A stretch of 64,000 bases of DNA, taken from the NCBI GenBank assembly GCA_964553135.1, contig CAZKJL010000002.1:124224-188223 (forward strand), in the 5' to 3' direction. The stretch is from an uncultured Candidatus Peribacteria bacterium. GTDB lineage: Bacteria > Patescibacteriota > Gracilibacteria > Peribacterales > Peribacteraceae. Shown here piece after piece: positions 1-64,000 of this stretch. The first letter of the stretch is position 1. The number at the start of each line of letters is the position of its first letter. The translations under genes and the position numbers were made by a program. The notes below the pieces were generated by a model, which made no database searches, was not told the DNA's origin, and was given only the letters and a program-made list of their open reading frames with translations.

Positions 1-525
1 CATGCACAATCGGTCGGCGATTTTCACGAACACTTCCAGCGTTTCCCGCGCCAAAAGCTTCTGTCGATCGAGCGGCAAGAATTCGACGGTCTGCATGTTG
101 TGCAGACGGTCCACGAGCTTGATGACCATGATGCGGATGTCTTGTTGCATCAGGGTGAAGATTTTGCGCAGCGTTTCGATCTGTTCGTCCAACTTGGGAC
201 TCATGGCCACGTCTTTCGAGCTGAGCTTGGTGACGCCGTCGATGAGCGAGGCCACGGATCCTCCGAACTGCGCATCAATCTCATCGAGCGTCAGCGGCGT
301 GTCTTCCACCGTGTCGTGCAGGAGTGCCGCGATGATGGTATCGGGATCGGCTCCGAGGCCCGTCAGCATCTGGGCCACCGCAACCGGGTGCATGAAATAC
401 GGCTCACCCGAGCGCCTCTTCTGGTCGCCGTGCATTTTCTTTCCCAGCAAAAAAGCATGCTCCACACGTGCCAAATCCTTGGCGGGCAAGTGCCGAACAT
501 GGGTGCGGAATTCCTGCCACTGCAT
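1..525 (-). CDS. rel: RelA/SpoT-family (p)ppGpp synthetase/hydrolase, N-terminal HD domain. The 3' part runs off the window.
   Basis: Own minus-strand translation from the ATG at 525 gives MQWQEFRTHVRHLPAKDLARVEHAFLLGKKMHGDQKRRSGEPYFMHPVAVAQMLTGLGADPDTIIAALLHDTVEDT... This is the canonical RSH HD-hydrolase signature. It is absent from the ORF track because there is no stop codon inside the window. Confidence 0.9.
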   Translation of the reverse strand, partial: MQWQEFRTHVRHLPAKDLARVEHAFLLGKKMHGDQKRRSGEPYFMHPVAVAQMLTGLGADPDTIIAALLHDTVEDTPLTLDEIDAQFGGSVASLIDGVTKLSSKDVAMSPKLDEQIETLRKIFTLMQQDIRIMVIKLVDRLHNMQTVEFLPLDRQKLLARETLEVFVKIADRLCM

Positions 526-578
526 ACAGAAGGGGAAGTATAGAGGAGTGGCTTGCAGAAGGGAAGAGAGGCATGACG

Positions 579-623
579 GGAAACCAAGGAAACCAAAGAA
601 ACCAAGGAATCCAACGAAACCAC
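579..623. repeat. Half element of the 9-nt-periodic repeat family (five tandem 9-mers)
   Basis: The units are GGAAACCAA GGAAACCAA AGAAACCAA GGAATCCAA CGAAACCAC, lying between the Nudix stop (634) and the rel start (525). The same 9-mer forms the arms of the hairpins at 31742, 40452 and 41966. No inverted partner is present here. Confidence 0.8.
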
Positions 624-633
624 ATCTTCAGGC

Positions 634-1113
634 TTATTTCAGGATTTCCAGCACGTATGTCTTCACATTCGAAAAGATCTCCGTCGTCTCATTGAGCTTC
701 GCCACCTCCTCGCGCGTGAACCACCGCATCTTGTCGCTTTCTGCCTCGGCAAGTTTCGTTGCCTGCTTCTCATCGAGCGGTTTGGCGATGAATAAAAAGT
801 CCATGTGCTGGTGTGGCGGTTCCTTGCGTTCTTTGCTCTCGGGGATCTCTTCGAGGAGCATGGCGATGGGCTTTTTCAGCATGCGGCCTTCGTGCGTGTT
901 CTTGCCGAAGAGGTCGGTCTGCGTATCGCCGATGATCTCCACGTCCAAATTCGTCTCTTCTTTACACTCGCGCTTCGCGGCGTCTTCGGGGGTTTCGTTG
1001 TCATCGATATGCCCGCCGGGCGGCATCCAGCGACCCAGGCGCTTGTGCCACAACAAGAGAGTCCGCTTGCGCGAATCCACGATGAACGCCGTTGCGGTGA
1101 AGTGGCGGATCAC
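634..1113 (-). CDS. Nudix hydrolase
   Basis: Nudix box GGHIDDNETPEDAAKRECKEETNL (G-x5-E-x7-REUxEExGU) in a 159-aa ORF. Confidence 0.85.
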   Translation of the reverse strand: MIRHFTATAFIVDSRKRTLLLWHKRLGRWMPPGGHIDDNETPEDAAKRECKEETNLDVEIIGDTQTDLFGKNTHEGRMLKKPIAMLLEEIPESKERKEPPHQHMDFLFIAKPLDEKQATKLAEAESDKMRWFTREEVAKLNETTEIFSNVKTYVLEILK

Positions 1114-1122
1114 GGAATCAGT

Positions 1123-1674
1123 TTAGCGCCATTTGATGCTGCAGCCGATGGCATTGGCCTCGTGGACCGGCGGCTCGTTGCCTTTGACCAGCGCAGCGAT
1201 GGCATCGCGCAGATTGTGCTCGGTCACTTTGGTCGGATCTTTCCAGTTGTCGTCCACACGGCCTTTGTACCTCAGCTTGCGTGCGGAATCGAACACGAAG
1301 CAGTGCGGGGTGCAGAGGGCCCCAAAGGCTTTTGCCACTTCCTGGGATTCGTCATAACAGTACGGAAACGGAAACGCTTTTTCTTCGTGGCGCTTCTTCA
1401 TCGCCGGGAACGAATCCTCGGGGTAATTCGTGGCATCGTTGCTGCTGATGAGGACAAACTGCGCGCCTTCTTGGTCGAATTTTTCGGCCAGTTTGATGAA
1501 TCTGTCCTCGCACGCGATGGCGTACGGACAATGGTTGCAGGTGAAGACCACCACGAGCACGGGGTCGTGGATCATCGCTCCGTTCACGGTCATGCCGTCG
1601 GTGGCCGGCAGCGAGAAATGCGGCATCTTGTCGCCGATCTTCAGCGCCTTGGAATTGTCGTTGATGAGGACCAT
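1123..1674 (-). CDS. Thioredoxin-fold redoxin (AhpC/TSA / thiol-disulfide oxidoreductase-like)
   Basis: 183-aa ORF with the CxxC motif FTCNHCPY in a thioredoxin-like context. Confidence 0.75.
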   Translation of the reverse strand: MVLINDNSKALKIGDKMPHFSLPATDGMTVNGAMIHDPVLVVVFTCNHCPYAIACEDRFIKLAEKFDQEGAQFVLISSNDATNYPEDSFPAMKKRHEEKAFPFPYCYDESQEVAKAFGALCTPHCFVFDSARKLRYKGRVDDNWKDPTKVTEHNLRDAIAALVKGNEPPVHEANAIGCSIKWR

Positions 1675-1756
1675 ACGGATGGGGGAGGGTGAATGCAGTA
1701 TATCTCACTTATGAGACGAATATTTCACCGCGTCATGACACCGTTGCCCTGAGCAC

Positions 1757-1791
1757 AAAAAAACCGAGGCCGTGCCAGGCCTCGGTTTTTT
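1757..1791 (-). terminator. Rho-independent terminator hairpin, symmetric (A-run / stem / T-run)
   Basis: AAAAAAA-CCGAGGCC-gtgcca-GGCCTCGG-TTTTTT, located 13 nt downstream of the stop of the 1804..2865 gene. Confidence 0.8.
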
Positions 1792-1803
1792 GTTAGCGAT
1801 CGA

Positions 1804-2865
1804 TTAACGGCGGGACGGCTTTTCGTAGCGCGTCGTGATCTTTTCGACCGGACACTCGCCCGTGCGCTGAAGCGTGAGGAGCTTGAGCGGAGAAGTCTCC
1901 GGGTCGGTGCAAGCCGGGTTCGGCTCGGACCAAACAGGCTCCGTCGTTGTCTCCATGGATTCGTCGGTCGGTTCCATGGGAATCGGCATCATCATGTCTT
2001 CTTCCATCATGTCTTGCGGCAAATCACCGCTGAGTTGGTTGAAGGTCTTCATGAGATCTTCGATCGTCACGGCGTCTGCGGGAGCCTTGATCGCAAGAGC
2101 GCCCTTGAGAGCAGTTTCCTTCCCGCTGGCCGTGAATTCGGAGAAGCGTCCGTCCATGCTCATGGTGTAGTTGCTCGAGACGAAGGCGCCCTTCGCATCG
2201 GTGGCGAGGTTCATTTCGAAGTGCATGCCTTCGGCGAGCTCGCGCCACGGGAAGAAGTCCGTGCTGGCGGGCTGCGTGTCCTGGAGCAGCTCACGGATCA
2301 TGAGTGCGAGTTCCGGAGCGTAGTCGGTGTTGAGGTTGAGCGTGTAGTTCGTACCGGACTTCGTTCCGGCGGATTGCATCGTGAACATGCCGTCGGCCTT
2401 GGAAGCGTCCACGGAACCGAGATTCATGGCGACGGGCCCCGCGATGTCGCGCAGCATCACCATGTCGAGAGGCGTGGCGAACCACTGCTTCTGGTTGGCG
2501 ATGGCGGAGAACGATGCGAAGGCGTTCGTTGCGGATGCGTTAAGGTTCGTGACTTTCACGTAGACCATGCCGTCCACGACGATGACCTCACCTTTGAGGC
2601 GAACTTTCATGTCGTTTTGAACGATATCGACGGTGGCCTTCGTGGACATCGTCATGTCATCCGGAGTCATGCCTTGCTGGACGCCGTTGGCCCAGACGGT
2701 GACGTACATACCCTGGCTTTCGCCGTGAGCGGTCACGGAGAAACTGCGGGGGCTGCCGCTCTCTTGGAGCTGCGTGAAAAGTTCACCCGGCGTCATGGCA
2801 GCTGCTGCTGCGACGAGCGGGGAGAGGAGGAGGGCGGCGGAAACCGCCAGTGCGAGACGTTTCAT
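1804..2865 (-). CDS. Secreted hypothetical protein
   Basis: Long ORF. I prefer the internal start MKRLALAVSAALLLSPLVAAAAAM (signal peptide) at 2865 rather than the ORF-track start at 2922. No family recognised. Confidence 0.65.
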   Translation of the reverse strand: MKRLALAVSAALLLSPLVAAAAAMTPGELFTQLQESGSPRSFSVTAHGESQGMYVTVWANGVQQGMTPDDMTMSTKATVDIVQNDMKVRLKGEVIVVDGMVYVKVTNLNASATNAFASFSAIANQKQWFATPLDMVMLRDIAGPVAMNLGSVDASKADGMFTMQSAGTKSGTNYTLNLNTDYAPELALMIRELLQDTQPASTDFFPWRELAEGMHFEMNLATDAKGAFVSSNYTMSMDGRFSEFTASGKETALKGALAIKAPADAVTIEDLMKTFNQLSGDLPQDMMEEDMMMPIPMEPTDESMETTTEPVWSEPNPACTDPETSPLKLLTLQRTGECPVEKITTRYEKPSRR

Positions 2866-2941
2866 AAAGAGGTTGGAGGGAGAAATTGGGGATGACGATA
2901 TCATAAAAAATGATTCCTGCAATGTTGAGAATATTCAGAGC

Positions 2942-3019
2942 GAATACAAGGAATTCAAAGAATACAAGGATTGCAACGATCCCTGTATTCTTTGCACTCT
3001 TTGTATTCCTTGTATTCTT
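2942..3019. repeat. 9-nt-periodic imperfect palindromic hairpin
   Basis: Left arm is GAATACAAG GAATTCAAA GAATACAAG GATTGCAAC. Right arm is CCCTGTATT CTTTGCACT CTTTGTATT CCTTGTATT. It starts 3 nt after the uvrA stop codon. Confidence 0.8.
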
Positions 3020-3022
3020 GCG

Positions 3023-5938
3023 TCACAGCATCTTCTTCAGATACTGCCCGGTGTAGCTTTCCTTCACTTCGGCAACGTCTTCGGGCGTACCGACGGCCAC
3101 GATGCGGCCGCCTTCGTCGCCGCCGTCCGGACCGATGTCGATGACGTGGTCCACGGACTTCACGACGTCCAGGTTGTGTTCGATCACGAGCACCGTGTTT
3201 CCTTTCTCCACGAGTCTCTGGAGCACGTCGAGTAGGCGCTGAATGTCATCGAAGTGCAAGCCCGTCGTGGGTTCATCGAGAATATAGAACGTCTTTCCGG
3301 TGGCGCGCTTCGTGAGTTCCGTCGCGAGTTTGATGCGTTGAGCTTCACCCCCCGAGAGCGTGGTGGCGCTCTGTCCCAAGTGGATGTACCCGAGTCCCAC
3401 GTCGCTTAAGGTCTGCAGTTTGTTCTTGATGGACGGGAAGGCGGCGAAGAAATCGAGTCCTTCCGTGATGGTCATGTTGAGCGCATCGGCGATGGTCTTT
3501 CCTTTGTACGTCACCTCGAGCGTCTCACGGTTGTAGCGCTGACCGCGGCACGTTTCGCACGTCACGTACACGTCGGGAAGGAAGTGCATTTCGATGCGCT
3601 TGAGTCCGTCGCCTTCGCAGTCCTCACAACGTCCGCCCGAGACGTTGAAACTGAAACGTCCTGGCTTGTAGCCGCGGGTCTTTGCTTCGGGCGTCATGGC
3701 GAATACGTCGCGCACTTCGGTGAAGATGCCGGTGTACGTGGCGGGGTTGCTCCGCGGCGTGCGGCCGATGGGGGACTGATCGATGACGATGGCTTTGTCC
3801 AAGTGGCCGAGCCCCTTGATCTCTTTGAAGTCCTGGCCCTTGGCGTGCGCTTTGTTGAGCGTGCGGAGGAGTTCGGGAGCGAGGATGCCGTGGATCAAGC
3901 TGGATTTGCCGGAGCCCGAAACTCCCGTGATGCCGATGAGACATCCCAGCGGGAACTTGGCGTGCACGTCTTTGAGGTTGTGGTGCTTGGCGCCCGAGAT
4001 CTCCACGAAGTTGCCGTTGCCCGTGCGGCGCTTCTTCGGAACGTCGATTTTCTTTTTGCCGGAGAGATACTGGCCGGTGACGGACTTGGCGTTGCCGATG
4101 AGCTCCTTGGGCGTGCCCTGGGCCACGACTTCGCCGCCGTGTTTGCCGGCGCCGGGGCCGATCTCCAGCAGCCAATCGGCCGATTCGATCGTCTCTTGGT
4201 CATGTTCCACCACGATCACGGTGTTGCCGATGTCGCGCAGGTTCGTCATGGTTTTGATGAGCTTGGTGTTGTCGCGCTGATGCAGACCGATGCTCGGTTC
4301 ATCGAGCACGTAGAGCACGCCTTCGAGTGCGGAACCGATTTGGGTCGCCAGGCGGATGCGCTGTGCTTCTCCACCCGACAGCGTCGCGGCCGAACGGTTG
4401 AGCGTGAGGTACTTGAGACCCACGTTCTCCAGGAAGTTGAGGCGCGAGACGATTTCCGCGATGACTTTCCGGACAATCGTGTAGTCGTACGTGGAAAGCG
4501 CGCCGTCTTTCTTTTTCTTCGACTTGTCGTCGGTTTTTTCAGGGATGAGGCTTTCGAAGAATTTGCGTGCGGTCACCACGCTCATTTCGGTGCCATCCAC
4601 GATGTTTTTTCCACTCACTGTCACACCCAAGATTTCTTTGCGCAGGCGCTTGCCGTGGCATTCCGGGCACGGGAGCTCGAACATGTAGGCTTCGATCTGC
4701 GAGCGCGTGTAGGCGCTGTCCGTCTCTTTGTGACGACGCTCCAAGTTGGGGATCACCCCTTCGTACGTCGTCTGATAGTGACCGTCGAATTTTTCCGTGA
4801 GGAAGTCCACGTCCACTTTTTCGGGGTGACCGTAGAGCACGATTTTCTGCGCCTCGGGGGTCAGATCTTTCCAGGGGAGATCGAGCGAGAACTTCAGTTT
4901 CTTGGCCAGCGCCGTGAGCGTTTGGAGCATGAAGCTCATGCGTCCGGCGGACGTGGCCCACGGATGAATGGCTCCTTCGGCCACCGTGAGGTCGTGGTTC
5001 GGAACGATGCTCGCGGCGTCGATCTGCAAAATGCTGCCGATGCCGTGGCAGTGCGGACATGCGCCATGCGGCGAGTTGAACGAGAAACTGCGCGGTTCGA
5101 TTTCCGGAATGCTCATCTCCGGATAATCGGGGTTCACGAACCGGTCGCTGAATTTCGTGAGTTCACCCGAGTCGGCGTCCAGAACGAACAGCATTCCTTC
5201 TCCCTTTTTGAGCGCCAGTTCCACGCTGTCCGCGAGACGCACGCGGTTGGGGTTCGGCTGCTCCACGCTCGTGCCATCGCTCAGCTTTTCGGTCACGGGG
5301 TCGAAATCGCGCACCACCATGCGGTCCACGACGATTTCGATGTCGTGGCTCTTCTTGGGATCCAGCTGCAGATCTTCGTCGGCGGTGACGATCTGTCCGT
5401 CCACGCGCATGCGGACGAAACCTTCGCGCTTGATGGTGTCCAAAACTTTCTGATGGGCGCCTTTGCGTCCGATGATCTGGGGCGAGAGGAGCATGATTTT
5501 GCGGCCTTCGGGCATGCGCGTGATCATGTCCGTGATCTGGCTCGGAGATTGTTTGCTCAGCGGCTTTCCCGTGATGGGGCAGTGGACCTGTCCGACCTTG
5601 GCCCACAGAAGACGCATGTAGTCGTAGATTTCGGTGACCGTTCCCACCGTGGAACGGGGGTTTCTTGGCGCAGTTTTTTGATCAATGGAAATGGCGGGGG
5701 AAAGCCCTTCGATGCTGTCGACCTCCGGCTTTTCCATCTGTGCGATGAACTGTCTGGCGTACGCCGACAGAGACTCGGCGTACCGGCGCTGTCCTTCGGC
5801 GAAAATCGTGTCGAACGCGAGTGACGATTTTCCCGATCCGGAAAGTCCGGTGATGACCGTGAGCGAATGCTTGGGAATATCGACGTCGATATTCTTGAGA
5901 TTGTGCATCCTGGCGCCTCTGACCTTGATGAAGTCCAT
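3023..5938 (-). CDS. uvrA: Excinuclease ABC subunit A
   Basis: 971 aa. N-terminus is [22 protein letters not shown]. It has two ABC ATPase modules ([29 protein letters not shown] twice) and zinc-finger Cys clusters. Confidence 0.97.
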
Positions 5939-6030
5939 ATTCGAGAAAATGGAAATAACATGGTTGAATACTCAACCATAGCCGAAAGAGCTTACAGGAC
6001 GGTGAGCGTTTTGTCCAGTCTGGGAAGGGC

Positions 6031-6504
6031 TCAGTAGTCTTGGGCGGGACCCGTGAATTCGATCATGAAATTCTGCTCCAGCCACGGATGAATGTCGTGT
6101 GAAACGTCGCTTTCCTGCAGTTCCGCGATGATTCCCAGGAGCAGCGTCAAGCGATGACGCACGTATCCGATGCTCGTGAGTGATGTCGTCCTTTCCGCAT
6201 TCGCACCTTCGTCGAAACTCGCCACGTATGCCGCGGCTTTCGCATGGTTCTTTTCCGTCGCCGCGGCGATGAGCTCTTCGGAAAACCGTGACACGTCTCC
6301 GCGGAATGCGGCTGCGATGCATGCCGTGAGATTCGCGATGACCGACGCGTTGATCCGTTCGAGGCGGAGCAGCAGCGACAATTCTTCTTCCCCGTCACTT
6401 TCCTCCAGAACTACGGGCGTGGATTCATCGAGCGCATTTCTCAGCAGCTCTTCCAACGTGCCGGTGTGGACCAAGGGAGAACGCATCGGCGCGGCACTAT
6501 CCAA
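6031..6504 (-). CDS. Hypothetical protein (orphan, acidic)
   Basis: 157-aa ORF with non-repetitive protein-like composition. It is co-oriented with and upstream of uvrA. No motif recognised. Confidence 0.5.
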   Translation of the reverse strand: MDSAAPMRSPLVHTGTLEELLRNALDESTPVVLEESDGEEELSLLLRLERINASVIANLTACIAAAFRGDVSRFSEELIAAATEKNHAKAAAYVASFDEGANAERTTSLTSIGYVRHRLTLLLGIIAELQESDVSHDIHPWLEQNFMIEFTGPAQDY

Positions 6505-6528
6505 GAATCGGTTTTTCTTGTCAATTTC

Positions 6529-7029
6529 TCAGGCTTTCTGCAGCACATCGCGGTCTTCCACGGCCACGAGTCCGTTCAGACAGTATTCTTCCAGCATGTC
6601 CGAGAAATCATCCAGTCGCCTCGTCGTCATCACATCATTGATGAGTTCCACGACGTCCATGATCCCGCGCCGTTGCACGCTGATGCGTCCGATGAGATCC
6701 AGTTGATCACCGGTGAAGCGTCCGCCCTGTTTGATGACGTCTTCCTTATAGAGCTCATCCTCAAGATCGATCTTGGGCAGGCGGCTTTTGGAATCGGCAC
6801 CGATGTCGATCATCCAGTCCACGTATTCGTGTGCAAGTTTTGGGTCATGAGCACGCATGAAGCGGAACAAGGAGCTGATGATGCTGCGCTTGGCGGTGCG
6901 CATCACCTCGCGGATGCCGGCCAGCCTCTCCTCTTCATACATCGAAAGATTGCTCGGCCGCGTCAGTCGGTGGAGCTCTCGGCACAACTCGTTCGTGTTC
7001 GCGCGCCACGTTCCTTGGTCATTTTGCAT
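6529..7029 (-). CDS. Hypothetical protein (orphan)
   Basis: 166-aa ORF ending 24 nt upstream of the 6031..6504 ORF, on the same strand. No motif recognised. Confidence 0.5.
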   Translation of the reverse strand: MQNDQGTWRANTNELCRELHRLTRPSNLSMYEEERLAGIREVMRTAKRSIISSLFRFMRAHDPKLAHEYVDWMIDIGADSKSRLPKIDLEDELYKEDVIKQGGRFTGDQLDLIGRISVQRRGIMDVVELINDVMTTRRLDDFSDMLEEYCLNGLVAVEDRDVLQKA

Positions 7030-7134
7030 GGATCGATATCAAGCCAACGTCGTTTTTTCGTCAACTATTATCACATCCTACATGTATTTTTTCGCAAGAA
7101 GTTGCGACGAAGGCTTATGATGTAGGATTCTTCC

Positions 7135-8349
7135 ATGCAACTCCGTCGCTCTGCTCACCTCTTACTTCTGTCGATCCTTGTGCCGCTCGCGGCGCAATCG
7201 ATGACCGTCCTTGCGACGTTTCGCGACGTGCAGCCCGGGGCGTGGTACTACGATTCCGTGGAGGAAGCCGTGAGGCTCGGAGTCGTTGCCGGTTACGCCG
7301 ATGCCCAAGGTCGCCCGACGGGACTCTTCGGTCCTCAGAACGAAGTGACCATCGGAGAGGCGCTCAAGATCGGCATCAAGGGCGCCGGTTTCGACGAGAA
7401 CTTGGGCCAAGGTTACGGTCACTGGGCCGCCAAATATTTGAGCATCGCGCTCGGTGAGAACTTCGAGTTCAGTCATCAGAGCAACATCAACTTCGACTGG
7501 CCCGCGAGCCGCGCCGAGGTCGTCTCCATCATCACCGACGCGTTCCGCGTTCCACGCGTCACTGCCGGTGGGAAGGTCTTTACGGATGTCTCGGCCAATG
7601 CGCAGTACGCCTCGGCCATCGAGTCGCTGGAGTACGACGGCATCGTGACGGGTGACAAAGACTCGTCCGGCAAAGCTACGGGACGCTTCCGCCCGAATGC
7701 CATGATCAATCGCGCCGAAGTCGTGAAGATGATGATTGCCGCCAGAAACTTCTACGGCACGCCGGGTGGCCGCGGAACATCGTCGACATCGTCGTCGTAC
7801 CGCTCCACGAGCAGTTCGTCGTCGACGTCTTCCTCCTCGTCGAGCGGCGGCCAGTGCTCACTCAGTCAGTGCGGCCCCGCACCGGCCATGCCGAACTGGC
7901 AGTGCCCCGACGGATCCATCGGCGGACCGTCGTGTGAAAAGCTTCCCGACGGTCGTTGCGGCTGGCTCATCCGCCAGTGCCCGGTGTCCACATCGTCATC
8001 GAGCAGCTCGTCCTCCAAGTCGTCGTCGAGCAGTTCCAGCAAGTCGAGCAGCAGCTCGTCCCGTGCCAGCCAGACGTTCAATGCAACGTACACGAACTCC
8101 GGCTTCCAGCCTTCGGTCATCTACATCCGGCAGGGCGACCGCGTGAACTTCAAGAACCAGTCGGGCCTCGGCCTCTGGGTCGCGAGCAATCCGCATCCGT
8201 ACCACACCGATTATCCCGAGTTCAACGCGCAAGCCGCCAGCAGCTCGGGCGCCACGTTCACGTTCGTCTTCCAAAAAATCGGAGCGTGGGGTTATCACAA
8301 CCATCTCCAGCCGAATCATCAGGCGGTTGTCGTGGTGGATCCGCGGTAG
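7135..8349 (+). CDS. SLH-domain surface protein with poly-Ser linkers, a 6-Cys module and a C-terminal cupredoxin-like domain
   Basis: There is a signal peptide and two SLH-like repeats (FRDVQPGAWYYDSVEEAVRLGVVAGY; FTDVSANAQYASAIESLEYDGIVTG). Long Ser runs follow. The C-terminal domain (...WVASNPHPYHTDY...GAWGYHNHLQPN) is paralogous to the 28074..28508 product. Confidence 0.8.
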   Translation: MQLRRSAHLLLLSILVPLAAQSMTVLATFRDVQPGAWYYDSVEEAVRLGVVAGYADAQGRPTGLFGPQNEVTIGEALKIGIKGAGFDENLGQGYGHWAAKYLSIALGENFEFSHQSNINFDWPASRAEVVSIITDAFRVPRVTAGGKVFTDVSANAQYASAIESLEYDGIVTGDKDSSGKATGRFRPNAMINRAEVVKMMIAARNFYGTPGGRGTSSTSSSYRSTSSSSSTSSSSSSGGQCSLSQCGPAPAMPNWQCPDGSIGGPSCEKLPDGRCGWLIRQCPVSTSSSSSSSSKSSSSSSSKSSSSSSRASQTFNATYTNSGFQPSVIYIRQGDRVNFKNQSGLGLWVASNPHPYHTDYPEFNAQAASSSGATFTFVFQKIGAWGYHNHLQPNHQAVVVVDPR

Positions 8350-8419
8350 GGCGCTAATGTCTTGCGCGGACTTTACGAATCCCGCCCCGCAAAGCTCTCT
8401 TTGGGGTAAAGTGATCTCC

Positions 8420-9697
8420 ATGCGTCGCGCGCCATGGATTCCGAGGCTCAACGTTTTGCTCTTGGTGTTTGTGATGGTGCTCGGGATCTTGATCCGAACC
8501 TTCCATCTCTCGCATCCCGGAGGATATAGCGACCCCTCCGTCATGAAAAACTGGGGACGAGCGGTGGTGAAAGTGGGTTGGACGCAGAGCTACGGTTTGC
8601 GCGTGAACAATGTGATGCGCTCCAATTACCCGCCCGTGGGCATGGCGGTGTTCGGTGCCGCGGCCCAGGCATATCATTGGTCGGGACACGACATCATGGA
8701 AGACTCGTACCTCTTCACGGTTCTTATAAAATTTCCGTCGATTCTTGCCGATCTGCTTGTTGCACTGGTCATCTTTTTCATCGTGAAGCGATCCGTTTCG
8801 GAAAAGGCGGGCATCGGTGCCGCAGCGCTCTATCTTTTGTATCCCACAACGTGGCTCGTGTCCTCGGCGTGGGGTCAAACCGATGCGATCTACGTAGCGC
8901 TGGCGTTCGGGGGCATCGCGGCGTTGCTTCGGAATCGTCCCATGGTCGCCGGCGTGTGCATGGCCCTCGCATTCTTTATGAAATTGCAGGCCATCTTCTT
9001 CTTTCCGGTTGCGGCGGTCGTTCTGCTCACGCAACGAAAGGACGTCGAGTATTTTCTCATCGGTGCGCTGAGCGTCGTGGCGGCGGTCATCGTTCCGTTT
9101 TTCATCAGCGGAACGCTCGGAGAAGTCGTGGACACGTACCGGTCGCTTGTCGGTTACTACCCGTCACTCAGTTTGTATGCCTACAACGTCTGGTGGGCGC
9201 TTTTTGGCGATGCAGCGCGCAACACGTCGGACCTCAAAATGTTTTCCGTCATTGCCACATATCGAACTGTCGGTTTGGGCATCGTCGCCCTCATCTACGC
9301 CACATTCTCCTGGCGACTCTGGACCGTGCTTCGCAGGATCACCGATCTCCGCATGCGCACGGAGGCAGTACTTGCGGCCGCATCCGTCACCACGCTCGGG
9401 TTCTTCATGTTCAGCACTCAAATGCACGAGCGATACTTCTTCCCGTTCATCGCGTCCGCAATTCCGCTACTTTTTTTCATCGTGCGCGGAAGAGTCATCA
9501 TCGTGACGTTGCTGTGCTCGCTCACACTCAATTTGCTCGCATCGTTTCCCATCAGTCGCTCCATTTTGTACTTCTACAGAATTTTCCCGGAGTTGGATGG
9601 GTTCATCGCATCCATCAATCTCATCTTCTTCATTCAATTGGCATGGACCCTGTGGCGCACGTCGCTCAATCCTTCGCGTCCCAAGACTTCCGCGTGA
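8420..9697 (+). CDS. GT-C-fold membrane glycosyl/mannosyltransferase (PMT_2/ArnT-like)
   Basis: Polytopic membrane protein. I chose the start MRRAPWIPRLNVLLLVFVMVLGILIRTFHL, downstream of the previous stop. The overall architecture is typical of GT-C enzymes. Confidence 0.65.
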   Translation: MRRAPWIPRLNVLLLVFVMVLGILIRTFHLSHPGGYSDPSVMKNWGRAVVKVGWTQSYGLRVNNVMRSNYPPVGMAVFGAAAQAYHWSGHDIMEDSYLFTVLIKFPSILADLLVALVIFFIVKRSVSEKAGIGAAALYLLYPTTWLVSSAWGQTDAIYVALAFGGIAALLRNRPMVAGVCMALAFFMKLQAIFFFPVAAVVLLTQRKDVEYFLIGALSVVAAVIVPFFISGTLGEVVDTYRSLVGYYPSLSLYAYNVWWALFGDAARNTSDLKMFSVIATYRTVGLGIVALIYATFSWRLWTVLRRITDLRMRTEAVLAAASVTTLGFFMFSTQMHERYFFPFIASAIPLLFFIVRGRVIIVTLLCSLTLNLLASFPISRSILYFYRIFPELDGFIASINLIFFIQLAWTLWRTSLNPSRPKTSA

Positions 9698-9703
9698 GTT
9701 TGC

Positions 9704-9731
9704 TTGACTTCGAAAACGTGAGTTCTATCCT
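9704..9731 (+). promoter_or_regulatory. Candidate sigma70-type promoter of the aromatic operon leader
   Basis: TTGACT (9704-9709), a 16-nt spacer, then TATCCT (9726-9731). The predicted transcription start is only a few nt before the leader ATG at 9743. Confidence 0.4.
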
Positions 9732-9742
9732 ATGAGCAGTTT

Positions 9743-9847
9743 ATGAAGACCCGCGTCGCAGCTCTTCGGCTCAAGTCTCCCGTATTCACGACGGCCGCCG
9801 CCGCTGCATTCGCTGCGTTTGCCTTCGCCTACTTTTTCTTCGCCTAA
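9743..9847 (+). CDS. Candidate Phe/Tyr-rich leader peptide (34 aa)
   Basis: Own translation is MKTRVAALRLKSPVFTTAAAAAFAAFAFAYFFFA*. Six Phe and one Tyr fall in the last 12 codons. It lies 195 nt upstream of aroF and is below the ORF-track size cut-off. Confidence 0.5.
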   Translation: MKTRVAALRLKSPVFTTAAAAAFAAFAFAYFFFA

Positions 9848-9853
9848 ATCTCA

Positions 9854-10040
9854 TCTCTCCTAGGACACGCACGCATCCCTACGAGAGACGGGGAGGCGGA
9901 ATTTCCGCTGCGCGGAGTGAAAAGAGAAAGGTGAGCAGTGAAAAACCATTCTTTCACTCGATGTAAGCCGCACTCATCCGTTCTCATCATTCCCAATCCT
10001 TCGCACTTTTCACTTTTATCTTTCCACTTTCCACTCCCCT
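9854..10040 (+). promoter_or_regulatory. Structured 5' leader of aroF with mutually exclusive pairings
   Basis: A hairpin TCTCTCcTAGG/CCTAcGAGAGA (9854-9888) lies just after the leader stop. GAGTGAAAAGA (9914-9924) can pair with TCTTTCACTC (9949-9958). Alternatively it can pair with CTTTTCACT / CCACTCC (10004-10040), which abuts the aroF ATG. Confidence 0.4.
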
Positions 10041-10041
10041 T

Positions 10042-11061
10042 ATGCTCATCGTTCTCCGTGAAAAGAACAACAAAGCGCTTCTCGACGAGGTGCAGGGACT
10101 CCTCCAAACCAAGTTTGGGTGCCCATCGCACGTCATCGGAGAGAATAAGCGCGTGCTCGCCGTCACCGGCGATACGTCCGTCGTGGATGTCGCCCAGATC
10201 AAAAGCATCGAGGGCGTGAAGTCCGTCGACCGCGTGGACAGGCCGTACAAACTCGCCTCACGCGAGAAGAAGAATCGCACCCTCATCACGGTCTCCAAAG
10301 ACTGCGTCATCGGCGATCCGACCTCGGTCGTCATCATCGCGGGTCCCTGCTCCATCGATTCCGAAGGACAGCTCGATGAAACGGCGGCGATGGCCAAGGA
10401 AAAAGGAGTGAAGATCCTCCGCGGCGGTGCGTACAAGCCGCGCACGGGACCGTACTCGTTCCAAGGCAAAGGCAATGAAGGGCTCGCTCTGCTCAAGAAA
10501 GCGGGAGAGAAGTACGGCATGCAGACCATTTCCGAAATCATGAAGGCAGAAGATCTCCCTGCATTCGAGGACACCGTGGACATGCTCCAGATCGGAGCGA
10601 GGAACATGCAGAACTACGAACTCCTCAAAGCGGTCTCCAAATCCAAGAAGCCCGTGATGCTCAAGCGCGGACTTGCCGCCACGCTCGAGGAGTGGCTCCT
10701 TGCCGCCGAGTACTTGCTCGCGGGCGGTAACCAAAACGTCATGCTCTGCGAGCGCGGCATCCGCACGTTCGAGGAAGAAGTGCGCTTCACGCTCTGTCTC
10801 GGCTCCGTGCCCGCACTCCGCGAGCTCACGCACCTTCCCATCATCGTGGACCCCAGCCATGCCATGGGCAAAATGCGTTGGGTGAAAGACGCAGCACTCG
10901 GTGGAGTCGCCGTCGGCGCCGACGGACTCATCATCGAGATTCATCCGCGTCCCTCCGAGAGCGCGTGTGACAGCGCCCAGCTCCTCGATCATGAACACTG
11001 GTCCGACTGTATGGACGGCATCACGAAGGTCGCAGCCGCACTCGGTAAGAAGGTCGTCTAA
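10042..11061 (+). CDS. aroF: 3-deoxy-7-phosphoheptulonate (DAHP) synthase, type I-beta, with an N-terminal regulatory domain
   Basis: 339 aa. The core motif is RGGAYKPRTGPYSFQG, preceded by a ferredoxin-like N-terminal extension of about 80 aa. Confidence 0.9.
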   Translation: MLIVLREKNNKALLDEVQGLLQTKFGCPSHVIGENKRVLAVTGDTSVVDVAQIKSIEGVKSVDRVDRPYKLASREKKNRTLITVSKDCVIGDPTSVVIIAGPCSIDSEGQLDETAAMAKEKGVKILRGGAYKPRTGPYSFQGKGNEGLALLKKAGEKYGMQTISEIMKAEDLPAFEDTVDMLQIGARNMQNYELLKAVSKSKKPVMLKRGLAATLEEWLLAAEYLLAGGNQNVMLCERGIRTFEEEVRFTLCLGSVPALRELTHLPIIVDPSHAMGKMRWVKDAALGGVAVGADGLIIEIHPRPSESACDSAQLLDHEHWSDCMDGITKVAAALGKKVV

Positions 11062-11088
11062 TCCTTTCCACAGGCCTACAATCACGTC

Positions 11089-12135
11089 ATGCAGACCCTC
11101 ACGCTCACAGCTCCGGCTCACGCACCGCGCGCCACATCCATCGTCATCGGCAAGGACACGCTCACGGCACTCCCGAAGATCCTCAAGGACCTGAAGGCCG
11201 ATCGTGTCGCCGTACTCTTCGATGCCGGCATCAAGACGATCGCCGACGGCATCATCAAGAATCTCGGACCCAACGTCATTCCCGTCGCCGTCGCCTCGGG
11301 TGATGCATCGAAGTCGCTGGCAGAAGTGGAAAAGATCGTGAAAAAGCTACTCGATGCGGGAGCCACGAGAAAGACAGTATTTGTCTGCATCGGCGGAGGC
11401 ATGCTCACCGATCTCGGCGGATTTGCCGCAAGTATCTTCATGCGAGGCGTTCCGTGCGTGCTCGTCCCGACCACGATGCTCGGAGCCGTCGATGCGGCCA
11501 TCGGAGGCAAAACGGCAGTGAACTCCGGGGGTCGAAAAAATATGATCGGCACCATCGCACAGCCCCATGCGGTCGTCATCGATATGAAGCTCCTGCTTGC
11601 TCTTCCTGAGGCACAACTCAAAGAAGGACTCGTCGAAGTCATCAAGATCGCCGCCATCGTGGACTTGCCGTTCTTCGAGTGGCTGGAAGACAACATCATG
11701 GCTGTTCTCAAGCGTGACGACGAAGCGTGTTTCGAATGCGTGTCGCGTGCCGTGGAAGCCAAAGTAAAAATCGTCGAGGCCGATGAGCATGATCGCGAAG
11801 AGCGTTTGCTCCTCAACTTCGGCCACACCGTCGGTCACGCCGTGGAGGCGCTCTCGAACTACGAGATGGCGCACGGTACGGCGGTCGGCATCGGTATGCG
11901 CGCCGAAATGGCGCTTGCGAAGTTCAAGGATGCCAGGCGCGTTTCGGCGCTTCTCGATCTGCTCGGACTTCCGTCGAATATTCCCGCATCGATGAAGCCC
12001 GCAGCCCTGTGGCAAGCCATGCAGTCGGATAAGAAGAACGAAGGCGGCGAGGTCCGTGTCGCGGTGCCCACGCACATCGGCGAAGGGTCGGTGCATGCCG
12101 TCACCGAGAAAGATTTTCTGAAACTCTTTTCATGA
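11089..12135 (+). CDS. aroB: 3-dehydroquinate synthase
   Basis: 348 aa with typical motifs (GGGMLTDLGGFAA, LNFGHTVGHAVE). Confidence 0.9.
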   Translation: MQTLTLTAPAHAPRATSIVIGKDTLTALPKILKDLKADRVAVLFDAGIKTIADGIIKNLGPNVIPVAVASGDASKSLAEVEKIVKKLLDAGATRKTVFVCIGGGMLTDLGGFAASIFMRGVPCVLVPTTMLGAVDAAIGGKTAVNSGGRKNMIGTIAQPHAVVIDMKLLLALPEAQLKEGLVEVIKIAAIVDLPFFEWLEDNIMAVLKRDDEACFECVSRAVEAKVKIVEADEHDREERLLLNFGHTVGHAVEALSNYEMAHGTAVGIGMRAEMALAKFKDARRVSALLDLLGLPSNIPASMKPAALWQAMQSDKKNEGGEVRVAVPTHIGEGSVHAVTEKDFLKLFS

Positions 12136-13883
12136 AGACATCCGTTTCCATTCCCGTGCTTCGCATTCCTCTTCAGGCGTCACTCACGCTTCCGGGGTCC
12201 AAGTCGCATGCCAACCGCGCCATCGTGTGTGCCGTGCTTGCCAAGGGAACGACGGTGATTCATGGCGCCACCCCGTGCGACGACGTTGCGGTGATGGTGG
12301 AGAATCTGGGGAAGCTCGGGTTCGATGTGTCGTGGATCGACAAAGAAAAAGGTGAACTTCGGATCAACGGCGGTATTCCCGCAAAGGCAGGGAAGGGGAC
12401 GCTCGATTGTCACAACGCGGGAACCACGCTTCGGTTCTTGGTATCGCTCGCGTGCATCGTTCCCGGCGAATGGACCATTACCGGTGACGACCACATGAAG
12501 AAACGTCCCATCGCGGATCTGACGACGGCACTCAAGAGTCTCGGTGCCGATATCCGCGATACCGACGGATGTCCGCCGATTCATATCCGCGGAGGAACGC
12601 TCAAAGGAGGTGAGGTCACGCTGGATGCCAGTATCAGCAGCCAGTTTCTCTCGTCGCTTCTCTTGATCGCTCCGATGCTGGAGAACGGTTTGTCCGTTAC
12701 CGTCGCAAGCACCCTTGCGTCATCCGGATACATCGAACTCACAAAGAAGACGATGAAGGATTTCGGCATTCAGATATCACAAAAATCGAATACATTTATT
12801 GTACAATCAGGAACATACGATTCGAAATCGACCTACGACATCGAAGGGGATTGGAGTGCCGCGGGTGCATGGCTCGTGCTCCGTGAACTCACGGGCAGCA
12901 TGATCACGTTCCCGAACCTTCGTCCCGATTCCACGCAGTCCGATCGCGCCCTTCCGTCCGTTCTCGGAACGCTTCGCACGTCCGGCGACATCGTCATCGA
13001 TGCCGCACAAATCCCGGACCAAGTCATGAATCTCGCGGTACTCGCTTCGCGTCGCAGCGGATCGATGACCGTCACGAACGCGGCGAATCTGCGCCGCAAA
13101 GAATGCGATCGTCTCGCGGTCATCACGTCCGAACTTTCCAAAGCGGGCGTGCGCATCGCCGAAACAGCCGACGGCATCGTGGTGCACGGTTCAAAAGCGG
13201 AGGGCGCGACGAAAGCCGTCACGCTCGATCCGCACGATGACCACCGCATGGCGATGTGCTTCGCCGTTCTCGGACTTCTCCGAGGCAACGTGAGCATCTC
13301 CAATCCCGACTGCGTGGGAAAAAGTTACCCCGCGTTCTTCCGTGACCTCGAAGAACTCTTGAAGTCCACGCGTCCCGTCACCGTCATCGGCATGCGCGGC
13401 GTCGGGAAGTCGAGTATGGGCAAGAGATTGGCTTCCAAGCTCAAGCTCAAGCACATCGATACCGACAAGCTGTTCGAAAAAAAACACGGGCCCATTCGTC
13501 CGTTCGTCGCCGAGAAAGGTTGGCCCGCATTCCGTGCCGCCGAAGAAGAAGTGTTGGCCGAGGCGCTGTTGCCCGGACGCATCGTTTCGCTCGGCGGAGG
13601 CGCGCTCATTTCCGAGAAGTCGCGCAAGCTCGTCCGCGACCGTTCCATCGTCGTGTGGCTCAAGGCATCCGAGACGGAACTCGTGAAGAGGCTCGGGAAT
13701 GAAAAGCGTCCCTCTCTCACGGATCTGCCGCTGCATGAAGAAGTGAAGAAGCTCGTTGCCGAGCGCACGCCGCACTACAGGGAGGCCGCGCACATCGAGG
13801 TCGGTGAGAAGCTGCGGTTCTCCGAGCACACTGCGCACATCATCCGCGAACTTACGCGCATCACCCGTTCTCCGCGTTCATGA
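12132..13883 (+). CDS. aroA: Fused EPSP synthase / shikimate kinase
   Basis: 583 aa. The N-terminal ~425 aa are EPSP synthase (LPGSKSHANRA, DHRMAMCFAVL). The C-terminal ~150 aa carry the shikimate-kinase P-loop VIGMRGVGKSSMGKRLA. ATGA overlaps occur at both ends. Confidence 0.88.
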   Translation: MKTSVSIPVLRIPLQASLTLPGSKSHANRAIVCAVLAKGTTVIHGATPCDDVAVMVENLGKLGFDVSWIDKEKGELRINGGIPAKAGKGTLDCHNAGTTLRFLVSLACIVPGEWTITGDDHMKKRPIADLTTALKSLGADIRDTDGCPPIHIRGGTLKGGEVTLDASISSQFLSSLLLIAPMLENGLSVTVASTLASSGYIELTKKTMKDFGIQISQKSNTFIVQSGTYDSKSTYDIEGDWSAAGAWLVLRELTGSMITFPNLRPDSTQSDRALPSVLGTLRTSGDIVIDAAQIPDQVMNLAVLASRRSGSMTVTNAANLRRKECDRLAVITSELSKAGVRIAETADGIVVHGSKAEGATKAVTLDPHDDHRMAMCFAVLGLLRGNVSISNPDCVGKSYPAFFRDLEELLKSTRPVTVIGMRGVGKSSMGKRLASKLKLKHIDTDKLFEKKHGPIRPFVAEKGWPAFRAAEEEVLAEALLPGRIVSLGGGALISEKSRKLVRDRSIVVWLKASETELVKRLGNEKRPSLTDLPLHEEVKKLVAERTPHYREAAHIEVGEKLRFSEHTAHIIRELTRITRSPRS

Positions 13884-15274
13884 TCATCGTCACGCTCCCG
13901 ACATCGGCACAGAAAGATCCGCGGACCTTCGCACGCGACGCGCGCAAGGCCGAGGTCGATGTGCTCGAAATCCGAGGCGACCTGACGCCCGCGCTTTCTG
14001 CGTTCGAATCACCGCTTCCCATCCTCTTTTCTCCCCGTGGCAAAGGCCTGAAACTTGCCGAGAGGCTCTCACCGGCGTACATCGATCTTGATCTCGCGGA
14101 ACTCGCACTGCGTCAAAACATGCCCGAAGGCGCCAAGCTCATCGCCAGTTTTCACGATCACAAGGGAACGCCCGACCTCAAGAAGTTGAAAGGAGTCTTG
14201 GACAAACTCTGCGCCGTTCGTCCGTGGGCCGTCAAAATCGCCGTTACGGTCAATTCGTGCGACGATTTGCTGATACTCGAGGCGCTCCGTGCATACGCCT
14301 CGCATCCACGTACGACGATTCTCGGCATGGGGCCTGCCGCGCACCTGATCCGCGTGCTCTCGCCGCTCAACAACCATCTCACGTACGCCGCACTCGGTAC
14401 GGAAGCTTCGGCCCCCGGGCAGCTGACGGTCGCGTTTTACAAGCTCCTCAAGAATCGCACGAAGCCCAAGCTGTACGGCATTCTCGGCGGTCCGCAGATC
14501 ACCGCATCGCTCAGTCCCCTCATTCACAATGCGCTCTTCCTGAAGCACGGCATCGATGCGCTCTACTCATGCTTCCCGTCGACCGATTTCACGGCTTCCA
14601 TCAAGGCTCTCGAGCAACTGGGTCTCGCGGGACTTTCCGTCACGGCTCCCTTCAAGCGCGATGCGTTCGAGTTCGCACGTACGAACGATGCGGTGGCGAC
14701 GTCGCTCGGGGTCACGAACACGCTCGTGAAGTCGGGCAAGAGTTGGAACGGTTTCAATACCGACATCGTCGGCATCGAAAAGGGTTACCCGCTCATCGCC
14801 AAGGCCGCGAAGATCGCCGTGCTCGGTGCGGGTGGAGCCGTGCCTTCCGTCATCTCCGCCGTTCGGAGCGTGAACGCCAAGGCCGAGATCGGCGTCTACG
14901 TTCGCGATATCAAGAAAGCCGCTGAGTCACTCGGTGTCTCGGGTTTCACGATTCAGCCGCTTGAGAGCATCAAGAAAGCATCTGCCGATCTTGTGATCTG
15001 CGCCGTGTCCGAGGATGTTCGATTGCCGCTACCGAAGTCCGTGGGCACGTCGGCCGCAGCCATCGATTTACGCTACGGGAAGGCCACGAACTTCATCAAA
15101 GATGCACGAAGCCAAGGGTTTCACGTCCACGACGGCACCGCGATGCTCATTCACCAAGCACTCAAACAATTCGAACATTTCACGGGCAAGAAATCGGCGC
15201 CCGACGATGCCGCGCACCTGGCCAAAGTCATCGCTTCATTCACTCCCAAAATCCGTTCATCTTTCCACCTCTGA
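13880..15274 (+). CDS. aroDE: Fused type I 3-dehydroquinate dehydratase / shikimate 5-dehydrogenase
   Basis: 464 aa. The N-terminal ~185 aa resemble AroD type I (VLEIRGD, ASFHDHKGTP, AVKIAV). The C-terminal part is AroE (KLYGILGGPQITASLSPLIHN, LGAGGA). Confidence 0.85.
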   Translation: MIIVTLPTSAQKDPRTFARDARKAEVDVLEIRGDLTPALSAFESPLPILFSPRGKGLKLAERLSPAYIDLDLAELALRQNMPEGAKLIASFHDHKGTPDLKKLKGVLDKLCAVRPWAVKIAVTVNSCDDLLILEALRAYASHPRTTILGMGPAAHLIRVLSPLNNHLTYAALGTEASAPGQLTVAFYKLLKNRTKPKLYGILGGPQITASLSPLIHNALFLKHGIDALYSCFPSTDFTASIKALEQLGLAGLSVTAPFKRDAFEFARTNDAVATSLGVTNTLVKSGKSWNGFNTDIVGIEKGYPLIAKAAKIAVLGAGGAVPSVISAVRSVNAKAEIGVYVRDIKKAAESLGVSGFTIQPLESIKKASADLVICAVSEDVRLPLPKSVGTSAAAIDLRYGKATNFIKDARSQGFHVHDGTAMLIHQALKQFEHFTGKKSAPDDAAHLAKVIASFTPKIRSSFHL

Positions 15275-15276
15275 GT

Positions 15277-16269
15277 ATGGCTTCAAATTCCTTCGGTTCA
15301 CTGCTCCGCATCACCACGTTCGGTGAGTCGCATGGCCCCGCGCTCGGCGTCGTGATCGACGGTTGCCCCGCCGGCATTCCGCTCGGCATCGAAGATCTTC
15401 TTCCCGAGCTTGAGCGCCGTCGTCCCGGTCAAAGTGCGGTCACGACTCCGCGCAACGAAGCCGATGCGCCCACGATTCTCTCGGGCGTTTTCGAGGGAAA
15501 GACCACGGGCATGCCCATCACCGTGACGGTCCAGAACAAAGATCAGAAGAGCGCCGACTACGACAAACTCAAGGATGTGATGCGCGTCGGTCACGCCGAT
15601 GCCACGTTCCAAAGCAAGTACGGTCACCGCGATCACCGCGGCGGCGGACGTCAGTCCGGGCGCGAAACGGTGTCCCGTGTCATTGCCGGAGTCATCGCCA
15701 GAAAAATCTTGCCGAAGAGCACCAAGATCATCGGCCACACCGTCAAAATCGGGGCTCTGGAAGCCAAAGTCTTCAAGCCTGAGACCATCGAGAAGAACCC
15801 CGTTCGTTGCGCCGATCCTGCCATGGCCAAGAAGATGGAAGCCTACATTTTGGAATGCAAAGCCGCTGCCGACTCCACGGGCGGACTCATTCAGATCCGC
15901 ATCCAAAAGCCTCCGAAGGATTTGGGCGACCCCGTGTTTGAGAAACTCAAGTCACGTCTCGCGAACGCCGTCATGACCATCGGCGCCGTCACCGGATTTT
16001 CGTACGGTGCCGGATTCAAGACCGCCGAGATGCGCGGCAGCGAATACGCCGCGAATCCGGAGAATTTCGGCGGACTGCTCGGTGGCATTTCCACGGGGGA
16101 CGACATCATTCTCACCGTGAGCATCAAGCCGTCCTCGTCCGTCGGCCAAGTCGCCAAGGAAGGCCGCCACGATCCGTGCATCGTTCCCCGCGTCATTCCC
16201 GTTCTCGAGGCCATGGTCGCACTCGTTCTGGCCGATTCATTACTTCTCCAGCGCGCCTACGCCCGCTGA
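15277..16269 (+). CDS. aroC: Chorismate synthase
   Basis: 330 aa: FGSLLRITTFGESHGPALGVVIDGCPAG, GRHDPCIVPR. Confidence 0.93.
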   Translation: MASNSFGSLLRITTFGESHGPALGVVIDGCPAGIPLGIEDLLPELERRRPGQSAVTTPRNEADAPTILSGVFEGKTTGMPITVTVQNKDQKSADYDKLKDVMRVGHADATFQSKYGHRDHRGGGRQSGRETVSRVIAGVIARKILPKSTKIIGHTVKIGALEAKVFKPETIEKNPVRCADPAMAKKMEAYILECKAAADSTGGLIQIRIQKPPKDLGDPVFEKLKSRLANAVMTIGAVTGFSYGAGFKTAEMRGSEYAANPENFGGLLGGISTGDDIILTVSIKPSSSVGQVAKEGRHDPCIVPRVIPVLEAMVALVLADSLLLQRAYAR

Positions 16270-16283
16270 TTTCTTTTCTCTCT

Positions 16284-16553
16284 ATGACATCACTCACCAT
16301 GCAAGAAATTCGAAAGGCCATCGATGACGCCGACGAGATTTTGCTCCGCGCACTCGCCACACGTTTCCGTGCCGTCGCGCACATGAAGGAACTCAAGCGC
16401 GACGCGCAGATGCAGATCGAAAGTTCCTCGCGCGAGACCGAACTCAAGGCGCTCTGGAAAAAGCGCGCCAAAACGCTCGGTGTCTCCGAAGAACTGGCGC
16501 TCCTCATCCTCGATTTCATTCTATCCGAGAGCAAACGCGTCCAAGGATCATGA
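16284..16553 (+). CDS. Chorismate mutase (AroQ class)
   Basis: 89 aa from MTSLTMQEIRKAIDDADEILLRALATRF..., a helical AroQ-like sequence. I chose this internal start because the ORF-track start overlaps aroC. Confidence 0.8.
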   Translation: MTSLTMQEIRKAIDDADEILLRALATRFRAVAHMKELKRDAQMQIESSSRETELKALWKKRAKTLGVSEELALLILDFILSESKRVQGS

Positions 16554-17398
16554 AGATCACCTCACGACACATCGTCGGCATCATCGGCGGGAAAGGCCGT
16601 ACCGGCAGGCAGTTTTCGGCTCTGCTTAGGGCTCTCGGGCACCGCGTGCTTGTCTCGGATATCGGCTCAGCACTCAAAACATCCGATCTCCTCAAAGCTG
16701 CCGACATCGTGCTCTTCGCCGTCCCGCTCTCCGATGCGGCGGACATCATTCGTACCGAGGTCATCAAGGCAAAGCGCAAGGATCAGCTTATCCTGGATGT
16801 CAGTTCGCTCAAATCGAACGAAGTGAAAGCGATGCTCCGCGGAAGAGGGGAAGTCATCGGCATGCACCCGCTCTTCGGTCCGAGTACGGAACCGAAAGGC
16901 GAGACCATCGTCCTTTGTCCGGCGCGCGCATCCAAAGAGACGGTCGTGTCACTCACGGGACTGCTGAAGAAAGCGGGCCTCAAGACCGTCGTCATGACGC
17001 CGCAGGAACACGACAAGCTCATGTCGGTCGTGCAGGTCATTCCGCACCTCAAGAGTTTCCTGATGGCGGACACCATGCGCGACCTCGGCGTCGATCTCAC
17101 GAAAGTTCTCAAGACCTGCACACCGACCTACGAACTGGAGTTCAACGTCATCGGCAGATTCCTCGATGACCACGCGGGGCTCTACATGCCCATCATTTTC
17201 CGGAATCCCGAGACGACGAAGATTCTGAAATCTCTTCGCAAGCGCATCGACGAATACATCGTTCTCGCCGAACGCAAAGATATCTCCGGCGCAGAGAAGC
17301 GTTACGCCAGGTCCAAGAAATTCTTCGCACCGCATCTCAACATCGCTCGCGCACACAGCGAAGCCTGCATCCGTACGCTTCTTTCCCTCTCACGATGA
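16550..17398 (+). CDS. tyrA: Prephenate dehydrogenase
   Basis: 282 aa with the Rossmann N-terminus VGIIGGKGRTGRQF and a PDH-like core. ATGA overlaps both neighbours. Confidence 0.85.
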   Translation: MKITSRHIVGIIGGKGRTGRQFSALLRALGHRVLVSDIGSALKTSDLLKAADIVLFAVPLSDAADIIRTEVIKAKRKDQLILDVSSLKSNEVKAMLRGRGEVIGMHPLFGPSTEPKGETIVLCPARASKETVVSLTGLLKKAGLKTVVMTPQEHDKLMSVVQVIPHLKSFLMADTMRDLGVDLTKVLKTCTPTYELEFNVIGRFLDDHAGLYMPIIFRNPETTKILKSLRKRIDEYIVLAERKDISGAEKRYARSKKFFAPHLNIARAHSEACIRTLLSLSR

Positions 17399-18180
17399 TC
17401 CGCACACTCGGACCCGCCGGCACGTTCTCCCACGAAGCGTGTGAGAAAATATTTCCGGGCAAACCCGTCACCTTCGAGCCGAATTTCGATGCTCTGTTTG
17501 AGTTTTTGTCTGCGCATCCCACGGACATCGGCATTGTGCCCATCGAGAACAGTTTGCACGGATCCATCGATGAAATTTTGGACCTGCTCCGCGAATCCAA
17601 GGTCCGCATTTGGAGCACGGAGGACCTGTCCATCAAGCATGCATTCGGCGCCAAAGAGCCCCGGTCGGTGCGGAAAATCGCCTCTCACTCCCAGGCGCTT
17701 CGACAGTGTCGCAAGTGGCTCAAGGAGAAGTATCCCGAGGCCGAACACCTTTCGGTGAGCAGCACGGCATCGGCCGCCGAACTTACGGCGAAAGATCCGT
17801 CCGTCGGTGCCATCGCATCGGCTGCGGTTCTCAAGAAACACGGGCTCACCGTCATTTCGGAAGACATCGAAGGCGACGGCAACACCACGCGCTTCGCGGT
17901 CGTGTCGGCACAAGACCCCATGCCCGGGAAAAAGCGAACGCACATGATGATCGTCATTCAACCCAAGGTGGATCGCCCGGGACTCCTGCACGACTTGCTC
18001 GTGCCGTTCAAAGTGTACGACCTCAACATGACGCGCATCGAAAGTCGTCCCGCCGGTACCAAGTTCGGCGACTACGTGTTCTTCATCGATTTCCAGGGCA
18101 GCCCCGATGAACCCAAGGCGCTGCAGACGCTCAAAGATTTGCGTTCCATCGCCACGGTCGACGTTCTCGGCCAGTGGTAA
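17395..18180 (+). CDS. pheA: Prephenate dehydratase with a C-terminal ACT domain
   Basis: 261 aa: LGPAGTFSHEA, then the ACT-like region MMIVIQPKVDRPGLLHDLL...TRIESRP. Confidence 0.88.
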   Translation: MIRTLGPAGTFSHEACEKIFPGKPVTFEPNFDALFEFLSAHPTDIGIVPIENSLHGSIDEILDLLRESKVRIWSTEDLSIKHAFGAKEPRSVRKIASHSQALRQCRKWLKEKYPEAEHLSVSSTASAAELTAKDPSVGAIASAAVLKKHGLTVISEDIEGDGNTTRFAVVSAQDPMPGKKRTHMMIVIQPKVDRPGLLHDLLVPFKVYDLNMTRIESRPAGTKFGDYVFFIDFQGSPDEPKALQTLKDLRSIATVDVLGQW

Positions 18181-18200
18181 TTATTTCTTTCCCTCTTTGT

Positions 18201-19367
18201 ATGTCCAGGTCCATGTTCTCCTCTCTACCCGCCGCAAAGCCCGATCCGCTCTTCGCGATCGCGGCCGAGGCGCGGGCGGCGGGACCGACGTGCATCGACG
18301 GGACGCTCGGCGTCTACATGGATGAAGAGGGGAAGCCCCTCATGCTTCCGAGTGTCGGCAAAGCCATGAACGAGCTCGGGAAAACGCTCAAGGATTTCAA
18401 CTGCGCATACCCGCCGCTCACGGGGCTTCCGAGTTATCGTTCGGCCGTCCACAAACTCATCGCCACAGAGTCCGACATCGTCGCGTCCATCGCTTCGACG
18501 GGAGGTACCGGGGCGCTCGCCATCAACCTGCGGCTCATGAGCATGCTTTTGGGCTCCGAGAAGCCAAATATCATTCTTCCGATGCCCGCCTGGGCAAACC
18601 ACATGCCCGTCTGCAAGTGGGCCGGATTCACCGTCATCGAAACGCCGTACTTGGTGAACAAGAAGGCGAGCATCGATGCCATCGCGGACACGATCAAAAC
18701 ACAGAGCGGCAAGTTCGGCATCATGCTCCAGGTCGGGTGTCACAATCCCACGGGTCTCGATCTCGCCGATGCGGATTGGCCTGCGCTCATCAAAATTCTG
18801 CAGACGAAAGAATGCGTGGTGCTCCTGGACTTCGCGTACCAGGGATTCAAGGGCGAGCCCGAAGCCGATGCGGTGGCCATCCGTCTCTGCCGAGAGGCCG
18901 GACTCACGACGCTCGTCACGTGGTCGGCGTCCAAAAACCATTCCATCTACGGACTCCGCACGGGGCTTGCCGCCGCGTTCGTCAATGCCGAGGACGAAAA
19001 GAAAACCGTGGAGGGAACGTACTCCGTCATCTCGCGAGGACTCCATTCCGCTGCTCCCACGTTCGGCCAAGCCGTCGTGGCGCTCACGCAGGAGAAGTAC
19101 CGCACCGAGTGGCTGAAAGATCTCGCCGATGCACGCGCCATGATGAGTAAAAAGAGGAAGCTTCTCATCGACGGACTTCCGCCCTCGTGCACACCCGCAC
19201 TCAGCGGCTACGGCATGTTCGCCATGCTGCCCCTCAGCCCCGAGCAAGTGACGCGCCTCAAGACCCAGCACAACGCGTTCGTACCTCTCGACGGCCGCGT
19301 GAATATCGCCGGCATTCCGCTCAAGCGCATCGGAGAGCTCTGTGAGAAGGTAAAAGCGGTGCTCTAG
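18201..19367 (+). CDS. Aromatic/aspartate aminotransferase (class I, TyrB/AspC-like)
   Basis: DPLFAIAAEA... at the N-terminus and the PLP-lysine motif SASKNHSIYGLRTG. The start is ambiguous (18201 or 18213). Confidence 0.85.
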   Translation: MSRSMFSSLPAAKPDPLFAIAAEARAAGPTCIDGTLGVYMDEEGKPLMLPSVGKAMNELGKTLKDFNCAYPPLTGLPSYRSAVHKLIATESDIVASIASTGGTGALAINLRLMSMLLGSEKPNIILPMPAWANHMPVCKWAGFTVIETPYLVNKKASIDAIADTIKTQSGKFGIMLQVGCHNPTGLDLADADWPALIKILQTKECVVLLDFAYQGFKGEPEADAVAIRLCREAGLTTLVTWSASKNHSIYGLRTGLAAAFVNAEDEKKTVEGTYSVISRGLHSAAPTFGQAVVALTQEKYRTEWLKDLADARAMMSKKRKLLIDGLPPSCTPALSGYGMFAMLPLSPEQVTRLKTQHNAFVPLDGRVNIAGIPLKRIGELCEKVKAVL

Positions 19368-19395
19368 GAGCGGGAATCTGCTACCATGCACCTCT

Positions 19396-19962
19396 ATGTT
19401 TACCGGAATCATCGAAGCCGTCGTACCCGTCCTGGAAGCCAAGAAGAACTTGCTCGTTCTTCCCCGGCCCGCATCCTTCGATGACATCAAGGTCGGGAGC
19501 AGCATCGCCGTGCTTGGCACGTGTTTATCAGTCACCGCATTCGATGACACATCGATATCGTTCGACGTCGTGGAAACCACGCTTCAGAAGACAAAACTCG
19601 GAGCACTTAAAGCAGGGGACTCGGTGAACCTTGAACGCGCACTCCGTGCCGATGGACGACTCGAGGGCCACATCGTTCTGGGACACATCGAAGGAACGGG
19701 GAAGGTTCTTTCCTTCAAGAGCACCATGCTTCAGATCTCCGTGCCGCAGCACTTGCTGCAATACGTCGTGCATCACGGCTCCATCACCATCGACGGCGTA
19801 GCACTCACGGTCGCATCGCTCGAAGCGGACAAGGTCACCGTGGCCCTCATCCCGCATACGCTTCAGAACACCACGCTCGGTTCGCTCAAGGCAGGGGAGA
19901 CCGTCAACCTTGAGACCGACGTCGTTGGGAAGTACATTCTCCGTGCACATGTCGCAAAGTAG
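19396..19962 (+). CDS. ribE: Riboflavin synthase (alpha chain)
   Basis: 188 aa beginning MFTGIIEAV, with the internal duplication typical of riboflavin synthase. Confidence 0.9.
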   Translation: MFTGIIEAVVPVLEAKKNLLVLPRPASFDDIKVGSSIAVLGTCLSVTAFDDTSISFDVVETTLQKTKLGALKAGDSVNLERALRADGRLEGHIVLGHIEGTGKVLSFKSTMLQISVPQHLLQYVVHHGSITIDGVALTVASLEADKVTVALIPHTLQNTTLGSLKAGETVNLETDVVGKYILRAHVAK

Positions 19963-20422
19963 CGTTCCCGACTTCGGCAAGATTGCGGTGGATCCTTCGT
20001 GGAAGGTCGCCATCGTTCGCTCGGTGTGGCACGGCGAGATGACGGCTTCGCTCGTCAAAGACGCGGTCGCGGGTCTGGTGGAAGCCGGGATCAAGAAGGA
20101 GAACATCGGCGTCATCGATGCCCCGGGTTCCTACGAAATTCCGCTCCTGTGCCAAGCCGCTCTGGAAGCGGGTGCGGACGGCGCCATCGCGTTCGGCATC
20201 ATCGTCCAGGGAGCCACGCATCACGCCAGGCTCATCGCCGAGGAGTCCGCTCGGGGCATCATGGATATACAGCTCAGACTCAAAAAACCCATCACGTACG
20301 AAGTGCTTTTCGTGAACAACGAAGAGGACGCGCGCGTTCGTTCCATCGGTCCGGGAGCCAAAGGGCGCCTGGCCGCCACGACGTTTCTCAGTTCGCTTGC
20401 GCATCTGAAGGAATTGAGTTGA
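19949..20422 (+). CDS. ribH: 6,7-dimethyl-8-ribityllumazine synthase
   Basis: Lumazine synthase-like sequence (VAIVRSVWHGEMT, IDAPGSYEIP, GIIVQGATHH). I chose the start at 19949 (MSQSS...), which overlaps the ribE end. Confidence 0.88.
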   Translation: MSQSSVPDFGKIAVDPSWKVAIVRSVWHGEMTASLVKDAVAGLVEAGIKKENIGVIDAPGSYEIPLLCQAALEAGADGAIAFGIIVQGATHHARLIAEESARGIMDIQLRLKKPITYEVLFVNNEEDARVRSIGPGAKGRLAATTFLSSLAHLKELS

Positions 20423-20486
20423 GGAATCTTGTACAACAGAAGTGTTCAAGATAACCTGCGAGCCAATAACATTTCTCGCTCCTCAC

Positions 20487-21851
20487 ATGTCTCATCGACG
20501 TATCGCGGGACTTCTGGTCTCCGCTCTCATTTCTCTCCCGATGCTCGTGAGTGCGGCGGGAATTTTCCCGGATGTCACCGATTCTCACCCGTTCAAAGGT
20601 GAAATCGAGTCGCTCGCTCGCGGCGGCATCGTGAAAGGAAACCCGGACGGAAACTTCTATCCCGATAAGAGCGTGAACCGCGCCGAATTCCTCAAATTGC
20701 TCTACACCGCCATGAACCGTCAGCCGAAGTCCATCTACGTGGGCTGCTTCGCCGACGTGGAGCGCGGCAGTTGGTACGAGGCGTTCGTCTGCGACGCGGC
20801 ATCCAAGGAAAACGGATTCGTCCAGGGCTACAGCGACGGCAAGTTTCGCCCCGCAAGTCCGGTGAGCCGCACGGAAGCTCTCAAGATGATCTTCACCGTC
20901 TTCGGTCTCCCCGTCGGCGATATCTCGGCCCAGGACCAGGACATCATCAAATTCGTCGATATCTCCGTCTCGGCGTGGTACAGCAAGTACATCAGCGCCG
21001 CGTACAAAGTCGGCGTGCTTCCCATCAACGGACAGGCCGGAGCCCGCTTCTACCCGGATAAAGAACTCAGCCGCGGTGAAGCCGCCGCCTACATCTTCAA
21101 TGCGATGAACGGCCGTGCTCATGCACAGGAATCGTCGTCCTCGTCGTCTTCATCCTCCGTGAGCAGTTCCGTCATGTCATCCAGCAGCTCCTCGGCACCG
21201 ACGGAAGTCCTGAAGAGCGTCAGCTTCCCCTTCGCCGACTCGGACAGCTTCTCGGGCCGCAAGTCCGTGAGTTACCTCTTCACGCTCACGGCCGCGCGCA
21301 CGATGTTCTCCCTCAACACGACGATCTACGGATACTACCCATCCGACGTTTCCTGCCGCCTGTATCTCATCGGTGAGGACGGATTCAGTTCCGAGTATTA
21401 CCTCGGCGTACAGTCCACGAACAGCTGCGACATGAACGTTGCCGTGGGTCCGGGCAAATATCAGCTCCAAATTCAGCCCAGCGTCGCCAGCGTCCCGTAC
21501 AAACTCAGCGCCAAGGGAGGTACGTCCGACGGCAACGACGGTTTCATCGACGCGCTCACCATGCTCTTCAACAGGCCGTACGTGGCGACCCTCGAAGCCA
21601 ACGATTACTACGACTGGTACAAGTTCAGCGTCACCAAGGAACAAATCGCCACGGTCATGCTCTCCTCCCCGGAGGACATGAACTGCATCATCTACACGCC
21701 GGCATCCGTGGATCAGTACGGTTTCAGCGGCCCGCAGTGCGGATCTCCGTACACGTTCGTTCCGGGAGATTCATACATCGTCGGCATCGGTCGCAAGGGC
21801 ACGGGCTCCAACGTTGCCGCCAAGCTCACCTACACCATTAAGTGGCAGTAG
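20487..21851 (+). CDS. SLH-domain surface protein with a poly-Ser linker and a C-terminal PPC-like beta-sandwich domain
   Basis: Signal peptide MSHRRIAGLLVSALISLPMLVSAAG, three SLH-like repeats (FPDVTDSHPFKGEIESLARGGIVKG, etc.) and a Ser run. The C-terminal motif ANDYYDWYKFSV resembles a pre-peptidase C-terminal domain. Confidence 0.8.
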   Translation: MSHRRIAGLLVSALISLPMLVSAAGIFPDVTDSHPFKGEIESLARGGIVKGNPDGNFYPDKSVNRAEFLKLLYTAMNRQPKSIYVGCFADVERGSWYEAFVCDAASKENGFVQGYSDGKFRPASPVSRTEALKMIFTVFGLPVGDISAQDQDIIKFVDISVSAWYSKYISAAYKVGVLPINGQAGARFYPDKELSRGEAAAYIFNAMNGRAHAQESSSSSSSSSVSSSVMSSSSSSAPTEVLKSVSFPFADSDSFSGRKSVSYLFTLTAARTMFSLNTTIYGYYPSDVSCRLYLIGEDGFSSEYYLGVQSTNSCDMNVAVGPGKYQLQIQPSVASVPYKLSAKGGTSDGNDGFIDALTMLFNRPYVATLEANDYYDWYKFSVTKEQIATVMLSSPEDMNCIIYTPASVDQYGFSGPQCGSPYTFVPGDSYIVGIGRKGTGSNVAAKLTYTIKWQ

Positions 21852-21925
21852 GTTCGTAGGAATTCATTCATCATCTCTCGATGCAGGCCTGCACAAGGCC
21901 TTGCATCGTGCTATCATCAGTCCTC

Positions 21926-23134
21926 ATGAAGAAAAACGATCAAGCCATCGAGCAGGCGGTTCAAGCGCTGAAAAAAGGCGAGTTCGTCATCGTGGTCGAT
22001 GACGAAGGCCGCGAAAATGAGGGGGATCTTGTCCTCGCCGCAGAACATGCGACCGCCGAAAAACTGGCGTTCATCATCCGCAATACCGGCGGCGTGGTGT
22101 GCTTGGCGCTCAGCAACGAAATCGCCGATCGATTGGATCTTCCCGCGATGGTTCTCCACAACACCAGCAAGCGCGCCACGCCGTTCACGGTGAGCATCGA
22201 AGCCAAGGATGGCATCGAGACCGGCATCTCCGCCGCCGACCGCGCCCACACCATCCGCACCGCCATCGACCGCAAAACGACGGCCGACGATCTCAGCAGA
22301 CCCGGACACGTGTTCCCGCTCCGCGCGCAAGACGGCGGCGTGCTGTGGCGTTCGGGTCACACCGAAGCATCCGTCGATTTGTGCAAACTCGCGGGCCTCC
22401 GCGAAGGAGCGGTCATCAGCGAGCTCATGAAGCAAGACGGCACGATGATGCGCTTGCCGCAGCTGCAGGCCTTCGCCAAGAAACACAAGATCCCGCTCAT
22501 CGCCGTGAAAGACCTGATCGCGTACCGTCGCGCACGCGAGTCGCTCATCTTGCTCTCCGCACGGAGCCAATTGGAGACCGAGTACGGCATGTTCGAGATT
22601 TCGGTCTACACCGACATGAACCGCCGTGAGCACGTCGCCATGAAGATGGGCGAGTTCGATGAAAAAACTCCCGTTCTCGTGCGGGTGCACTCCGAGTGCA
22701 TCACCGGGGACGTGTTCCACTCCCGTCACTGCGATTGCGGCGAGCAGCTTCATCTCGCCCTTCAGATGATCGCCAAGGAAAAGAAGGGTGTGGTGGTCTA
22801 CCTGCGCCAGGAAGGCCGCAGCATCGGCCTTGCCAACAAGATCCGCGCGTACGCCCTGCAGCACTTGGGCATGGATACCGTCGATGCCAATCGTGCACTC
22901 GGACTCCCCGACGATCTCCGTGAGTACGGTGTGGGTGCGCAGATCCTCAAAGACGTCGGTGTGGGGAAAATGAAACTCCTCACGAACAATCCCAAGAAAG
23001 TCGTGGGACTCGAAGGCTACGGACTCACCATTGCGAAGCAAATGGCCATCGAAGTCGCGCCGAAAAGTGAGCGCCAGCGGAAGTACATGAAGACGAAGAA
23101 AGACAAGATGAATCACAGGCTGAAGAGCGTTTGA
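21926..23134 (+). CDS. ribBA: Bifunctional 3,4-dihydroxy-2-butanone-4-phosphate synthase / GTP cyclohydrolase II
   Basis: The RibB part has VVDDEGRENEGDL and GHTEASVDL. The RibA part has RVHSECITGDVFHSRHCDCG. I chose the start at MKKNDQAIEQA. Confidence 0.93.
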   Translation: MKKNDQAIEQAVQALKKGEFVIVVDDEGRENEGDLVLAAEHATAEKLAFIIRNTGGVVCLALSNEIADRLDLPAMVLHNTSKRATPFTVSIEAKDGIETGISAADRAHTIRTAIDRKTTADDLSRPGHVFPLRAQDGGVLWRSGHTEASVDLCKLAGLREGAVISELMKQDGTMMRLPQLQAFAKKHKIPLIAVKDLIAYRRARESLILLSARSQLETEYGMFEISVYTDMNRREHVAMKMGEFDEKTPVLVRVHSECITGDVFHSRHCDCGEQLHLALQMIAKEKKGVVVYLRQEGRSIGLANKIRAYALQHLGMDTVDANRALGLPDDLREYGVGAQILKDVGVGKMKLLTNNPKKVVGLEGYGLTIAKQMAIEVAPKSERQRKYMKTKKDKMNHRLKSV

Positions 23135-23200
23135 GGGCGAAGCTCCCAAGAACTTGATTCGATTGTGTGGTGACCGTCGCTACCCTAAGATCTGCCTCCT

Positions 23201-23947
23201 GTGTTGGAAGGTAAGCCATTCATCTACGAGCCGAAACGGCAGCTTGTGACGAGCGGAGAAGCCGCTGACCTTGTGACGTACGAAGGTGCCGACTGTCACA
23301 TGTTCACGGTAAACGGCGATCATATAAGTCCTGATATTGCCTCGCTCCATTCTATGGTTGGGGAACTGCAGTTGTGCCCTGCGGACGGTGAGGCGTATTT
23401 GGTGCAGGAATGCGTTAGCGAAGCCCTGGCAGCCGCAACGCAAGGCAGGTACGGAGTTGCAGCAGTGTTGTCGTCCGTGCGGGAAGGCTCAAGAAAAATT
23501 CTGCATAAGGCTCGAAATGAGCGTTTTACAGGTAGCACGTATCAATTCACGGGTCATGCCGAAATGCGTCTCGTCGATATGGCGACACCGTATCTCCAAG
23601 ATACGACTGCGGATCACGAATCGGATCTTTCCTGCGTGAACCTGTGTCCTTGCCCGGGCTGCTTCGGACACATGTTGGATGCGCATCTGTCTCCTGTTCT
23701 CGTTGGATCCATTGATCCTCAGGTCGGTGCTGCGTTCTTGCGCGGTGATAAGCTGCAATACGCTGCCGGCATGCCGCGCAAACAAGTCATGGAAGAACGG
23801 AAATTCATCTATCGTTTTCCGGAAATCGCTGATCCTAAACTTCGGAATCTACTTTTATCTCTCTCGTGGGAAGTCTTCCATGCCACGCGAAAGCAAGTGC
23901 ACCGTGCGGTGCACGGCGTCACGCTTCGCGAAGACGGGAATCAATGA
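23201..23947 (+). CDS. CMP/dCMP-type zinc deaminase-fold protein, substrate unknown
   Basis: 248-aa ORF (GTG start, uncertain) with the zinc-binding motifs GHAEMRLV and CPCPGC. It ends 1 nt before the 3' end of tRNA-Arg(TCG). Confidence 0.6.
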   Translation: MLEGKPFIYEPKRQLVTSGEAADLVTYEGADCHMFTVNGDHISPDIASLHSMVGELQLCPADGEAYLVQECVSEALAAATQGRYGVAAVLSSVREGSRKILHKARNERFTGSTYQFTGHAEMRLVDMATPYLQDTTADHESDLSCVNLCPCPGCFGHMLDAHLSPVLVGSIDPQVGAAFLRGDKLQYAAGMPRKQVMEERKFIYRFPEIADPKLRNLLLSLSWEVFHATRKQVHRAVHGVTLREDGNQ

Positions 23948-24024
23948 TGGTGCCCCCGGCAGGATTCGAACCCACGACCTCCTGGTCCGAAGCCAGGCGC
24001 TCTATCCAGCTGAGCTACAAGGGC
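23948..24024 (-). tRNA. tRNA-Arg (anticodon TCG), CCA encoded
   Basis: Hand-folded cloverleaf: GCCCTTG TA GCTC AGCTGGATA GAGC G CCTGG CTTCGGA CCAGG AGGTC GTGGG TTCGAAT CCTGC CGGGGGC A CCA. Several G-U pairs occur in the acceptor and T stems. Confidence 0.8.
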
Positions 24025-24275
24025 ACTAGGGATAGTGTAATGGATTATTCATAGAACGCGCAGGCGCTTTTTTAATGACGCTTTGCTACCGCAAAGCTAG
24101 GCCAGCTGAGCTACAAGGGCACTGGGATAGTGTAATGGATTATTCATAGAACGCGCAGGCGCTTTTTTTAATTACGCTTTGCTACCGCAAAGCTAGGCCA
24201 GCCGAGCCAGAAGGGCACTGCTCTGAATTGTCGCGGATTCTTCGCAGAACGCACAGGCGCTTTTTAGGATTTTGC
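24006..24275. repeat. About 2.8 tandem copies of a 96-bp unit, each containing the first 19 nt of tRNA-Arg(TCG) plus its upstream flank
   Basis: CCAGCTGAGCTACAAGGGCAC occurs at 24006 and 24102, with a degenerate copy CCAGCCGAGCCAGAAGGGCAC at 24198. The intervening 75 nt are near-identical between copies 1 and 2 and diverged in copy 3. Confidence 0.9.
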
Positions 24276-25103
24276 AGCTTCTCGAATCCGCCGCTCTTCT
24301 TCGGCGACCCAGATGAACATCACGAGCACCCACAGCACGCCTTCGCTCGTCACGGCCGTGGTCCACATCAATGTTCTGCAGATCACGTAGACCAACATTC
24401 CCGCTCCGGCATACAGCCGAATCCTTGGGATGAGCATGCCGAGGCCGAGCGCCAGCGTCACCCACCAGCTTGCGATCCACAGAACGGGTCCGACGGAGGT
24501 TCGGGCAATCGTGACGATCCCATGCTTAAGTTCGGGCGTCGCGCTCATCACGTCGTGTTGGAAGTGCTGGAATTGCCACGCAAACGATGCGGGTGACGCA
24601 TCGCCGATGAGATATCTGTCCCATACCAAGAAGAGCATGTAGAACGCCAGCCACAGCGTCATGAGCGTCCAGGTGCGGCTCGTCATCTTGTCCCTGAAAA
24701 AATAGTATCCGCACAGCCACAGCGAAATGCCGACGAAAACGATGAAGCCGTGGCCGTGCCACACGGCGAGCAAGATGTTGAGCTGCACGATGAAGAGCGG
24801 AATCATGAACCACTTCACTTTGGCGTTGTAAATGAGCGCAATGCCCGCCGCGAACTGAATTGCGATGGTCAGAAGAGCCAGAACCGAGATATGCGGAATG
24901 GCGAATTCCATGAACGGGACATACCAGCTCAGTGAAAATTTTTGATCGATCCAGCTGCGGAAAACACCGTCGAGTGTCGCGGTCTTGAGTCCGAAGAAAC
25001 TGTCGGTGAATTTGAAGTATGCCGCGGAGGCGAAGAAGTAGCCCGCAAAAATTTGCGCCACGCGGGGCCAGAGCGCCGATGGGTAGGTGGGCTTAGCGGA
25101 CAT
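24264..25103 (-). CDS. Polytopic membrane protein, function unknown
   Basis: 279-aa ORF with multiple hydrophobic segments. It overlaps the upstream 25093..25557 gene by 11 nt. Confidence 0.65.
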   Translation of the reverse strand: MSAKPTYPSALWPRVAQIFAGYFFASAAYFKFTDSFFGLKTATLDGVFRSWIDQKFSLSWYVPFMEFAIPHISVLALLTIAIQFAAGIALIYNAKVKWFMIPLFIVQLNILLAVWHGHGFIVFVGISLWLCGYYFFRDKMTSRTWTLMTLWLAFYMLFLVWDRYLIGDASPASFAWQFQHFQHDVMSATPELKHGIVTIARTSVGPVLWIASWWVTLALGLGMLIPRIRLYAGAGMLVYVICRTLMWTTAVTSEGVLWVLVMFIWVAEEERRIREAAKS

Positions 25104-25557
25104 ACGGTACGGGCAAGAACCATGGAAAGTCGCCCGGGTTCAGCGCGCAGGCGTTGAGCGGATCCAAATAATACTTTCCTTTGAAGTACGGTTGCGCCCA
25201 GACGACCGTCCAACCCTCCGCTGACGGTTGTCCGCAGAGCACGTTTCTCGCGTACATCGCGCAGCTCTCCGGGTTATGCATGGGTGCACTCCACACGGGG
25301 CGAGTGTTCGTCGTGCCGGCCAGAACGTTCAGGTTCTTCGCATCCGTGTTCGTGCTCGGGTCTTTGTCGTACACGCGTGCTTGGCACCAGCTGTCGGTGT
25401 ACATGCCGCCCCACTGGGTGAATCTTTCCATGCCGAAGACTGCAGGCAACATCATCGTGCTCACGATGAGCACCGAAACGATGCAGAAAAACAAGGACCA
25501 CGGTCGAAGCAGAAATTGAAAAGTCTGATGCATGGCGACCATGGTAACACTTTTCAT
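25093..25557 (-). CDS. Small membrane-anchored/secreted Cys-containing protein
   Basis: I chose the start MKSVTMVAMHQ..., which is preceded by GAGGAG. There is one N-terminal hydrophobic segment followed by a soluble domain with four Cys. The ORF-track N-terminal extension looks like antisense of the 25582 gene. Confidence 0.55.
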   Translation of the reverse strand: MKSVTMVAMHQTFQFLLRPWSLFFCIVSVLIVSTMMLPAVFGMERFTQWGGMYTDSWCQARVYDKDPSTNTDAKNLNVLAGTTNTRPVWSAPMHNPESCAMYARNVLCGQPSAEGWTVVWAQPYFKGKYYLDPLNACALNPGDFPWFLPVPYVR

Positions 25558-25581
25558 GACTCCTCTTGTATAGTGTTTCAT

Positions 25582-25974
25582 ATGTCGTTCAATGACGAAG
25601 CCGACGTCAGCCCTTCCTCTGCGGATTATCTGGAGTCTCCGCACGAGGCCAAACGCAAGGCACTCAAGGCCAAGCTGGAGAAGCAGGGCAAGAAAGACGA
25701 AGCCAACAAGCCGGGCGCCGATCTCAAGTCGCTGCAGCTCGCTCTCCTCAAGTCGCAAGTGAGCGACAAGGATCAACGGCAGAAAGATCAACAAGCGCAA
25801 AAAGATGTCGCACCCGTGAAAGCAGGGACCAAAACCCGCGAACAGGAAATCAAATCACAAACCATGAAGGCCGATGCCAAGCCCGACGTCACGCAGATGA
25901 CGAAGCAGGCTCAAGCGCAGCAAAAAGCCGATGAGCAACTGAAGAAAGACGAGGTCCAAGGCGAGGACGCCTAG
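25582..25974 (+). CDS. Lys/Gln/Ala-rich low-complexity protein
   Basis: 130 aa from MSFNDEADVSPSS... The remainder is charged and probably disordered. It diverges from the 25557 gene. Confidence 0.45.
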   Translation: MSFNDEADVSPSSADYLESPHEAKRKALKAKLEKQGKKDEANKPGADLKSLQLALLKSQVSDKDQRQKDQQAQKDVAPVKAGTKTREQEIKSQTMKADAKPDVTQMTKQAQAQQKADEQLKKDEVQGEDA

Positions 25975-27374
25975 GCGCCCCACGCGGAGTGGAACACTCC
26001 CTCTTTATCCGTGCGCGTGTACGTGTGCGCGCCGAAAAAATCGCGCTGCGCTTGCGTGAGATTTTGCGGCAAGCGTGCCGTACGCAGTCCGTCGAAGTAC
26101 GACAGCGAAGCGGTCATGGCGGGGAGCGGAATGCCGGCAAACACGGCGCCGCTCACGACTTTGCGCCATTTGGCGTGACGTGCTTGGAACAGCGGCAGAA
26201 TGTTCGGGGCCAGAATCAGGTTGGGCAGCTTCGGGTCGGCGCGGAACGCGGCCTCGAATTCTTTGAGGAGGGTGGAGCGAATGATGCAGCCGCCTTTCCA
26301 AATGCGGCAGACTTCGGCCAAGTCCACGGTCCAACCGTGCGTCCTCGCGGCTTCGGCGATCATGGCCATGCCCTGGGCGTAGGAACAAATCTTGCTGAGG
26401 AACAGCGCGTCTTTGAGGGCACGCACCGTCAGTTTTATGTTCTTGAACTCGAGCGGGCCCACCGTTGTTTCCGCCGACGTGCGCAGCGTCTTCAGTGAGG
26501 ACATGAGGCGTCCGTCCACGGCGGCGGTGATGGTGGGGATGCCGATCCCCAAGTCCATCGCGGTCTGCGTCGTCCACTTGCCCGTACCTTTTTGCTTGGC
26601 TTCGTCTTTCACCATGTCGATGAGGTCGTTTTGCGTGCCCTGATCGTCTTTCTTCAGGAAGATCGATGCCGTGATTTCGATCAAAAATGATTTGAGTTCT
26701 TTGCCGCGGTTCCAAAGCCGGAACGTCTCGGCGATCTCGGCGTTGCTCAGTTTGAGCACCGATTTCATCAAATGGTACGTCTCGGCGATGAGCTGCATGT
26801 CGCCGTACTCGATGCCGTTGTGGACCATCTTCACGAAGTGACCGCTGCCGCCTTGGCCGAGGAGCGAGACGCATTTGCCGCCGCCTCCGTCCTTGGCGGC
26901 CATTTTTTTGAGAAGCGGTTCCAGGCGTCCGTAGGCTTCGGGGCTGCCGCCGGGCATCATGCTGGGTCCCAGAAGCGCTCCTTCTTCGCCGCCCGAAACG
27001 CCCATGCCCAGATACGCGATTCCTTTCGATGAGAGAGCTTTTTCGCGACGTTCCGTGTCGGCGAACAGGCTGTTGCCTCCATCGATGATGGCATCACCGG
27101 CAGCAAGCAGGGGCACAAGTTCATCAATCACGGCGTCTACGGCAGCACCGGCGTTCACCATCAAGAGAATCGATCGCGGAGCCGGCAGCTTGGCGACCAA
27201 TTCGGCCAGCGTATGGCACGCCAGAAACGTCGCTTCCGTTCCATGTGCCCGCATGAATTCGTCGGTCTTCTCGGTCGTGCGGTTGTACACCGCGACGGTG
27301 GCGCCGTTACGAGCGGCGTTGCGAGCCAGGTTGGCTCCCATGACGCCGAGGCCGATGAGTCCGAGATGCTGCAT
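25971..27374 (-). CDS. gnd: 6-phosphogluconate dehydrogenase (decarboxylating)
   Basis: 467 aa: MQHLGLIGLGVMGANLARN, GGSGHFVKMVHNGIEYGDMQLI. Confidence 0.95.
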   Translation of the reverse strand: MQHLGLIGLGVMGANLARNAARNGATVAVYNRTTEKTDEFMRAHGTEATFLACHTLAELVAKLPAPRSILLMVNAGAAVDAVIDELVPLLAAGDAIIDGGNSLFADTERREKALSSKGIAYLGMGVSGGEEGALLGPSMMPGGSPEAYGRLEPLLKKMAAKDGGGGKCVSLLGQGGSGHFVKMVHNGIEYGDMQLIAETYHLMKSVLKLSNAEIAETFRLWNRGKELKSFLIEITASIFLKKDDQGTQNDLIDMVKDEAKQKGTGKWTTQTAMDLGIGIPTITAAVDGRLMSSLKTLRTSAETTVGPLEFKNIKLTVRALKDALFLSKICSYAQGMAMIAEAARTHGWTVDLAEVCRIWKGGCIIRSTLLKEFEAAFRADPKLPNLILAPNILPLFQARHAKWRKVVSGAVFAGIPLPAMTASLSYFDGLRTARLPQNLTQAQRDFFGAHTYTRTDKEGVFHSAWGA

Positions 27375-27379
27375 GTGGA

Positions 27380-28021
27380 TTATTGTTGGACTTTGGCCCA
27401 GTCGTCTTGGAATTTCTTGAGACCGGCATCCGTCAATTGATGCTTGGGTAATTCCAGCATCACGCCGTAGGGCATCGTGCCGATATGAGCTCCCATCAGC
27501 GCAGCACGGTGCACATGCGCAACGTTGCGGATGGATGCGACCAGAACCTCCGTCTTGATATCGAAATGGCGGTACGCCTGGAGGATCTCCTCCACGACTT
27601 TCATGCCGTCTTCGCCGATGTCATCCAGCCTGCCGACGAACGGGCTCACGATCGTTGCGCCTGCCTTGGCTGCAAGAAGCGCTTGCTCGACGGAGAAAAT
27701 CAACGTGGTGTTCGTCCTGATTCCTTTTTTCTTGAAATGCGAGAGCGCCTTGAGGCCCTCCACTGTCATCGGAACTTTCACGTACACGTTCTTGTGCCAC
27801 GATGCGTATTCCTCGCCTTGCTTGATCATGCCCGGTGCGTCCGTGGCGGTGACTTGCGCACTGACGCAGGGAACGTGTTTGCACATTTCCAGAATCGTCG
27901 GTTTGAATTCCTTTCCTTCTTTGGCGACGAGCGAAGGGTTCGTCGTCACGCCGTCCAGCACTCCCCAAGCTGCTATCTCGGCCACTTGAGCCGTATTCGC
28001 GGTGTCCAAAAAGAGTTTCAT
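27380..28021 (-). CDS. tal: Transaldolase (short TalC / fructose-6-phosphate aldolase-like type)
   Basis: MKLFLDTANTAQVAEIAAWGVLDGVTTNPSL..., with the VKVP lysine motif. Internal start at 28021. Confidence 0.9.
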   Translation of the reverse strand: MKLFLDTANTAQVAEIAAWGVLDGVTTNPSLVAKEGKEFKPTILEMCKHVPCVSAQVTATDAPGMIKQGEEYASWHKNVYVKVPMTVEGLKALSHFKKKGIRTNTTLIFSVEQALLAAKAGATIVSPFVGRLDDIGEDGMKVVEEILQAYRHFDIKTEVLVASIRNVAHVHRAALMGAHIGTMPYGVMLELPKHQLTDAGLKKFQDDWAKVQQ

Positions 28022-28073
28022 GCGAGATTGGAGGGGAGGAGGCAGTCGTGAGTATACTGCCAACGCTTCATTC

Positions 28074-28508
28074 ATGAAATTCCAGAACACCCTCATCGTC
28101 GGCGTCATGCTCCTCATCGGTGCCGTCGCCGTGGGTGAGCGCGTTTATGACACCGTGTGGCCCGAGCCCATCGAAGATCGTTCACCCCGTTTCGAGGGCG
28201 GCCAGCCGGCCGAACCGGTCGTTCCGAGTGACGCCACGGTCCGCATCGACATGGTGCCCGATGCGTTCGAGCCCGAGCACGTGACGGTGCAGAAAGGACA
28301 GAAAGTCTGTTGGGTGAACAACGATACCGACGGCAGATGGCCCGCATCGAACGTCCATCCCACGCACGAAGTGTATTCGGCGTTCGATCCCAAAGGTCCG
28401 GTACGCCCGGGCGAGACGTGGTGCTTCACGTTCGACAAAGTCGGTTCGTGGGTGTTCCACGATCATCTGCTCCCCGAACTCACGGGCTCCGTTCTGGTTC
28501 AGGAATAG
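28074..28508 (+). CDS. Membrane-anchored cupredoxin-like domain protein
   Basis: MKFQNTLIVGVMLLIGAVAV anchor, then VTVQKGQKVCWVNNDTDGRWPASNVHPTHEVY...GSWVFHDHLLPE. It is paralogous to the C-terminus of the 7135..8349 product. Confidence 0.7.
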   Translation: MKFQNTLIVGVMLLIGAVAVGERVYDTVWPEPIEDRSPRFEGGQPAEPVVPSDATVRIDMVPDAFEPEHVTVQKGQKVCWVNNDTDGRWPASNVHPTHEVYSAFDPKGPVRPGETWCFTFDKVGSWVFHDHLLPELTGSVLVQE

Positions 28509-28513
28509 TTCTC

Positions 28514-29119
28514 ATGCCAGCCGCCACACGTACGCCGCGCACGTCGACCGAACACCGCATGATGACGGTGGGTATCGATGAAGCGGGCAGAGGAGCGCTC
28601 GCCGGTCCCGTCGTGGCCGCAGCATGCATTCTTCCCAAGAAAACTCGCTTTCCCGTGCGCATCGCCGACAGCAAAAAGATGACCCCGAAGGAGCGCGAGG
28701 AGTCGTACGCGTGGCTCGTGAAGAACTGCACCTACGGCGTCGGCATGGCCGATGCCAAGACCATCGACAACATCGGCATCCTGGCCGCCACCGAGCGCGC
28801 GATGCAGGAGGCGGTGCGCGTCGTCTCCAACGTTCACTCCGATTTATATTTGCTCGTCGACGGACGCGACGCGTTTTGGTTCGATCATCCGCACAGCTCC
28901 ATCGTGCGCGGTGACGAATCCGAGCCCGCCATCGCGGCGGCATCCATCATCGCCAAAGTCACGCGCGACATGTTCATGACGGAGCTGCACGTCGTGGATC
29001 CTTCCTACGGCTTCGACGTCCACAAGGGTTACGGCACGGCCGAACATTACGCGGCGATCAAAAAAACCGGCGTCTGCCCGGTGCATCGCAGAACCTTCTT
29101 GCGCAGTCTTATTTCGTAG
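28514..29119 (+). CDS. rnhB: Ribonuclease HII
   Basis: GIDEAGRGALAGPVVAAA motif. The start is either 28514 or 28559. Confidence 0.88.
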   Translation: MPAATRTPRTSTEHRMMTVGIDEAGRGALAGPVVAAACILPKKTRFPVRIADSKKMTPKEREESYAWLVKNCTYGVGMADAKTIDNIGILAATERAMQEAVRVVSNVHSDLYLLVDGRDAFWFDHPHSSIVRGDESEPAIAAASIIAKVTRDMFMTELHVVDPSYGFDVHKGYGTAEHYAAIKKTGVCPVHRRTFLRSLIS

Positions 29120-30467
29120 ACAGTATCAACGAGGACACCACTTCTTCTTTCTCCTTACCCGTTTTCGGGTCCTTCACTTTTCGCTTGATATCGGTTTCCC
29201 TCGATTGAGTTTTCAAGTGATCGAGCATTTCCAGGGCCGCCGTTCGCGGCATTCTTTCCGTGTCTCCCGTGGGGAATCCGCTTTTTTCGACAATACTTTT
29301 CAGAGGGCCGTCCGGGAGCGATGCGGAGATGGTCAAGGTGTCGTTTTTCCATTCGACGTTGGTGAAAAATACGGGAGTTCCGACGAGGACCGGTGTGCCG
29401 AAAGGTGAGATGTTCGTCTTTTTGACGAGTTCCCATTTCTTGGTTCCCACCACAATCGTATTCCCGATCACCTGGATGCGGGTGCCCAAGATCTCCGTAC
29501 CTGTTTTGAATTGATCAAACGTGATGACCGCAGGAATTTCCGATGTCTTTTCGGGAGCCGGAGGCTCAACCGGAAGCGTCGGTGAGGGAGTCGGAGGGAC
29601 CATCGGCGAAGGTTGCACCGGAAGGACGGGTGCCACGGGCGTCGGATTTTGCGGGAGAACGGGTTTCGTGATCGGAGGCTGCACGACTTCCGGAGCAGGA
29701 ACGGTCGGCGACGGCGCGACAGGCTGCACGGGTCCCGGGAGCACCGAGGGCGGAACGTTCGTTTGCGGTGCTTGTGTGACCGGAGGTACGGAATCGGCCG
29801 GTTTTTGAACGTCGACATTCGGAGCGCTTGCGCCGAGCTCCATCAATGCCGTCATGGCCGTGGCGCTCTTGTCCCAACCGAATTTCTTGAACATTTTTCC
29901 AAGCATGCTGTCTTTGGCGCTCGATTTCGCGATGAAGCGGGCGGCACGATAGGTCATGAAGCCCATGGCATTCCGGAAGAAATTTTTCTCTTTCTTCGGG
30001 TCGACGATATTCTTGTAATCGGCAAAAGAGAGAGCTGGTTTTTCCGGTGCTCCCACCGAAGCGGCGGGCGTTGCGGCAACGTGTTCGACGGGTTTATCGA
30101 AAGCGCTGGCTGTGGATTTGGTTCGTGCTTCGCTGACGACCGTTCTCTTTTCAGAGGCTGCGATGCTCTCGGGTGCGGAGACTGCACGTTCCGTGGTTTC
30201 CAAGCTGATTCCGGTGGCTTTGGAAAAAGCCAAGGAGGCTGCAAGTGTGCCGATCATGCTGCGAACGGATCCCTTGAGCAGCGTGCGGAGTTGCTGCAAG
30301 CGTTCGGCTCTCGCGGGGTCGCCGTTTTGCGGCATGTCCTTCAATTGAATCTGCACTTGTTCCCGCAAATCGTCGAGCTGCGCGGTGCTCAAGTCTTTTA
30401 CCACATCGCCCAGCGAACGCTCACCGTCCGCCAATGATTGCACTGCTGAGAAAGCGTCAAATGCCAT
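29109..30467 (-). CDS. Hypothetical protein with a central Pro-rich linker
   Basis: 452-aa ORF with a long PxP-rich stretch (PVAPSPTVPAPEVVQPP...). No family recognised. Confidence 0.6.
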   Translation of the reverse strand: MAFDAFSAVQSLADGERSLGDVVKDLSTAQLDDLREQVQIQLKDMPQNGDPARAERLQQLRTLLKGSVRSMIGTLAASLAFSKATGISLETTERAVSAPESIAASEKRTVVSEARTKSTASAFDKPVEHVAATPAASVGAPEKPALSFADYKNIVDPKKEKNFFRNAMGFMTYRAARFIAKSSAKDSMLGKMFKKFGWDKSATAMTALMELGASAPNVDVQKPADSVPPVTQAPQTNVPPSVLPGPVQPVAPSPTVPAPEVVQPPITKPVLPQNPTPVAPVLPVQPSPMVPPTPSPTLPVEPPAPEKTSEIPAVITFDQFKTGTEILGTRIQVIGNTIVVGTKKWELVKKTNISPFGTPVLVGTPVFFTNVEWKNDTLTISASLPDGPLKSIVEKSGFPTGDTERMPRTAALEMLDHLKTQSRETDIKRKVKDPKTGKEKEEVVSSLILSTK

Positions 30468-30534
30468 TTGAGGTTGGTTTGGAGTTTGTTTTCCTCATTA
30501 TTATACCACAAAAATGCCCTTTCTAACAATGAGG

Positions 30535-30551
30535 TGGTGCGCCCGGCAGGA
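30535..30551. repeat. 17-nt direct copy of the 3' end of tRNA-Arg(GCG)
   Basis: TGGTGCGCCCGGCAGGA is identical to 30614-30630, with 62 nt between the two copies. Confidence 0.85.
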
Positions 30552-30613
30552 CCCTTCGGAAGCTCAGGGCTAGTTTGAACCCCATGGCTTGCCATGAGGA
30601 ATGAAGTGACGAA

Positions 30614-30690
30614 TGGTGCGCCCGGCAGGATTTGAACCTACGACCCCCAGCTCCGCAAGCTGATGCTCTATCCAGCTGAGCTACGGGCGC
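30614..30690 (-). tRNA. tRNA-Arg (anticodon GCG), CCA encoded
   Basis: Hand-folded cloverleaf: GCGCCCG TA GCTC AGCTGGATA GAGC A TCAGC TTGCGGA GCTGG GGGTC GTAGG TTCAAAT CCTGC CGGGCGC A CCA. Confidence 0.88.
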
Positions 30691-30754
30691 ACGTATTTGC
30701 AGCCCGCCAAGGCTACCAGCTTCATCGTAGGCGGGCAACGCCAAACAGCGGTCT

Positions 30755-31417
30755 TTAGGCTTGAGTCGGCGTGGCGCGGGCCTTTTTCTTCTGATTCATG
30801 AAGAGGTACAAGAGTCCGCTTCCAAGAACGGCCAGAATGATGATGAGCACGTTGCCTTCGGCCATGTTGAGCAGTTCCACCGCACTCGAAGCTTGCCGGC
30901 CTCCCCACCAACCGGCCGCGCCTAAAATGAATGTTCGTGGCAATGCACCCAGGAAGCTGAAGAACAAGAATTCTTTGACGGGGATGCGTGCGAGTCCCGC
31001 GATGATGGATACCGCCAAGGACGGCATTCCGGGAACGGCGCGGCTCGCGAAAATCAGGAACTCATCGGAACGTGATTTTTTCGTCCACGCTTGCACCTTC
31101 TCGATGGTTTTCCAATTGATCCCCAGGTATTTGCCGAATCTCTCGATGGCTACTTTTTCTCCGATACGCGCCAAATAGTAGGGGAAGAGCGAACCGATCG
31201 TCATGCCTGCCGCAGCGGGCAACATCACCTGAAACGTCAGCACCGAGACTGCAGCCCAGCCGTGCAAGCCCTTGGTCATGAGCAGTCCCGCCGTGAACAC
31301 CACGAGCGTGGATGGAATGGGAGCGATGACTTCCTCGACGATGGATGCGCCAAAAAGTCCGATGGCACCGTAGTGCTTGAGAAGCGGCCCCAAGTGAACG
31401 AGGAGTGAGTGGAACAT
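30755..31417 (-). CDS. DedA/VTT-family membrane protein
   Basis: 220 aa with typical DedA features (EEVIAPIPS, multiple transmembrane segments). Confidence 0.8.
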   Translation of the reverse strand: MFHSLLVHLGPLLKHYGAIGLFGASIVEEVIAPIPSTLVVFTAGLLMTKGLHGWAAVSVLTFQVMLPAAAGMTIGSLFPYYLARIGEKVAIERFGKYLGINWKTIEKVQAWTKKSRSDEFLIFASRAVPGMPSLAVSIIAGLARIPVKEFLFFSFLGALPRTFILGAAGWWGGRQASSAVELLNMAEGNVLIIILAVLGSGLLYLFMNQKKKARATPTQA

Positions 31418-31430
31418 AGCTGTTCTTCTT

Positions 31431-31593
31431 GATGAATGTGGTGGAGCTCAGGGGACTTTGGACCCCTTACCTCTTCCATGCCATGGAAGCGCTCTCTGAG
31501 GTAAGAATATCGATGAAATGTGGTGGAGCTCAGGGGACTTTGGACCCCTTACCTCTTCCATGCCATGGAAGCGCTCTCTGAGGTAAGAATATC
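31431..31593 (-). pseudogene. Two tandem ~81-bp copies of the 3' two-thirds of tRNA-Ala(GGC)
   Basis: Units at 31431-31511 and 31512-31593 repeat the 9-nt 3' flank, the acceptor 3' strand, the T arm (loop altered: GGGGACTTTGGACCCC versus GGGGACTCGAACCCC) and the anticodon arm. They then diverge (CTGAGGTAAGAATATC) where the D arm should be. Confidence 0.85.
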
Positions 31594-31602
31594 GATGAAA
31601 TG

Positions 31603-31678
31603 TGGTGGAGCTCAGGGGACTCGAACCCCTTACCTCTTCCATGCCATGGAAGCGCTCTACCAGATGAGCTAGAGCCCC
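31603..31678 (-). tRNA. tRNA-Ala (anticodon GGC), CCA encoded
   Basis: Hand-folded cloverleaf: GGGGCTC TA GCTC ATCTGGTA GAGC G CTTCC ATGGCAT GGAAG AGGTA AGGGG TTCGAGT CCCCT GAGCTCC A CCA. The G3-U70 identity pair is present. Confidence 0.92.
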
Positions 31679-31741
31679 ACGCGGGTCGACGCCGGAATAC
31701 TCTACGTGGCTTTGGTTGCCGCTTCAACTGTACTTTCATGC

Positions 31742-31822
31742 GGAAACCAAAGAAACCCAGGAATCCAAGGAAACCAAGGATATCGTTGGTTTCTTTGGTT
31801 GCTTTGGTTTCTTTGATTTCTT
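31742..31822. repeat. 9-nt-periodic palindromic element (GGAAACCAA family)
   Basis: GGAAACCAA AGAAACCCA GGAATCCAA GGAAACCAA, loop GGATATCGT, then TGGTTTCTT TGGTTGCTT TGGTTTCTT TGATTTCTT. Confidence 0.88.
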
Positions 31823-31836
31823 TGTATAATCGGGCC

Positions 31837-32289
31837 ATGCCCACCGTCACCTTCCTCCTCGGATCCAAAGTGGATACCGACTTCGCAAAAAAGATCGCCG
31901 CTCTTCTCGAAGAGTACCAAGTTACGTCCGAGATCGTCGTCGCTTCGGCGCACAAAGTTCCGGAAAAAGTCGTCGCCGTCATCGAGAGACTCAACAAGCA
32001 AACCGAGCCCACGGTCGTCGTGACCTGCGTGGGTATGAGCAACGGCTTGGGTGGAGTCGTCGCCGGCAGCTGCGTGCACCCCGTAGTGAACTGCCCGCCG
32101 CACGCGTCGCTCGAGGAATACATGGTGGACGTTCACAGCAGCCTGCGCATGCCGTCCGACGTTCCCGTGATGACGATTTGCGGTTACAAGAATGCCGCAC
32201 TCGCCACGCTCCGCATTTTGGCCGAGAGCGACAAGAAGTTGCAGAAAAAGCTCCTCGAGCGCATCAGCAAACTGAAGGCTGAGTACTAA
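31837..32289 (+). CDS. purE: PurE-family AIR carboxylase, class II-like
   Basis: 150 aa: ...VVASAHKVPEK...CVGMSNGLGGVVAG...VVNCPP...SSLRMPSDVP. The SAHK and SNGLG signatures resemble the class II (PAICS-type) enzyme rather than the class I SAHR/AHLPG signatures. Confidence 0.8.
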   Translation: MPTVTFLLGSKVDTDFAKKIAALLEEYQVTSEIVVASAHKVPEKVVAVIERLNKQTEPTVVVTCVGMSNGLGGVVAGSCVHPVVNCPPHASLEEYMVDVHSSLRMPSDVPVMTICGYKNAALATLRILAESDKKLQKKLLERISKLKAEY

Positions 32290-32648
32290 GAGAGGAGTGC
32301 CATCTCGATGAGGAAGAACACCAGGTAGATGAGGAGTCCGATCCACCAGGTGAGGATTTCCAGAATCAAGAATAAAAACAGCAATACGGTCGCGAATCCG
32401 AGAAACACGCCTTCGCGGAGCGACACGCCGATCTTGCGTCCGGCATCCATGCCTTCCACCGACAGACGGCTCCAAATGGCGTAGCATACCAGCGTTGCCA
32501 CGCTCGCCACCGAGAGAAACAGCGTGAGGAAGAAGAACGGCACGGCCATCGCCGTCGCCGAGAGGGGACTCACGCGGAAAATGATCACCGCGAGTGACGC
32601 CAGTGACAGCAGTGCGGCCGCTCCGATGCGTACCAGGATGGATGTCAT
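32286..32648 (-). CDS. Small membrane protein (3-4 transmembrane segments)
   Basis: 120 aa from MTSILVRIGAAALLSL... The longer ORF-track version has a non-protein-like N-terminal extension that overlaps udg. Confidence 0.55.
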   Translation of the reverse strand: MTSILVRIGAAALLSLASLAVIIFRVSPLSATAMAVPFFFLTLFLSVASVATLVCYAIWSRLSVEGMDAGRKIGVSLREGVFLGFATVLLFLFLILEILTWWIGLLIYLVFFLIEMALLS

Positions 32649-33232
32649 GACAGTGTCGCGAGAAATTCCCCCAGTGCTCGGAAATCCGAGACCAGGCTGC
32701 TCCTCAGTCCTCCGTTGTGGAGTGCCGCGGCGGGATGGTAAATGGGAAACAGCGTCATCTCGTCCGTGAGCTTGAACGGTTTGCCGTGGGAATTCGTGAT
32801 GGTCTGGCTCGGGAAAAAGTGTCCGAGCGAGTGGCGCCCGAGCGTCACGATGACGCGCGGTTTCACGAGTGCGATCTCCAGCATGAGCCACGGCATGCAC
32901 TGCTCCTTTTCGATGGGCTCGGGGTCGCGGTTCTCCGGCGGACGGAACTTCACGACGTTGCTGATGTACACGTCCTCGCGCTTGAGGCCGATGGACGCCA
33001 GAAGTTCGTTGAGAAAATTCCCGGATGCGCCCACGAACGGGCGCCTGAGTTCATCTTCTTTCTGTCCCGGCGCTTCGCCCACGAACATCACCGTGGCGTG
33101 CGGATTGCCTTCGCCAAGGACCGCGTTGGCCTGCTTGGCCAAATCGCAGCCTTTCCATACCGTCAGTTTTTCACGGAGCACGTCGAGCGTCAGTTGCGGC
33201 ATGGTGGTCAGAATAGCAGAGAGTCGCGGCAC
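32645..33232 (-). CDS. udg: Uracil-DNA glycosylase, family 4
   Basis: GEGNPHATVMFVGEAPGQKEDELRRPFVGASG and the HPAAALH motif. Confidence 0.88.
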   Translation of the reverse strand: MPRLSAILTTMPQLTLDVLREKLTVWKGCDLAKQANAVLGEGNPHATVMFVGEAPGQKEDELRRPFVGASGNFLNELLASIGLKREDVYISNVVKFRPPENRDPEPIEKEQCMPWLMLEIALVKPRVIVTLGRHSLGHFFPSQTITNSHGKPFKLTDEMTLFPIYHPAAALHNGGLRSSLVSDFRALGEFLATLS

Positions 33233-33273
33233 TGGCAGTCACCCGCATCGTCCGTGTACCATGCGCTTACTCC

Positions 33274-34293
33274 ATGTCTCTCTCCGCTCCCTGGGACGGC
33301 CTTCTTGCAAAAATCAATGCGGCTTCGTCGGCCGCGGAACTCCAGGCCGTGGGACAGGAAATTTTCGGGCGCAAAGCCGGGGCCCTCACGCTCGCCATGA
33401 AAGATCTCGGGGAACTCGGTCCCGATGAAAAGCGCACGCGCGGACAGGAGCTCAACGCCATCAGAAAAGAATTCGACGAAGCGTATGCGGCCAAAGAACG
33501 CGCCTTGGTGCAGGCTGACAGTGACGCGCTCGCGCACAAAGATCCGCTCGACCTCACCATCGACCTTCCCGGGAAAGAGCGCGGACATCATCATCTCATT
33601 CATGAGTTCATCCGCAAGGCCGAGGAAGTCTTCGGACGCATGGGCTTCGACAGCGCCACCGGCCCCGAAGCCGAAACCGAGGCGTTCCAGTTCGATCTTC
33701 TGAATTTCCCGAAGCACCACGCAGCCCGCGATTCCCAGGACATCTTCTATCTCCACGGCAGCAAAGATCCGGAGAACCGTTCGCTCCTCCGCGGTCACAC
33801 CTCCACGGTGCAGATCCGCTACATGAAGAGCCACAAGCCGCCGCTTCGGATGATTTGCTCGGGCAAGGTGTACCGCAAAGACAGCGACGCCACGCACTCG
33901 CCCATGTTCCACCAGATCGAGGGACTCATGATCGGCAAAGGCGTCTCGCTCGCCAACATGAAAGCCGTCATGGAGCAGGCCGTCCGCGAGCTCATCTCAG
34001 AGGACGCCGAGTTCCGTTGGCGCACCGGGTACTTTCCGTTCGTGGAACCGGGACTGGAAATGGACATGCGTTGGCGCGGCGACGAATCCAAGAGCCGCGA
34101 AGGCAAGTGGCTGGAGATCGTGGGCTGCGGCATGGTGCACCCCAACGTTCTCAAGAACTGCGGCATCGACCCCGATGAGTACCAAGGGTTCGCGTTCGGT
34201 TTCGGCGTGGAGCGCATGATCATGATCCGTCACCAAATCCCGGATTTGCGCCTGTTCTTCCAGGGAAACGTCGATTTCGCCCGTCAATTCTAA
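33274..34293 (+). CDS. pheS: Phenylalanine--tRNA ligase alpha subunit
   Basis: 339 aa with class II aaRS motifs (FRRDSDATHSPMFHQIEG-type, GFAFGFGVERM). No pheT follows. Confidence 0.93.
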   Translation: MSLSAPWDGLLAKINAASSAAELQAVGQEIFGRKAGALTLAMKDLGELGPDEKRTRGQELNAIRKEFDEAYAAKERALVQADSDALAHKDPLDLTIDLPGKERGHHHLIHEFIRKAEEVFGRMGFDSATGPEAETEAFQFDLLNFPKHHAARDSQDIFYLHGSKDPENRSLLRGHTSTVQIRYMKSHKPPLRMICSGKVYRKDSDATHSPMFHQIEGLMIGKGVSLANMKAVMEQAVRELISEDAEFRWRTGYFPFVEPGLEMDMRWRGDESKSREGKWLEIVGCGMVHPNVLKNCGIDPDEYQGFAFGFGVERMIMIRHQIPDLRLFFQGNVDFARQF

Positions 34294-34296
34294 ATA

Positions 34297-34324
34297 TTGA
34301 CGAAATACATATTTAGTATAAAAT
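34297..34324 (+). promoter_or_regulatory. Candidate sigma70-type promoter
   Basis: TTGACG (34297-34302), a 16-nt spacer, then TAAAAT (34319-34324), in an AT-rich spacer upstream of the small lipoprotein ORF. Confidence 0.4.
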
Positions 34325-34390
34325 GCTAAAAGCATCCACTGTCATGGTGGAACCGTGAAGGATGCTGTTTCCACTTGAGGAGATACTGAC

Positions 34391-34561
34391 ATGAGGTCGA
34401 TCTTTCTTCTCGTTGCGTTCTTCGTGGCCTGCTCCGTCGGCTGTGCCGGCAGACAGTCCAATCTCTCCGTCTCGGCGAAAGCCGAAGCGGCCGAAGACAT
34501 CCGCCAACCGAAGGTCGAGGTCCACGTGACCTACACCATTCAGATGAGCGGTGGAAAATAA
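34391..34561 (+). CDS. Small lipoprotein (56 aa)
   Basis: Own translation is MRSIFLLVAFFVACSVGCAGRQSN..., with lipobox-like SVGC. GAGGAG lies 8 nt upstream, and hairpins plus a T-run terminator follow. It is below the ORF-track cut-off. Confidence 0.55.
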   Translation: MRSIFLLVAFFVACSVGCAGRQSNLSVSAKAEAAEDIRQPKVEVHVTYTIQMSGGK

Positions 34562-34595
34562 TTCATCGAGGGCCTTTTTCGGGCCTTCATCATTC

Positions 34596-34636
34596 GCCGG
34601 GTTTAGGGGCTTACCCTCCTCTACCCGGCTTTTTTT
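34596..34636 (+). terminator. Rho-independent terminator
   Basis: GCCGGGT...(inner AGGG/CCCT)...ACCCGGC followed by TTTTTTT. The T-run overlaps the pyrE stop codon. Confidence 0.75.
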
Positions 34637-35279
34637 AAAGGTTGTTCTTCCGTGCCCAATTGTCCGGATCTTGTGAGAACGATCCGATGAGCTTGGCCTG
34701 ATCCTCGGTGATGCGATCGTGCTCCAGCGCGATGTCGATGAGATTGGTGATCGTCGTGAGCGGATGCAGGCGCACTTTTACTTCACGCGCTTTCTCCAGT
34801 GCGCCCGTGAGCTCGTAGCTGAAGATGGACACGATGTCCGTCACGTTGCAGCCGCCTTCGGTGCGGAGCACTTCCACGGTCGACGCGGAACTCTTGGCGG
34901 TGGAAATAAGGTCTTCGATGACGACGACATCTTTTCCTTTCGGCAAATCTCCTTCGATCCGCTTCTTGGCGCCGTGCTCCTTGGCGGCCGAGCGCACGTA
35001 GACGAACGGTAATTTAAGCCTATCGGCGACCAGCGCACCCCAGCCGATGGCGGCGGTGGCGGTCCCGGCGATGACGTCGGGCTCGATGTGCAAGTTCTTC
35101 ACGCGGCTCACGAGCGCCTCCACGACGAAGTCACGCGCCACCGGGTGGCTGTAGATCATGCGGTTGTCGCAGTAGATGGGGGACTTGAGCCCGCTGGTCC
35201 AGGTGAACGGGGGATCCACCGAAAGCTTCACGGCTCCGATGGTCAGAAGGTACTCGGCGATGCGGTTTCCGTGCGGCAC
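34635..35279 (-). CDS. pyrE: Orotate phosphoribosyltransferase
   Basis: 214 aa with the PRPP-binding motif VVVIEDLISTAKS. Confidence 0.9.
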   Translation of the reverse strand: MPHGNRIAEYLLTIGAVKLSVDPPFTWTSGLKSPIYCDNRMIYSHPVARDFVVEALVSRVKNLHIEPDVIAGTATAAIGWGALVADRLKLPFVYVRSAAKEHGAKKRIEGDLPKGKDVVVIEDLISTAKSSASTVEVLRTEGGCNVTDIVSIFSYELTGALEKAREVKVRLHPLTTITNLIDIALEHDRITEDQAKLIGSFSQDPDNWARKNNL

Positions 35280-35358
35280 TTGTGCTGAGGGGAGCGAAGT
35301 ATGGCCTCATCCTAAATGAGAATCGACAATTCAGAAATGAAAATGGAGAATAGGCCGG

Positions 35359-36033
35359 ATGACCGTCGACGAAACCCGCCTCCGGCAGCTGGTCCAGGTG
35401 TTCCTGGCCGAGAATCAGAAGCTCAACCTTTCGGCTTTCCGCAGCGAAGAACACTGTTGGACGGGCAACGTCCTGGATTCACTCGCTCTCCTGCAGGCCG
35501 TCGAGGCATATCCGCAGCTCAAGAATATCGCGTCGCTCTGCGACATAGGAACGGGTGGCGGTTTTCCGCTTTTGCCGCTTGCTCTGTGTTTGCCGAACGC
35601 GCGCTGCGTCGGTATGGATTCCATCGCCAAGAAAGTCGATGCCGTGCGTCGCATCGCGGAAACCATGGAGATGAAGAATGCCGAGCTCATCTGTGGTCGC
35701 CTGGAAGAACTGGGTCACGATGAAAAGTATCGCGAGACGTTCGATATCGTCACCGCCAGGGCGGTCGCTCCCATCGCCGTCATCATGGAGTACGCCGTGC
35801 CGCTCCTCAAAGTCGGCGGGTTGTGCGTGTTCTGGAAGAGCACCAAAGTCGCCGATGAACTGAAGTCCTCGGCCGTGGCGCAGAAGTCACTCAAGTGTCC
35901 GTTCGCCGGAACATTCGAGTACGATCTGCCCGCGGAGTGGGGAAAGCGCACGCTCGTGTTCTTCAAGAAGGTCGGGCCGACGCCCGAAGATTATCCACGA
36001 AAGGTGGGGATACCGAAGCAGAAGCCGTTGTAG
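35359..36033 (+). CDS. rsmG: 16S rRNA (guanine527-N7)-methyltransferase
   Basis: 224 aa, GidB-like (LCDIGTGGGFPLLPLAL, VTARAVA). Confidence 0.85.
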   Translation: MTVDETRLRQLVQVFLAENQKLNLSAFRSEEHCWTGNVLDSLALLQAVEAYPQLKNIASLCDIGTGGGFPLLPLALCLPNARCVGMDSIAKKVDAVRRIAETMEMKNAELICGRLEELGHDEKYRETFDIVTARAVAPIAVIMEYAVPLLKVGGLCVFWKSTKVADELKSSAVAQKSLKCPFAGTFEYDLPAEWGKRTLVFFKKVGPTPEDYPRKVGIPKQKPL

Positions 36034-36038
36034 CGGCA

Positions 36039-36130
36039 GATTGCAAAGAATGCCAAGAGTGCAATGATCGCAAGGATCAATGCAATACTTCAAACAAGGA
36101 GAGTGAAGTTCCTTCCATTCATTGCAGTCC
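36039..36130. repeat. Degenerate 9-nt-periodic element
   Basis: GATTGCAAA GAATGCCAA GAGTGCAAT GATCGCAAG begins 5 nt after the rsmG stop. The partially complementary arm CTTCCATTC ATTGCAGTC lies at 36112-36129, with 14 of 18 positions complementary. Confidence 0.6.
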
Positions 36131-36416
36131 TTTTACAGGTGCTGCGAGAGTGATGTAACCACCACGACCAGACAGGCTGCAAAGACAACGAGCAGCGGCG
36201 AAATTCCCAGAGTGCGTTCGCGCATAGGGTCGAGGGGAAAAAATAGTGAACGACGTGAGTATATGCAGCGCCGATTGGCGGGCAATTGTGCGAAGGGTAA
36301 AGTAGTATGCAGTCATAGTATTTTCTTCGGCAGTATTCCAAGAAAGGTGCTACAGTAAGCCAAGAATCAGAGCCTCTGACGTAGCGACAAATTGCCGGTT
36401 TTACGCAAGTTCATCC

Positions 36417-37010
36417 ATGCCGAAGCCCTACACGCCCAACGACAAGTGGAGTCAGCGCGCCGCCGAGGCGGGTTACCGCGCCAGGTCCGTGTTCAAGCTG
36501 CAGCAACTCGATGAGCGGTTCCACTTCTTCAAGCAAGGAATGAAGGTGCTCGACATCGGTGCCGCACCGGGAAGTTGGTTGCAGTATGCCTCTGAGCATG
36601 TCGGTCCGTCGGGAAAAATTCTGGGACTCGATCTCAAGGAAATCGAACCCGTTGCGGACAACGTCGTCACCCGCGTCTGCGACATGCTCGACGATGCGGC
36701 GGTCGCTGCCGCCGTGACGTCCATGGGCTGGGACAAGGCGGACATCGTCATCTCGGACATCGCGCCGAACACGAGTGGCATCAAAGACGTCGATCAGTGG
36801 AAGTCCATCGAGCTCAGCAGGCGCGTCGTCGAACTCTCGCGCAAGTGGCTGCGCCCCCGTGGGTGGATCGTCATGAAAATCTTCCGCGGACGCGACTTCG
36901 ATACGTTTCTCCTGGAGTTGAAAAAAGAATTCAACGATGTAAAACCGCTCAGCGTGGAAGCAAGCCGCGACAGGAGCATGGAAGTGTACGTCGTGTGCAG
37001 AAAGAGGTGA
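36417..37010 (+). CDS. rlmE: 23S rRNA 2'-O-ribose methyltransferase RlmE (FtsJ)
   Basis: 197 aa: YRARSVFKLQQLDERF..., VLDIGAAPGSWLQY, SDIAPNTSG. Confidence 0.9.
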   Translation: MPKPYTPNDKWSQRAAEAGYRARSVFKLQQLDERFHFFKQGMKVLDIGAAPGSWLQYASEHVGPSGKILGLDLKEIEPVADNVVTRVCDMLDDAAVAAAVTSMGWDKADIVISDIAPNTSGIKDVDQWKSIELSRRVVELSRKWLRPRGWIVMKIFRGRDFDTFLLELKKEFNDVKPLSVEASRDRSMEVYVVCRKR

Positions 37011-37072
37011 AAGATGAAAAGTGAAAAATGTAAAAATAAGGAAACTTTTCACCATTCACTCTTCGTTTTTAG
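37006..37072. repeat. A/T-rich 9-nt-periodic imperfect hairpin
   Basis: GGTGAAAGA TGAAAAGTG AAAAATGTA ..., opposed by CTTTTCACC ATTCACTCT TCGTTTTT. It overlaps the rlmE stop codon. Confidence 0.55.
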
Positions 37073-37086
37073 TTCGGTCTTGGCGT

Positions 37087-37923
37087 ATGATGGCTTCCAT
37101 GATCAGTTTTTCGGGCGTCTTCAAACAATTCGACGGTCGCGAAGTTCTCAGCAATCTGACGTTCCAGATCGCTCCGGGTGAATTCGTGTGCCTCACGGGC
37201 CCGAGCGGTGCGGGCAAATCCACCGTCGTGCACATGCTCATCCGCGCGGAAGTGCCGACGCAAGGCACCATCGAAGTGGACGGTGCGAACTTGGCCAAGC
37301 TTCCTCCGACGATTCTGCAGTTGTACCGCCGTCGCACGGGCGTCGTCTTCCAGGATTACAAACTGTTGCCCGACCGCACGGTGTACGAGAACGTCGCGTT
37401 CGCGCTCGAGGTCTGCGACGAACCGAACGATGTGGTGGAACAGAAAACGCGCGACATTCTGGGGAGACTACGCATCGCCAACTTGGCGCAGGCGTTTCCA
37501 CGCACGCTTTCGGGCGGTGAGAAAACGCGCGTCGCCTTGGCCCGTGCCCTCGTTCACAAGCCCAGCATCCTCATCGCCGATGAACCCACGGGCAACATCG
37601 ATCCTGAGCAATCACTCCAAATTCTGCAGTTCCTGCGCGAAGTGAACGCATCGGGGACGACTGTCATCCTGGCCACGCACGACAAGAACGTCGTCGATGC
37701 GCTCGGTGTACGCGTGCTCAGGCTCGAGAACGGCAAACTCGTACGCGACATGGTGGGCAGTTATGCCGGCGTTCCGGCACAGAAGCCCGAACCCGTCGCC
37801 GTGGCAAGCGTGGCTCAGGCTCCGAAAAAAGTCGTTCCCGCGATGCAGAAAGAAGCGTCTCCCAAAAACGACGCTCCGCCGTCCGCCCCCGGGACGAACC
37901 GCGTGAAGCCGATTGCGATTTAG
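37087..37923 (+). CDS. ftsE: FtsE-like cell-division ABC ATPase with a Pro/Ala-rich C-terminal tail
   Basis: GPSGAGKST, LSGGEKTRVALARAL, ILIADEPTGNID. A low-complexity tail of about 55 aa follows. No ftsX is adjacent. Confidence 0.8.
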   Translation: MMASMISFSGVFKQFDGREVLSNLTFQIAPGEFVCLTGPSGAGKSTVVHMLIRAEVPTQGTIEVDGANLAKLPPTILQLYRRRTGVVFQDYKLLPDRTVYENVAFALEVCDEPNDVVEQKTRDILGRLRIANLAQAFPRTLSGGEKTRVALARALVHKPSILIADEPTGNIDPEQSLQILQFLREVNASGTTVILATHDKNVVDALGVRVLRLENGKLVRDMVGSYAGVPAQKPEPVAVASVAQAPKKVVPAMQKEASPKNDAPPSAPGTNRVKPIAI

Positions 37924-38963
37924 TTCCACTTCAGATCACCCTCCATTCGCACCTTCTGTGTGCCCCCCATCACGATCGTACCGATCTCGGTGCAAGGGAC
38001 GCCGTTCTTTTCCAAGTGTGCGATGACGTCCTTCTTCGTGGCCTGATCCGTGACGGCGATGGCCCCGACGCCCAAATTGAACGTGCGGATCATATCGGCG
38101 TCGTCGTTCCCCGATTTGTCCTTGATGAAAGAAAACAGCGGCAAGACTTTGATGGAGGCCGCGTCGATGACGGCGTCCGTTCCAACAGGCAAAATTCTGT
38201 TCAAGTTTCCCGGAATGCCCCCGCCCGTGATGTGCGCGAGTCCGTGGAGACCGGGGTTTCCAAACAGTCCCTTGAGCGCTTGGTAGTAGCAGCGGTGCGG
38301 TTCCATGATGGCGTCGAGGAACGTGCGACCGTCGATTTTTTCATCGATGATGCCGGGTTCGCGGTCGATGAGTGCGCGCAGCAGCGTGTAACCGTTCGTG
38401 TGCACGCCGCTGCTTTGGAGTGCGATCACCGCATCGCCCGGTTTGATCGTCGACCCGTCGATGATCTGCGACTTATCCACCACGCCGATGCAGCTGGCTC
38501 CAAGCACGTACGTTCCTGCGGGCAGCACGCTGGGCTGTTCCGACGTCTCGCCGCCGGTGAGTGCGCATCCCTGCGCCTTGCAGGCTTTGGCCATGTATTT
38601 CACCAGGTTGCTCACCACGTCCTTTTCCAGCTTTCCGCAGACGATGAGATCTTGGATGAAGAGCGGGGTCGCACCCATCACGATGACGTCGTTCACGAGA
38701 TGGTTGATGAGGTCATGGCAGATGCTTTCGATGCGGTCGTACTTGAATGCCAGCAGTTGCTTGCTGCCCGGTTCCTCGGTCTTGCACACCAGAACGGGAT
38801 GCTTGTAGCCCGGGAACGAGCCGTCGCACAGGGACGCAAACGCTCCGATGGAATTGAGCACCAGGGGATTGTCCGTCGCGATGGTCTTCGCCATGTCTTT
38901 CTTCGTGGCGTCCGCGGTGGAGATGTCGACACCTGCGGATTGGTACGAGATCTTCTTCGGCAT
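37920..38963 (-). CDS. purM: Phosphoribosylformylglycinamidine cyclo-ligase (AIR synthetase)
   Basis: 347 aa: SYQSAGVDI..., DGVGTK-like context, AHITGGGIPGNL. Confidence 0.92.
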   Translation of the reverse strand: MPKKISYQSAGVDISTADATKKDMAKTIATDNPLVLNSIGAFASLCDGSFPGYKHPVLVCKTEEPGSKQLLAFKYDRIESICHDLINHLVNDVIVMGATPLFIQDLIVCGKLEKDVVSNLVKYMAKACKAQGCALTGGETSEQPSVLPAGTYVLGASCIGVVDKSQIIDGSTIKPGDAVIALQSSGVHTNGYTLLRALIDREPGIIDEKIDGRTFLDAIMEPHRCYYQALKGLFGNPGLHGLAHITGGGIPGNLNRILPVGTDAVIDAASIKVLPLFSFIKDKSGNDDADMIRTFNLGVGAIAVTDQATKKDVIAHLEKNGVPCTEIGTIVMGGTQKVRMEGDLKWN

Positions 38964-39041
38964 GGCGAGAGAGTATCAGGTCGCAACCCGGCCCGCCACC
39001 GCATGGCTTGCATGGCCCATTCTTGCTACAATCGTCCATGT

Positions 39042-39464
39042 ATGAACGATTGCTTGTCCGTTTGCGACCTTCTCAAAGCTGCTGCCGCGTGCTCCGAACG
39101 TCGACTGAACGAATCTCTCTCCGACGTCGGCGTGAGCCACTGTCAGGCCACCATTCTCCTGCGCATCAGCGAAGGACCGGCGTCCATGTCGTCGCTCAGC
39201 AAAGCCATGTGCTGCCACAAGAGCAACATCACGCAGGTGGTGGCGGGACTGTCCAAAAAGAAGATGATCGAACGTGTCACGAGCACCGAAGACAAGCGTG
39301 TCACACACCTGAAGCTCACGCCCGTCGGCAAGCAGGCCGCTCAGAAACTGAAGGGCGTGCTGTGCGATTGTGCCAGCGACTGCATGGATATTTTCACGGC
39401 ATCCGAAAAGAAAACCCTTGCATCGCTGCTCCAGAAGTATATCGATCGGCATCGGGACGCCTGA
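39042..39464 (+). CDS. MarR-family transcriptional regulator
   Basis: About 140 aa with a winged helix (LRISEGPASMSSLSKAMCCHKSNITQVVAGLSKKKMIERV...DKRVTHLKLTPVG). The start is ambiguous (39012 or 39042). Confidence 0.75.
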   Translation: MNDCLSVCDLLKAAAACSERRLNESLSDVGVSHCQATILLRISEGPASMSSLSKAMCCHKSNITQVVAGLSKKKMIERVTSTEDKRVTHLKLTPVGKQAAQKLKGVLCDCASDCMDIFTASEKKTLASLLQKYIDRHRDA

Positions 39465-39485
39465 ACAAGTGATATCATCAGGGAT

Positions 39486-40451
39486 ATGGAAAATGCGGCC
39501 GTTGCGGCTCTCCTTCGGCAGATCGGCGACATCCTCGATTACCAGGGCGTGCAGTTCAAGCCCGCCGCATATCGTCGTGCCGCGCAGACCATCGAAGACC
39601 TGAGTACCGACATCGCCGAACTCAAGGACAAGAAGGCGCTCAAAGAACTTCCCGGTGTCGGCGACGCCATCGCCGATAAAATTTTGGAATACTTCAAGAC
39701 GGGACGCATGAGCTTCCTCGACGCGCTCAAGGCCGAAACGCAGATGGGAGCGGCGGGACTTCTTTCCGTCGACGACCTTGGCCCCAAGCGGGTGCGCGAA
39801 CTCGAAAAAATCGGCATCCTCACGGTGCCGCAGCTCATCGAGGCGGCGGAAAAAGGAAAGCTGCGTGATCTTCCGCGTTTTTCGGAAATTCTCGAGAAGA
39901 AAATTTTGGAAAGCGCCAAACGTTCGGGCGAGAGGTCGAAGCGTTTCGATCTCAAAGACGTGGAGCCCGACGTAAAGACGCTCGTCGCCACGCTCGCCAA
40001 CATCAAAGGCGTCATCCATGTGGAGGCCGCAGGTTCCTTCCGCCGCAGAAAGGAAACCGTTGGGGACGTCGATGTGCTCATTGCCGTGAAAAAAGCATCG
40101 GCAGATCTGGCCGAGTCCATCCACAAAGCCATTGGGAAGCTTCCCATCGTGGAGCGCATCGTGGCTTCGGGACCCACACGCATCGCTTTCGATCTCACAT
40201 CGGGTCTGCGCACCGATATTCGCATCGTCGAAGAAAAGCAGTGGGGCAGCGCACTTCTCTATTTCACGGGAAGCAAAGAGCACAACATTTCACTCCGCCG
40301 CCGCGCCATCGACAAAGGCATGAAGCTCTCGGAGTACGCGCTCTTCAAGAACGACAAAGTCGTGGCCTCGCGCACGGAGAAAGATATCTACAAGGCACTG
40401 GAGTTGCCGTTCATTGAGCCGAATGTACGCACTGCGGAACTTCCCGTGTAA
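39486..40451 (+). CDS. Family X DNA polymerase (Pol beta-like core only, no PHP domain)
   Basis: 321 aa with HhH motifs (LPGVGDAIADKI, VDDLGPKRVREL) and the nucleotidyltransferase motif GSFRRRKETVGDVDVLI. Confidence 0.85.
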   Translation: MENAAVAALLRQIGDILDYQGVQFKPAAYRRAAQTIEDLSTDIAELKDKKALKELPGVGDAIADKILEYFKTGRMSFLDALKAETQMGAAGLLSVDDLGPKRVRELEKIGILTVPQLIEAAEKGKLRDLPRFSEILEKKILESAKRSGERSKRFDLKDVEPDVKTLVATLANIKGVIHVEAAGSFRRRKETVGDVDVLIAVKKASADLAESIHKAIGKLPIVERIVASGPTRIAFDLTSGLRTDIRIVEEKQWGSALLYFTGSKEHNISLRRRAIDKGMKLSEYALFKNDKVVASRTEKDIYKALELPFIEPNVRTAELPV

Positions 40452-40552
40452 GGAAACCAAAGAAACCCACGAATCCAAAGAGTCCAACGAAGTTCGTTGG
40501 TTACCTTGGTTTCCCTGCCTGCCGGCAGGCAGGTTCGGATTCCTTGGTTTCC
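40452..40552. repeat. 9-nt-periodic palindromic element (GGAAACCAA family) interrupted by a 20-bp perfect palindrome
   Basis: GGAAACCAA AGAAACCCA CGAATCCAA AGAGTCCAA, loop CGAAGTTCG, TTGGTTACC TTGGTTTCC, then the insert CCTGCCTGCCGGCAGGCAGG, then TTCGGATTCC TTGGTTTCC. It fills the whole convergent gap between the polX stop and the mscS stop. Confidence 0.88.
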
Positions 40553-41953
40553 TTATTGCAGTCCTCCCACGACCTGTACCGTGTTGTACGCGAGCTCGAT
40601 GTTCTCCGCTGCCTTGAATTGGTCGAGGATCGATTTGGACAACGTGGTGATGACGGTGCGGCGTTTGCCGATGGGCACCGTGAACTTGAGCGTGAAGAGC
40701 ACGCCGCTGCTGGCGATATCGGTGTGCACTTCGGGTTCGCCCACTTCCCACATGGTGTAGAAGAGCGCCGTACGTCTGCGTTGCTGGGCCTGGGCTTGCT
40801 CCACGAACGAGCCCGTTTCCGTGACGAGCGCTTCGTGAATGATGGCTTCCGCCTTCTTCCGGTCGCTGGCGTACGTCACGGTGACTTGCATTTCCACGCT
40901 CATGAAATCCGAGGTCGTGTTGTAGTTCAAAATCGGGTCGCGGAGCACCATCGAGTTCGGTACGTAGAGCGTCTTGCCCGTCCGTTCGTGCGCGTTGAAG
41001 GCGCCGTCGGTGCTCACTTCGAGCATCGTGGTGCGCAGGGGTCCGATGTCGATGATGTCGCCGGTGTACTTGCCGATGGACGCGCGGTCGCCGAGCGTGA
41101 AGAGACGGCGCTGCCAAATGATGATCCAGCCCATGAAGTCCTTCACCACGTCTTGGAGCGCGACTGCAATACCCGCACCCACAATGGCGAGCGATGCCAG
41201 CGCACCCGGATGATCCGAGATCAATTTGCTGAAGATCCAGAGCGATGTGAGGACGTAGATGATGGCGGTAACGATTTTGGAGATGAGGTAACGGCCGCCT
41301 TTGGTTTCCAATCTCTTGGCCAGACGTTTTCTGATGAATCGGTCGAGGACGATGGCGCCGAGAATGATGAGGACGTAACTGCCGAAGCCGAACAGCGATG
41401 AGAACTGATCGATCCATTGTTCGCGGTTGAGCTTGCTGAGGCGGTCGTTTTGGAGCGCAAGCCCCGCATCGAGCGCGGCGATGCGCTCCTCCAAGATCGC
41501 TTTCTTGGCCAAGAGCTCACCGTGCGTCTTGGTGAGGCGCAAGACGTCGGTTTCGGTGTCGGCGGTATCGGACAGATAAAATTTCTTTTCTTCTTCGGAG
41601 AGCAGGTCCACGTCCACGGCTCGGTTGCGTCGTTGTTCCTCCAATTGCTGCACGATGGCTCGCTGACGGTCGATGGCTTTCGGGAGCGCCATGGTATCGA
41701 GCGCCTGGTCGTCTTTATCGCTCTGATCGACGAGAGCTTTCACCTCTTTGTCCGCCATGGTGCGCACGCGGGCGCGTTCGTCGACGATGCGTTTTTCCAA
41801 ATACGTGTCCGTGGAATTTTTCTTCAGGAAGGCCGTGTAGAGCGCGGTGAGCGTGGCTTCGTCGTAGTTCGGAGCTTGCTGCGCGAGAAGCGCACTCGGA
41901 AAGAGGGCGAGTGCCAAAGACAGAAAAAGGCCGACGGAAACGGTGCGTCGCAT
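40553..41953 (-). CDS. MscS-family mechanosensitive channel with an N-terminal periplasmic coiled-coil domain
   Basis: 466 aa with a signal peptide, a long helical region, transmembrane segments and an MscS beta-domain-like C-terminus (GDRASIGKYTGDIIDIGPLRTTM). Confidence 0.8.
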   Translation of the reverse strand: MRRTVSVGLFLSLALALFPSALLAQQAPNYDEATLTALYTAFLKKNSTDTYLEKRIVDERARVRTMADKEVKALVDQSDKDDQALDTMALPKAIDRQRAIVQQLEEQRRNRAVDVDLLSEEEKKFYLSDTADTETDVLRLTKTHGELLAKKAILEERIAALDAGLALQNDRLSKLNREQWIDQFSSLFGFGSYVLIILGAIVLDRFIRKRLAKRLETKGGRYLISKIVTAIIYVLTSLWIFSKLISDHPGALASLAIVGAGIAVALQDVVKDFMGWIIIWQRRLFTLGDRASIGKYTGDIIDIGPLRTTMLEVSTDGAFNAHERTGKTLYVPNSMVLRDPILNYNTTSDFMSVEMQVTVTYASDRKKAEAIIHEALVTETGSFVEQAQAQQRRRTALFYTMWEVGEPEVHTDIASSGVLFTLKFTVPIGKRRTVITTLSKSILDQFKAAENIELAYNTVQVVGGLQ

Positions 41954-41965
41954 GCGCTAAGTATA

Positions 41966-42046
41966 GGGAACCAAAGAAATCAAGGAAACCAAAGAAACCA
42001 ACGATATTCGTTGGTTACCTTGGATTCTTTGGATTCGTTGGTTTCT
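41966..42046. repeat. 9-nt-periodic palindromic element (GGAAACCAA family)
   Basis: GGGAACCAA AGAAATCAA GGAAACCAA AGAAACCAA, loop CGATATTCG, then TTGGTTACC TTGGATTCT TTGGATTCG TTGGTTTCT. It lies 5 nt downstream of the hppA stop. Confidence 0.9.
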
Positions 42047-42050
42047 TGTT

Positions 42051-44120
<2,070 letters not shown>

Positions 44121-44317
44121 ACGGAAAGGGGAAAGGAGACTGAAAATCGCGAGCTATCATGGATGCCGGTCCCCGGCACAGGCAAGCGCGCCGTTGGCCT
44201 GAGCTCTTGCAAAATCAGCCTTTTGTATTCTAAAAAATCTGAGAATCTTCGAAGAAAATCGGACGTTGTACACAATTCTTTCTGTTCAACGGAACTTCGC
44301 TGAGTATCATTCTTCGC

Positions 44318-45382
44318 ATGTCGTTTTCGCTCAAGCTCCGTACGCTCCATCATCAGCATCAGGAAAGAGCCGATGATGCCGCGGCGCGGCTTCCGACGGA
44401 ACGCGAGGAATGGCTTCTGTCAGCGGCGCTTCTCATCTTCATGACGGGGCTCTTCATGGACGGTTGGGCGCACAATCATATTCCGGAACTCGAGACGTTT
44501 TTCACGCCGTGGCACGCGGTTTTTTATGCGGGCTACGCGCTCACGGCGCTCACGCTGCTCGGCATCGTGTGGCACAGGAAATCGTCGCTGAAGATTCCGT
44601 TCTCGTCGGCGATTCCGCACGGCTACGGCCCCGCTCTGTTCGGCGCCCTCCTTTTCTTTCTCGGCGGCCTCGGCGACATGGCGTGGCACGAGATCTTCGG
44701 CGTGGAGGCGGATATCGAAGCGTTGCTGAGCCCTACGCACTTGGTGCTCGCATGTGCCCTCTTCCTCATGATCACGAGCGGACTTCGGGTCTGGTTCCTC
44801 GCCGTTCCGCCGCTCGGCGTCCCGAGCTTCCGTACACAGCTGCCGATGCTGCTCTCGCTCTCGTTCGTCATCGCGCTTCTGTGGTTCATGACGCAGTTCT
44901 CGCACTTCGTCACGGTTCGTGCGGGCGGAGCGGGCTTCGAGGATCCGAACATCGCCGACATGTCCCAAAACATCGCCATCGGCGGAGCGCTCCTTTCCAC
45001 GGCCGTGCTCATGGGTGGAGTTCTCCTCGTCCTCCGTCGGGGAAGGCTGGCGACGGGCGGGCTGACGTTCGTCTTTCTCGTCACCATGTACGCCATGGGC
45101 GTGATGCGAGACGGTCTGTCGCTCCTGCCCGCCGCACTCGTCGCGGGCATCGTCGCCGATTGTTTGGCGCAGCGCATTCATCCGCTCGAACGTCATCGCA
45201 CGGAAGTTCGCATCGCAGGCTTCCTCATTCCGGCAGTTCTCTTTACCGGTTACTTCCTCACGATTCACATTCAGAGCGGCATCTGGTGGACGGTCCACTT
45301 GTGGGCCGGGCTCATCGTGATGACCGGCATCGTGGGAACGCTCGTGAGTTTCCTGGTGCTTCCTCCCGCGGATCCGGCCTAA
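44318..45382 (+). CDS. Polytopic membrane protein, function unknown
   Basis: 354-aa ORF with about 9 hydrophobic segments and His-rich loops. No family recognised. Confidence 0.6.
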   Translation: MSFSLKLRTLHHQHQERADDAAARLPTEREEWLLSAALLIFMTGLFMDGWAHNHIPELETFFTPWHAVFYAGYALTALTLLGIVWHRKSSLKIPFSSAIPHGYGPALFGALLFFLGGLGDMAWHEIFGVEADIEALLSPTHLVLACALFLMITSGLRVWFLAVPPLGVPSFRTQLPMLLSLSFVIALLWFMTQFSHFVTVRAGGAGFEDPNIADMSQNIAIGGALLSTAVLMGGVLLVLRRGRLATGGLTFVFLVTMYAMGVMRDGLSLLPAALVAGIVADCLAQRIHPLERHRTEVRIAGFLIPAVLFTGYFLTIHIQSGIWWTVHLWAGLIVMTGIVGTLVSFLVLPPADPA

Positions 45383-46032
45383 TGTTCGTGGGGCACGGCG
45401 GCCTGGCGCCACACGTTGTCGATGTGTCCCGGAACGATGTAGTACGGCAGGATAATCAGGTAGCAGAGCAGGCTCAGGTTCATCGAGTAAAAGGAAAGTC
45501 CGATGGCGATGAGCGCCGCAACGGGTGCAACGAGAATCCGAAGCTGCACTTTGTGACGCAGCTTGTCGGTGACCGTGTGCACGCTGAGTCGATGATGGAA
45601 CGTGGCGTACGTCCAGCTCCACCACGAAACGATTCCGATGACGATGAGGTTGATGCCGTAGATCACCGAGGCCATCTGAATATCCGCATAGCGGCCGAGC
45701 AGCGCGCTTGAGAAGGGGAGCAGAGACACCATCATCAGAAAAAAGATGTGGATCCATGAAAAGACGCGGTCGCTCCTGTCGATGTAGTGAAATTGAATCT
45801 GCTGTCCCACCCAGTAAATGCCCAAGTTGATGAACGTCACGACGTAGGTCAGAAACAGCGGTACCTGGTGCCACAGTGCGGCATTCAGGTCGGCATGCGT
45901 CGTTACCTCGGGGATGTGCATTTCCAGCACCAGAAGCGTCATGACGATGGCGAAGACGCCGTCGTGGAGCGCTTCGATGCGCTTGGGCGTGAGGGCGGTT
46001 CTCTCGTCGGGTGCGTTGTGGGAGTCGGTCAT
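45379..46032 (-). CDS. DUF1211/TMEM175-like potassium channel family protein
   Basis: 217 aa from MTDSHNAPDE... with the RIEALHDGVFAIVMTLLVLE signature. The longer ORF-track version is an out-of-context extension. Confidence 0.7.
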   Translation of the reverse strand: MTDSHNAPDERTALTPKRIEALHDGVFAIVMTLLVLEMHIPEVTTHADLNAALWHQVPLFLTYVVTFINLGIYWVGQQIQFHYIDRSDRVFSWIHIFFLMMVSLLPFSSALLGRYADIQMASVIYGINLIVIGIVSWWSWTYATFHHRLSVHTVTDKLRHKVQLRILVAPVAALIAIGLSFYSMNLSLLCYLIILPYYIVPGHIDNVWRQAAVPHEH

Positions 46033-46727
46033 ACCTTTATAGTACCGTCCGAGAGGCGAACCGTCACAATCGAGATGCCCGCGAAAAATGGCTGCAGGGT
46101 TCGTGCGTCGTATGTATCGATCGGCATATCGGTGATGGACCGTACGAAGGAGAGCAGCTCCTTCTTTGTGTAAAATCGCTGGGCGGTCCATGGCCAAAAC
46201 CGTTTCATCCCGGGCAAACGCGTGAAGAGGTACCACAGATGGAAGTACGACATGTGGGACGGTACCGAGAACATCACCGTTCCTCCGGGCGCGCAAAACT
46301 GAAGATGGCGCCGTATGACGTGTGCGGGGTCCCGGAAATGTTCCACGAGTCCTTGCGACCACACCACGTCCGCTTGTCCGAGCGGCAGCGTGTCGTCGGC
46401 ATCGTAGATATCCGCCTCGATGAACGTCATGCCTTCGGTCGCTCGTCCCTTCGCTTCCGCTATCGCCGCCGCCGATGCGTCGAGCCCCGTGTACCGTTTG
46501 GCATTGTTGATGACCCGCGTCCCCAAGCTTGCCGTTCCGCACCCCAGCTCCAGAAATCGGACATCGGGCCCCAAAAAGGCGCGCACCGCGCGCAAGAACA
46601 GTGCGTTGTACATTGTCCGCCCGAGCCGAACGTACGCGTTGTCGCGACGCTGCTTCCGCCACACGTCATCCCATGCGCCCGCTTTGCCGGGTACATGTTC
46701 TTGCAGGAGATCGTCATCGGCGCGCAT
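46029..46727 (-). CDS. Class I SAM-dependent methyltransferase
   Basis: Motif I VRFLELGCGTASLG. The start is uncertain (46727 preferred, ORF extends to 46832). Confidence 0.7.
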   Translation of the reverse strand: MRADDDLLQEHVPGKAGAWDDVWRKQRRDNAYVRLGRTMYNALFLRAVRAFLGPDVRFLELGCGTASLGTRVINNAKRYTGLDASAAAIAEAKGRATEGMTFIEADIYDADDTLPLGQADVVWSQGLVEHFRDPAHVIRRHLQFCAPGGTVMFSVPSHMSYFHLWYLFTRLPGMKRFWPWTAQRFYTKKELLSFVRSITDMPIDTYDARTLQPFFAGISIVTVRLSDGTIKV

Positions 46728-47000
46728 AGGCGCGGTCACAATAACAAAAAAAGCGGGTGTGCGGGCGAGATTCTGTCGCCGCAACCTGCTCATCGGCGAT
46801 GCGTCACCGCACTTGCATGCGGGCTGGGGCACTTGTACCCTTGGTTCGTGTCATCCGTAGTTCTCCGCAGGCAAACCTGGTGGCAGCAGCGCACTTCATC
46901 GCTGTCCTGCTGGCGTTAAGCCTACACATCTCGCTCACGTCACTTCACGTCCTCAGCAGATCAGCGGAGGCGTTTTTATTTGTATGTCCCTTTTTCCATC

Positions 47001-48932
47001 ATGACTCCCAAACTTTCATCACAACAACAAGACGGCCTCGAACGTTTGTTCGACGGCACCGAACCTTTTGCCGTGGCCCGAGGGCAGAGGCACTCCGAAC
47101 TCGGACGACGTGTTCATATCTTTCACGGACGCGCGTCGTTTCATGACCTCTTGAACGACATTCCCCAAACGCACGAAAAGAGTGACGGACAGATCATCGA
47201 TACCGTCAGCGCCGTTCCGTTCAATCAAATCCGCGAACGTGGCTTCTCCGCGCGTTCCGCGGGCGAACGAATCTCCACGCTGTCCGTCGATGCGCGCTCC
47301 ATGATTTCCCGCCAAGTCGCACTCGATCTTTTTCCTGCCGAGACCATCGCGATGTCCGGGGACATCACTCATACGTTTTCGATGCCCGAGTACGCCGATG
47401 TCGTGCGGCGAGTGCGACGTGACGAGATCGGACGCGGCGAAGGATCCAACTTCGTCGTCGCCGACGCCGCGCGTTTCGCCGTCGAGGACATGTCGCGCGC
47501 CAAAGCTCTCTCGATTTTCCGCAAGCTCCTCGAAACCGAATTCGGTTCGTACATGCATTTCCTTTATTACGACGGAGAGCGCTACGTGGTCGGCGCATCC
47601 CCCGAAAGGCACCTGACGGTCAGTAACGGCCACGTGACCATGAACCCCATCAGCGGCACGTTCCGCAAGGAAGGGCGCACGCTCCTCAAGCAGTTCCGCA
47701 GCGACCTCATGAAGTTTCTGGGCGACAAAAAAGAAACGATGGAGCTGTGCCGCGTTCTCGACGAAGAGCTCAAGATGATGTCCGACATGTGCGACGAAGG
47801 CGGCACCGTCGTGGGACCTCTTCTCAAAGAAATGCTTCGACTCATTCACACCGAGTACGAACTCATCGGATACTCGCGCAGTCGCGCCATCGATTTGTTC
47901 CGCATGTCGATGTTCGCACCGACGGTCATCGGCGGACCTCTCGGCAATGCATGCGACATCATTCAAAAATATGAACCCGAATCGCGCGGTTACTACGGGG
48001 GCGCACTCATGATGCTCGGCCGCGATTACGCGGGACGCGAGCTTCTCGACAGCGCCATCGCCATCCGCATGGCGGAGATTACCCCCGAAGGAACGGTGAC
48101 GGTTCGGGCCGGTTCCACCATCGTGCATAACTCCGACCCGGACTCCGAAGCACGTGAGAAGCAAGCCAAAATGAGCGGTATCCTTGGTGCGTTCCGCGAC
48201 ACCGGCAAGCGCTCGTCGGTCTCGATGCCCGCCATGCCGCAGTTCGACGACGAAATCAACGAAGCGCTGGAGCGACGGAACGATACGCTCTCGTCGTTCG
48301 CACTCCATGATCAGCATGCCGAAATGCTCGCCGTTCCGGAGCTCGTGAATAAAAAAATCACCGTCATCGACAACGGCGATGATTTTTGCAAAACGCTTCG
48401 GCACATGATCGTGCGCATGGGTGCGAACGTGCATGTCGTTCCGTTTTTCAAATTTGATTCTTCATCGGATGATTCCGACATCGTCATCGTCGGTCCCGGT
48501 CCGGGAGATCCGAACGACGAACAGCATCCGAAAATACAGATGCTTTCCGGCATCGTGAGAGATCTTCGTGAGAAGAAAAAACCGATGCTCGGCGTGTGTT
48601 TGGGGCATCAGATGATTGCCCGTGATCTTGGCTTATCTGTGCGAAAAATGGATACTCCTCTCCAAGGGGTTCAGAAGCAGATCGACTACTTCGGAACGGA
48701 GACGAACGCCGGGTTCTACAACACGTTCGCCGCGGAGTCGAAACATCTCGACGGCGTGGAAATTTCTTCCGACGAACACACGCGCGATGTGTTCGCGATG
48801 CGCGGTGAGAAATTTGCGAGCGCGCAATTCCACCCAGAATCAGTTCTGTCGCAAGACGGATTGAAAATACTTCGTGATGCGCTTATTCGTTTAGCACAAG
48901 CCGAAATTCCGCCTTCCGAAAAAATTTCGTGA
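47001..48932 (+). CDS. Fused chorismate-utilising enzyme (MST family) plus class I glutamine amidotransferase (PhzE / TrpE(G)-like order)
   Basis: The N-terminal chorismate-binding domain has GSNFVVADA..., ERHLTV..., GGALMMLG... The C-terminal GATase has GVCLGHQMI and the H/E triad context. Confidence 0.8.
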   Translation: MTPKLSSQQQDGLERLFDGTEPFAVARGQRHSELGRRVHIFHGRASFHDLLNDIPQTHEKSDGQIIDTVSAVPFNQIRERGFSARSAGERISTLSVDARSMISRQVALDLFPAETIAMSGDITHTFSMPEYADVVRRVRRDEIGRGEGSNFVVADAARFAVEDMSRAKALSIFRKLLETEFGSYMHFLYYDGERYVVGASPERHLTVSNGHVTMNPISGTFRKEGRTLLKQFRSDLMKFLGDKKETMELCRVLDEELKMMSDMCDEGGTVVGPLLKEMLRLIHTEYELIGYSRSRAIDLFRMSMFAPTVIGGPLGNACDIIQKYEPESRGYYGGALMMLGRDYAGRELLDSAIAIRMAEITPEGTVTVRAGSTIVHNSDPDSEAREKQAKMSGILGAFRDTGKRSSVSMPAMPQFDDEINEALERRNDTLSSFALHDQHAEMLAVPELVNKKITVIDNGDDFCKTLRHMIVRMGANVHVVPFFKFDSSSDDSDIVIVGPGPGDPNDEQHPKIQMLSGIVRDLREKKKPMLGVCLGHQMIARDLGLSVRKMDTPLQGVQKQIDYFGTETNAGFYNTFAAESKHLDGVEISSDEHTRDVFAMRGEKFASAQFHPESVLSQDGLKILRDALIRLAQAEIPPSEKIS

Positions 48933-48951
48933 TGCACGCATGCGCTTGAAC

Positions 48952-48988
48952 ATGCGGAGATCTTCTTTTCATTCGGAGATCTCCGCAT
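48952..48988 (+). terminator. Strong hairpin after the PhzE-like gene (no T-run)
   Basis: ATGCGGAGATCT and AGATCTCCGCAT form a 12-bp perfect stem with a 13-nt loop, 20 nt after the stop codon. Confidence 0.4.
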
Positions 48989-49161
48989 ACAATGGAAGGA
49001 GTTTTATTTTCTTCCAATTCCCTTCATGGCCAAGGCCAAGAAAGCAAAGAAGTCGAAGGCGAAGACCAAGAAGAAGAAGGCGACGAAAAAGAAAAGGAAA
49101 TAGTCGCCATCCTTTTTGAGGAAAGACGTCCTGCTTGCGGGGCGTTTTTCCGGTACGGCCG

Positions 49162-50811
49162 TTAGAGCTTCTTTTTGGCTTCTGCAAGCGCCTTTGCGGT
49201 CTTCGGATCCATCGTCGCCAGGATCTCCAGCTCCCTCACCGCCTCTTTCATTTTTCCAAGCTTACCGTACGCCGTCGCGAGATTTCTGTGCGCGTCGGGG
49301 AAGTCGGGAAACAGTGCGATGGATTTTTCGTACGCGGTCGCGGCGTCGCTCCACCGTGAAATGTTTTGATACGCGACACCCAGATTGTAGTGCGCCTTGA
49401 ACGAATCGTCCTTCATCGTCGATGCACGCTCCAGCATCGCGAGTCCTTCCTCGCGTCGGCCTTCTCCGAGCAATAGAATCCCAAGGTCGATGGCGGCATC
49501 GGCGTAATCGGACTTCATCTTGAGCGCCGCCTCGTATGCGATTTCGGCTTGCATGGGCCGTTTATCCGCTTCGAGCGCCATGCCGAGTCCGTACGCGGCG
49601 CGGCTGTCATCGGGATGTTTTTGGAGCGTGTCCACGTGGAGCATCACGCTGTCGCGGAACACGAACGTACGAAGCACGGTGAGAAATGCCAGCACGATGA
49701 GCACGCACGCCGAACCGATGACCAGAATCTTTCGTGTCGCGGCGCGAACGTGCGGATGTGAAAAAAGTTTCGTCCACACCGAGGCGACGATCAGAAAAAT
49801 TCCGATGGACGGAAGATAGGCGTACCGCTCCGACGCCAGTAGATAGAACTCGTTGCCGCGCGTGTAGTGCACGAGCGTCGGTGCCAGAGTCACGCAGAAA
49901 AAGACCCATCCCCACCACGGTGCCGGAAGCTTCTTTACGGCTTTCCAGAGGGTAAAAGTCAGTCCTCCGACGACGGCAATGGCCAGAGGAAGTTCGGGGC
50001 TCCAGAGCTGTGTCTTTGGGACCGCATGCATGATCGCTTGGCCGGAGGGCATCACCGTCAGTTTCAGATAAAAGAAGATCGAACGAAACGCCATGACGAT
50101 CATCGGTTGAAGCTCCAACGTTTTCCCCACCGTTGTCTTGCCGACGATCGCGACGATGCCGAACAACATTGCGAATCCGAAAAACGGCCACAGTTTTTTG
50201 ACCGACCTTCGTGTTCCGCCTTTGTTCCATTCGATGACAAGCAAGACGAGCGGCAGCGTGAGCGCCGTCACCTTGCTTCCGAGTGCGAGAACGAAAAGGA
50301 CGATGCTCCACACGCAGGACGCTTTCGCTCGGGTGTCACCGTGGTGCAGATACGCGCGAAGTGACGCCAAAAAGAAGAACGCACTCAGGACGTCTTTCCG
50401 GGAACTCACCCACAGCACCGCTTCGGCATTCAGCGGATGCAGCGCGAAGAGCGCCGCCGTGATCCCTGCGACCATTTCGCTCTTCGTCAGCTTTTTGACG
50501 ATCGACCACACGAGGAGCGTCGATCCCAGGTGCAGGAGCAGATTGATCGCGTGGAAGTGCCACGCATGCAGGCCGAACATCCACGTTTCGATTTGATACG
50601 AGAAGAAGGTGACGGGGATGTAGAGTTCCGGATCGAAATGCGTGAGCACGTACCACAGGCTTGAGAATGCGGGCACCAGCACGTGCGTGTTCTCGGTCAC
50701 GAGCAACGGATCATCGACGTTCACGAATCCGTTCCACAGTGACGCAGCGTAGACCGCCGCCGTCACGACAAGCAAAAGGCATCGCCATGGATATCGTCGT
50801 ATCAAGCTCAC
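49162..50811 (-). CDS. GT-C-like polytopic membrane domain fused to C-terminal TPR repeats (TMTC/PMT-like)
   Basis: 549 aa. The N-terminal ~400 aa are polytopic, and the C-terminal ~140 aa are TPR repeats (AAYGLGMALEADKR..., AHYNLGVAYQNISR..., AHRNLATAYGKLGK). Confidence 0.7.
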   Translation of the reverse strand: MSLIRRYPWRCLLLVVTAAVYAASLWNGFVNVDDPLLVTENTHVLVPAFSSLWYVLTHFDPELYIPVTFFSYQIETWMFGLHAWHFHAINLLLHLGSTLLVWSIVKKLTKSEMVAGITAALFALHPLNAEAVLWVSSRKDVLSAFFFLASLRAYLHHGDTRAKASCVWSIVLFVLALGSKVTALTLPLVLLVIEWNKGGTRRSVKKLWPFFGFAMLFGIVAIVGKTTVGKTLELQPMIVMAFRSIFFYLKLTVMPSGQAIMHAVPKTQLWSPELPLAIAVVGGLTFTLWKAVKKLPAPWWGWVFFCVTLAPTLVHYTRGNEFYLLASERYAYLPSIGIFLIVASVWTKLFSHPHVRAATRKILVIGSACVLIVLAFLTVLRTFVFRDSVMLHVDTLQKHPDDSRAAYGLGMALEADKRPMQAEIAYEAALKMKSDYADAAIDLGILLLGEGRREEGLAMLERASTMKDDSFKAHYNLGVAYQNISRWSDAATAYEKSIALFPDFPDAHRNLATAYGKLGKMKEAVRELEILATMDPKTAKALAEAKKKL

Positions 50812-50856
50812 GGGGAGGAGTGTACGCCGATTTGACGCACCCTGTAGAATGAAAGC

Positions 50857-51372
50857 ATGAAGAAAGAGAAATCCGCATCATCGGCCAAGAACGTTCATAC
50901 CGAGACGGCCATTTTTGCCGCAGGTTGTTTCTGGGGCGTGGAGGAAACGTTCCGTCAGCTTCCGGGCGTCATCGCTACCGAAGTCGGCTACACGGGCGGA
51001 CACGTGGAGAATCCCACGTACGAACAGGTGTGCACCGACCAAACCGGCCATGCCGAGGCGGTGAAGATCACGTTCGATCCCGCCGTGATCGCGTACGGCA
51101 AGTTGCTCGACGTCTTCTTTGCCAATCACAACCCCACGTGTCTCAACTATCAGGGGCCCGACTTCGGTTCGCAGTATCGCTCGGCGATTTTCTACGAGTC
51201 GCCCGTGCACAAGGCCATCGCCGAAGAAACCGTGGAGCGTGAGCGCCGCAGCGGCAAGTGGGGCGGACGACCGGTGGTCACGCAGATCGTTCCTGTCGTG
51301 CCGTTCTACTCCGCGGAGGCCTACCATCAGAAATACCTCATGAAGCGGGGACTGGGCTCATGCCATCTGTAA
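50857..51372 (+). CDS. msrA: Peptide-methionine (S)-S-oxide reductase
   Basis: 171 aa with AAGCFWGVEETF and GYTGG motifs. Confidence 0.93.
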   Translation: MKKEKSASSAKNVHTETAIFAAGCFWGVEETFRQLPGVIATEVGYTGGHVENPTYEQVCTDQTGHAEAVKITFDPAVIAYGKLLDVFFANHNPTCLNYQGPDFGSQYRSAIFYESPVHKAIAEETVERERRSGKWGGRPVVTQIVPVVPFYSAEAYHQKYLMKRGLGSCHL

Positions 51373-52465
51373 GCTCCGGTTTTCTTGGAAGCAGTGCGCG
51401 TACGTCGCTCACGCGTCCGAATTCGATGTAGCGGTAGCTTAGCCAGCCGACGAGTGAGAGCATGACGGACATGCGGAAGAAATTGAACGGTGTCATCTCA
51501 ATGGTGAACATGTGCATGACAAATGGATGCCACAGATACAGCGAATAGCTCATCATGCCGATGAGTTGCAGAGGGCGATTGCCGAAGATCATGTGCAGTA
51601 CCGTATTTTTCGTATGAACAAGCCCAAGCAGAAGCGCCGTGCAACCGACGGAAAACAGCGTCGTGATGACGGGGAACATCCGCGGCGTCAGATGCCATTC
51701 ACTCACTTTCAGCCTGTCGTGCAGCAGGAAAGCCGCTCCGATAAACGCAATGCCCGCGAGAACGAGCGTGAGCGGTTTGCGGATACGGTAACCGACGTGC
51801 ATGTACGCTGCCGCAATTCCCAGGCTGAAATAAAAAGCGTCACCGAGGACATTGTTGCTCACGTAATTCACGCCGGCTCCCAACGTGATGGCCCCCCACC
51901 ATTGCATCGCCAAACTGAAGAATGCGATCGTGACCATGGTTCGCAGCATTCCGTATCGACCAACGGCCCACAGCACTCCGGGCATGAGCACGCAGAACCA
52001 AATTTCCGAACCAATGGACCACAGGACGCCGTTGTACCCGGGGAACCACATCCAGGGAATGAAGTGGAACGTGGCGGTTCCCATCAGAAAAATGTCGCGC
52101 AACATGTTCGACATGTTGTTCGGCAGGCTGTTGTGAATCCCTACAACGATTGCGAGATGAAGGTAGTAGAGCGGTAAGAGACGGAATGCACGTTTTTTGT
52201 AGAACCACAGCACATCGTCTTGCGTCATCATCGTTCGAGTTCCCATGGCGTACGGCAACGCCAATACGAACCCTGAGATGATGAAGAATAGGAACACCGC
52301 CATTTGGCCGTTCTGCAGAAAACCGTAGTGCAGCAGCGTTTTTTCCCCAACGGTCACGAGAGGCAGCGATGTTCGCGGTCCCACGAGCGGATACCAGATG
52401 TGGTACGCGATCACCGTCAGAATCGCCATGCCTCGGAGTCCGTTGATGGCGGGAATTTTTTTCAT
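51338..52465 (-). CDS. Acyltransferase family 3 (OafA-like) membrane protein
   Basis: 375 aa from MKKIPAINGLRGMAILTVIAYH... The ORF-track N-terminal extension is rejected. Confidence 0.8.
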   Translation of the reverse strand: MKKIPAINGLRGMAILTVIAYHIWYPLVGPRTSLPLVTVGEKTLLHYGFLQNGQMAVFLFFIISGFVLALPYAMGTRTMMTQDDVLWFYKKRAFRLLPLYYLHLAIVVGIHNSLPNNMSNMLRDIFLMGTATFHFIPWMWFPGYNGVLWSIGSEIWFCVLMPGVLWAVGRYGMLRTMVTIAFFSLAMQWWGAITLGAGVNYVSNNVLGDAFYFSLGIAAAYMHVGYRIRKPLTLVLAGIAFIGAAFLLHDRLKVSEWHLTPRMFPVITTLFSVGCTALLLGLVHTKNTVLHMIFGNRPLQLIGMMSYSLYLWHPFVMHMFTIEMTPFNFFRMSVMLSLVGWLSYRYIEFGRVSDVRALLPRKPELTDGMSPVPAS

Positions 52466-52467
52466 GG

Positions 52468-53040
52468 TCAGGGGTAAAACTTTTTCCCGTTCTTCATCAT
52501 ATCCAGGAACGTATCGAATCGCTTTTTGCGCGTTTCCGGTTTCTTGGCCGTTTGCAAACGATGATAAATCGCATACTTGTTGGTCTTGTTGAGCGACTCG
52601 TAAAAAGCGAGCGCCTTTTTGTTTTTCTTCAGCGCATTCAGAAAATCTTCCGGAACCGTGGCCAGCCCCTGGCCGTGGTAGGCGCGGTCCCACCGACCGT
52701 CTTTTTTGGCGTCCTCCACTTCTTTCATGCCCGCCGGGCGCATCTTGCCTTCTTTCGTCAGTCGCTCCACCGATGCCACGTTGATCTTGGACCAGTTGCC
52801 GCCCTTCTTTCGGGGCGTGAAGCGCTGCAAATACGAAAGATCGTCGCCTTTGTGGCGGACGCCGTCGATCCATCCGAAACACAGTCCAATGACGATGGAC
52901 TCGGGATACGTGAGGTTCTGCTTGCCGGAATCCTTCTTAAACAGCCTCAGCCACACTCCTTTGGACGTCGTGTGGTTTGCATCGAGCCAGTCTTCCCAGC
53001 CTTGGGCGGATGTCGGTGCGACGATGGGGAGGTCTGCCAT
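52468..53040 (-). CDS. YdeI/OmpD-associated family protein
   Basis: 190 aa: WEDWLDANHTTSKGVWLRLFKK..., CFGWIDGVRHK..., and a C-terminal ...RKKRFDTFLDM pattern typical of the family. Confidence 0.7.
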   Translation of the reverse strand: MADLPIVAPTSAQGWEDWLDANHTTSKGVWLRLFKKDSGKQNLTYPESIVIGLCFGWIDGVRHKGDDLSYLQRFTPRKKGGNWSKINVASVERLTKEGKMRPAGMKEVEDAKKDGRWDRAYHGQGLATVPEDFLNALKKNKKALAFYESLNKTNKYAIYHRLQTAKKPETRKKRFDTFLDMMKNGKKFYP

Positions 53041-53105
53041 ACGTCGTCCAGGGTACCACGATCGGCTGCAAGGATTCGGTGTATCATCCGTCTCCTTCTA
53101 CGATC

Positions 53106-53645
53106 ATGAAGCGTCTCTCCTTTTTTCTTGCGGCAATCATCCTCGTCGGAAGCGCACTGGTGCTGCCCGAGGCGCTGGCGCGTACGCTCAATGCCGAATA
53201 TCGCACCTGCATGCAGCAGGCGGTTTCCAGGTATCAATCGGCGATCATCGGCAACCAGCGCACGTACAACGATGCGCTCATCGCGGCGATGGAGCATAAG
53301 AAAGACGGTTACGTGAATTCGTGGAACAACGAAGACGAGTCGGCCCAGCAAGCCGGCGTCCGCGAAGCGGACAAGCAATGGAGCCGCGAGTACACCGATG
53401 CGCGCAAGCAGAAGAGCGATGCCGACCGTGTCGCAAGCAACGACTACAGCAACGACCGTAAACCGTGCGGTCCGCTCAAGAATCCCAAAACTCCGCCCAC
53501 CCCACCCTCACCTCCGCCACCGCCACCCGCGCCCACGAACCCCGGCCTCTGCCCCGAGGGCTACAGAAGCGTTTGCCGCAGCCCGTGCGCCGATCCGAAC
53601 CAGATCTGCATCATGATCTGTATTCATGGCTGCGAGAGGATTTAG
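53106..53645 (+). CDS. Secreted protein with a Pro-rich segment and a Cys-rich C-terminus
   Basis: Signal peptide MKRLSFFLAAIILVGSALVLPEALA, a poly-Pro run, then eight Cys in the last ~65 aa. Confidence 0.6.
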   Translation: MKRLSFFLAAIILVGSALVLPEALARTLNAEYRTCMQQAVSRYQSAIIGNQRTYNDALIAAMEHKKDGYVNSWNNEDESAQQAGVREADKQWSREYTDARKQKSDADRVASNDYSNDRKPCGPLKNPKTPPTPPSPPPPPPAPTNPGLCPEGYRSVCRSPCADPNQICIMICIHGCERI

Positions 53646-53803
53646 GCAGGTGCCCTGGCCAAAACCGGCGGAAATGGGTAACCTCCCCACGCGAAACCGT
53701 TGGGGAGTCCCTCCTTCGTCCCGCATATGCGGGACTACGGCGGGCAGGCGCCAAGCCCCCCATGTCGTTTCCATGGTCTCCGACCATGATCTTTCTACAG
53801 CAT

Positions 53804-53878
53804 TGGGGAGTCGCCAAGCGGTAAGGCAACGGGCTCTGAACCCGTCATTCGGGGGTTCGAATCCCTCCTCCCCAGCCA
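53804..53878 (+). tRNA. tRNA-Gln (anticodon CTG), CCA encoded
   Basis: TGGGGAG TC GCCAAGCGGTAAGGCA ACGGG CTCTGAA CCCGT CATTC GGGGG TTCGAAT CCCTC CTCCCCA G CCA. It aligns position-for-position with the E. coli tRNA-Gln architecture, including U1-A72. Confidence 0.92.
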
Positions 53879-53897
53879 CCTAAAAAAAGGTGTAAAT

Positions 53898-53911
53898 AGA
53901 CCCACGTGCCT
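53898..53911. repeat. Left direct repeat of the islet
   Basis: AGACCCACGTGCCT is identical to 55366-55379. Partial similarity continues (..CTAA..CTTC). Confidence 0.85.
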
Positions 53912-53927
53912 ATCTAAAAACCTTCTA

Positions 53928-54689
53928 TTACAGATGCAACTTCCTTTTTTCGACTTCGATTATTCCAAGTTTTGTAATGAAATAAATGCTCTCGTTGAAG
54001 TGCAAGAATGCACTTACATTGACAAGTCTATGAAGGGTTCTACGAAGATTTTTTCGCATAGCGGGTTTTACCCATTGTTCCAAGTCAGCATAGGAAGCAC
54101 CCTTGCTCCCACATTCGTACAAAAGTAATAATACATAATCACTCGCACCCAAATTTGGTTTTAATACTTTAAGGAAGCCGCTGAAATCCTGAACTGCTGG
54201 CGCCCTCCTGCTGATAAGATTTTCGATAATGTTCTGAGCCTCATTTGCTGAACATGCATGGTACAGACGTATAAATTCAGCCATAACCCAATCCAGTATT
54301 GAAATGACCAGAGTTGCATCCTGCAAGTTCGGATCGATCCCATCTGCAAGGTGGGCCGCATCTCGATTATTGCGAATGTCATATGTGACTCGTAGAGCCC
54401 TGGGAATATGTAGACGAATTGAGTCAGAGCACTTCCCTTTTGGGATATTAGCTAACGCAGTGATTAGTTTTTCAGCATCTAAGGATCTATTCAAACTTGT
54501 AGATTTTCCAAATGCAATCTGTTCAAGCAAGCGAAAAGCTGCTTCGCAAAAACGACCACCTTCAACTGCACTTAGTCTCAATCCACCAGCATAGAAGTTC
54601 AATTTTGACTCCTCATAAGCAGCTAGGAGTTCGTCAACGATCTTTGGATCGCAATGTTTTGAGAGGCTACTACGGATAATATTTTGCAT
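53928..54689 (-). CDS. HEPN-like N-terminal domain plus C-terminal winged-helix-like domain protein
   Basis: 253 aa. The helical N-terminal region ends in YDIRNNRDAAHL (Rx6H, with Asn after Arg, as in HEPN RNases). The C-terminal part (YVLLLLYECGSKGASYADLEQWV...LHRLVNVSAFLHF) looks like a winged helix. This assignment is inference only. Confidence 0.55.
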   Translation of the reverse strand: MQNIIRSSLSKHCDPKIVDELLAAYEESKLNFYAGGLRLSAVEGGRFCEAAFRLLEQIAFGKSTSLNRSLDAEKLITALANIPKGKCSDSIRLHIPRALRVTYDIRNNRDAAHLADGIDPNLQDATLVISILDWVMAEFIRLYHACSANEAQNIIENLISRRAPAVQDFSGFLKVLKPNLGASDYVLLLLYECGSKGASYADLEQWVKPAMRKNLRRTLHRLVNVSAFLHFNESIYFITKLGIIEVEKRKLHL

Positions 54690-54718
54690 AAGGCTTGATA
54701 AGATTTAGAATCTTCAAC

Positions 54719-55279
54719 TTACTTCCCCTTCGTCTTAGATTTCTTTGAACGGGTCTTCTTTTTAGGAAGAGAACAATCCTGTATTGCTTTCTTGACCTTT
54801 TCGCGATCAGGAAGGGCATTAACCACTGCTTCACCAAGAGAAGTTATCTGCTTATTTCCGCCACCCGCCTTTGCAAGATATTGAGCTGAAGCCGCATTGC
54901 GTGCCGATACAGACGCATTGGTAAAATCTTTCATTGCGGCTTCAGTATTTAATTTTGTAAGGTCTCGTGTTTTGAACATTGGTGTTTCACGATGATAGGC
55001 CAGATAATATGCAAGGCATGTAATACGTTCAATTTCTGAAGCAGGCTTCTTCAGAGCCATGAAGGATTTCGGCGTTGAGGAATTATCACCAGAAATAGCT
55101 GTAGCAACACCCGATTCTTTTTCGGTATTTTCCAATGAATGCATTGCTTGAGGGTTTATTGAAGCGCCCATGATCAATGTAATAATCTTTAGCGCAATAG
55201 CTTCAGAGACGGGCTTCTCGTTCATTAAAATGTCACCACCGGATAAAGTAACTTTATAGACGCTTTCTTTTGAGGTCAT
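54719..55279 (-). CDS. Orphan protein, partner of the HEPN-like gene
   Basis: 186 aa ending 29 nt upstream of the 53928..54689 gene. It has the basic tail KKKTRSKKSKTKGK. No motif recognised. Confidence 0.55.
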   Translation of the reverse strand: MTSKESVYKVTLSGGDILMNEKPVSEAIALKIITLIMGASINPQAMHSLENTEKESGVATAISGDNSSTPKSFMALKKPASEIERITCLAYYLAYHRETPMFKTRDLTKLNTEAAMKDFTNASVSARNAASAQYLAKAGGGNKQITSLGEAVVNALPDREKVKKAIQDCSLPKKKTRSKKSKTKGK

Positions 55280-55302
55280 AAATAATAGGGTAAATAATAA
55301 AA

Positions 55303-55348
55303 ATCCTAAAATTAGGATATTTATGCCTTAAATGATTGTCAATCATTT
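55303..55348 (-). promoter_or_regulatory. Candidate promoter of the islet cassette, overlapped by two perfect palindromes
   Basis: On the minus strand: TTGACA (55342-55337), a 17-nt spacer, then TATCCT (55319-55314). The 19-bp palindrome AAATGATTGTCAATCATTT (55330-55348) covers the -35. The palindrome ATCCTAA-aa-TTAGGAT (55303-55318) covers the -10. Confidence 0.5.
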
Positions 55349-55365
55349 CTTAGAGATTTTTCTTA

Positions 55366-55379
55366 AGACCCACGTGCCT
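55366..55379. repeat. Right direct repeat of the islet
   Basis: AGACCCACGTGCCT is identical to 53898-53911. Confidence 0.85.
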
Positions 55380-55634
55380 TCCTAAGGCTTCAAGCTTGCT
55401 CTCCCAAAACCCCTGAAATACCGCCAAGGTTCTAATGTCAGACCTGTCTGTTCAGCCAAGTATTTCACGAAAGGGGCTTCGCCCCTCTCGTGCCTGCACG
55501 CCAAAGCTGCCGGCGATTCCGGCACGCAGGCGTGAGCTCACCCCAAAAATGATGCGTTCCAGGCAAGCAGAGCTTGCCTTCGCGCGTTTCTTAAAACCTT
55601 ATCATATCGATACGCACGTCCGCTTATATCAACG

Positions 55635-56123
55635 CTACGGATACGTCAGCGTCATCGACCCTTCGTGAGTGATGCCTGCGCCGTTGCCGGTGAAATGAAA
55701 CGGCACCGTTTTCCCGCTCTTATTCACCGATCCGCTGAAGTCGGCACTTGCCGGCACATTCACGAAAAACGGGCTGCATGCACCCATCATCTTGCCGCTG
55801 ATCACCCCGTTGTTGCGCCCGTCATATGTACCCGTGACCCGGCCTTCGCACGTTCCCGACACCGTTCCCGTCACCGCTCCGCCGTCCAAGGGAATATTCG
55901 CCGTGATGTTCACGGTATAGCCTTTGTACTCGTACGTTCCCGTGGCGACCGCCGAACCCTCCGGTTCCGGCTCTTCCAGTCCGCCGAACAGGCATTCCAG
56001 TATTTCGATATTCTGACACCGGCTGAAGTAGTAGCCCGCGGCTTCATTGGAGCCCACGAGGAGCAGGATCAACAAAATCAGAATGAATGCCGCCATTGGT
56101 CCACATCCCATTTTGTTGGCCAT
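55635..56123 (-). CDS. Membrane-anchored/secreted Gly/Thr-rich hypothetical protein
   Basis: 162 aa with an N-terminal hydrophobic anchor (AAFILILLILLLVG) followed by a beta-rich GT-rich domain. Confidence 0.55.
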   Translation of the reverse strand: MANKMGCGPMAAFILILLILLLVGSNEAAGYYFSRCQNIEILECLFGGLEEPEPEGSAVATGTYEYKGYTVNITANIPLDGGAVTGTVSGTCEGRVTGTYDGRNNGVISGKMMGACSPFFVNVPASADFSGSVNKSGKTVPFHFTGNGAGITHEGSMTLTYP

Positions 56124-56214
56124 TGAGGACCATTCAATCAGGATGGCGCCGAAAGATCAACGTACTTCTTTCCTCATCTTGATCATCCGAGGGCCTCATC
56201 GGTGTGGAGCGCAT

Positions 56215-57789
56215 ATGAAGCGGAACATGAAAACGTCCGCACGGTACTCAGAACGTGCGGCGAAATCGGCTAGAATGCGACGTATGCGCATCGCTCGTTT
56301 TCTTTCGATCATCATCGCTCTCGGCGTCGTGGCCGCTTGTCAGCCGCAAGAGCAGAAACTCGTTCCTCCCACGCAACCGACATCGTCGTCGGCGTCCTCG
56401 GTGCAGGCACTTGAACAAGTGCCGTCCGAACTCACCATCAAACATTTTTCTGCGATGAAGCTGGAAGGCACGGGACTCACCATGGATACGCGTACCGAGA
56501 GCAATGCGGCGTACGACAAGTACAACGTTCATTATTTCAGCAACGGTCTCAAGATCACGGGAGTCTTCCTCATGCCCAAAGGTACGGGGCCGTTTCCGCT
56601 CCTCATCCTGAATCACGGGCATATCGACACCGCCGTGTATACGCAAGGCAGGGGACTCAAGCGTGAGCAGGACAGCTTGGCACGTGCGGGGTTCGCCGTG
56701 CTCCACACCGACTACCGCGGTCACGCCGGTTCGGACAAGAGTCCCATGCCCGAAGACGATTCGGTGTACGACGGAAATTTGGAGTACGCCATGGACAGCG
56801 CCAACGCGATTCTTGCCGTCCGCGCAGCCAAGCTTCCGCGCGTCGATGCGACGAAGGTTGGGATGCTGGGGCACTCCATGGGCGGAGGAGTGACGCTCGC
56901 GGTGCTCACCGGCAGGCCCGATCTCGTGAGTGCGGCCGTGCTCTACGCGCCGGTCCATGCCGACGTCTGGGAGAACTTCGATCGTTGGCGACGTTTGCGC
57001 GATGAGGGCGATCGAACCATCGAGAAGTTCGGCACGCGCGCCGAACACCCCGAGACGTGGGATGCGCTGTCTCCCAAAACGTATCTGAAGAACATGGTCG
57101 CACCGGTTCTCCTGTTCCAGGGTGGCAAGGACAACGATGTTCCCGAGGCGTGGTCCGACGCTCTCGATGTTTTCATGAAGGACGCGGGGCGTGACATCGA
57201 ATACGTGGAGTATCCCGATGAGCCCCACGAATTCATCCGCAAGTGGCCCGATTTCATGGAGCGAACCGCCGCATTCTTCCATGCCCATCTTGCGCAAGGC
57301 GATGCCGCCGAAGATTTTCTGTTGCCGCTTTCGGCCGAGCGCGTCACGAAAAAACCGTTCGGTCTCAAGGTCGACCCCGAGCATTCTCCCGTCTCGCCCG
57401 AAAAATTCACCGGGTATCACACCGGTACGGATTTCGAGACGACCGATGCCGACCCCGCCGATGTCGTCGTTCGTGCCGCGTGCACCGGAAAGATCGTCTA
57501 CAAAGGAATGGTGAGCGGTTACGGCGGAGTCGTCGTGACATCGTGCACGTATCAAGGCGAGAAGGTCACGGCTTTGTACGGACACCTTCGCTTGTCCTCG
57601 GTGTCGCTTGGAGTCGGCGACGAGCTGAGTGCTGGCGCGCCGTTTGCCGTACTCGGAACGGGATACTCTCCGGAGACGGACGGCGAGAGGCGTCATCTGC
57701 ACTTCTCGCTCCACCGCGGCACATCGACGGAGCTCAAGGGCTACGTGCAAACGGAAGACGCGCTCAAGGATTGGATCAAAGTTTTGTGA
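56215..57789 (+). CDS. Lipoprotein fusing an alpha/beta-hydrolase (S9/DLH-like) domain to a C-terminal M23 (LytM) peptidase domain
   Basis: Lipobox-like GVVAAC, nucleophile elbow GHSMGGG, then GYHTGTDFE and HLHFSLH, which match the M23 HxxxD / HxH motifs. Confidence 0.75.
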   Translation: MKRNMKTSARYSERAAKSARMRRMRIARFLSIIIALGVVAACQPQEQKLVPPTQPTSSSASSVQALEQVPSELTIKHFSAMKLEGTGLTMDTRTESNAAYDKYNVHYFSNGLKITGVFLMPKGTGPFPLLILNHGHIDTAVYTQGRGLKREQDSLARAGFAVLHTDYRGHAGSDKSPMPEDDSVYDGNLEYAMDSANAILAVRAAKLPRVDATKVGMLGHSMGGGVTLAVLTGRPDLVSAAVLYAPVHADVWENFDRWRRLRDEGDRTIEKFGTRAEHPETWDALSPKTYLKNMVAPVLLFQGGKDNDVPEAWSDALDVFMKDAGRDIEYVEYPDEPHEFIRKWPDFMERTAAFFHAHLAQGDAAEDFLLPLSAERVTKKPFGLKVDPEHSPVSPEKFTGYHTGTDFETTDADPADVVVRAACTGKIVYKGMVSGYGGVVVTSCTYQGEKVTALYGHLRLSSVSLGVGDELSAGAPFAVLGTGYSPETDGERRHLHFSLHRGTSTELKGYVQTEDALKDWIKVL

Positions 57790-57843
57790 CACACAGAAAG
57801 AGCCGCTTACGCGGCCCCGTCTGCTCCCTTCTACCACTGAAGG

Positions 57844-58521
57844 TTACTGTGCTGATTCGATGGTGGATTCCTCGCGGACGTCATCCTCCGGGTGGCCCAT
57901 GAAGCCGCCTTTCATCTTGCGATGACCTTCGGGACGAGCGGGGAGCGTCACTCCCTTCTCCGTCGCGATCTGTTCGATGGTTTTGCCACCGTCGATCGCA
58001 GCCTTGAGTTCGGCTTCGGTCATGCCGAGCTTCTCGGCGAGCTTGCCTCCCATGGGGCCGTCCATGTGCATCTTGAATTTCATGCCCGGGCCGCCCATCT
58101 GAGCGCCCATCATGAAGAAGTGGCTGTCGCCGCATGCGGTCTTCATCGCTTCCATCTCAGCCTTTTTGTCGTCGGCGTTGAAGGTTGCGTCCATGGCGGT
58201 GCGGAAGGCTTCCTGAGCGGCCTTGATGGCTTCGGCACGTGCGGTGTCATCGGTGATGGCGGCTGCGGCAACGAGTGCATTCTGACGCGTCTTGGTGGCC
58301 GCTTTCTGTGCCGTGATCATGGCGTCGACCGACGCGAGGAATTTTCCGTCTTGGTCCGCCATCGCCTGCACGCAGGCTTGCGTCGGAACGGGACGGGTCT
58401 TGAGAACATCGGCGGTGCCGGTCGTGCCGGATGCCGCGCTCACGAGCTGTGCCAAGATCGGTACGGCGAGAGCGAGACCGGTGGCGCCTGCGGTGGCGCC
58501 GAGGAGAAATGATTTCTTCAT
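57844..58521 (-). CDS. Secreted helical protein with a C-terminal GMTE..EL..GKT..IA.E.GV module
   Basis: 225 aa with signal peptide MKKSFLLGATAGATGLALAVPILA. The C-terminal LGMTEAELKAAIDGGKTIEQIATEKGVTL is shared with the 60604..60951 product. Confidence 0.6.
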   Translation of the reverse strand: MKKSFLLGATAGATGLALAVPILAQLVSAASGTTGTADVLKTRPVPTQACVQAMADQDGKFLASVDAMITAQKAATKTRQNALVAAAAITDDTARAEAIKAAQEAFRTAMDATFNADDKKAEMEAMKTACGDSHFFMMGAQMGGPGMKFKMHMDGPMGGKLAEKLGMTEAELKAAIDGGKTIEQIATEKGVTLPARPEGHRKMKGGFMGHPEDDVREESTIESAQ

Positions 58522-58606
58522 ACGAATGTGTGGGTAGAGAAATAAAAAGTCCGTCGCGACATGCGCATCGTATGACTCCGTCCGTTAAGACCTGGTTAAG
58601 ACGATA

Positions 58607-59794
58607 TTAAGATTTCTTTATTTTTGCTTTGGCGAAGTGCAGCGTGAACGTCGTGCCGTTGTTTTTCTCGCTCGCGACGTCGATGCTCCAGCCATGCAGA
58701 TCCACGATGCGTTTGACGAGCGCGAGTCCGAGGCCGAGCCCGCCCCTCGAGCGTGATGCGTCGGCTTGGTAGAATCTGTCGAAGACGTGCGGCACGTCCT
58801 CGGCGTCCATGCCGATGCCGTCGTCGCTCACGGAGAGGGAATCTTTCTTGAGCGTCACGTGCACGGTGCCGTGCGGTTTTCCGAACTTCACGCCGTTCGT
58901 GAGCAAGTTGGAGAGCACTTGGTGGATGAGTGCTCCGTCGCCCTGCACATGGACGTTCGGCGCGACGTCGGCCGTGATGGTGGCGTCTTTTTCTTTGGCC
59001 AAGAGCTTATGTTTGCTGACGGTCTGTTCCACGAGCACCGAGAGATCGACGGGCGTGCGCGTCATATCGAGCGCATCGAGGCGCGTCAGCTCCAAGAGCC
59101 TCTCCACGAGCACTTCGATTTGCTTCACGTCGGCTTTGGCCGACTCCAATCCTTCTTGATATTTCTTGGTTCGCAGTGCCAAATCCAACGATGAATTCAG
59201 CGTCGCGAGCGGCGTGCGCAGTTCATGGCTGGCATCCTGGGTGAATTGTTCCAGGCGCTCCATCATGTCCTCGGCAGGCTGCAAACTGTGGCGGGCGAAG
59301 ACGATGCCCACCAAGTAGGTGGCCGCCGAGATGAGTGCGCTCACGATGAGATAGAGGAGTGCTCGTATCGGCAAATCGCGGTACTGCTGACGTTCGGGCC
59401 CCACGATTTGGATGAAGCCGATGGTTTCTTCGCCGTTCTGGAGCGGCTTCGTGAAGATGGCGTAGTCGTCGTCTTGCAATTCCACGGACGTGAACCCGAC
59501 TTTCTTTTCGAACGGGATTTCACTGAAGAAACTTCCGGAGACGACGATGTTCCCGCTGCTGTCCATGATGCGCATGCGTTCCATCATGGGAGGCGGTACG
59601 CCCACCGGCATGCCTTGCAGCGCCATCATGGCCGGTCTCTGCATCTCGTTCGACGTGCGCACCAAGCGGTCGTGTGACATGCGCAGCACGTTGTGATAAT
59701 CGGCGATGAGGAACACCAAACCGTTGAGGAGGAGCAGCAAAAATACGAAGGCCGTGAATTGCAGCGCGATCCGATGGCTGATGTGCTTGAACAT
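58607..59794 (-). CDS. Sensor histidine kinase
   Basis: 395 aa from MFKHISHRIAL..., with two transmembrane segments, the H-box DASHELRTPLA and an HATPase_c domain (DDGIGM, GGLGLGLALV). Confidence 0.88.
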   Translation of the reverse strand: MFKHISHRIALQFTAFVFLLLLLNGLVFLIADYHNVLRMSHDRLVRTSNEMQRPAMMALQGMPVGVPPPMMERMRIMDSSGNIVVSGSFFSEIPFEKKVGFTSVELQDDDYAIFTKPLQNGEETIGFIQIVGPERQQYRDLPIRALLYLIVSALISAATYLVGIVFARHSLQPAEDMMERLEQFTQDASHELRTPLATLNSSLDLALRTKKYQEGLESAKADVKQIEVLVERLLELTRLDALDMTRTPVDLSVLVEQTVSKHKLLAKEKDATITADVAPNVHVQGDGALIHQVLSNLLTNGVKFGKPHGTVHVTLKKDSLSVSDDGIGMDAEDVPHVFDRFYQADASRSRGGLGLGLALVKRIVDLHGWSIDVASEKNNGTTFTLHFAKAKIKKS

Positions 59795-59799
59795 GGGGT

Positions 59800-60462
59800 T
59801 TAGTCTGCGGGAATCAGGTAGCCCTTGCCCGGAACGGTTGAGATGGAGGACTTGCCCAGTTTGCGCCGAAGATAGGCGATATGCACGTCCACGGTTTGCG
59901 AGAACATGAGTTCGTCGCGGCCGCCCCACACGTGTTCGATGATGCGCGGGCGTTCCTGCACCTGTCCTTTGTTGCGGAGCAGGAATTCGAAGAGGGCGTA
60001 CTCCTTCGGCGACAGGTCCACTTGCTTGCCGGCTTTCTCCACTTTGCGCGTGTTCGTGTCCACCGTGATCAGACCCGTCTTCATGACGGGCTGCCTCTCC
60101 ACCGTCGTGCGGCGCATGAGTGCGCGGACACGGGCCAGGAGCACGTCCAAGTCGAACGGCTTCGTCAGGTAATCGTCGGCTCCGATGTTCAGTCCGTGCA
60201 CGACTTCCTGTTGTTTGCTGCGTGCGGTGAGCATGAGGATGGGCATGTCTTTCTTGTGCTGACGGAGCATCGTGCAAATGAGGTAGCCGTCCATGCCGGG
60301 CAAGTTGATGTCCAAGATCACCAAATCCACTTCCATGGTCATGGCTTTCTCGAATCCTTCTTTGCCGTCGTTGGCCACCGTCACGGCATATCCTTCCACC
60401 GTCAGAAATTGTCTGATGTTGTCGGCGAGCTTGGCCTGATCTTCGATGAGGAGAATGTGCAT
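59800..60462 (-). CDS. OmpR-family response regulator
   Basis: MHILLIEDQ..., DLVILDINLPGMDG, and a winged-helix C-terminus (VDVHIAYLRRKL, GKGYLI). Confidence 0.9.
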   Translation of the reverse strand: MHILLIEDQAKLADNIRQFLTVEGYAVTVANDGKEGFEKAMTMEVDLVILDINLPGMDGYLICTMLRQHKKDMPILMLTARSKQQEVVHGLNIGADDYLTKPFDLDVLLARVRALMRRTTVERQPVMKTGLITVDTNTRKVEKAGKQVDLSPKEYALFEFLLRNKGQVQERPRIIEHVWGGRDELMFSQTVDVHIAYLRRKLGKSSISTVPGKGYLIPAD

Positions 60463-60603
60463 TGAGTTCTCAAGATAAGGCAGAGACATTAAGAATGCAT
60501 TAAGACGAGACGGCTCAAGGGCAGAATCCTTACGCGATTCTTCTTAACCCTGCCTTAATGTAGACGTTCTAGAATGTAGACAATTATTCTTTTTCCTTGC
60601 CCA

Positions 60604-60951
60604 ATGCAAAACTTCAGCCTCAAGTCATTTCTCCTCGGACTCGGTTCGGGCGCCGTCATCATCGTCATCGTGTTTGCAGGAATGCGCATGATGAGGCCGG
60701 GAGTTCGGATGAACGGACAGTTCCAGGCCGGCGGCAATCGCCAAATGAACATCGCACGCATGGCGGAACGTTTCGGCATGACCGAAGACGAGTTGAGCGC
60801 AGAACTGAAAGCCGGAAAAACAATGCCTGAAATCGCCAAGGAACACGGCGTCGACTTCGTATTCGGCGGTCGAGGTCCGGCCACGGGCTCCGGTCGCGTG
60901 ATGACGGGCAGCGGAAATGCCGTATCATCGTCCTCCTCTTCCGCCAAATAA
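60604..60951 (+). CDS. Small membrane-anchored protein carrying the same GMTE..EL..GKT..IA.E.GV module
   Basis: 115 aa with an N-terminal transmembrane segment, then FGMTEDELSAELKAGKTMPEIAKEHGVDF. Confidence 0.6.
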   Translation: MQNFSLKSFLLGLGSGAVIIVIVFAGMRMMRPGVRMNGQFQAGGNRQMNIARMAERFGMTEDELSAELKAGKTMPEIAKEHGVDFVFGGRGPATGSGRVMTGSGNAVSSSSSSAK

Positions 60952-62930
60952 TGTCATTTCTCAAGCGCATCATCGGCTTTCTCCGCCGCTCGTTCCTGCG
61001 CGTCAAAGCGATGCCGCTGTTTCAGAACATCTCGCGGTCCAGCTTCATCGGCGGGCTTGCTCTCTCGCTCATCGTGGGAGGCTGGTACGTCGTTCGTGCC
61101 GGTACGACTTCATCCACCGCGTCCTCCGAAGAGATCGTCGTGGTGGAACGCCGCGATATCGTGACGACCATCAAGGCGCTCGGCAAAGTGACGTTCGCCA
61201 GCGAGCAGCAACTGAAATTCAACCTGAAGGGTACGGTCACCAAAGTGAATGCGAAAGAAGGCGACGTCGTGAAAAAGGGCCAAGTGCTCGCCGAGCTCGA
61301 CAAATCGTCGGTGCTCGCCGACGTGCGCCAAGCCCAGCTCCAGATCGGAGCGAGCGCGCTGCAGCTGCAGCAGCTCGAGAACGATCGGGAGAAGACCTTG
61401 GCCGATGCCCGCAACGATCTCAAGACCGCCCAGGAAAAACTTCCCGCCGACGTGGCGTCCGCCGAGCGGGCCCTCGTCGAAAAGAAAGCGGCACTGACGC
61501 AAGCAAAGTCGGATTTGGACAAGCAGCAGAACACGGAGCTCCAAAATCTCGGCCTCACGGCCCAGAGCACACTGACGGCATCGCAGAAACTTCTCGATTC
61601 CTTCTACGGACTGTTGACGCGCGATCAATCGTCGCGTCCGCCCGAGACGGAGCTCGGCAACGGCACCTCGTTCGAGATCGACCACTATTTATACAACGAT
61701 CAAGCGATGAAGATCAAAGTGCAAAATGATTTCATCACCGGATTGCAGCTTGCCAAGAAAATGCGCGATTCCTACGGCAGCGCGTTGCCGTCCCAGAGAG
61801 ATACCAAAGTTCTTCTTGCAGCTCTTACCGATGCGCAGAAATTGGCAGAGGCCGTGCATCGCTTGGGCGAGGATTCGTACGCGCTGCTGCAGGGCGCCAC
61901 CACCGATACGTCCAGTTTCACCACGAGCGATTTGCAAGGCTATCGTAACACCGTGAACACCAATCGCAGCACGGCCGCAGGGCTTGTGGATGCCGTTGTC
62001 ACGGCTCAAGCCAACTTGGCAGCCGCTTCGACCGACGAAGGCATTCCGAGCGTCACGCTTCAACAAAAGAAAGATGCGGTCCAAACCGCGACCAATGCCG
62101 TGCAGCAGGCCGAGGACAACCTGCAAGTATTGAAGACGCAGACGCCCGGCGACTTGCAATCCATGGAGCATGCGCTCAACTCGGCCGTCGCCACCACCGC
62201 CACGAACATTCAGCTGAAGAAGAACGACATCGCGCAGAAATCGACGTCGCTCCAGAAGACGCAGCAGAACCTGAAGGACTATCAGCTCGTGGCTCCGTTC
62301 GACGGCATTCTCACGCACATCGATTACAAGGTCGGTGACAATCTCTTGGACACCGGCGACACCGAAACGGCGGTCTTGCAAAACCGCGACTTCGTCGTCG
62401 TCACCATTCCGCTCGACCAAGTGGACGTCGTGCACGTTCGCACGGGTCTTCCCGCCGTCATCGTCTTCGATGCGCTCGTCGGAAAAACGTTCGACGCCGT
62501 CATCGACAGCATCGATCCGACTCCCATCGAGCAGTCGGGCGTCGTGTCGTACGAAGTGAAGCTGAAGATGCCGACGCCCCAAAATCTCACCATTCTTTCC
62601 GGCATGACCACCACCGTCACCATTGAAACCGAGAAGCGAACGGCGGTTCTCGCCGTACCGAATTTGGCCCTGCAGCATGCGGGAAACCTCACAACCGTGA
62701 AAACCGCGGCGGGTCAGAGCGTTCCCGTTGAAACCGGTCTCACCGACGGCAGGTACACCGAGGTCACGTCGGGTGTTCGCGAAGGCGAAGGCATCGTTTC
62801 CGTGAACATCGTGACGGGCGGAGCATCGTCCGCAAACGCGAATTCCGCACAGCAAATTTTCCGCTTGGGCGGAGGAGGCGGAAGCTTCGCGGTTCCCGCG
62901 GGGGGCGGCGGAGGAGTACGTCGCCAGTAA
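60951..62930 (+). CDS. HlyD/MacA-type periplasmic adaptor with a very long coiled-coil hairpin
   Basis: 659 aa with a membrane anchor, a lipoyl-like domain (VKKGQVLAELD ... LVAPFDGILTHIDYKVGD), extended helical repeats and a Gly-rich tail. Confidence 0.8.
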   Translation: MSFLKRIIGFLRRSFLRVKAMPLFQNISRSSFIGGLALSLIVGGWYVVRAGTTSSTASSEEIVVVERRDIVTTIKALGKVTFASEQQLKFNLKGTVTKVNAKEGDVVKKGQVLAELDKSSVLADVRQAQLQIGASALQLQQLENDREKTLADARNDLKTAQEKLPADVASAERALVEKKAALTQAKSDLDKQQNTELQNLGLTAQSTLTASQKLLDSFYGLLTRDQSSRPPETELGNGTSFEIDHYLYNDQAMKIKVQNDFITGLQLAKKMRDSYGSALPSQRDTKVLLAALTDAQKLAEAVHRLGEDSYALLQGATTDTSSFTTSDLQGYRNTVNTNRSTAAGLVDAVVTAQANLAAASTDEGIPSVTLQQKKDAVQTATNAVQQAEDNLQVLKTQTPGDLQSMEHALNSAVATTATNIQLKKNDIAQKSTSLQKTQQNLKDYQLVAPFDGILTHIDYKVGDNLLDTGDTETAVLQNRDFVVVTIPLDQVDVVHVRTGLPAVIVFDALVGKTFDAVIDSIDPTPIEQSGVVSYEVKLKMPTPQNLTILSGMTTTVTIETEKRTAVLAVPNLALQHAGNLTTVKTAAGQSVPVETGLTDGRYTEVTSGVREGEGIVSVNIVTGGASSANANSAQQIFRLGGGGGSFAVPAGGGGGVRRQ

Positions 62931-62941
62931 CTTTCTTCGCC

Positions 62942-63607
62942 ATGATCAATCTTCAGAACATCATCAAATCGTACGATCTTGGCGAAGAAAAGCTGGTCGT
63001 GCTCAAAGGCGTCTCACTCCACATCAAGACGGGGGAATTCGTCGCCATCATGGGGCCGTCGGGTTCCGGAAAATCCACGCTGATGAACATCATCGGACTC
63101 CTGGATACGCCGAGCGAGGGCTCCTATCTTCTCGAAAAGAAAGAAGTGGCGCGTCTGTCCGAAAACGAACAAGCAGAGGTCCGAAGCCGTCGCATCGGGT
63201 TCGTGTTTCAGGCGTTCAACTTACTCCCGCGCATGCATGCTCTTCGGCAAGTGATGCAGCCTTTATTGTACCAAGGCGTACATCGTTCCGTGGCTCAAAC
63301 AAGGGCTGAAGAAGCCCTTCGATCCGTCGGTCTCGGGGACAGAATGGAGCACCTTCCGAGCGAACTTTCGGGCGGACAGCAGCAACGCGTGGCCATAGCC
63401 CGCGCGCTCGTCACGGACCCCGCCATCATCCTCGCCGACGAGCCGACGGGTGCTCTCGACACGCACACCGGAAAAGAAGTGATGAGCATTCTCACCGCAC
63501 TCAACAAAGCCGGAAAAACCATCGTGATGGTGACGCACGAGCCCACCGTCGCCGCGTTCGCTTCCCGCACCATTCACATTCAGGACGGTCTTGTCGCCAA
63601 GCCATGA
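62942..63607 (+). CDS. MacB/LolD-type ABC transporter ATP-binding protein
   Basis: GPSGSGKSTL, LSGGQQQRVAIARAL, ILADEPTGALD. Confidence 0.92.
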   Translation: MINLQNIIKSYDLGEEKLVVLKGVSLHIKTGEFVAIMGPSGSGKSTLMNIIGLLDTPSEGSYLLEKKEVARLSENEQAEVRSRRIGFVFQAFNLLPRMHALRQVMQPLLYQGVHRSVAQTRAEEALRSVGLGDRMEHLPSELSGGQQQRVAIARALVTDPAIILADEPTGALDTHTGKEVMSILTALNKAGKTIVMVTHEPTVAAFASRTIHIQDGLVAKP

Positions 63608-64000
63608 ACATTCTCGAGAACATCAGAGGCGCGCTCGGTTCCATCGCCAGCAACAAGTTGCGGTCGGCGCTCACCATGCTCGGCATCATCATCGGCGTGG
63701 CGTCGGTCGTTCTGCTCGTCGCCATCGGCCAAGGCACGCAACGCAGCGTCACGTCGCGCATCCAGAGTCTCGGCACCAACTTGCTCACCATTTCGCCCGG
63801 CAGTCCGAGCCAGACCAACGTTCGTTTTACCGGAGGAGGTCAGACTTCGGGCACGCTTTCCCAAGATGACGTCGACGCCGTTTCTGAGCATATGGACGGC
63901 ATCCAGGCCCTGTCGCCGGAACTGCGCAGTCGTCAGCAGGCCATCGTGGGCAGCAGGAACACGTCCACCAACGTCATCGGTGCGGTGCCCGACTACGCGC
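63604..64000 (+). CDS. MacB/FtsX-type ABC permease, 5' part (runs off the window)
   Basis: Own translation from the ATG at 63604 (ATGA overlap) gives MNILENIRGALGSIASNKLRSALTMLGIIIGVASVVLLVAIGQG..., the typical MacB N-terminus. Confidence 0.85.
   Translation, partial: MNILENIRGALGSIASNKLRSALTMLGIIIGVASVVLLVAIGQGTQRSVTSRIQSLGTNLLTISPGSPSQTNVRFTGGGQTSGTLSQDDVDAVSEHMDGIQALSPELRSRQQAIVGSRNTSTNVIGAVPDYA

Follow-up and report, generated by a model that had tools for sequence, protein, structure and literature searches.

The region upstream of aroF in an uncultured Candidatus Peribacteria bacterium is best read as a ribosome-mediated attenuator of transcription that monitors the charging state of tRNA-Phe and tRNA-Tyr, and in some relatives that of tRNA-Trp; we give this reading a probability of roughly 0.75. 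Computation on the window (the whole stretch of DNA that was analysed, 64,000 nucleotides) and on orthologous loci shows a short open reading frame (ORF) ending in aromatic codons, its conservation, a pair of competing helices, compensatory base changes in both helices, and a geometry that relates them to the position of a ribosome.

A predicted leader peptide ahead of a whole-pathway operon

The elements of the locus that lie on either side of the putative switch are as follows.

9704-9731, plus strand: sigma-70-like promoter from a pattern scan (-35 box TTGACT at 9704-9709, 16-nt spacer, -10 box TATCCT at 9726-9731)
9743-9847, plus strand: leader-peptide ORF of 34 codons plus TAA, with 7 Phe and 1 Tyr (translation, orthologs)
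10042-19367, plus strand: predicted regulated operon of nine genes, aroF to aminotransferase (Pfam scans, ORF coordinates), in the order aroF, aroB, aroA-aroK fusion, aroD-aroE fusion, aroC, chorismate mutase, tyrA, pheA, aminotransferase
16284-16553, plus strand: chorismate mutase, type II (Pfam scan)

The leader region is bounded by a GT87-like ORF, whose end at 9697 agrees with the glycosyltransferase stop of the initial annotation, and by aroF, which starts at 10042, again as annotated, and encodes a DAHP synthase with an FXD domain. The downstream genes had been described as a tightly coupled Phe/Tyr pathway, and the Pfam scans and ORF coordinates agree: neighbouring genes overlap by up to 7 nt or stand up to 27 nt apart, and together they encode the complete route from DAHP to Phe and Tyr. 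An apparent 280-nt gap between aroC and tyrA was considered as a second regulatory region and rejected, because the type II chorismate mutase is encoded there.

The promoter-like sequence TTGACT-N16-TATCCT, also proposed initially, is the sole match of its kind within 9400-10400, and a motif of the form TTGAC[T/A/G]-N16(17,18)-TAnnnT occupies the equivalent position with respect to the leader start in 19 of 19 orthologous loci. The leader start lies 6-11 nt 3' of the -10 box in 18 of these 19 (11 nt past it in the window), a spacing from which we infer that this mRNA is probably leaderless, or has only a few nucleotides ahead of the start codon. Shine-Dalgarno sites precede 4 of 53 genes and the genome largely does without them; their absence before aroF is a genome-wide trait and not peculiar to that gene. 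The segment GGGAGGCGG was considered as a Shine-Dalgarno sequence, either of a hidden ORF or of aroF, and was rejected because it is not followed by a start codon, its distance from aroF is 35-150 nt, and such sites are not in use in this genome.

Translation of 9743-9847 gives MKTRVAALRLKSPVFTTAAAAAFAAFAFAYFFFA, whose final 12 residues include 6 Phe and 1 Tyr, exactly as first reported. At least seven aromatic residues in the last 12 occur in 2 of the 559 small ORFs (15-60 aa) of the window, the other lying in repeat DNA, and Phe, Tyr and Trp together make up 5% of the operon's own proteins. The homology search gave roughly 90 AroF homologs with 60% identity or more. Of 22 distinct orthologous loci, whose homologs carry the names Peribacteria or Peregrinibacteria (AroF identity 60-88%), 21 have an equivalent mini-ORF of 24-36 codons, each time with a cluster rich in Phe, Tyr and Trp at or near the C-terminus, while the other parts of the peptide diverge. 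Across 19 orthologous leaders, the frame of the peptide holds 117 aromatic codons and the two alternative frames hold 24 and 47, and Phe, Tyr and Trp account for 50% of the last 12 residues; a single leader carries 4-9 aromatic codons over about 14 codons, with Tyr codons, and in relatives also Trp codons, interspersed among those for Phe. The closest clade conserves an N-terminal motif, M-R-T-R-x-x-A-L-R, and distant orthologs (MFSAVRASGLNSATIAARGFWFYFS, MSPRTFSSVQISSARAGSFTWYFN) retain only the aromatic cluster and its position and are not hydrophobic helices. The leader ORF exceeds chance expectation, and the original suggestion of a pheL-type leader sensing Phe and Tyr gains strong comparative support, the mini-ORF, its aromatic tail, the promoter and the position relative to the RNA structures all being conserved at 21 of 22 loci. 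As a separate observation, a related Peregrinibacterium carries a Trp-Trp leader ahead of a trpE-trpG/aroF operon.

Competing helices between the leader stop and aroF

Five segments on the 3' side of the leader stop make up the predicted switch.

9849-9864, plus strand: antiterminator 5' arm A, composed of an outer part (9849-9852), the conserved core UCUCUC (9854-9859) and an inner UAGG (9861-9864) (RNAfold, inverted repeat, pair counts, geometry)
9872-9880, plus strand: terminator 5' arm B, CGCAUCCCU (fold with 12 nt after the stop masked, pair counts)
9878-9894, plus strand: antiterminator 3' arm A', composed of CCUA (9878-9881), the invariant GAGAGA (9883-9888) that forms the terminator loop, and GGGA (9891-9894) within B' (RNAfold folds, anchored alignment, pair counts)
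9890-9898, plus strand: terminator 3' arm B', GGGGAGGCG (RNAfold folds, pair counts)
9902-9904, plus strand: short U-run UUU, 3 nt past the terminator stem

The helices A:A' and B:B' are mutually exclusive, as A:A' recruits the terminator loop together with a portion of each terminator arm; positions 9878-9880 of B and the loop base 9881, for instance, pair alternatively with 9861-9864. The hairpin that the initial annotation placed directly after the leader stop (9854-9888) was recovered by an inverted-repeat search, with arms 9854-9864 and 9878-9888 that are 91% complementary, and in the folding model it is the competing antiterminator of a predicted terminator-like hairpin. Predicted energies in the window are -16.1 kcal/mol for the antiterminator and about -11.2 to -12.8 kcal/mol for the terminator. 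A consensus pattern scan of the leader finds no canonical terminator, in line with the earlier reading, which nevertheless missed the terminator-like hairpin at 9872-9898 and the UUU at 9902-9904; the spacer between leader and aroF that it described is likewise present but counts 194 nt instead of 195.

In all 19 sequences a run of U3 to U7 lies within 0-4 nt of the B:B' stem. Several orthologs carry textbook U-tracts (U4-U7) at the terminator position (L095, L096, L102, L084 and L090), and in the first three of these UUUU to UUUUUUU follows the stem directly; the window and its closest relatives have UUU only, separated by 3 nt from a stem with an A·G mismatch in it. Canonical terminators as defined by the pattern show no clear enrichment in any part of the window: positions 1-20000 contain 19 (19 expected), and the two remaining segments contain 29 (21.7 expected) and 32 (21.6 expected). 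The switch motif has no second copy elsewhere in the window.

Folding of the orthologous leaders is consistent with two alternative states. The full-length naked leader RNA folds as the antiterminator in 18 of 19 cases, and the segment from stop codon to U-run, folded freely with RNAfold, gives a hairpin beginning 0-9 nt past the stop in 16 of 19. Arm A is unpaired with the coding region in 15 of the 19 full-length folds and pairs with it by a single base in two more. When a ribosome at the stop codon was mimicked by masking the 12 nt that follow it, inspection of the folds revealed a hairpin directly 5' of U3-U7 in the large majority of the 19, and a stricter automated terminator criterion recognized 14. 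An automated criterion calling for a terminator together with a competing antiterminator recognized 13 of 19 native sequences against 24% of dinucleotide shuffles, the latter because of the CU-rich and GA-rich composition, and is only moderately discriminating. The whole 326-nt leader region, with a z-score of -1.45, is no more stable than its shuffles: the folding signal is in the alternative local helices and not in overall stability.

Compensatory changes in orthologs, which had been suggested as a check, are found in both helices. For A:A', 72% of alignment cells are paired against 41-63% when the partner is slid, and 33 cells are changed on both sides against 4-16 when slid, a count reached by 0 of 500 shuffles. 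The corresponding values for B:B' are 77% against 52-57%, and 13 cells against 2-6, reached by 3 of 500 shuffles. The CUCUCU:GAGAGA pairs of the core are almost invariant and thus yield no covariation signal. The alignments behind these counts were gap-free, N-padded and anchored on the conserved GAGA/CUCUC and GC/GC motifs, the anchors being taken from the predicted structures; a MAFFT alignment of the stop-to-U-run segments was poor, and RNAalifold predicted no pairs on it.

The geometry ties these helices to the leader ORF. In orthologs the 5' arm A starts 0-9 nt after the leader stop (2 nt in the window), the stop codon stands 2-14 nt ahead of the A core, and 129 of 137 aromatic codons lie at least 13 nt ahead of it. 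Given the established size of the ribosome footprint, a ribosome positioned at the stop would mask A, and one stalled at the Phe or Tyr codons would not.

We accordingly propose the following mechanism, inferring from the elements described above where transcription starts, that the leader is translated, that termination takes place and that the system responds to amino acid supply. Transcription would begin at the leader AUG or a few nucleotides ahead of it, and a ribosome would work through the 34 leader codons as RNA polymerase synthesizes roughly the following 60 nt. With Phe and Tyr plentiful, the ribosome would arrive at the UAA codon (9845-9847) and lay its footprint over the CU-rich segment A, leaving B (9872-9880) to pair with B' (9890-9898), and the resulting hairpin with its U-run would terminate transcription ahead of aroF. 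With charged Phe- or Tyr-tRNA scarce, the ribosome would stall at an aromatic codon 15-69 nt upstream of the A core; A would be exposed and pair with A' (9878-9894), which includes the GAGAGA loop and a portion of each arm of the terminator. That hairpin could then not form, and polymerase would read from aroF through the aminotransferase gene. No 'segment 1' sequesters A, so that the naked RNA would default to the antiterminator and termination would need a ribosome at the stop codon. No pause element that might synchronize ribosome and polymerase was identified.

The long hairpin and other modes of control

A further structure occupies most of the remaining spacer.

9914-10037, plus strand: accessory long imperfect hairpin, arms 9914-9944 and 10007-10037 (inverted repeat with 31-nt arms, fold)

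This hairpin has a minimum free energy of -31.5 kcal/mol and a z-score of -3.2, and none of 200 shuffles folds as well. Some 4.6 copies of CACTTTC make up its 3' arm, which stops 4 nt short of the aroF ATG. Within the inverted repeat GAGTGAAAAG pairs with CTTTTCACT, and the pairings among GAGTGAAAAGA, TCTTTCACTC and CTTTTCACT to which the initial annotation had drawn attention all sit in this hairpin with its 7-nt tandem-repeat arms. The hairpin is missing in 12 of 19 orthologs, whose 25-77-nt spacer before aroF contains no significant structure (z -2.1 to +0.6); the orthologs that have one differ by clade in its sequence and in how far it lies from the AUG, and in L088, L089 and L090 it ends 35-65 nt before the AUG. 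Comparable hairpins with tandem-repeat arms stand at unrelated gene boundaries of the window (2942-3017, 31742-31824, 40452-40514 and 41960-42052), and the arm itself has no second copy in the window. The alternative pairings of GAGTGAAAAGA are real as predicted structures, but, being lineage-variable and missing in most orthologs, they fall outside the core switch, and the comparison of orthologous sequences indicates that the long hairpin is not part of its conserved core.

A layered arrangement, unlikely in our judgement, would join the long hairpin to the switch: a minimal three-segment attenuator with a leaderless ORF, in which termination depends wholly on a ribosome at the stop codon, would be supplemented by the long hairpin gating translation initiation or mRNA stability. 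In such a scheme the U-tract of the window clade may have decayed to UUU and act together with the long hairpin, which may itself belong to a genome-wide class of repeat-arm hairpins at gene boundaries of this reduced genome. If true, this gating would constitute a second, previously undescribed layer of control on aroF.

It is less likely still that control is purely translational. Stalling on the leader would then shift the pairing of the downstream RNA and thereby uncover or cover the CU-rich stretch ahead of the aroF AUG; for the 5' arm GGAGUGAAAAGAG of the window, the possible partners are 9949-9958 and, alternatively, the 3' arm next to the AUG. This was the direction taken by the initial annotation, which suggested that regulation, if real, may work by translational occlusion and not by classical termination. 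The significant stability of the long hairpin (z -3.2) and the closeness of its 3' arm to the AUG speak for it, as does the weak terminator U-run of the window clade; the scarcity of Shine-Dalgarno sites (4 of 53 genes) implies that an unstructured start region may matter for initiation, and the leaderless poly-Cys short ORFs of mycobacteria act translationally (bioRxiv 10.1101/834739). However, 12 of 19 orthologs lack the hairpin and have spacers without significant structure, its sequence and its distance to the AUG depend on the clade, it does not pair with either the leader or the conserved switch, and similar repeat-arm hairpins occur at unrelated gene boundaries. What is conserved is the hairpin-plus-U-run and its competitor, and this makes transcription attenuation a better reading than occlusion of the aroF start.

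Equally improbable, in our view, is that the switch is real and its OFF state, instead of being intrinsic termination, is brought about by Rho or another factor acting on the C-rich, G-poor spacer once release of the ribosome at the leader stop has exposed it, or by RNA processing or stability at B:B'. The weak U-tract of the window clade, the lack of clear enrichment of canonical intrinsic terminators in the window and the CU-rich, unstructured spacers beyond the hairpin are compatible with such a route, but each of the 19 sequences has a U3-U7 run 0-4 nt beyond the B:B' stem, canonical in several, and spacers as brief as 25-35 nt are short for a Rho loading site. Finally, we regard it as very improbable that the mini-ORF arose by chance, or that it specifies a small hydrophobic (membrane) peptide with a function of its own, the hairpins being unrelated to it in either case: the peptide of the closest clade does resemble a signal or transmembrane segment, with a basic N-terminus (M-R/K-T-R) followed by an Ala/Phe-rich stretch, and an ORF from a single genome would alone be weak evidence, but the distant orthologs depart from that pattern, the stop is held 2-14 nt ahead of the antiterminator core, the enrichment is both residue-specific (Phe, Tyr and Trp) and frame-specific, and the element is found only ahead of the aromatic pathway operon.

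Relation to known attenuators and biological meaning

The Peribacteria element is, as judged from its sequence features, most likely a further member of the known class of ribosome-mediated attenuators, without a match in Rfam. Searches for leader families and T-boxes returned nothing across positions 9000-11000 of the window even at E <= 10, and nothing at the gathering score in 20 loci.

In the pheL and pheST systems of Escherichia coli, the position of the ribosome on Phe codons reads the charging of tRNA-Phe. Both are established precedents for leader-peptide attenuation (PMC11802643), and pheL-pheA and pheM-pheST share with the present element a short Phe-rich upstream ORF and alternative terminator and antiterminator hairpins, predicted ones in the case of Peribacteria. 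In contrast to these systems, the Peribacteria RNA is unrelated in sequence, its start is probably leaderless and without a Shine-Dalgarno site, its leader mixes Tyr codons (and Trp codons in relatives) with those for Phe, and it precedes a nine-gene whole-pathway operon instead of a single terminal-branch gene. It also has no segment-1 'protector' hairpin, and its naked RNA would default to read-through; measured against the classical four-segment design of E. coli trpL and pheL, the predicted folds describe a three-segment switch that is ON by default.

The nearest functional analogue is aroR-aroF of Corynebacterium glutamicum, in which stalling at a Phe-Tyr-Phe leader under Phe limitation raises read-through (Neshat et al. 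2014, via PMC11802643 and PMC4046766) and whose operon also begins with a DAHP synthase gene. That system is actinobacterial and uses three aromatic codons only, whereas the Peribacteria leaders have 4-9 over about 14 codons; the RNA sequences differ, and the Peribacteria operon adds the terminal branches to Phe and Tyr. Homology between the two is unlikely.

Loci from outside the group offer a further comparison. A set of 80, all from other phyla and collected with peptide patterns universal in DAHP synthases, served as an imperfect control. Four loci of uncultured Clostridia (L003, L015, L016 and L018) have an aromatic mini-ORF, such as MKLNGFYFYGYYFFEPIS or MKRSFAQFAFYFGYIA, 90-250 nt upstream of an aroF-type DAHP synthase gene. 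These leaders precede the same DAHP synthase subfamily, with the FXD domain, and have a stop-proximal hairpin that competes with a terminator; in contrast to the Peribacteria element, their terminators are canonical GC-rich stems with U6-U8, their sequences are dissimilar and their genomes are low in GC. They, too, have no Rfam match.

Two other kinds of leader perform similar tasks. The leaderless polycysteine short ORFs of mycobacteria (Canestrari et al., bioRxiv 10.1101/834739), which open an operon for amino acid biosynthesis as its first cistron, likewise sense supply by stalling at a run of cognate codons, whereas the hairpin, U-run and competitor in Peribacteria point to transcription termination. 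T-box leaders for Phe, Tyr and Trp in Firmicutes and other phyla use tRNA charging to choose between terminator and antiterminator ahead of aromatic biosynthesis genes, but they bind uncharged tRNA directly and employ no ORF, and the Peribacteria element has a leader ORF.

Bacteria belonging to the CPR, or candidate phyla radiation, are uncultured. Their genomes are small, and the usual account is that most amino acid biosynthesis is missing from them and that they have little regulation. The genome paper on Ca. Peribacter riflensis records only a few genes for amino acid biosynthesis (PMC4736985), and our literature search found no report of attenuation in Peregrinibacteria or the CPR. The window represents a Peribacteria genome with a complete, compact operon from DAHP to Phe and Tyr, preceded by a conserved putative leader-peptide switch that would imply transcription-translation coupling and the sensing of tRNA charging in this lineage. 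The leader element has no Rfam family and could seed one, and its probable leaderless start and default-ON three-segment layout would make it a compact natural sensor of Phe and Tyr. For metatranscriptomics, the proposed mechanism predicts a short transcript of about 160 nt with an end near 9904. Most likely, this is a well-known kind of switch in a lineage for which we found no earlier description; it would extend a textbook mechanism to a new branch of the bacteria while leaving current understanding in place.

The leader ORF, its operon and its conservation

The intergenic region, read directly from the sequence, is bounded by the stop codon of a gene for a GT87-like membrane glycosyltransferase (9697) and the start of aroF (10042). 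Within it, the ORF at 9743-9847 translates to MKTRVAALRLKSPVFTTAAAAAFAAFAFAYFFFA, identical to the leader peptide proposed in the initial annotation, and the genes downstream are tightly packed as one operon.

Genes of the operon downstream of the leader
Gene 1, start 10042: aroF, DAHP synthase with FXD domain
Gene 2: aroB
Gene 3: aroA-aroK fusion
Gene 4: aroD-aroE fusion
Gene 5: aroC
Gene 6, 16284-16553, + strand: type II chorismate mutase, 89 aa (Pfam CM_2, E 5e-13)
Gene 7: tyrA
Gene 8: pheA
Gene 9: class I/II aminotransferase

The chorismate mutase occupies the 280-nt aroC-tyrA interval, which had been described as a gap, and completes the Phe/Tyr pathway; the entire route from DAHP to Phe and Tyr is therefore encoded. 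The source organism is a CPR bacterium. AroF homologs with a named source belong to Candidatus Peribacteria, Peribacteraceae or Peregrinibacteria, and the GC content of the window (56-59%) is near the 58.5% of Ca. Peribacter riflensis (PMC4736985). A dip to 0.46 at 54001-56000, against 0.55-0.62 elsewhere, includes a bunch of promoter-like matches at about 55000-55340 and may represent foreign or AT-rich regulatory DNA.

At least seven aromatic residues among the last 12 are found in two of the 559 small ORFs of the window (15-60 aa, both strands), the second of which sits in tandem-repeat DNA; Phe, Tyr and Trp together make up 5% of the operon's own proteins. Orthologous aroF loci were gathered through exact-protein look-ups and by scanning metagenomes with the N-terminal AroF domain, which is lineage-specific, as the seed. 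The mini-ORF is conserved: 21 of 22 distinct loci (AroF identity 60-88%) carry, at the same position, an ORF of 24-36 codons in which aromatic residues cluster at the C-terminus or close to it (for example MRARVTTAVLPTIQRSFAVIAAAAAFGFAAAFFAA, MFSAVRASGLNSATIAARGFWFYFS, MSRTSRPQAPLVFTAFWYGFYRFFT and MRTRTLALRQSSSILTLAVALSMYAWFGFYFFFR). The aromatic cluster is kept while the remaining peptide diverges, the last 12 residues comprising 35% Phe, 11% Tyr and 3% Trp, and the aromatic codons are frame-specific (117 in frame versus 24 and 47 in the two alternative frames). The sole exception, L100/L101 (AroF 77% identical), lacks both leader ORF and switch and has two opposite-strand tRNA genes directly upstream of aroF in an AT-rich region (1300-1500); here the attenuator has apparently been lost. 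The leader of the 71%-identity ortholog L084/L085 contains Phe, Trp and Tyr (GFWFYFS). The promoter of this leader is closely preceded by divergently oriented genes: one of the Trp_repressor family, and trpE/trpG/trpD (2413-2715, - strand).

The TTGACT-N16-TATCCT promoter noted initially was found at 9704-9731 and is the only sigma-70-like match within 9400-10400. Detailed analysis of 19 loci showed TTGAC[T/A/G] and TAnnnT in each, with a 16-nt spacer except for one locus each at 17 and 18 nt, and the -10 hexamer lies 6-11 nt from the leader start codon in 18 of them (16 nt in the other). With the usual distance of about 7 nt between -10 box and transcription start, the 5' UTR would measure 0-4 nt, so that the leader mRNA is probably leaderless or nearly so. 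In this it resembles the poly-Cys short ORFs of mycobacteria, which are leaderless too but act translationally (bioRxiv 10.1101/834739). Shine-Dalgarno-like sequences occur within 20 nt upstream of just four of 53 long window ORFs; their absence before the leader and aroF is thus a trait of the genome rather than of the locus. CU-rich tracts resembling the anti-Shine-Dalgarno precede many starts (CCCTCCCCC, CCACCTC, CCCTCTC, TCCTCCTC).

Two mutually exclusive helices between leader and aroF

Four conserved segments lie 3' of the leader stop codon, followed by a U-run.

Segments of the predicted switch
9849-9864, +: A, core UCUCUC at 9854-9859
9872-9880, +: B, CGCAUCCCU
9878-9894, +: A', including invariant GAGAGA at 9883-9888
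9890-9898, +: B', GGGGAGGCG
9902-9904, +: U-run UUU, after B'

The antiterminator helix A:A' contains, as its inner part, the hairpin at 9854-9888 recognized initially, lengthened in both directions. GAGAGA forms the loop of the terminator-like hairpin B:B'; since A:A' takes this loop and parts of both arms, the two structures are mutually exclusive. On the stop-to-U-run segment, 16 of 19 orthologs have A:A' as their minimum-free-energy fold (-16.1 kcal/mol in the window, with B:B' at -11.2 to -12.8 kcal/mol). With the 12 nt that follow the stop codon barred from pairing, mimicking a ribosome at that codon, inspection of the folds showed B:B' beside the U-run in the great majority of the 19 orthologs. 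The full-length naked leader, from start codon to U-run, folds as the antiterminator in 18 of 19, and no sequestering of A by the coding region was found in these folds, which argues for a three-segment, default-ON design.

The A core begins 2-14 nt downstream of the first base of the stop codon, inside the ribosome footprint, and 129 of 137 aromatic codons lie at least 13 nt before it, so a ribosome stalled there would leave A free. A ribosome at the leader stop would cover A and allow B:B' to form next to the U-run, and one stalled on the aromatic codons would expose A for the pairing that excludes B:B'. In L109, the most distant ortholog (60% AroF identity; leader MLSNAYFYGFWFYFSQEKGLSRVR), the same logic comes with a more classical layout: the aromatic cluster occupies the middle of the ORF, and downstream of it the coding region contains the antiterminator arm GAGAAGG.

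MAFFT with RNAalifold was unsuccessful on the short, indel-rich stop-to-U-run segments, so pairs were counted on gap-free alignments anchored at conserved motifs.

Pairing in the anchored alignments
A:A': 72% of cells paired (41-63% after sliding the partner); 33 cells with changes on both sides (4-16 after sliding), reached by 0/500 shuffles
B:B': 77% of cells paired (52-57% after sliding); 13 cells with changes on both sides (2-6 after sliding), reached by 3/500 shuffles

Compensatory changes across the orthologous leaders are seen in both helices (33 and 13 cells, respectively), counts that derive from mutually related sequences and from anchors taken from predicted structures, the invariant CUCUCU:GAGAGA core being uninformative either way. 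Antiterminator pairs beside this core alternate among G-C, U-A and A-U; terminator changes include C-G to A-U or U-A at the stem base and U-A to C-G in mid-stem. An automated search for a terminator with a competing stop-proximal antiterminator selected 13 of 19 native sequences against 24% of dinucleotide shuffles. This lends support without settling the matter, given a composition rich in CU on the 5' side and in GA on the 3' side.

Two features go beyond what an attenuator accounts for. CUCUC and GAGAG (window 9854-9859 and 9883-9888) are near-invariant in 19/19 sequences, though pairing alone permits covariation, and the window's clade keeps an N-terminal leader motif, M-R/K-T-R-x-x-A-L-R-x-x-S (9743-9780 and ortholog equivalents), which at the nucleotide level reads ATGCGCACCCGC...CTCTCCGG and holds a second CTCTCC.

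Termination, occlusion and the long hairpin

Our pattern scan agrees with the earlier view that the leader lacks a canonical terminator, and it found no clear enrichment of such terminators anywhere in the window. In every ortholog, nonetheless, a run of U3-U7 lies 0-4 nt from the stem. The window's clade has GAAUUUCC or a similar tail, and several orthologs have tails of textbook form (for example GGAGGCGC-UUUUCG in L095, GAAGCA-AUUUUUUUG in L096 and GGGGCGC-UUUUUUG in L102). Transcription termination is most likely the OFF mechanism. Translational occlusion, suggested initially, is unsupported. The alternative pairings of GAGTGAAAAGA noted initially fall within one long, imperfect hairpin formed by 9914-9944 and 10007-10037 (MFE -31.5 kcal/mol, z -3.2); this element is accessory, lineage-variable and outside the conserved switch. 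Its 3' arm consists of about 4.6 tandem CACTTTC copies. A comparable hairpin occupies the same place in L087, L097, L088/L089, L090 and L093, with sequence (for example AATGTAC or AATGGAC repeats) and distance to the aroF AUG varying by clade; it is missing from 12 short-spacer orthologs, whose spacers have no significant structure. The hairpin may influence aroF translation or mRNA stability.

Hairpins of like style to that at 9914-10037, with tandem-repeat arms, occur mostly intergenically at 2942-3017, 31742-31824, 40452-40514 and 41960-42052, with further arrays at 579-622 and 37007-37037. Repeat units are 9 nt (GGAAACCAA / TTGGTTTCT, or GAATACAAA / TCCTTGTAT) or 7 nt (CACTTTC, TGAAAAA), and analogous 7-nt-repeat hairpins of other sequence occur in the aroF leader orthologs. 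They lie at unrelated gene boundaries: just past the stops of uvrA and a PolX-like gene, and 7 nt before the start of an MscS-like gene. Where arrays overlap ORFs, the 9-nt period could be read as tripeptide repeats. Separately, tRNA-Arg(tcg) and tRNA-Ala(ggc) (23948-24265 and 31431-31678) are each adjoined or overlapped by an array of 2.7-2.8 tandem copies of a 96-nt or 82-nt unit sharing about 20-55 nt with the end of the tRNA gene; these may have arisen by repeated partial duplication of the tRNAs or be scars of integration.

Related leaders and known attenuators

Rfam gave no family match in the window region or in 20 related loci, and full-text literature searches turned up no account of attenuation in either Peregrinibacteria or CPR. 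The element shares its logic with the Escherichia coli pheL-pheA and pheST attenuators; a closer match is the Corynebacterium glutamicum aroR leader upstream of aroF, which contains Phe-Tyr-Phe and responds to Phe limitation (PMC11802643, PMC4046766). The E. coli trp layout has four segments, whereas the Peribacteria element has three and is predicted to be ON by default.

Among 80 control loci from other phyla, several uncultured Clostridia combine an aromatic leader ORF, the same DAHP synthase subfamily and canonical terminator/antiterminator pairs.

Aromatic mini-ORFs before aroF-type DAHP synthases of uncultured Clostridia / Oscillospiraceae
L003, 2703-2753: MKRSFAQFAFYFGYIA
L015, 2859-2915: MKLNGFYFYGYYFFEPIS
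L016, 2828-2878: MTARLFAYYFTFICWK
L018, 85-150: VNKMKKVFNYYFYNFYFFRPY

In all four, which have no Rfam match, a stop-proximal hairpin competes with a canonical GC-rich terminator followed by U6-U8. Weaker candidates are L012 (Acholeplasma) and L051 (Brachyspira). In a Peregrinibacteria bacterium (L107, GCA_007375735.1), a candidate leader with tandem Trp codons, MSCSFVPLYRYITIRRLDWWQDSKQSVRR (about 1945-2082), precedes a trpE - trpG/DAHP-synthase fusion - aroB operon. Downstream of this leader, CCGTTCGG / CCGAACGG can form alternative pairings, and the terminator reads CCCTCCCCGAACGGGAAGGG-TTTTTT (U6). The Clostridia leaders and this Trp leader together point to leader-peptide control of the pathway as recurrent.

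The sequence observation of the initial annotation is thus confirmed, and its attenuation reading is well supported as a prediction from conservation, covariation and geometry. The mechanism would be of a known type; what is noteworthy is the host lineage, the probable leaderless start, the predicted three-segment default-ON layout and the weak U-tract.

Follow-up and report, generated by a model that had tools for sequence, protein, structure and literature searches.

The window, by which we mean the whole 64-kb stretch of DNA analysed here, belongs to the Peribacteria (CPR) as judged by its homologs, and it carries six loci of a single hairpin family. Elements of this family measure 75-101 nt, each arm being built of four or five tandem 9-mers. 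A sequence-only reading had reported four of the six (579-623, with one arm only; 31742-31822; 40452-40552; 41966-42046), all of which we found where it had placed them, and had missed the remaining two (2941-3018 and 36038-36125). The loci, together with a palindrome nested in one of them, are as follows:

579-623: E1, one arm of five units (GGAAACCAA GGAAACCAA AGAAACCAA GGAATCCAA CGAAACCAC), 10 nt from the stop of a Nudix gene (634-1113, minus strand)
2941-3018: E2, hairpin of 4 + 4 units with the variant units GAATACAAG / CTTGTATTC, 4 nt from the UvrA stop (3023-5938, minus strand) and upstream of an ORF at 1804-2922 (minus strand)
31742-31822: E3, hairpin of 4 + 4 units, loop GGATATCG, in the divergent gap between tRNA-Ala (31603-31678, minus strand) and purE (ATG at 31837), with TATAAT at 31824-31829
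36038-36125: E6, decayed TGCAA-type copy (GATTGCAA AGAATGCCA AGAGTGCAA TGATCGCAA; right arm mostly eroded), starting 5 nt after the GidB stop (36033; gene identity from the L001 gene calls)
40452-40552: E4, hairpin filling exactly the convergent gap between the polX stop (40451) and the stop of an MscS-like gene (40553)
40514-40533: 20-nt GC palindrome CCTGCCTGCCGGCAGGCAGG, nested in the right arm of E4
41966-42046: E5, hairpin of 4 + 4 units, loop CGATATTCG, pairing extending to 41960-42052, 4 nt after the hppA stop (42051-42053, minus strand) and 12 nt before the start of an MscS-like gene (41953)

The proposal that the arms are tandem 9-mers held up in every case: TRF called a period of 9 for each arm, and a lag scan gave a tandem signal at lag 9 only, with none at lags 6, 7, 8, 10, 11 or 12. 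The consensus unit in the window is RGAAWCCAA (variants GAATACAA and GANTGCAA), which occurs 17 times against an expectation of 2.27 ± 1.46, a count reached in 0 of 100 shuffles. The enrichment bears out the unit that had been put forward, but not the idea of a single consensus, since sub-types (ACCAA, TGCAA, TACAA and GACAA) differ between elements; a CAA-RGA core is strictly conserved and the middle three bases vary. On either strand an A-rich arm precedes a T-rich one: in this genome of 57% GC, A makes up 50-58% of the 5' arms and T 53-65% of the 3' arms. Because the units are free of stop codons in every frame, spurious ORFs run through every hairpin, and an ORF that spans an array is therefore no usable sign that the array is coding; gene callers carry their ORFs on through these repeats, as at the MscS start in L117.

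Stop-free, self-complementary repeats of this kind also break metagenome assemblies. The organism is present at about 55x depth in a bioreactor community (runs X1-X4). Read depth rises 4-5 fold exactly over the elements, from other copies in the source metagenome, and contigs of those other copies end at 40449-40453 and 42045-42047. The concern that the elements might be assembly artefacts can nevertheless be dismissed, since independent contigs from several runs carry them. No RNA run was found to contain the sequence. Rfam gathering scans of the window and nine element-rich loci returned tRNAs only and no known RNA family. There were no rRNA matches in the window or in the gene-bearing cassette loci described below, and all copies lie between protein-coding or tRNA genes.

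Folded as RNA, the full hairpins reach -34 to -58 kcal/mol with z-scores of -6.1 to -7.7, matched by none of 200 shuffles. The individual values are -36 kcal/mol (z about -7) for E2, -42.3 and -34.6 kcal/mol on the plus and minus strands (z -7.1 and -6.3) for E3, -50 and -58 kcal/mol (z -6.3 and -7.7) for E4, and -42.6 (plus strand) and -34.0 (minus strand) kcal/mol (z -6.9 and -6.1) for E5. The decayed E6 scores z = -1.4, and the one-armed E1 shows no fold (z = -0.7 against shuffles). In a strain of about 97% identity the E1 gap is 67 nt longer and does not align with the window, which indicates that the locus is polymorphic and that the window copy is probably truncated; E2 is kept in the related strain.

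The elements had been described as sitting at gene ends, and for most of them this is so: 19 of 31 have a stop codon no more than 10 nt away, compared with 2.0 ± 1.4 under random placement, and five of the 31 have one at this distance on both sides. Very short intergenic gaps account for part of the adjacency. The description fails for about five of the 31, which occupy divergent or promoter gaps, in which there is no need of a terminator; L053, L061 and E3 are examples, the last lying on the 5' side of tRNA-Ala, directly before TATAAT, and not at a gene end. Boxes resembling -10 elements follow both E3 (TATAAT) and E5 (TATACT, 6 nt ahead of the MscS-like ATG). Hexamers resembling -35 elements, read by eye in the T-rich arm 16-18 nt from TATAAT or TATACT, were rejected as unfit in their spacing.

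The earlier statement that the hairpins are not classical terminators is correct in that no T-run follows a full hairpin, and the stems are AT-rich, not GC-rich. It is too strong in that the 3' arm is itself U-rich and the equivalent slots of relatives hold terminators; moreover, a simple, lax terminator scan flagged the inner stems of two window elements, where a stem is followed by a T-rich next unit. The sense RNA is the more stable strand in 10 of 13 cases, by a mean of -2.0 kcal/mol, a weak bias. Unit positions 1 and 5, which vary, pair about half the time, roughly the chance rate, and thus give no sign of compensatory covariation. Nor are the elements required at gene ends, since four of the eight convergent gene pairs between 32 and 54 kb overlap and the genome also has ordinary terminators. 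The elements probably serve as hairpins that form RNA 3' ends in either direction, whether by termination or by RNase III processing.

Recurrence in related genomes, which the sequence-only reading had proposed to check, was found in Peribacteria-like MAGs, and hairpin-type copies were found only there (113 matching stretches; 185,579 species genomes scanned). The same 9-mer is retained across genomes of 41-61% GC. Four relatives of 65-70% have essentially no elements across about 20 kb each. Motif matches outside the Peribacteria (Rhizobium, Streptomyces, Gilliamella and others) are one-directional arrays and hence a different thing. An apparent spread beyond the CPR by way of a "Kiritimatiellales" MAG proved to be a binning or taxonomy artefact, its contigs being syntenic with Peribacteria contigs. 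A phage origin was likewise rejected: the 88 viral matches are all one-directional, coding-like repeats (three-unit motif), with no hairpin pair among them.

Within the class the family is dispersed and multi-copy, and idiosyncratic variants are common to different loci and species: the odd variants ACCCACGAA, GGTTACC and GGATTCGTTGG are found in E4, in E5 and in L101, which belongs to another species and is not syntenic. In a marine MAG, non-array cores are 94-96% identical between loci and show nested deletions, cores of 54 nt keeping both ends of a 224-nt core. Unit numbers can be unequal between the arms of one element, 4 against 8-10 in L033, L060 and L004. The palindrome CCTGCCTGCCGGCAGGCAGG has exact copies in other Peribacteria species (L031, and twice in L061) and is missing from the E4-equivalent gap of L116; it is a member of a second small dispersed palindrome family. 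E5 is kept in L116.

Comparison of orthologous gaps shows turnover in the hairpin family, the intergenic slots staying fixed while their occupants change between close strains, and the polymorphism between strains that had been put forward as a check is seen both at the E1 gap and in the gap between MscS and polX. The latter holds an ACCAA-type element in the window, a TGCAA-type element in a strain whose MscS is 99% identical, and a GACAA/TACAA-type element in an 88% relative, and is empty in a 70% relative. Hairpins of 9-nt period made of different units occupy the orthologous gap of L073 and L090. In the gap from hppA to MscS, canonical terminators with A-tract, GC stem and T-tract stand in L118, L208 and L209 (the last reading CCAAGAAGCCGACGA-GTAA-TCGTTGGCTTCTTTTTTT), and GC palindromes in L211. 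Some hairpin is present in nearly every relative with a real convergent gap.

Genes of PF05635 (23S-rRNA-IVS protein, Avd-like) in the Peribacteria sit between the same inverted 9-mer arrays. We know of no function for this large family, which is known to us only from rRNA intervening sequences and, distantly, from Avd, which serves diversity-generating retroelements as an accessory protein. In L069 an intact 119-aa PF05635 gene (E = 1e-33) stands between the arrays; such a gene lies between RGAGTCCAA / RGAAACCGA arms in L292, L293 and L294, and between arms of another 9-mer in L033. At the junction, the L069 cassette reads CCAACGAAT-core-ATCGTTGG whereas the E5 loop has CCAACGAAT joined directly to ATCGTTGG: the short hairpins are exactly the stem of the L069 cassette with the core missing. 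The gene-end hairpins thus appear to be empty-loop versions of a stem that holds a PF05635 gene at other sites, and because the same arms bracket these genes, the family stands nearer to IVS-type stem-loops than to REP/RAYT systems. No PF05635 gene is present in the 64-kb window, all six copies there being ORF-less. The ORF may have been lost from a cassette or inserted into the loop of a hairpin, either direction being conceivable; the ORF-bearing cassettes occupy conserved syntenic sites, PGM-IVP-recJ (L069 and L292) and ychF-IVP-RNHCP (L293 and L294), and so do not look recently mobile. Our search, which left most subscription journals outside its reach and so does not prove novelty, found no published account of these hairpins.

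The association of PF05635 genes with inverted repeats extends to metagenomic loci from many other bacteria. Scoring the ungapped complementarity of upstream against downstream flanks, with controls, we found 51 of 66 PF05635 loci to be bracketed by inverted repeats, their flank complementarity exceeding every control. Duplex-folding energy was dropped as a measure for these flanks, because the median of -104 kcal/mol compared with -98 and -78 for displaced and mismatched controls. Clear periodicity is seen in 27 of the 51 bracketed loci, with a period of 7 (18 loci), 8 (8 loci) or 9 (one locus), so that period 7 is the commonest kind of array around these genes; L095 has an array of period 8 (AATCAGYT). 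The purine-rich arm lies upstream in 43 of the 51, and the sequence and period of the units differ widely between taxa. Beyond Coxiella, no published account of a general association between PF05635 and such arrays came to light in our search, most subscription journals lying outside it.

We favor, at a probability of about 0.55, the reading that the window elements are ORF-less copies, or "solo stems", of a stem-loop element dispersed across the class Peribacteria, whose full form carries a small PF05635 gene in its loop, and that they act at RNA 3' ends. Transcribed at the 3' end of a gene, such an element would fold into a long, regularly mismatched RNA stem that could define RNA 3' ends in both directions, either because an inner stem and the U-rich unit after it terminate transcription intrinsically or because RNase III cuts the stem, as it does in excising the homologous rRNA intervening sequences. 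By either route the element would take the place held by ordinary terminators in relatives. The 9-nt periodicity would be inherited from the cassette family, and would allow both pairing in every 9-nt register and the gain or loss of units.

The elements might instead be purely selfish REP/MITE-like DNA, spreading by an unknown copying process, landing harmlessly after stop codons and doing nothing for the host, a reading we hold to be improbable but one that deserves serious weight. It would accommodate the patchiness within the class, where the four 65-70% relatives are essentially element-free, along with rapid sub-type replacement at the same slot, copies in divergent gaps (E3, L053 and L061), the truncated or decayed E1 and E6, multi-copy cores with nested deletions, a second palindrome nested in E4, and the lack of covariation at variable unit positions. 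Against it, no Y1_Tnp, RAYT or other transposase domain was detected among about 50 scanned window proteins or the L001 gene calls, and no consistent target-site duplication was found at E2-E5 and 15 other copies, E4 alone being readable as TA. It also sits poorly with the retention of one 9-mer over a 20-point range of GC content (41-61%), with arms of A-tract/U-tract-like composition, and with slots that hold terminators or other hairpins in relatives. Selfish DNA is compatible with an origin as solo stems, and the one point on which the two readings part is the existence of an RNA-level effect. Replication slippage could also have grown host terminators in place, independently at each site, from a 9-bp stem/T-tract module; the L209 terminator in the hppA-MscS slot does resemble a one-unit array hairpin, and unequal arms such as those of L033, L060 and L004 are what slippage predicts. 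Yet separate growth at unrelated loci and in different species would not be expected to arrive at a common 9-mer, a common loop junction and a common set of odd variants, and these shared derived variants largely refute the idea; in addition, all units of both arms are replaced between strains with a 99% identical flanking protein, and the PF05635 cassettes go unexplained. We consider growth in place very unlikely.

On a further reading these are docking arrays, in DNA or RNA. Each 7-9-nt unit would offer one binding register to an oligomeric protein, of which the pentameric PF05635 protein is the most plausible candidate, and the arrays would serve regulation, nucleoid organisation or the element's own propagation. 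Avd, a homolog of S23p, binds nucleic acid, and the strictly conserved CAA-RGA with its three variable middle bases, like the tie between PF05635 genes and periodic arrays in many taxa with consistent orientation (43/51), suits such a register. S23p itself is a pentameric toroid (cited in PMC4990558). However, there is no PF05635 gene near the window copies, the wide differences in unit and period between taxa would require co-evolution, and clear periodicity is limited to 27 of the 51 bracketed loci, which together leave docking doubtful. Guide-RNA arrays of the TIGR-Tas or CRISPR kind also occur in the CPR, and short-period, poorly conserved arrays in a CPR genome might bring them to mind. 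A TIGR array runs for 5-15 units in one direction beside a Nop-domain tas gene, each unit of about 36 nt comprising two alternating repeats of 8-12 nt and two variable spacers of 9 nt (PMC12045711), whereas the period here is 9, two or three bases vary, and the arrays form inverted pairs at gene ends among housekeeping neighbours; this reading is refuted on architecture and has next to no chance of being right.

A broader version of the solo-stem reading, more speculative and on balance unlikely, is that PF05635 proteins and periodic inverted arrays make up a hitherto unrecognised, bacteria-wide class of elements, some members bearing the ORF and many being ORF-less solo stems. The pentameric four-helix-bundle protein would read the 7-9-nt register of the DNA or RNA arms and would promote the element's persistence, processing or copying. 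If true, rRNA intervening sequences, cyanobacterial-type short tandem intergenic repeats and the gene-end hairpins of the CPR would all belong to one system, and what a large orphan protein family does could be tested directly. The link to PF05635 matters more than the terminator role: it concerns a gene regularly enclosed by stems of tandem 7-9-mers, stems that also occur gene-less and scattered through a genome, and it offers a common origin for several kinds of puzzling short intergenic repeat. CPR genomes are small and tightly packed, and to our knowledge almost nothing is known of transcript ends in these bacteria; a hairpin family standing in for terminators throughout a lineage would supply concrete sites at which to test them.

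Several known systems resemble these elements in part. Bidirectional intrinsic terminators share with them an A-rich 5' and a U-rich 3' side, strand symmetry and placement between convergent genes or after stops, and are interchangeable with them in orthologous slots; in contrast, the stem described here is long, AT-rich and regularly mismatched, and no separate U-run follows the complete hairpin. The Correia (nemis) elements of Neisseria are short, non-autonomous inverted-repeat elements that form hairpins in mRNA; they occur both at full length and with internal deletions, are substrates of RNase III and can provide promoters or terminators. MITEs more generally have defined terminal inverted repeats, target-site duplications (TA in Correia elements) and related transposase-bearing IS, features that were not found here. 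The Peribacteria elements are likewise short inverted-repeat hairpins, multi-copy and with internal-deletion derivatives (the marine MAG cores, and hairpins equal to the L069 cassette minus its core), but their arms are tandem arrays, and what their ORF-bearing relatives encode is no transposase but the four-helix-bundle protein of PF05635. An architectural analogy lies in the foldback (FB) transposons of Drosophila, whose long inverted repeats are made of short tandem sub-repeats and many copies of which are arms alone; being eukaryotic, kilobase-scale and dependent on a different transposition machinery, they offer an analogy only.

The cyanobacterial STRR heptamers and the TAACTGA repeats of Beggiatoaceae are, like the present units, lineage-restricted, tandem, intergenic, patchy and of unknown origin, whereas they are 7-nt direct repeats found mostly upstream of genes (PMC4679880) and the arrays here have a period of 9 and form inverted pairs; that paper makes no mention of hairpin pairs or of a PF05635 link. 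REP/BIME sequences (PMC3333891) are high-copy imperfect palindromes, intergenic and mostly just after genes, with presence or absence varying at strain level and a likely role as RNA 3'-end hairpins, in all of which they parallel the Peribacteria elements. The original description of the elements as REP/MITE-like thus survives as far as dispersed, multi-copy intergenic palindromes are concerned and fails on the REP head, the target-site duplication and the transposase-bearing relative: REPs measure 20-40 nt (PMC3333891) and the elements about 80 nt, with an internal 9-nt period and no conserved GTAG-type head, and the associated ORF encodes a four-helix-bundle protein in place of the HUH nuclease of REP with RAYT (TnpA-REP).

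Intervening sequences of the S23p type are inserted in a helix of 23S or 16S rRNA. Those of Coxiella burnetii and Leptospira (PMC4990558) differ in location, lying within 23S rRNA (helix 25 or 45) where the Peribacteria elements lie between protein-coding or tRNA genes, and in build, since the arms here are wholly 9-mer arrays (heptamers in Coxiella) and many dispersed ORF-less copies occur per genome. The Coxiella IVS consists of an inverted-repeat stem cut by RNase III, with the S23p ORF in its loop and strain-variable tandem heptamers (PMC4990558). The Peribacteria elements share with this system the terminal inverted repeats that make a long enclosing stem, the PF05635 ORF in the loop (in L069, L292, L293, L294 and L033), the short tandem repeats beside the ORF with a copy number that varies between strains, and short stem-loops of the kind that decay or loss of the ORF would give.

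The four loci with 9-mer arms singled out in the sequence-only reading are all present in the window, together with two further copies, E2 and E6.

Elements of the window and their neighbours (genes assigned from Pfam and the gene calls of an identical contig)
E1, 579-623: one-armed copy; Nudix stop 10 nt away
E2, 2941-3018: hairpin of GAATACAAG units, 4 nt past the uvrA stop
E3, 31742-31822: hairpin between the tRNA-Ala gene (5' side) and the purE start
E6, 36038-36125: decayed TGCAA-type copy, 5 nt past the gidB stop
E4, 40452-40552: hairpin exactly filling the gap between the polX stop and the MscS-like stop
E5, 41966-42046: hairpin 4 nt past the hppA stop and 12 nt ahead of the MscS-like start

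The strict periodicity also claimed for the arms was upheld: Tandem Repeats Finder gives a period of 9 for each arm, and a sliding self-identity scan gave a signal at lag 9 only, with none at lags 6, 7, 8, 10, 11 or 12. RGAAWCCAA occurs 17 times in the window against 2.3 expected, a count reached by no shuffle, and the unit consensus from 331 units in 80 arrays is R-G-A-A-W-C-C-A-A; the variable positions, 1 and 5, are unpaired in about half of stems, compared with 16-33% at other positions. The symmetry axis lies inside a unit, since the usual loop is CGA(N0-4)TCG. As RNA, the complete hairpins fold at -34 to -58 kcal/mol (z-scores -6 to -8); the one-armed E1 gives no RNA fold. Against the window's 57% G+C, A makes up 50-58% of the 5' arms and T 53-65% of the 3' arms, a composition resembling the A-tract and U-tract of a terminator that works both ways.

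Siting at gene ends, as first proposed, stands for E1, E4 and E5, which adjoin stop codons; E3 is placed between a tRNA gene and a start codon. The wider association with gene boundaries was borne out: an open frame of 100 codons or more ends within 10 nt of the element boundary in 19 of 31 elements, against 2.0 +/- 1.4 under random placement (maximum 8 in 2,000 trials). Stops adjoin both sides in 5/31, and about 5/31 lie in divergent gaps. Stop adjacency follows in part from how short the gaps are in these genomes. Of the window's eight convergent gene pairs in 32-54 kb, four overlap, leaving no gap. Behind E3 and E5, TATAAT or TATACT stands some 6-10 nt ahead of the purE and MscS-like ATG codons (31824-31839, 41951-41966). 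All relatives retain this box irrespective of what occupies the gap (L116, L118, L119, L208, L209, L211), a pattern pointing to promoters of leaderless type immediately behind the elements and to transcripts with no leader or a very short one.

Other features adjoin these sites. The gidB-ftsJ gap (36034-36416; also L208, L209, L210, L211) is non-coding, 187-383 nt long, kept in all relatives and unusually long for an otherwise compact genome; it matched no Rfam family and may contain an undescribed RNA or regulatory region. Positions 31431-31658 hold about 2.8 tandem copies of an 82-nt unit with the 3' part of tRNA-Ala (31603-31678), and 24006-24265 about 2.7 tandem copies of a 96-nt unit that includes the first ~19 nt of tRNA-Arg (23948-24024) and its upstream region; these look like stacked integration/excision scars, or local duplications. 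Ordinary GC-stem/T-run terminators are present in the same genome as the elements; a terminator of this kind lies behind a tiny ORF (49020-49100) that encodes a very lysine-rich 26-aa peptide, MAKAKKAKKSKAKTKKKKATKKKRK, is preceded by the ribosome-binding site GGAAGGAG, and sits in the 229-nt gap between an anthranilate-synthase-like gene and a TPR gene.

All six reading frames of consensus arrays are free of stop codons. Single-direction arrays run in frame through long ORFs (L011:4472-4507, L088:720-764, also L009, L022, L038 and L089), so the unit is used in coding DNA too; the reading is always K-E-T/K-E-S repeats, and in a conserved membrane protein of 430 aa one such array forms a loop, present in two orthologs that are 83% identical. 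The last codons of the MscS-like gene (40553-40567, GGACTGCAA-TAA) resemble a TGCAA-type unit, and at L090:2266-2425 the upstream protein end E-P-E-E-P-K-E is coded by outer arm units; element sequence can thus make up the ends of genes. At L117:1091-1171 a gene caller took as MscS start an ATG inside the element, adding 20 codons that run through a TGCAA-type array, and routine gene-start mis-calls are to be expected from stop-free repeats of this kind.

The elements form a dispersed family with sub-types. In the source metagenome, depth rises 4-5 fold exactly across E4 and E5, and the contigs that carry other copies diverge at 40449-40453 and 42045-42047, marking the element ends. Irregular variants such as ACCCACGAA, GGTTACC and GGATTCGTTGG are common to E4, E5 and a non-syntenic element of another species (L101); since they are shared, these three are copies of one source and not local inventions. 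In a marine MAG, arrays surround cores of 40-224 nt that are 94-96% identical between loci, the short cores retaining both ends of the long one. For the copying route, we found no transposase and no target duplication; a search for a cognate RAYT-like enzyme had been suggested, and the window has no transposase or Y1/RAYT gene. Nested within E4's right arm, at 40514-40533, is a 20-nt GC palindrome, CCTGCCTGCCGGCAGGCAGG, with exact copies in other Peribacteria species (L031:2431-2450; L061:1953-1972 and 7544-7563), one of them ~80 nt after a PF05635 gene; it represents a second small dispersed palindrome family, inserting into other palindromes.

On function, the comparison of orthologous slots is the most informative evidence.

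Fillers of two orthologous slots
MscS/polX convergent gap, window: ACCAA-type hairpin
MscS/polX, strain with 99% identical MscS protein: TGCAA-type hairpin
MscS/polX, 88% relative: GACAA/TACAA-type hairpin
MscS/polX, 70% relatives: empty 14-nt gap, or genes overlapping
MscS/polX, other relatives: GC-rich hairpins, or an AT-rich array-like hairpin
hppA->MscS gap, window and near strain: ACCAA hairpin
hppA->MscS, 88% relative: TGCAA array
hppA->MscS, three relatives: textbook A-tract/GC-stem/T-tract terminators
hppA->MscS, one relative: nested GC palindromes
hppA->MscS, another relative: no gap

Turnover of the elements takes place at fixed slots, and in relatives the equivalent slots are occupied by terminators; given such varied fillers, what a slot retains is a hairpin after a gene, the kind of hairpin being freely swapped. 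The TATACT box ahead of MscS is retained throughout. The anticipated polymorphism between strains exists: the E1 gap differs between strains, as does the MscS/polX sub-type at 99% MscS identity. The orthologous pair L073/L090 both carry 9-periodic hairpins, with different units. At L211:9834-10000, the hppA->MscS gap holds a 167-nt structure with GC-rich palindromes CCCCTTCTCCGGATTCCGGAGAAGGGG and CCTCTCTCCAGAATCTGGAGAGAGG within a larger palindrome, a further kind of nested palindromic filler.

The short hairpins are homologous to the stems of cassettes carrying PF05635 genes. At L069, between a phosphoglucomutase-family gene and recJ, forward and reverse arrays 390 nt apart enclose an intact 119-aa ORF, which is 23S_rRNA_IVP (PF05635, E = 1e-33, Pfam; the bAvd match is weaker). 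Its arms end internally as CCAACGAAT[GGAT...ORF...GTAA]ATCGTTGG; the E5 junction reads CCAACGAAT|ATCGTTGG and that of L116 (the near strain) and L101 CCAACGAAC|ATCGTTGG, and because these match, the short hairpins are the cassette stem minus its ORF-bearing core. ORF-bearing cassettes have conserved syntenic sites; the 64-kb window itself contains no PF05635 gene. Inverted 9-mer arrays flank five of the eight PF05635 genes seen in Peribacteria-type loci.

PF05635 genes in Peribacteria-type loci
L069, L292, L293, L294: bracketed by inverted arrays of RGAAWCC(A/G)A-type units
L033: bracketed by inverted arrays of AAAGGAGAW units
L073: family arm directly after the stop
L095: 8-mer direct array
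L061: cut off by the locus end

Generality was assessed by a metagenome scan for relatives of the Peribacteria PF05635 proteins (80 loci, 35-52% identity). Tandem arrays of period 7 occur in 27/154 flank segments against 12/591 controls, of period 8 in 12/154 against 9/591, and of period 9 in 3/154 against 1/591; other periods gave none. Complementarity between upstream and downstream flanks (ungapped score) has a median of 17, against 7 in both the displaced and the mismatched controls (control maximum 12), and 51 of 66 loci score above all controls; of these 51, a clear period is 7 in 18, 8 in 8 and 9 in 1, and 43 have their purine-rich arm upstream of the ORF. A duplex-energy measure between flanks was withdrawn because controls scored nearly as high. 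Because PF05635 proteins are homologous to Avd, an accessory protein of DGRs, a reverse-transcriptase gene (RVT_1, 350 aa; L119:6928-7980) adjoining the MarR/polX/MscS block of one relative may be of interest.

Recurrence in related genomes was confirmed, with hairpins in other Peribacteria/Patescibacteria MAGs. A scan for three consecutive units across one genome per species (185,579 species) gave at least 113 stretches; among the matches listed, forward-plus-reverse clusters occur only in Peribacteria/Patescibacteria MAGs (41-61% G+C) and one 'Kiritimatiellales' MAG, and other taxa have arrays in one direction only. Spread outside Peribacteria was rejected for that MAG (Kiritimatiellales bacterium Tobar13.5m-G78), whose contigs L067, L073 and L088 share synteny with contigs of Peribacteria/Patescibacteria (50-83% protein identity); its label or its binning is wrong for at least these three. 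None of 88 viral stretches was a hairpin pair. Within the class the family has a patchy distribution, since four relatives (65-70% MscS identity; ~20 kb each inspected) have essentially no arrays. Among named homologs of the MscS-like protein, the nearest belong to Candidatus Peribacteraceae/Peribacteria (66-69% identity), and window DNA was found in bioreactor and wastewater metagenomes. The host has a complete-looking shikimate/aromatic amino-acid row at 10042-19367 (DAHP synthase, DHQ synthase, EPSP synthase-shikimate kinase fusion, dehydroquinase-shikimate dehydrogenase fusion, chorismate synthase, prephenate dehydrogenase, prephenate dehydratase, aminotransferase) with riboflavin and pentose-phosphate genes nearby, a set that is fairly rich for a CPR bacterium.

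When transcribed, an element would form a long stem mismatched at regular spacing, which would set RNA 3' ends in both directions. With the inner units paired, the next unit emerging would be UUGGUUUCU, whose weak RNA:DNA hybrid could release polymerase; alternatively or additionally, the stem could be cut by RNase III, as in intervening sequences. Neisseria Correia elements are cut by RNase III. The 9-nt register means that a one-unit slip still pairs, in keeping with two observations: some arms differ in their number of units, and the two variable positions pair at chance level. Support for selection acting on the sense RNA is weak (10/13 cases, mean -2.0 kcal/mol).

In the literature searched, most subscription journals lying outside it, we found neither these hairpins described nor any account of PF05635 genes being generally associated with periodic stems; the finding is of interest mainly for the handle it offers on two subjects, the orphan PF05635 family and the way transcript ends form in CPR bacteria. 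The REP/MITE-like interpretation was upheld only in part, as the family does not answer to the definitions of REP/RAYT elements or classic MITEs; nor does it answer to those of TIGR arrays, STRR or textbook terminators. With S23p-type intervening sequences it agrees in two of four tests, differing in location because the elements are not in rRNA. The Coxiella IVS presents the ingredients of the PF05635 cassettes in a single rRNA case: a 28-bp inverted-repeat stem cut mid-stem by RNase III, a decaying S23p ORF in the loop and, ahead of it, tandem heptamers of strain-variable number (PMC4990558); in CPR bacteria, too, rRNA insertions are reported to carry PF05635 ORFs (PMC11270868). By analogy, the closest working counterpart of the elements would be an intervening sequence that lacks an ORF, or a hairpin of the Correia type, situated at the ends of genes.

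What the first reader, a model, noticed from the sequence alone, without database searches (positions are those of the whole stretch)
53898..55379. Low-GC 1.5-kb islet beside tRNA-Gln, bounded by direct repeats, carrying an orphan HEPN-like two-gene cassette
Composition changes abruptly. Lines I counted inside the block (54001-54060) are about 37% G+C, against about 60% just outside (53401-53460). The low-GC block begins 20 nt after the CCA end of tRNA-Gln(CTG). It is bracketed exactly by the direct repeat AGACCCACGTGCCT (53898-53911 and 55366-55379), with imperfect similarity for about 8 further nt. It holds only two co-oriented genes 29 nt apart and no integrase or transposase.

The 253-aa product has a helical N-terminal region ending in YDIRNNRDAAHL, which fits the Rx4-6H motif of HEPN RNases. 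A winged-helix-like C-terminus follows. The 186-aa upstream product matches nothing I recognise. A compositionally foreign, tRNA-adjacent, repeat-bounded HEPN-type pair is a candidate toxin-antitoxin or abortive-infection module that I cannot place in a named family.
Basis: partly seen in the sequence, partly recalled or inferred. Interest (0 to 1): 0.75.

Follow-up and report, generated by a model that had tools for sequence, protein, structure and literature searches.

The report
Foreign HEPN-like two-gene cassette beside tRNA-Gln
A 1.5-kb piece of foreign DNA inserted at the end of a glutamine tRNA gene in a Peribacteria (candidate-phyla-radiation) genome carries a self-regulated gene pair, a DNA-binding protein plus a probable RNA-cutting (HEPN-like) protein, from a very large, widespread and so far unnamed family that looks like a toxin-antitoxin or defence module.

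Summary
Every part of the observation checks out: the tRNA-Gln, the GC drop (0.35-0.46 against 0.55-0.67), the 14-nt exact direct repeat (18/20 over 20 nt), two co-oriented minus-strand genes 29 nt apart, and no recombinase.

Two relatives have the same tRNA-Gln directly beside the flanking gene with no insert. A 94%-identical relative loses homology exactly at a copy of the tRNA 3' end. The inserted interval is therefore probably 53879-55452, and the repeats lie just inside it.

The pair is not an orphan. The 253-aa protein has about 1,100 clusters at 50% identity in Bacteria, CPR and Archaea. The 186-aa partner sits directly upstream in about 85% of loci, and the two co-evolve (r = 0.69). 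No Pfam, NCBIfam, PADLOC or PHROG model matches either.

The partner is a winged-helix DNA binder. The 253-aa protein has a helical domain with near-invariant E-x3-R and R-N-x-R-x3-H (Rx6H), then a winged helix. Fold and profile matches to HEPN recur but none is significant.

A conserved promoter with the palindrome ATCCTAA-NN-TTAGGAT travels with the cassette.

In other genomes the cassette is cargo of tRNA-flanked islands, some with integrases or defence genes.

Best reading: an autoregulated HEPN-type toxin/partner module. Toxicity is unproven.

The parts
53804..53878 (+). Intact tRNA-Gln(CTG). Its 3' end is the left junction of the insertion.
   Evidence: ARAGORN; Rfam RF00005, 63 bits. 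Five same-strain Logan contigs end at 53849, a 31-mer reaching 53879.
53879..53897 (.). 19-nt AT-rich junction segment between the tRNA end and the left repeat.
   Evidence: Sequence read. Absent from relatives L097 and L099, where the flanking gene or its spacer abuts the tRNA.
53898..53917 (+). Left copy of the direct repeat (14 nt exact, 18/20 over 20 nt). It starts 16 nt after the stop codon of the 253-aa gene.
53928..54689 (-). 253-aa gene. HEPN-like helical domain (residues 1-158, nt 54216-54689) plus a C-terminal winged helix (residues 166-248, nt 53946-54194).
   Evidence: ORF. AF2 model with pLDDT 84. Family of about 1,109 clusters at 50% identity. The C-terminus hits TubR, MarR and HxlR-type winged helices.
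54351..54374 (-). Codons for R106-N-N-R109-D-A-A-H113, the Rx6H motif proposed as the catalytic site.
   Evidence: Conservation in 96 diverged homologues: R106 94/96; N107 81 N plus 15 S; R109 95/96; H113 95/96. The weak Pfam Abi_C match covers exactly this stretch.
54719..55279 (-). 186-aa partner gene. N-terminal beta-hairpin plus helix (residues 1-37), disordered linker, winged helix (residues 70-169, nt 54773-55072) and a basic tail.
   Evidence: ORF. AF2 model with pLDDT 81. Foldseek hits to the Rok DNA-binding domain, MCM8 WH, MukE and MarR. Lies directly upstream of the 253-aa homologue in about 85% of 80 loci.
55297..55324 (.). Operator-like palindrome. The core ATCCTAA-TT-TTAGGAT lies at 55303-55318 and overlaps the -10 hexamer.
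   Evidence: 12/13 arms. The same 16-bp palindrome lies 30-70 nt upstream of the partner gene in 7 independent loci and nowhere else in 422 kb.
55314..55342 (-). Sigma-70-like promoter: TTGACA, 17-nt spacer, TATCCT.
   Evidence: Best promoter-like site in the region, 10/12. The -35 TTGACA(A/G)TC is conserved in L021, L026 and L056.
55330..55348 (.). Perfect 9+1+9 palindrome AAATGATTG-A-CAATCATTT overlapping the -35 hexamer.
55366..55385 (+). Right copy of the direct repeat, about 24 nt upstream of the -35 hexamer.
55386..55452 (.). 67-nt right-hand junction segment. It belongs to the insertion because it has no counterpart in the 94%-identical relative.
   Evidence: Alignment with L096.
55453..55458 (+). 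CAGCCA, a copy of the last 6 nt of tRNA-Gln. It is a possible displaced native tRNA end (attR-like), and homology with the relative L096 resumes here.
   Evidence: L096 has CCCAGCCA at the same point. Logan contig L004 ends at 55492, which implies sequence shared with another variant from about 55463.

Best explanation
The segment 53879-55452 is horizontally acquired DNA inserted at the 3' end of tRNA-Gln(CTG) in a Candidatus Peribacteria genome. It consists of one self-contained operon.

The operon has a sigma-70-type promoter overlapped by two palindromes. The first gene encodes a 186-aa winged-helix DNA-binding protein. The second encodes a 253-aa protein with an N-terminal HEPN-like helical domain and a C-terminal winged helix.

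Proposed mechanism (inferred):
- One or both winged-helix proteins bind the conserved ATCCTAA-NN-TTAGGAT operator and repress the operon.
- The 253-aa protein is a metal-independent RNase. Its active site is R106/N107/H113, helped by E49/R53.
- The co-evolving partner holds it in check. Loss of the cassette, or a trigger such as phage infection, releases it to cleave RNA. That would make it a toxin-antitoxin / abortive-infection type of module.

The pair is typical cargo of tRNA-targeting genomic islands. Here only the pair is present. Either an integrase acting in trans delivered it, or it is what remains of a larger island.
For: Insertion (shown):
- There is a sharp, unique GC dip.
- In two relatives, L097 and L099, whose flanking 153-aa protein is 73-75% identical, tRNA-Gln(ctg) sits 10 nt or 214 nt from that gene with no cassette.
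- In L096 (94% identical flank) homology stops at TGGCTGGG, the reverse complement of the tRNA 3' end, and different sequence follows.
- Assembly graphs branch at both junctions.

Conserved unit (shown):
- More than 1,800 homologues exist at 90% clustering, and about 1,109 clusters at 50% identity.
- The partner is directly upstream in about 85% of loci.
- Distance matrices of the two proteins correlate, r = 0.69, with 0/999 Mantel permutations reaching it.
- Cassette GC is below flank GC in 24/27 loci.

DNA binding and autoregulation (structure predicted, role inferred):
- Both proteins are predicted to contain winged helices.
- A promoter plus a 16-bp palindrome is conserved in 7 loci from different hosts.
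- Palindromes with arms of 9 nt or more occur upstream in 6/42 loci, against 0/42 controls.

HEPN-like RNase (inferred):
- Near-invariant R-[NS]-x-R-x3-H and an invariant E49 in an E-x3-R motif match the diagnostic features listed for the superfamily in PMC3710099, section 6.
- The domain is predicted all-helical.
- Eight of the top 50 Foldseek PDB chains, from 6 entries, are HEPN proteins: Csm6 5yjc (probability 0.85), 4nqf, 1ufb, 1wol, 8xeh and 2hsb.
- Abi_C, a HEPN-clan family, is the most frequent Pfam hit among 96 homologues (7 members, best E 0.02).
- Abi_C aligns exactly over the motif in the family consensus (E 0.09-0.17).

Island cargo and conflict context:
- tRNAs or tRNA 3' fragments lie near many cassettes, and the tRNA 3' end faces the cassette in 6 of 7 tRNA-adjacent cases.
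- L018 is a 9-kb island bounded by tRNA-Leu repeats. It holds the cassette with Dcm, Vsr, a HipA-like gene and an ApeA-type HEPN gene.
- L048 is a 15.7-kb island bounded by a tRNA repeat. It has an integrase-like ORF that scores below Pfam's curated cut-off (E 2.5e-5; 24.6 bits against 27.1).
- In L071 a tyrosine integrase lies 74 nt from the cassette.
Against: - No significant match to any HEPN family or structure was found. Foldseek E-values are 0.46 or higher and Pfam E-values 0.02 or higher. PDB profile searches find nothing in the N-domain.
- hhalign against two in-session HEPN sequences was negative, though single-sequence templates make this weak evidence.
- The loop carrying H113 is modelled with low confidence: pLDDT is below 50 for residues 110-118.
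- PADLOC has no model for either protein.
- The cassette is absent from phage records and IMG/VR, and nearly absent from plasmids.
- Most neighbours are housekeeping genes. Only a minority of loci look like defence islands.
- The 60-70% identity across phyla is unusually high for a toxin family.
- No toxicity data exist.
Confidence: 0.5

Rival explanations
1. The pair is a non-toxic DNA-binding system. Two winged-helix proteins would act as a transcription regulator or as nucleoid-associated / xenogeneic-silencing proteins that travel with foreign AT-rich DNA. The conserved polar residues of the helical domain would then serve ligand or nucleic-acid binding rather than RNA cleavage.
For: - Both proteins carry winged helices.
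- The partner's build resembles xenogeneic silencers such as Rok: a small N-terminal domain, a disordered linker, a C-terminal DNA-binding domain and a basic tail. The top Foldseek hit is the Rok DNA-binding domain at E 0.03.
- The cassette is AT-richer than its host in 24/27 loci.
- The very high sequence conservation is more typical of a structural or regulatory protein than of a toxin.
- No significant HEPN match was obtained.
Against: - An invariant or near-invariant constellation E49, R53, R92, R106, N107, R109, H113, D124, E138, R141 in a small helical domain looks like an active site, and it fits the HEPN motif rules.
- The Foldseek hits for the N-domain are HEPN proteins, not regulators.
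- Tight two-gene coupling with co-evolution is the usual signature of effector/inhibitor pairs.
- One homologue (L021) carries a premature stop in the 253-aa gene, as often happens to toxins.
Confidence: 0.2
2. Origin variant A. The islet is the last remnant of a larger integrase-bearing island at tRNA-Gln. The rest was deleted, and the cassette survived because losing it is penalised (addiction). The 14/20-nt repeats would be leftovers or coincidental.
For: - Larger tRNA-bounded islands with the same cassette exist: L018 (9 kb), L048 (15.7 kb, with an integrase-like ORF below Pfam's cut-off) and L071 (integrase adjacent).
- Only 6 nt of the tRNA end are repeated at the far junction, which suggests erosion.
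- The closest strain, L096, carries different DNA at the same site, so the site turns over.
Against: - The cassette GC (0.41 against 0.58) shows no amelioration, so the acquisition is recent and leaves little time for decay.
- Repeats of 18/20 nt bracketing the genes this tightly are not expected from random deletion, and the same geometry recurs in L051 and L007.
- L018 shows that integrase-less tRNA-bounded islands with this cassette exist.
Confidence: 0.3
3. Origin variant B, the most novel reading. The two-gene unit is itself a minimal mobile element, either self-mobilising or mobilised in trans. It would insert as a unit of about 1.47 kb and create or use 14-20-nt direct repeats, with its winged-helix proteins recognising the ends.
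For: - Direct repeats of unrelated sequence bracket the unit in the window (18/20), L051 (18/20) and L007 (13/14). The downstream copy always lies 12-22 nt after the stop codon. No null comparison reached the score of 14 seen in the window and L051 (null maximum 13, in 2 of about 210 comparisons).
- The unit carries its own conserved promoter, so its boundaries are constant.
- It is spread across Bacteria, CPR and Archaea at 60-70% identity.
- The upstream repeat in the window begins with the operator half-site TTAGGA.
Against: - Neither protein has a recombinase, transposase or Cas1 fold.
- There are no terminal inverted repeats.
- About 32 of 35 loci show no repeat above chance.
- Only one copy was seen per contig and per window.
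- No short contig is circular.
- In the window the repeats are not the junctions seen against relatives.
Confidence: 0.05

Closest known systems
AbiJ / Abi_C (PF14355) and other HEPN abortive-infection proteins (Anantharaman et al. 2013, PMC3710099)
   Same: Small helical domain with an R-N-...-H motif and an upstream conserved acidic residue. Abi_C is the most frequent, though weak, Pfam hit, and it aligns over the motif. Found in mobile or conflict contexts in some loci.
   Different: The domain order is reversed: HEPN-like at the N-terminus and a winged helix at the C-terminus, whereas AbiJ has an N-terminal domain followed by HEPN. The protein here has an obligate upstream partner. No match reaches significance. 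It is absent from PADLOC.
HEPN/MNT (HepT-MntA) and RnlA-RnlB type II toxin-antitoxin systems
   Same: Two-gene operon with a putative HEPN RNase as the downstream gene and a co-evolving upstream partner. Often located in islands.
   Different: The partner is a winged-helix DNA binder, not a nucleotidyltransferase (MNT) or RnlB. No sequence or profile similarity was found.
AbiE (AbiEi winged-helix antitoxin that autoregulates through inverted repeats; PMC7319586, seen only as an abstract)
   Same: The upstream gene encodes a winged-helix protein, and palindromic operators overlap the promoter.
   Different: The AbiE toxin is a DUF1814 nucleotidyltransferase. Here the effector is a HEPN-like helical domain that also carries its own winged helix.
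tRNA-targeting integrative genomic islands and integrase-less cis-mobilisable derivatives
   Same: Insertion at the tRNA 3' end, foreign composition, an empty site in relatives, turnover between strains, and short repeats at or near the ends.
   Different: There is no integrase in the islet or nearby. The long repeat does not include tRNA sequence. Only 6 nt of the tRNA end are duplicated. At 1.57 kb it is extremely small.

Membership tests
HEPN superfamily | Rx4-6H motif with a polar residue (N/D/H) right after the R | tested here: met
   R106-N107-x-R109-x3-H113 is Rx6H. Conservation in 96 homologues: R106 94/96; N107 81 N plus 15 S; H113 95/96. Criterion taken from PMC3710099, section 6.
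HEPN superfamily | Second conserved acidic residue upstream, typically within Ex3[KR] | tested here: met
   E49 96/96 and R53 82/96, as E-A-A-F-R.
HEPN superfamily | All-alpha core of about 100-120 residues (four-helix up-down bundle) | tested here: inconclusive
   The AF2 N-domain is all helical. Foldseek returns HEPN chains repeatedly, but only at E 0.46-1.9 and TM 0.26-0.51. The model could not be cropped to the domain.
HEPN superfamily | Significant profile or sequence match to a curated HEPN family | tested here: not met
   Pfam Abi_C reaches only E 0.02-0.17, below its 24-bit cut-off. No HEPN hit appears in the PDB profile searches. hhalign against single ApeA-type HEPN and DUF4145-like sequences was negative. 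HHpred was not available.
HEPN superfamily | Metal-independent RNase activity that depends on the R and H residues | not testable with these tools
   Needs biochemistry.
Type II toxin-antitoxin module | Two small adjacent co-oriented genes that form one operon and are inherited together | tested here: met
   29-nt gap in the window, and 0-30 nt or overlapping in other loci. Co-evolution r = 0.69.
Type II toxin-antitoxin module | DNA-binding antitoxin that autoregulates through operator palindromes | tested here: inconclusive
   A winged-helix partner is predicted. A conserved palindrome overlaps the promoter. Binding has not been shown, and the effector also has a winged helix.
Type II toxin-antitoxin module | Toxin arrests growth and the cognate antitoxin neutralises it | not testable with these tools
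   Needs expression experiments.
Known anti-phage defence systems (PADLOC-DB v2) | Match to a model of a known or candidate defence protein | tested here: not met
   No family at E <= 1 for either protein.
tRNA-integrating genomic island | Located at the 3' end of a tRNA gene, with an empty site in relatives | tested here: met
   The foreign DNA starts at 53879, the first base after the tRNA. L097 and L099 have the tRNA next to the flanking gene with no insert.
tRNA-integrating genomic island | Flanking direct repeats derived from the tRNA 3' end (attL/attR) | tested here: inconclusive
   Only CAGCCA (6 nt) is repeated, at 55453-55458. The 14/20-nt repeat holds no tRNA sequence. Clear 22-25-nt tRNA-end repeats bound the larger islands L018 and L048.
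tRNA-integrating genomic island | Encodes its own integrase | tested here: not met
   Neither product has Pfam hits. There is no Phage_integrase among the genes called within about 6 kb.
Transposon / IS element | Transposase gene and terminal inverted repeats | tested here: not met
   No transposase domain. No inverted repeats join the two ends.
Integron gene cassette | attC-type imperfect palindrome downstream of the ORF(s) | tested here: not met
   No inverted repeat in 53870-53940. Only about 50 nt separate the stop codon from the tRNA.

The most novel reading that the evidence does not exclude
The unit of about 1.47 kb (promoter/operator, winged-helix gene, HEPN-like/winged-helix gene) is a new kind of minimal mobile element. 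It would move as a unit and leave 14-20-nt direct repeats, using its own DNA-binding proteins, perhaps with a host or trans-acting recombinase, with a preference for sites next to tRNA genes. A helical R/H-motif protein would then take part in DNA mobility rather than, or as well as, RNA cleavage.
Probability: 0.05. Interest if true: 0.85.

Novelty: new variant of a known kind. Interest (0 to 1): 0.5.

Why it matters
If the reading is right, this is one of the larger protein families with no name at all. It has about 1,100 clusters at 50% identity and spans Bacteria, candidate-phyla-radiation lineages and Archaea.

It would add a distinct architecture to the HEPN toxin world: an N-terminal HEPN-like domain plus a winged helix, paired with a winged-helix partner and a conserved operator. 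It would also give annotation pipelines and defence-system finders a new model.

The family comes with a ready set of testable sites: R106, H113, E49 and the ATCCTAA-NN-TTAGGAT operator.

It is also a clean example of strain-level turnover at a tRNA hot spot in a CPR genome, a group whose mobile elements and conflict systems are poorly known.

If the protein turns out not to be a nuclease, the finding shrinks to an ordinary small genomic islet carrying regulators.

Tried and rejected
Searches that found nothing useful:
- Single-sequence scans of both proteins against Pfam, PADLOC, NCBIfam and PHROGs gave nothing at E <= 1, apart from one chance chitinase hit.
- PDB profile searches with three alignments (A1, A3 and the N-domain-only A6) gave only Nup192, winged-helix or noise hits, and no HEPN.
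- Foldseek against viral structures (BFVD) matched only winged-helix fragments.
- hhalign of the N-domain against an ApeA-type HEPN and a DUF4145-like sequence found in the neighbouring islands was negative. These single-sequence templates have low power.
- Phage records gave no match. IMG/VR gave no relative. Plasmids gave one distant Natronomonas hit annotated as hypothetical.
- Three literature searches found no description of this pair.

Dead ends in the empty-site search:
- The genome-collection scan found one Peribacteria MAG (L013). Its contig ends just before the tRNA, so it shows no empty site.
- An exact-protein look-up of the flanking 153-aa gene found only contigs that carry the cassette.
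- L100 is not syntenic.

Hypotheses tested and dropped:
- A search for copies of the tRNA 3' end on the far side of the cassette in seven tRNA-adjacent loci found only an 8-9-nt match in L006.
- None of the short contigs is circular.
- A kleisin/KITE (ScpA/ScpB, MukF/MukE) reading was prompted by protein sizes and MukE fold hits. I rejected it because there are no ScpA/ScpB Pfam hits and the 253-aa model matches HEPN chains rather than kleisins.
- A tyrosine-recombinase reading of the conserved R/R/H/W residues was rejected. There is no conserved tyrosine (Y103 is present in only 74/96), and no integrase appears among the fold hits.
Full report
**1.
ARAGORN and Rfam place an intact tRNA-Gln(CTG) at 53804-53878. 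In 200-nt windows GC falls from 0.585-0.67 just left of the tRNA to 0.35-0.465 between 53900 and 55399, then returns to 0.55-0.62. At 1-kb resolution 54001-55000 (0.421) is the lowest window in the whole 64 kb. The only other window below 0.53 is the adjacent one, which also overlaps the islet.

AGACCCACGTGCCT occurs exactly twice, at 53898-53911 and 55366-55379. None of 100 shuffles gave two matches. The similarity extends to 18 of 20 nt.

Two minus-strand ORFs fill the block: 54719-55279 (186 aa) and 53928-54689 (253 aa), 29 nt apart. YDIRNNRDAAHL is residues 103-114 of the 253-aa product. Rfam finds no other RNA.

**2. Host, and proof of insertion.**
The flanking 501-aa hydrolase is 87% identical to one in a MAG named uncultured Candidatus Peribacteria. 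The host is therefore a CPR bacterium with about 58% GC.

The 153-aa gene to the right of the islet is conserved in CPR genomes. Two relatives show the uninterrupted arrangement, with tRNA-Gln(ctg) on the opposite strand and its 3' end facing that gene:
- In L097 (GCA_020059125.1, 73% identity) the tRNA lies 10 nt after the gene.
- In L099 (75% identity) the tRNA lies 214 nt after the gene.

The closest relative is L096 (94% identity). It aligns with the window through the gene and a 176-nt spacer. Homology stops at TGGCTGGG, the reverse complement of the tRNA 3' end (...CCCAGCCA), and unrelated sequence follows until the contig ends. The window has CAGCCA at the same point (55453-55458).

Five same-strain Logan contigs end at 53849, and one ends at 55492. 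If these contigs were built with 31-mers (my assumption), the assembly graph branches at 53878/53879 and at about 55463, which are the two junctions.

The inserted interval is therefore most likely 53879-55452 (1,574 nt). The site carries different DNA in closely related strains. The 14/20-nt repeats lie inside this interval, 19 nt and 67 nt from its ends.

**3. The gene pair is a large conserved family, not an orphan.**
The 253-aa protein has more than 1,800 homologues among 90%-identity clusters. The best 120 are 60-70% identical, all about 255 aa, all called 'hypothetical', and none has a Pfam domain. An exhaustive profile search finds 1,109 clusters at 50% identity. The 186-aa protein has its own family.

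In 80 metagenome loci plus several long contigs, the partner lies directly upstream in about 85% of cases. In L010 the partner is split into two genes.

Hosts include Peribacteria, another CPR genome (L009), a contig with about 70% GC that I take to be actinobacterial on composition alone (L051), an archaeon (L012) and Alphaproteobacteria, by source names.

The distance matrices of the two proteins correlate: r = 0.69, with 0 of 999 Mantel permutations as high. Cassette GC tracks the host across 0.36-0.69 but is lower than the flanks in 24 of 27 loci. The mean difference is -0.042, and the window, at -0.17, is the extreme. The pair therefore moves as a unit by horizontal transfer, and the copy in the window is a recent arrival.

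**4. What the proteins look like.**
*Partner* (AF2 model, pLDDT 81). It has a beta-hairpin plus helix (residues 1-37), a disordered linker, a very confident winged helix (residues 70-169) and a basic tail. Foldseek returns the Rok DNA-binding domain, MCM8 WH, MukE and MarR, with the best hit at E 0.03.

*253-aa protein* (AF2 model, pLDDT 84). It has an all-helical domain (residues 1-158) and a winged helix (residues 166-248). The C-terminus hits TubR, MarR and HxlR.

Across 96 homologues down to 26% identity, these positions are invariant or nearly so:

| Residue | Conservation |
|---|---|
| E49 | 96/96 |
| R53 | 82/96 |
| R92 | 89/96 |
| R106 | 94/96 |
| N107 | 81 N + 15 S |
| R109 | 95/96 |
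| H113 | 95/96 |
| D124 | 96/96 |
| W134 | 95/96 |
| E138 | 94/96 |
| R141 | 93/96 |

The defining description of the HEPN superfamily gives three features: an Rx4-6H motif, a polar N/D/H after the R, and an upstream acidic residue, typically in Ex3[KR] (PMC3710099, section 6). R106-N-x5-H113 and E49-x3-R53 fit all three.

Structure and profile evidence agree in direction but are weak:
- Eight of the top 50 Foldseek PDB chains, from six entries, are HEPN proteins (Csm6 5yjc, 4nqf, 1ufb, 1wol, 8xeh, 2hsb). Their E-values are 0.46-1.9.
- Abi_C is the commonest Pfam hit among the 96 homologues (7 members, best E 0.02).
- Abi_C aligns exactly over the motif in the family consensus, at E 0.09-0.17.
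- Sequence-profile searches of the PDB find nothing.

I rate 'HEPN-like RNase' as probable, at about 0.5-0.6, and not established.

**5. Regulation.**
The best promoter-like site in the region is on the minus strand: TTGACA (55342), a 17-nt spacer, then TATCCT. A perfect 9+1+9 palindrome covers the -35 hexamer. A 12/13 palindrome with core ATCCTAA-TT-TTAGGAT (55303-55318) covers the -10 hexamer.

The same 16-bp palindrome, ATC[C/A]TAA-NN-TTA[G/T]GAT, lies 30-70 nt upstream of the partner gene in seven independent loci. It occurs nowhere else in 422 kb of fetched sequence. TTGACA(A/G)TC is conserved upstream of it. Across 42 loci, palindromes with arms of 9 nt or more occur upstream in 6, against 0 in coding controls.

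The cassette therefore carries its own conserved promoter and operator. Repression by one of its winged-helix proteins is the natural inference, but it has not been shown.

**6. How it travels.**
tRNA genes lie within 700 nt of the cassette in 7 independent loci (Gln, Ser, Arg). In 6 of those 7 the tRNA 3' end faces the cassette.

A scan for tRNA 3'-end fragments shows larger islands:
- L018 has a 25-nt copy of the tRNA-Leu 3' end at one side and the intact tRNA 9 kb away. The bounded island holds the cassette, a C5 methylase, Vsr, a HipA-like kinase and an ApeA-type HEPN protein, and no integrase.
- L048 is a similar 15.7-kb island with an integrase-like ORF (Phage_integrase E 2.5e-5, below Pfam's curated cut-off).
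- In L071 a tyrosine integrase lies 74 nt from the cassette, followed by a tRNA-like fragment.
- L021 has a 21-nt tRNA-Ser fragment at the place where the related L022 has the intact tRNA.

Among 139 neighbouring proteins the only recurrent mobile or conflict families are Phage_integrase (4), DNA methylases (3), one restriction enzyme and one TOTE primase. Most neighbours are housekeeping genes. The cassette is absent from phage records and IMG/VR, and nearly absent from plasmids.

The picture is of a cargo module of tRNA-targeting chromosomal islands, sometimes in defence-type islands. In the window it stands alone.

**7. The direct repeats.**
Flanking repeats above chance occur in only three of about 35 testable loci: the window (18/20), L051 (18/20, GCCCCTCAGCTTG...) and L007 (13/14). 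Their sequences are unrelated. In each case the downstream copy lies 12-22 nt after the stop codon.

They could be target duplications, att cores for an integrase acting in trans, protein-binding sites, or partly coincidence. The upstream copy in the window starts with the operator half-site TTAGGA. I could not decide between these. Because the junctions seen against relatives lie outside the repeats, I do not treat the repeats as the ends of the insertion.

**8. Verdict.**
The block is a real, recent, foreign insertion at a tRNA hot spot. It carries a conserved, self-regulated two-gene module whose effector has the motif signature of a HEPN RNase and whose partner is a winged-helix DNA binder. 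The nearest analogues are HEPN toxin-antitoxin and abortive-infection systems.

It fails or leaves open the formal membership tests for every named family, and no function has been tested. It is best filed as a new variant of a known kind. Interest is moderate (0.5). There is a small chance, about 5%, that the unit is itself a new type of minimal mobile element.

Noticed in passing
window 53700-53756: About 50-100 nt upstream of tRNA-Gln there are short pieces that resemble the tRNA itself. TTGGGGAGTC matches its 5' end, GAGTCCCTCCT resembles its T-arm/acceptor 3' part, and GGGCAGGCGCCAAGC resembles GGGGAGTCGCCAAGC (families D16, D11, D5). This may be a scar of earlier rearrangements at this tRNA.
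   Followed up: no
L099 4496-4709: Three tandem copies of a unit of about 62 nt fill the spacer between the 164-aa gene and tRNA-Gln in a relative.
   Followed up: no
L013 596-2008: In the Peribacteria MAG, a 470-aa Ser-rich secreted protein is inserted between the 153-aa gene and the hydrolase gene, relative to the window. That contig also breaks exactly at the end of the 153-aa gene, so the neighbourhood is variable.
   Followed up: partly
L018 50-9171: A 9-kb island bounded by a 25-nt repeat of the tRNA-Leu(caa) 3' end carries the cassette with a C5 methylase, Vsr, a HipA-like kinase and an ApeA-type HEPN protein. It has no integrase.
   Followed up: partly
L021 1666-1668: The 253-aa homologue in this locus is interrupted by an in-frame stop near residue 143. 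This is a possible inactivated toxin.
   Followed up: no
L010 4978-5979 (also L011, L017): A three-gene variant. The partner's winged helix sits in a separate 134-aa protein (hhalign probability 93%). A 189-aa protein with only a weak N-terminal resemblance lies between it and the 253-aa gene.
   Followed up: partly
L026 2429-2586: A 25-nt fragment of the tRNA-Gln(ttg) 3' end (23/25 identical) sits 59 nt before the intact tRNA, just downstream of a cassette. It looks like an att-type scar.
   Followed up: no
L019 position 1 and L022 position 6: Two metagenome contigs begin right at the operator palindrome of the cassette. Many other contigs with the cassette are only 1.3-2.5 kb long. This suggests that assemblies often break at the cassette boundaries.
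   Followed up: no
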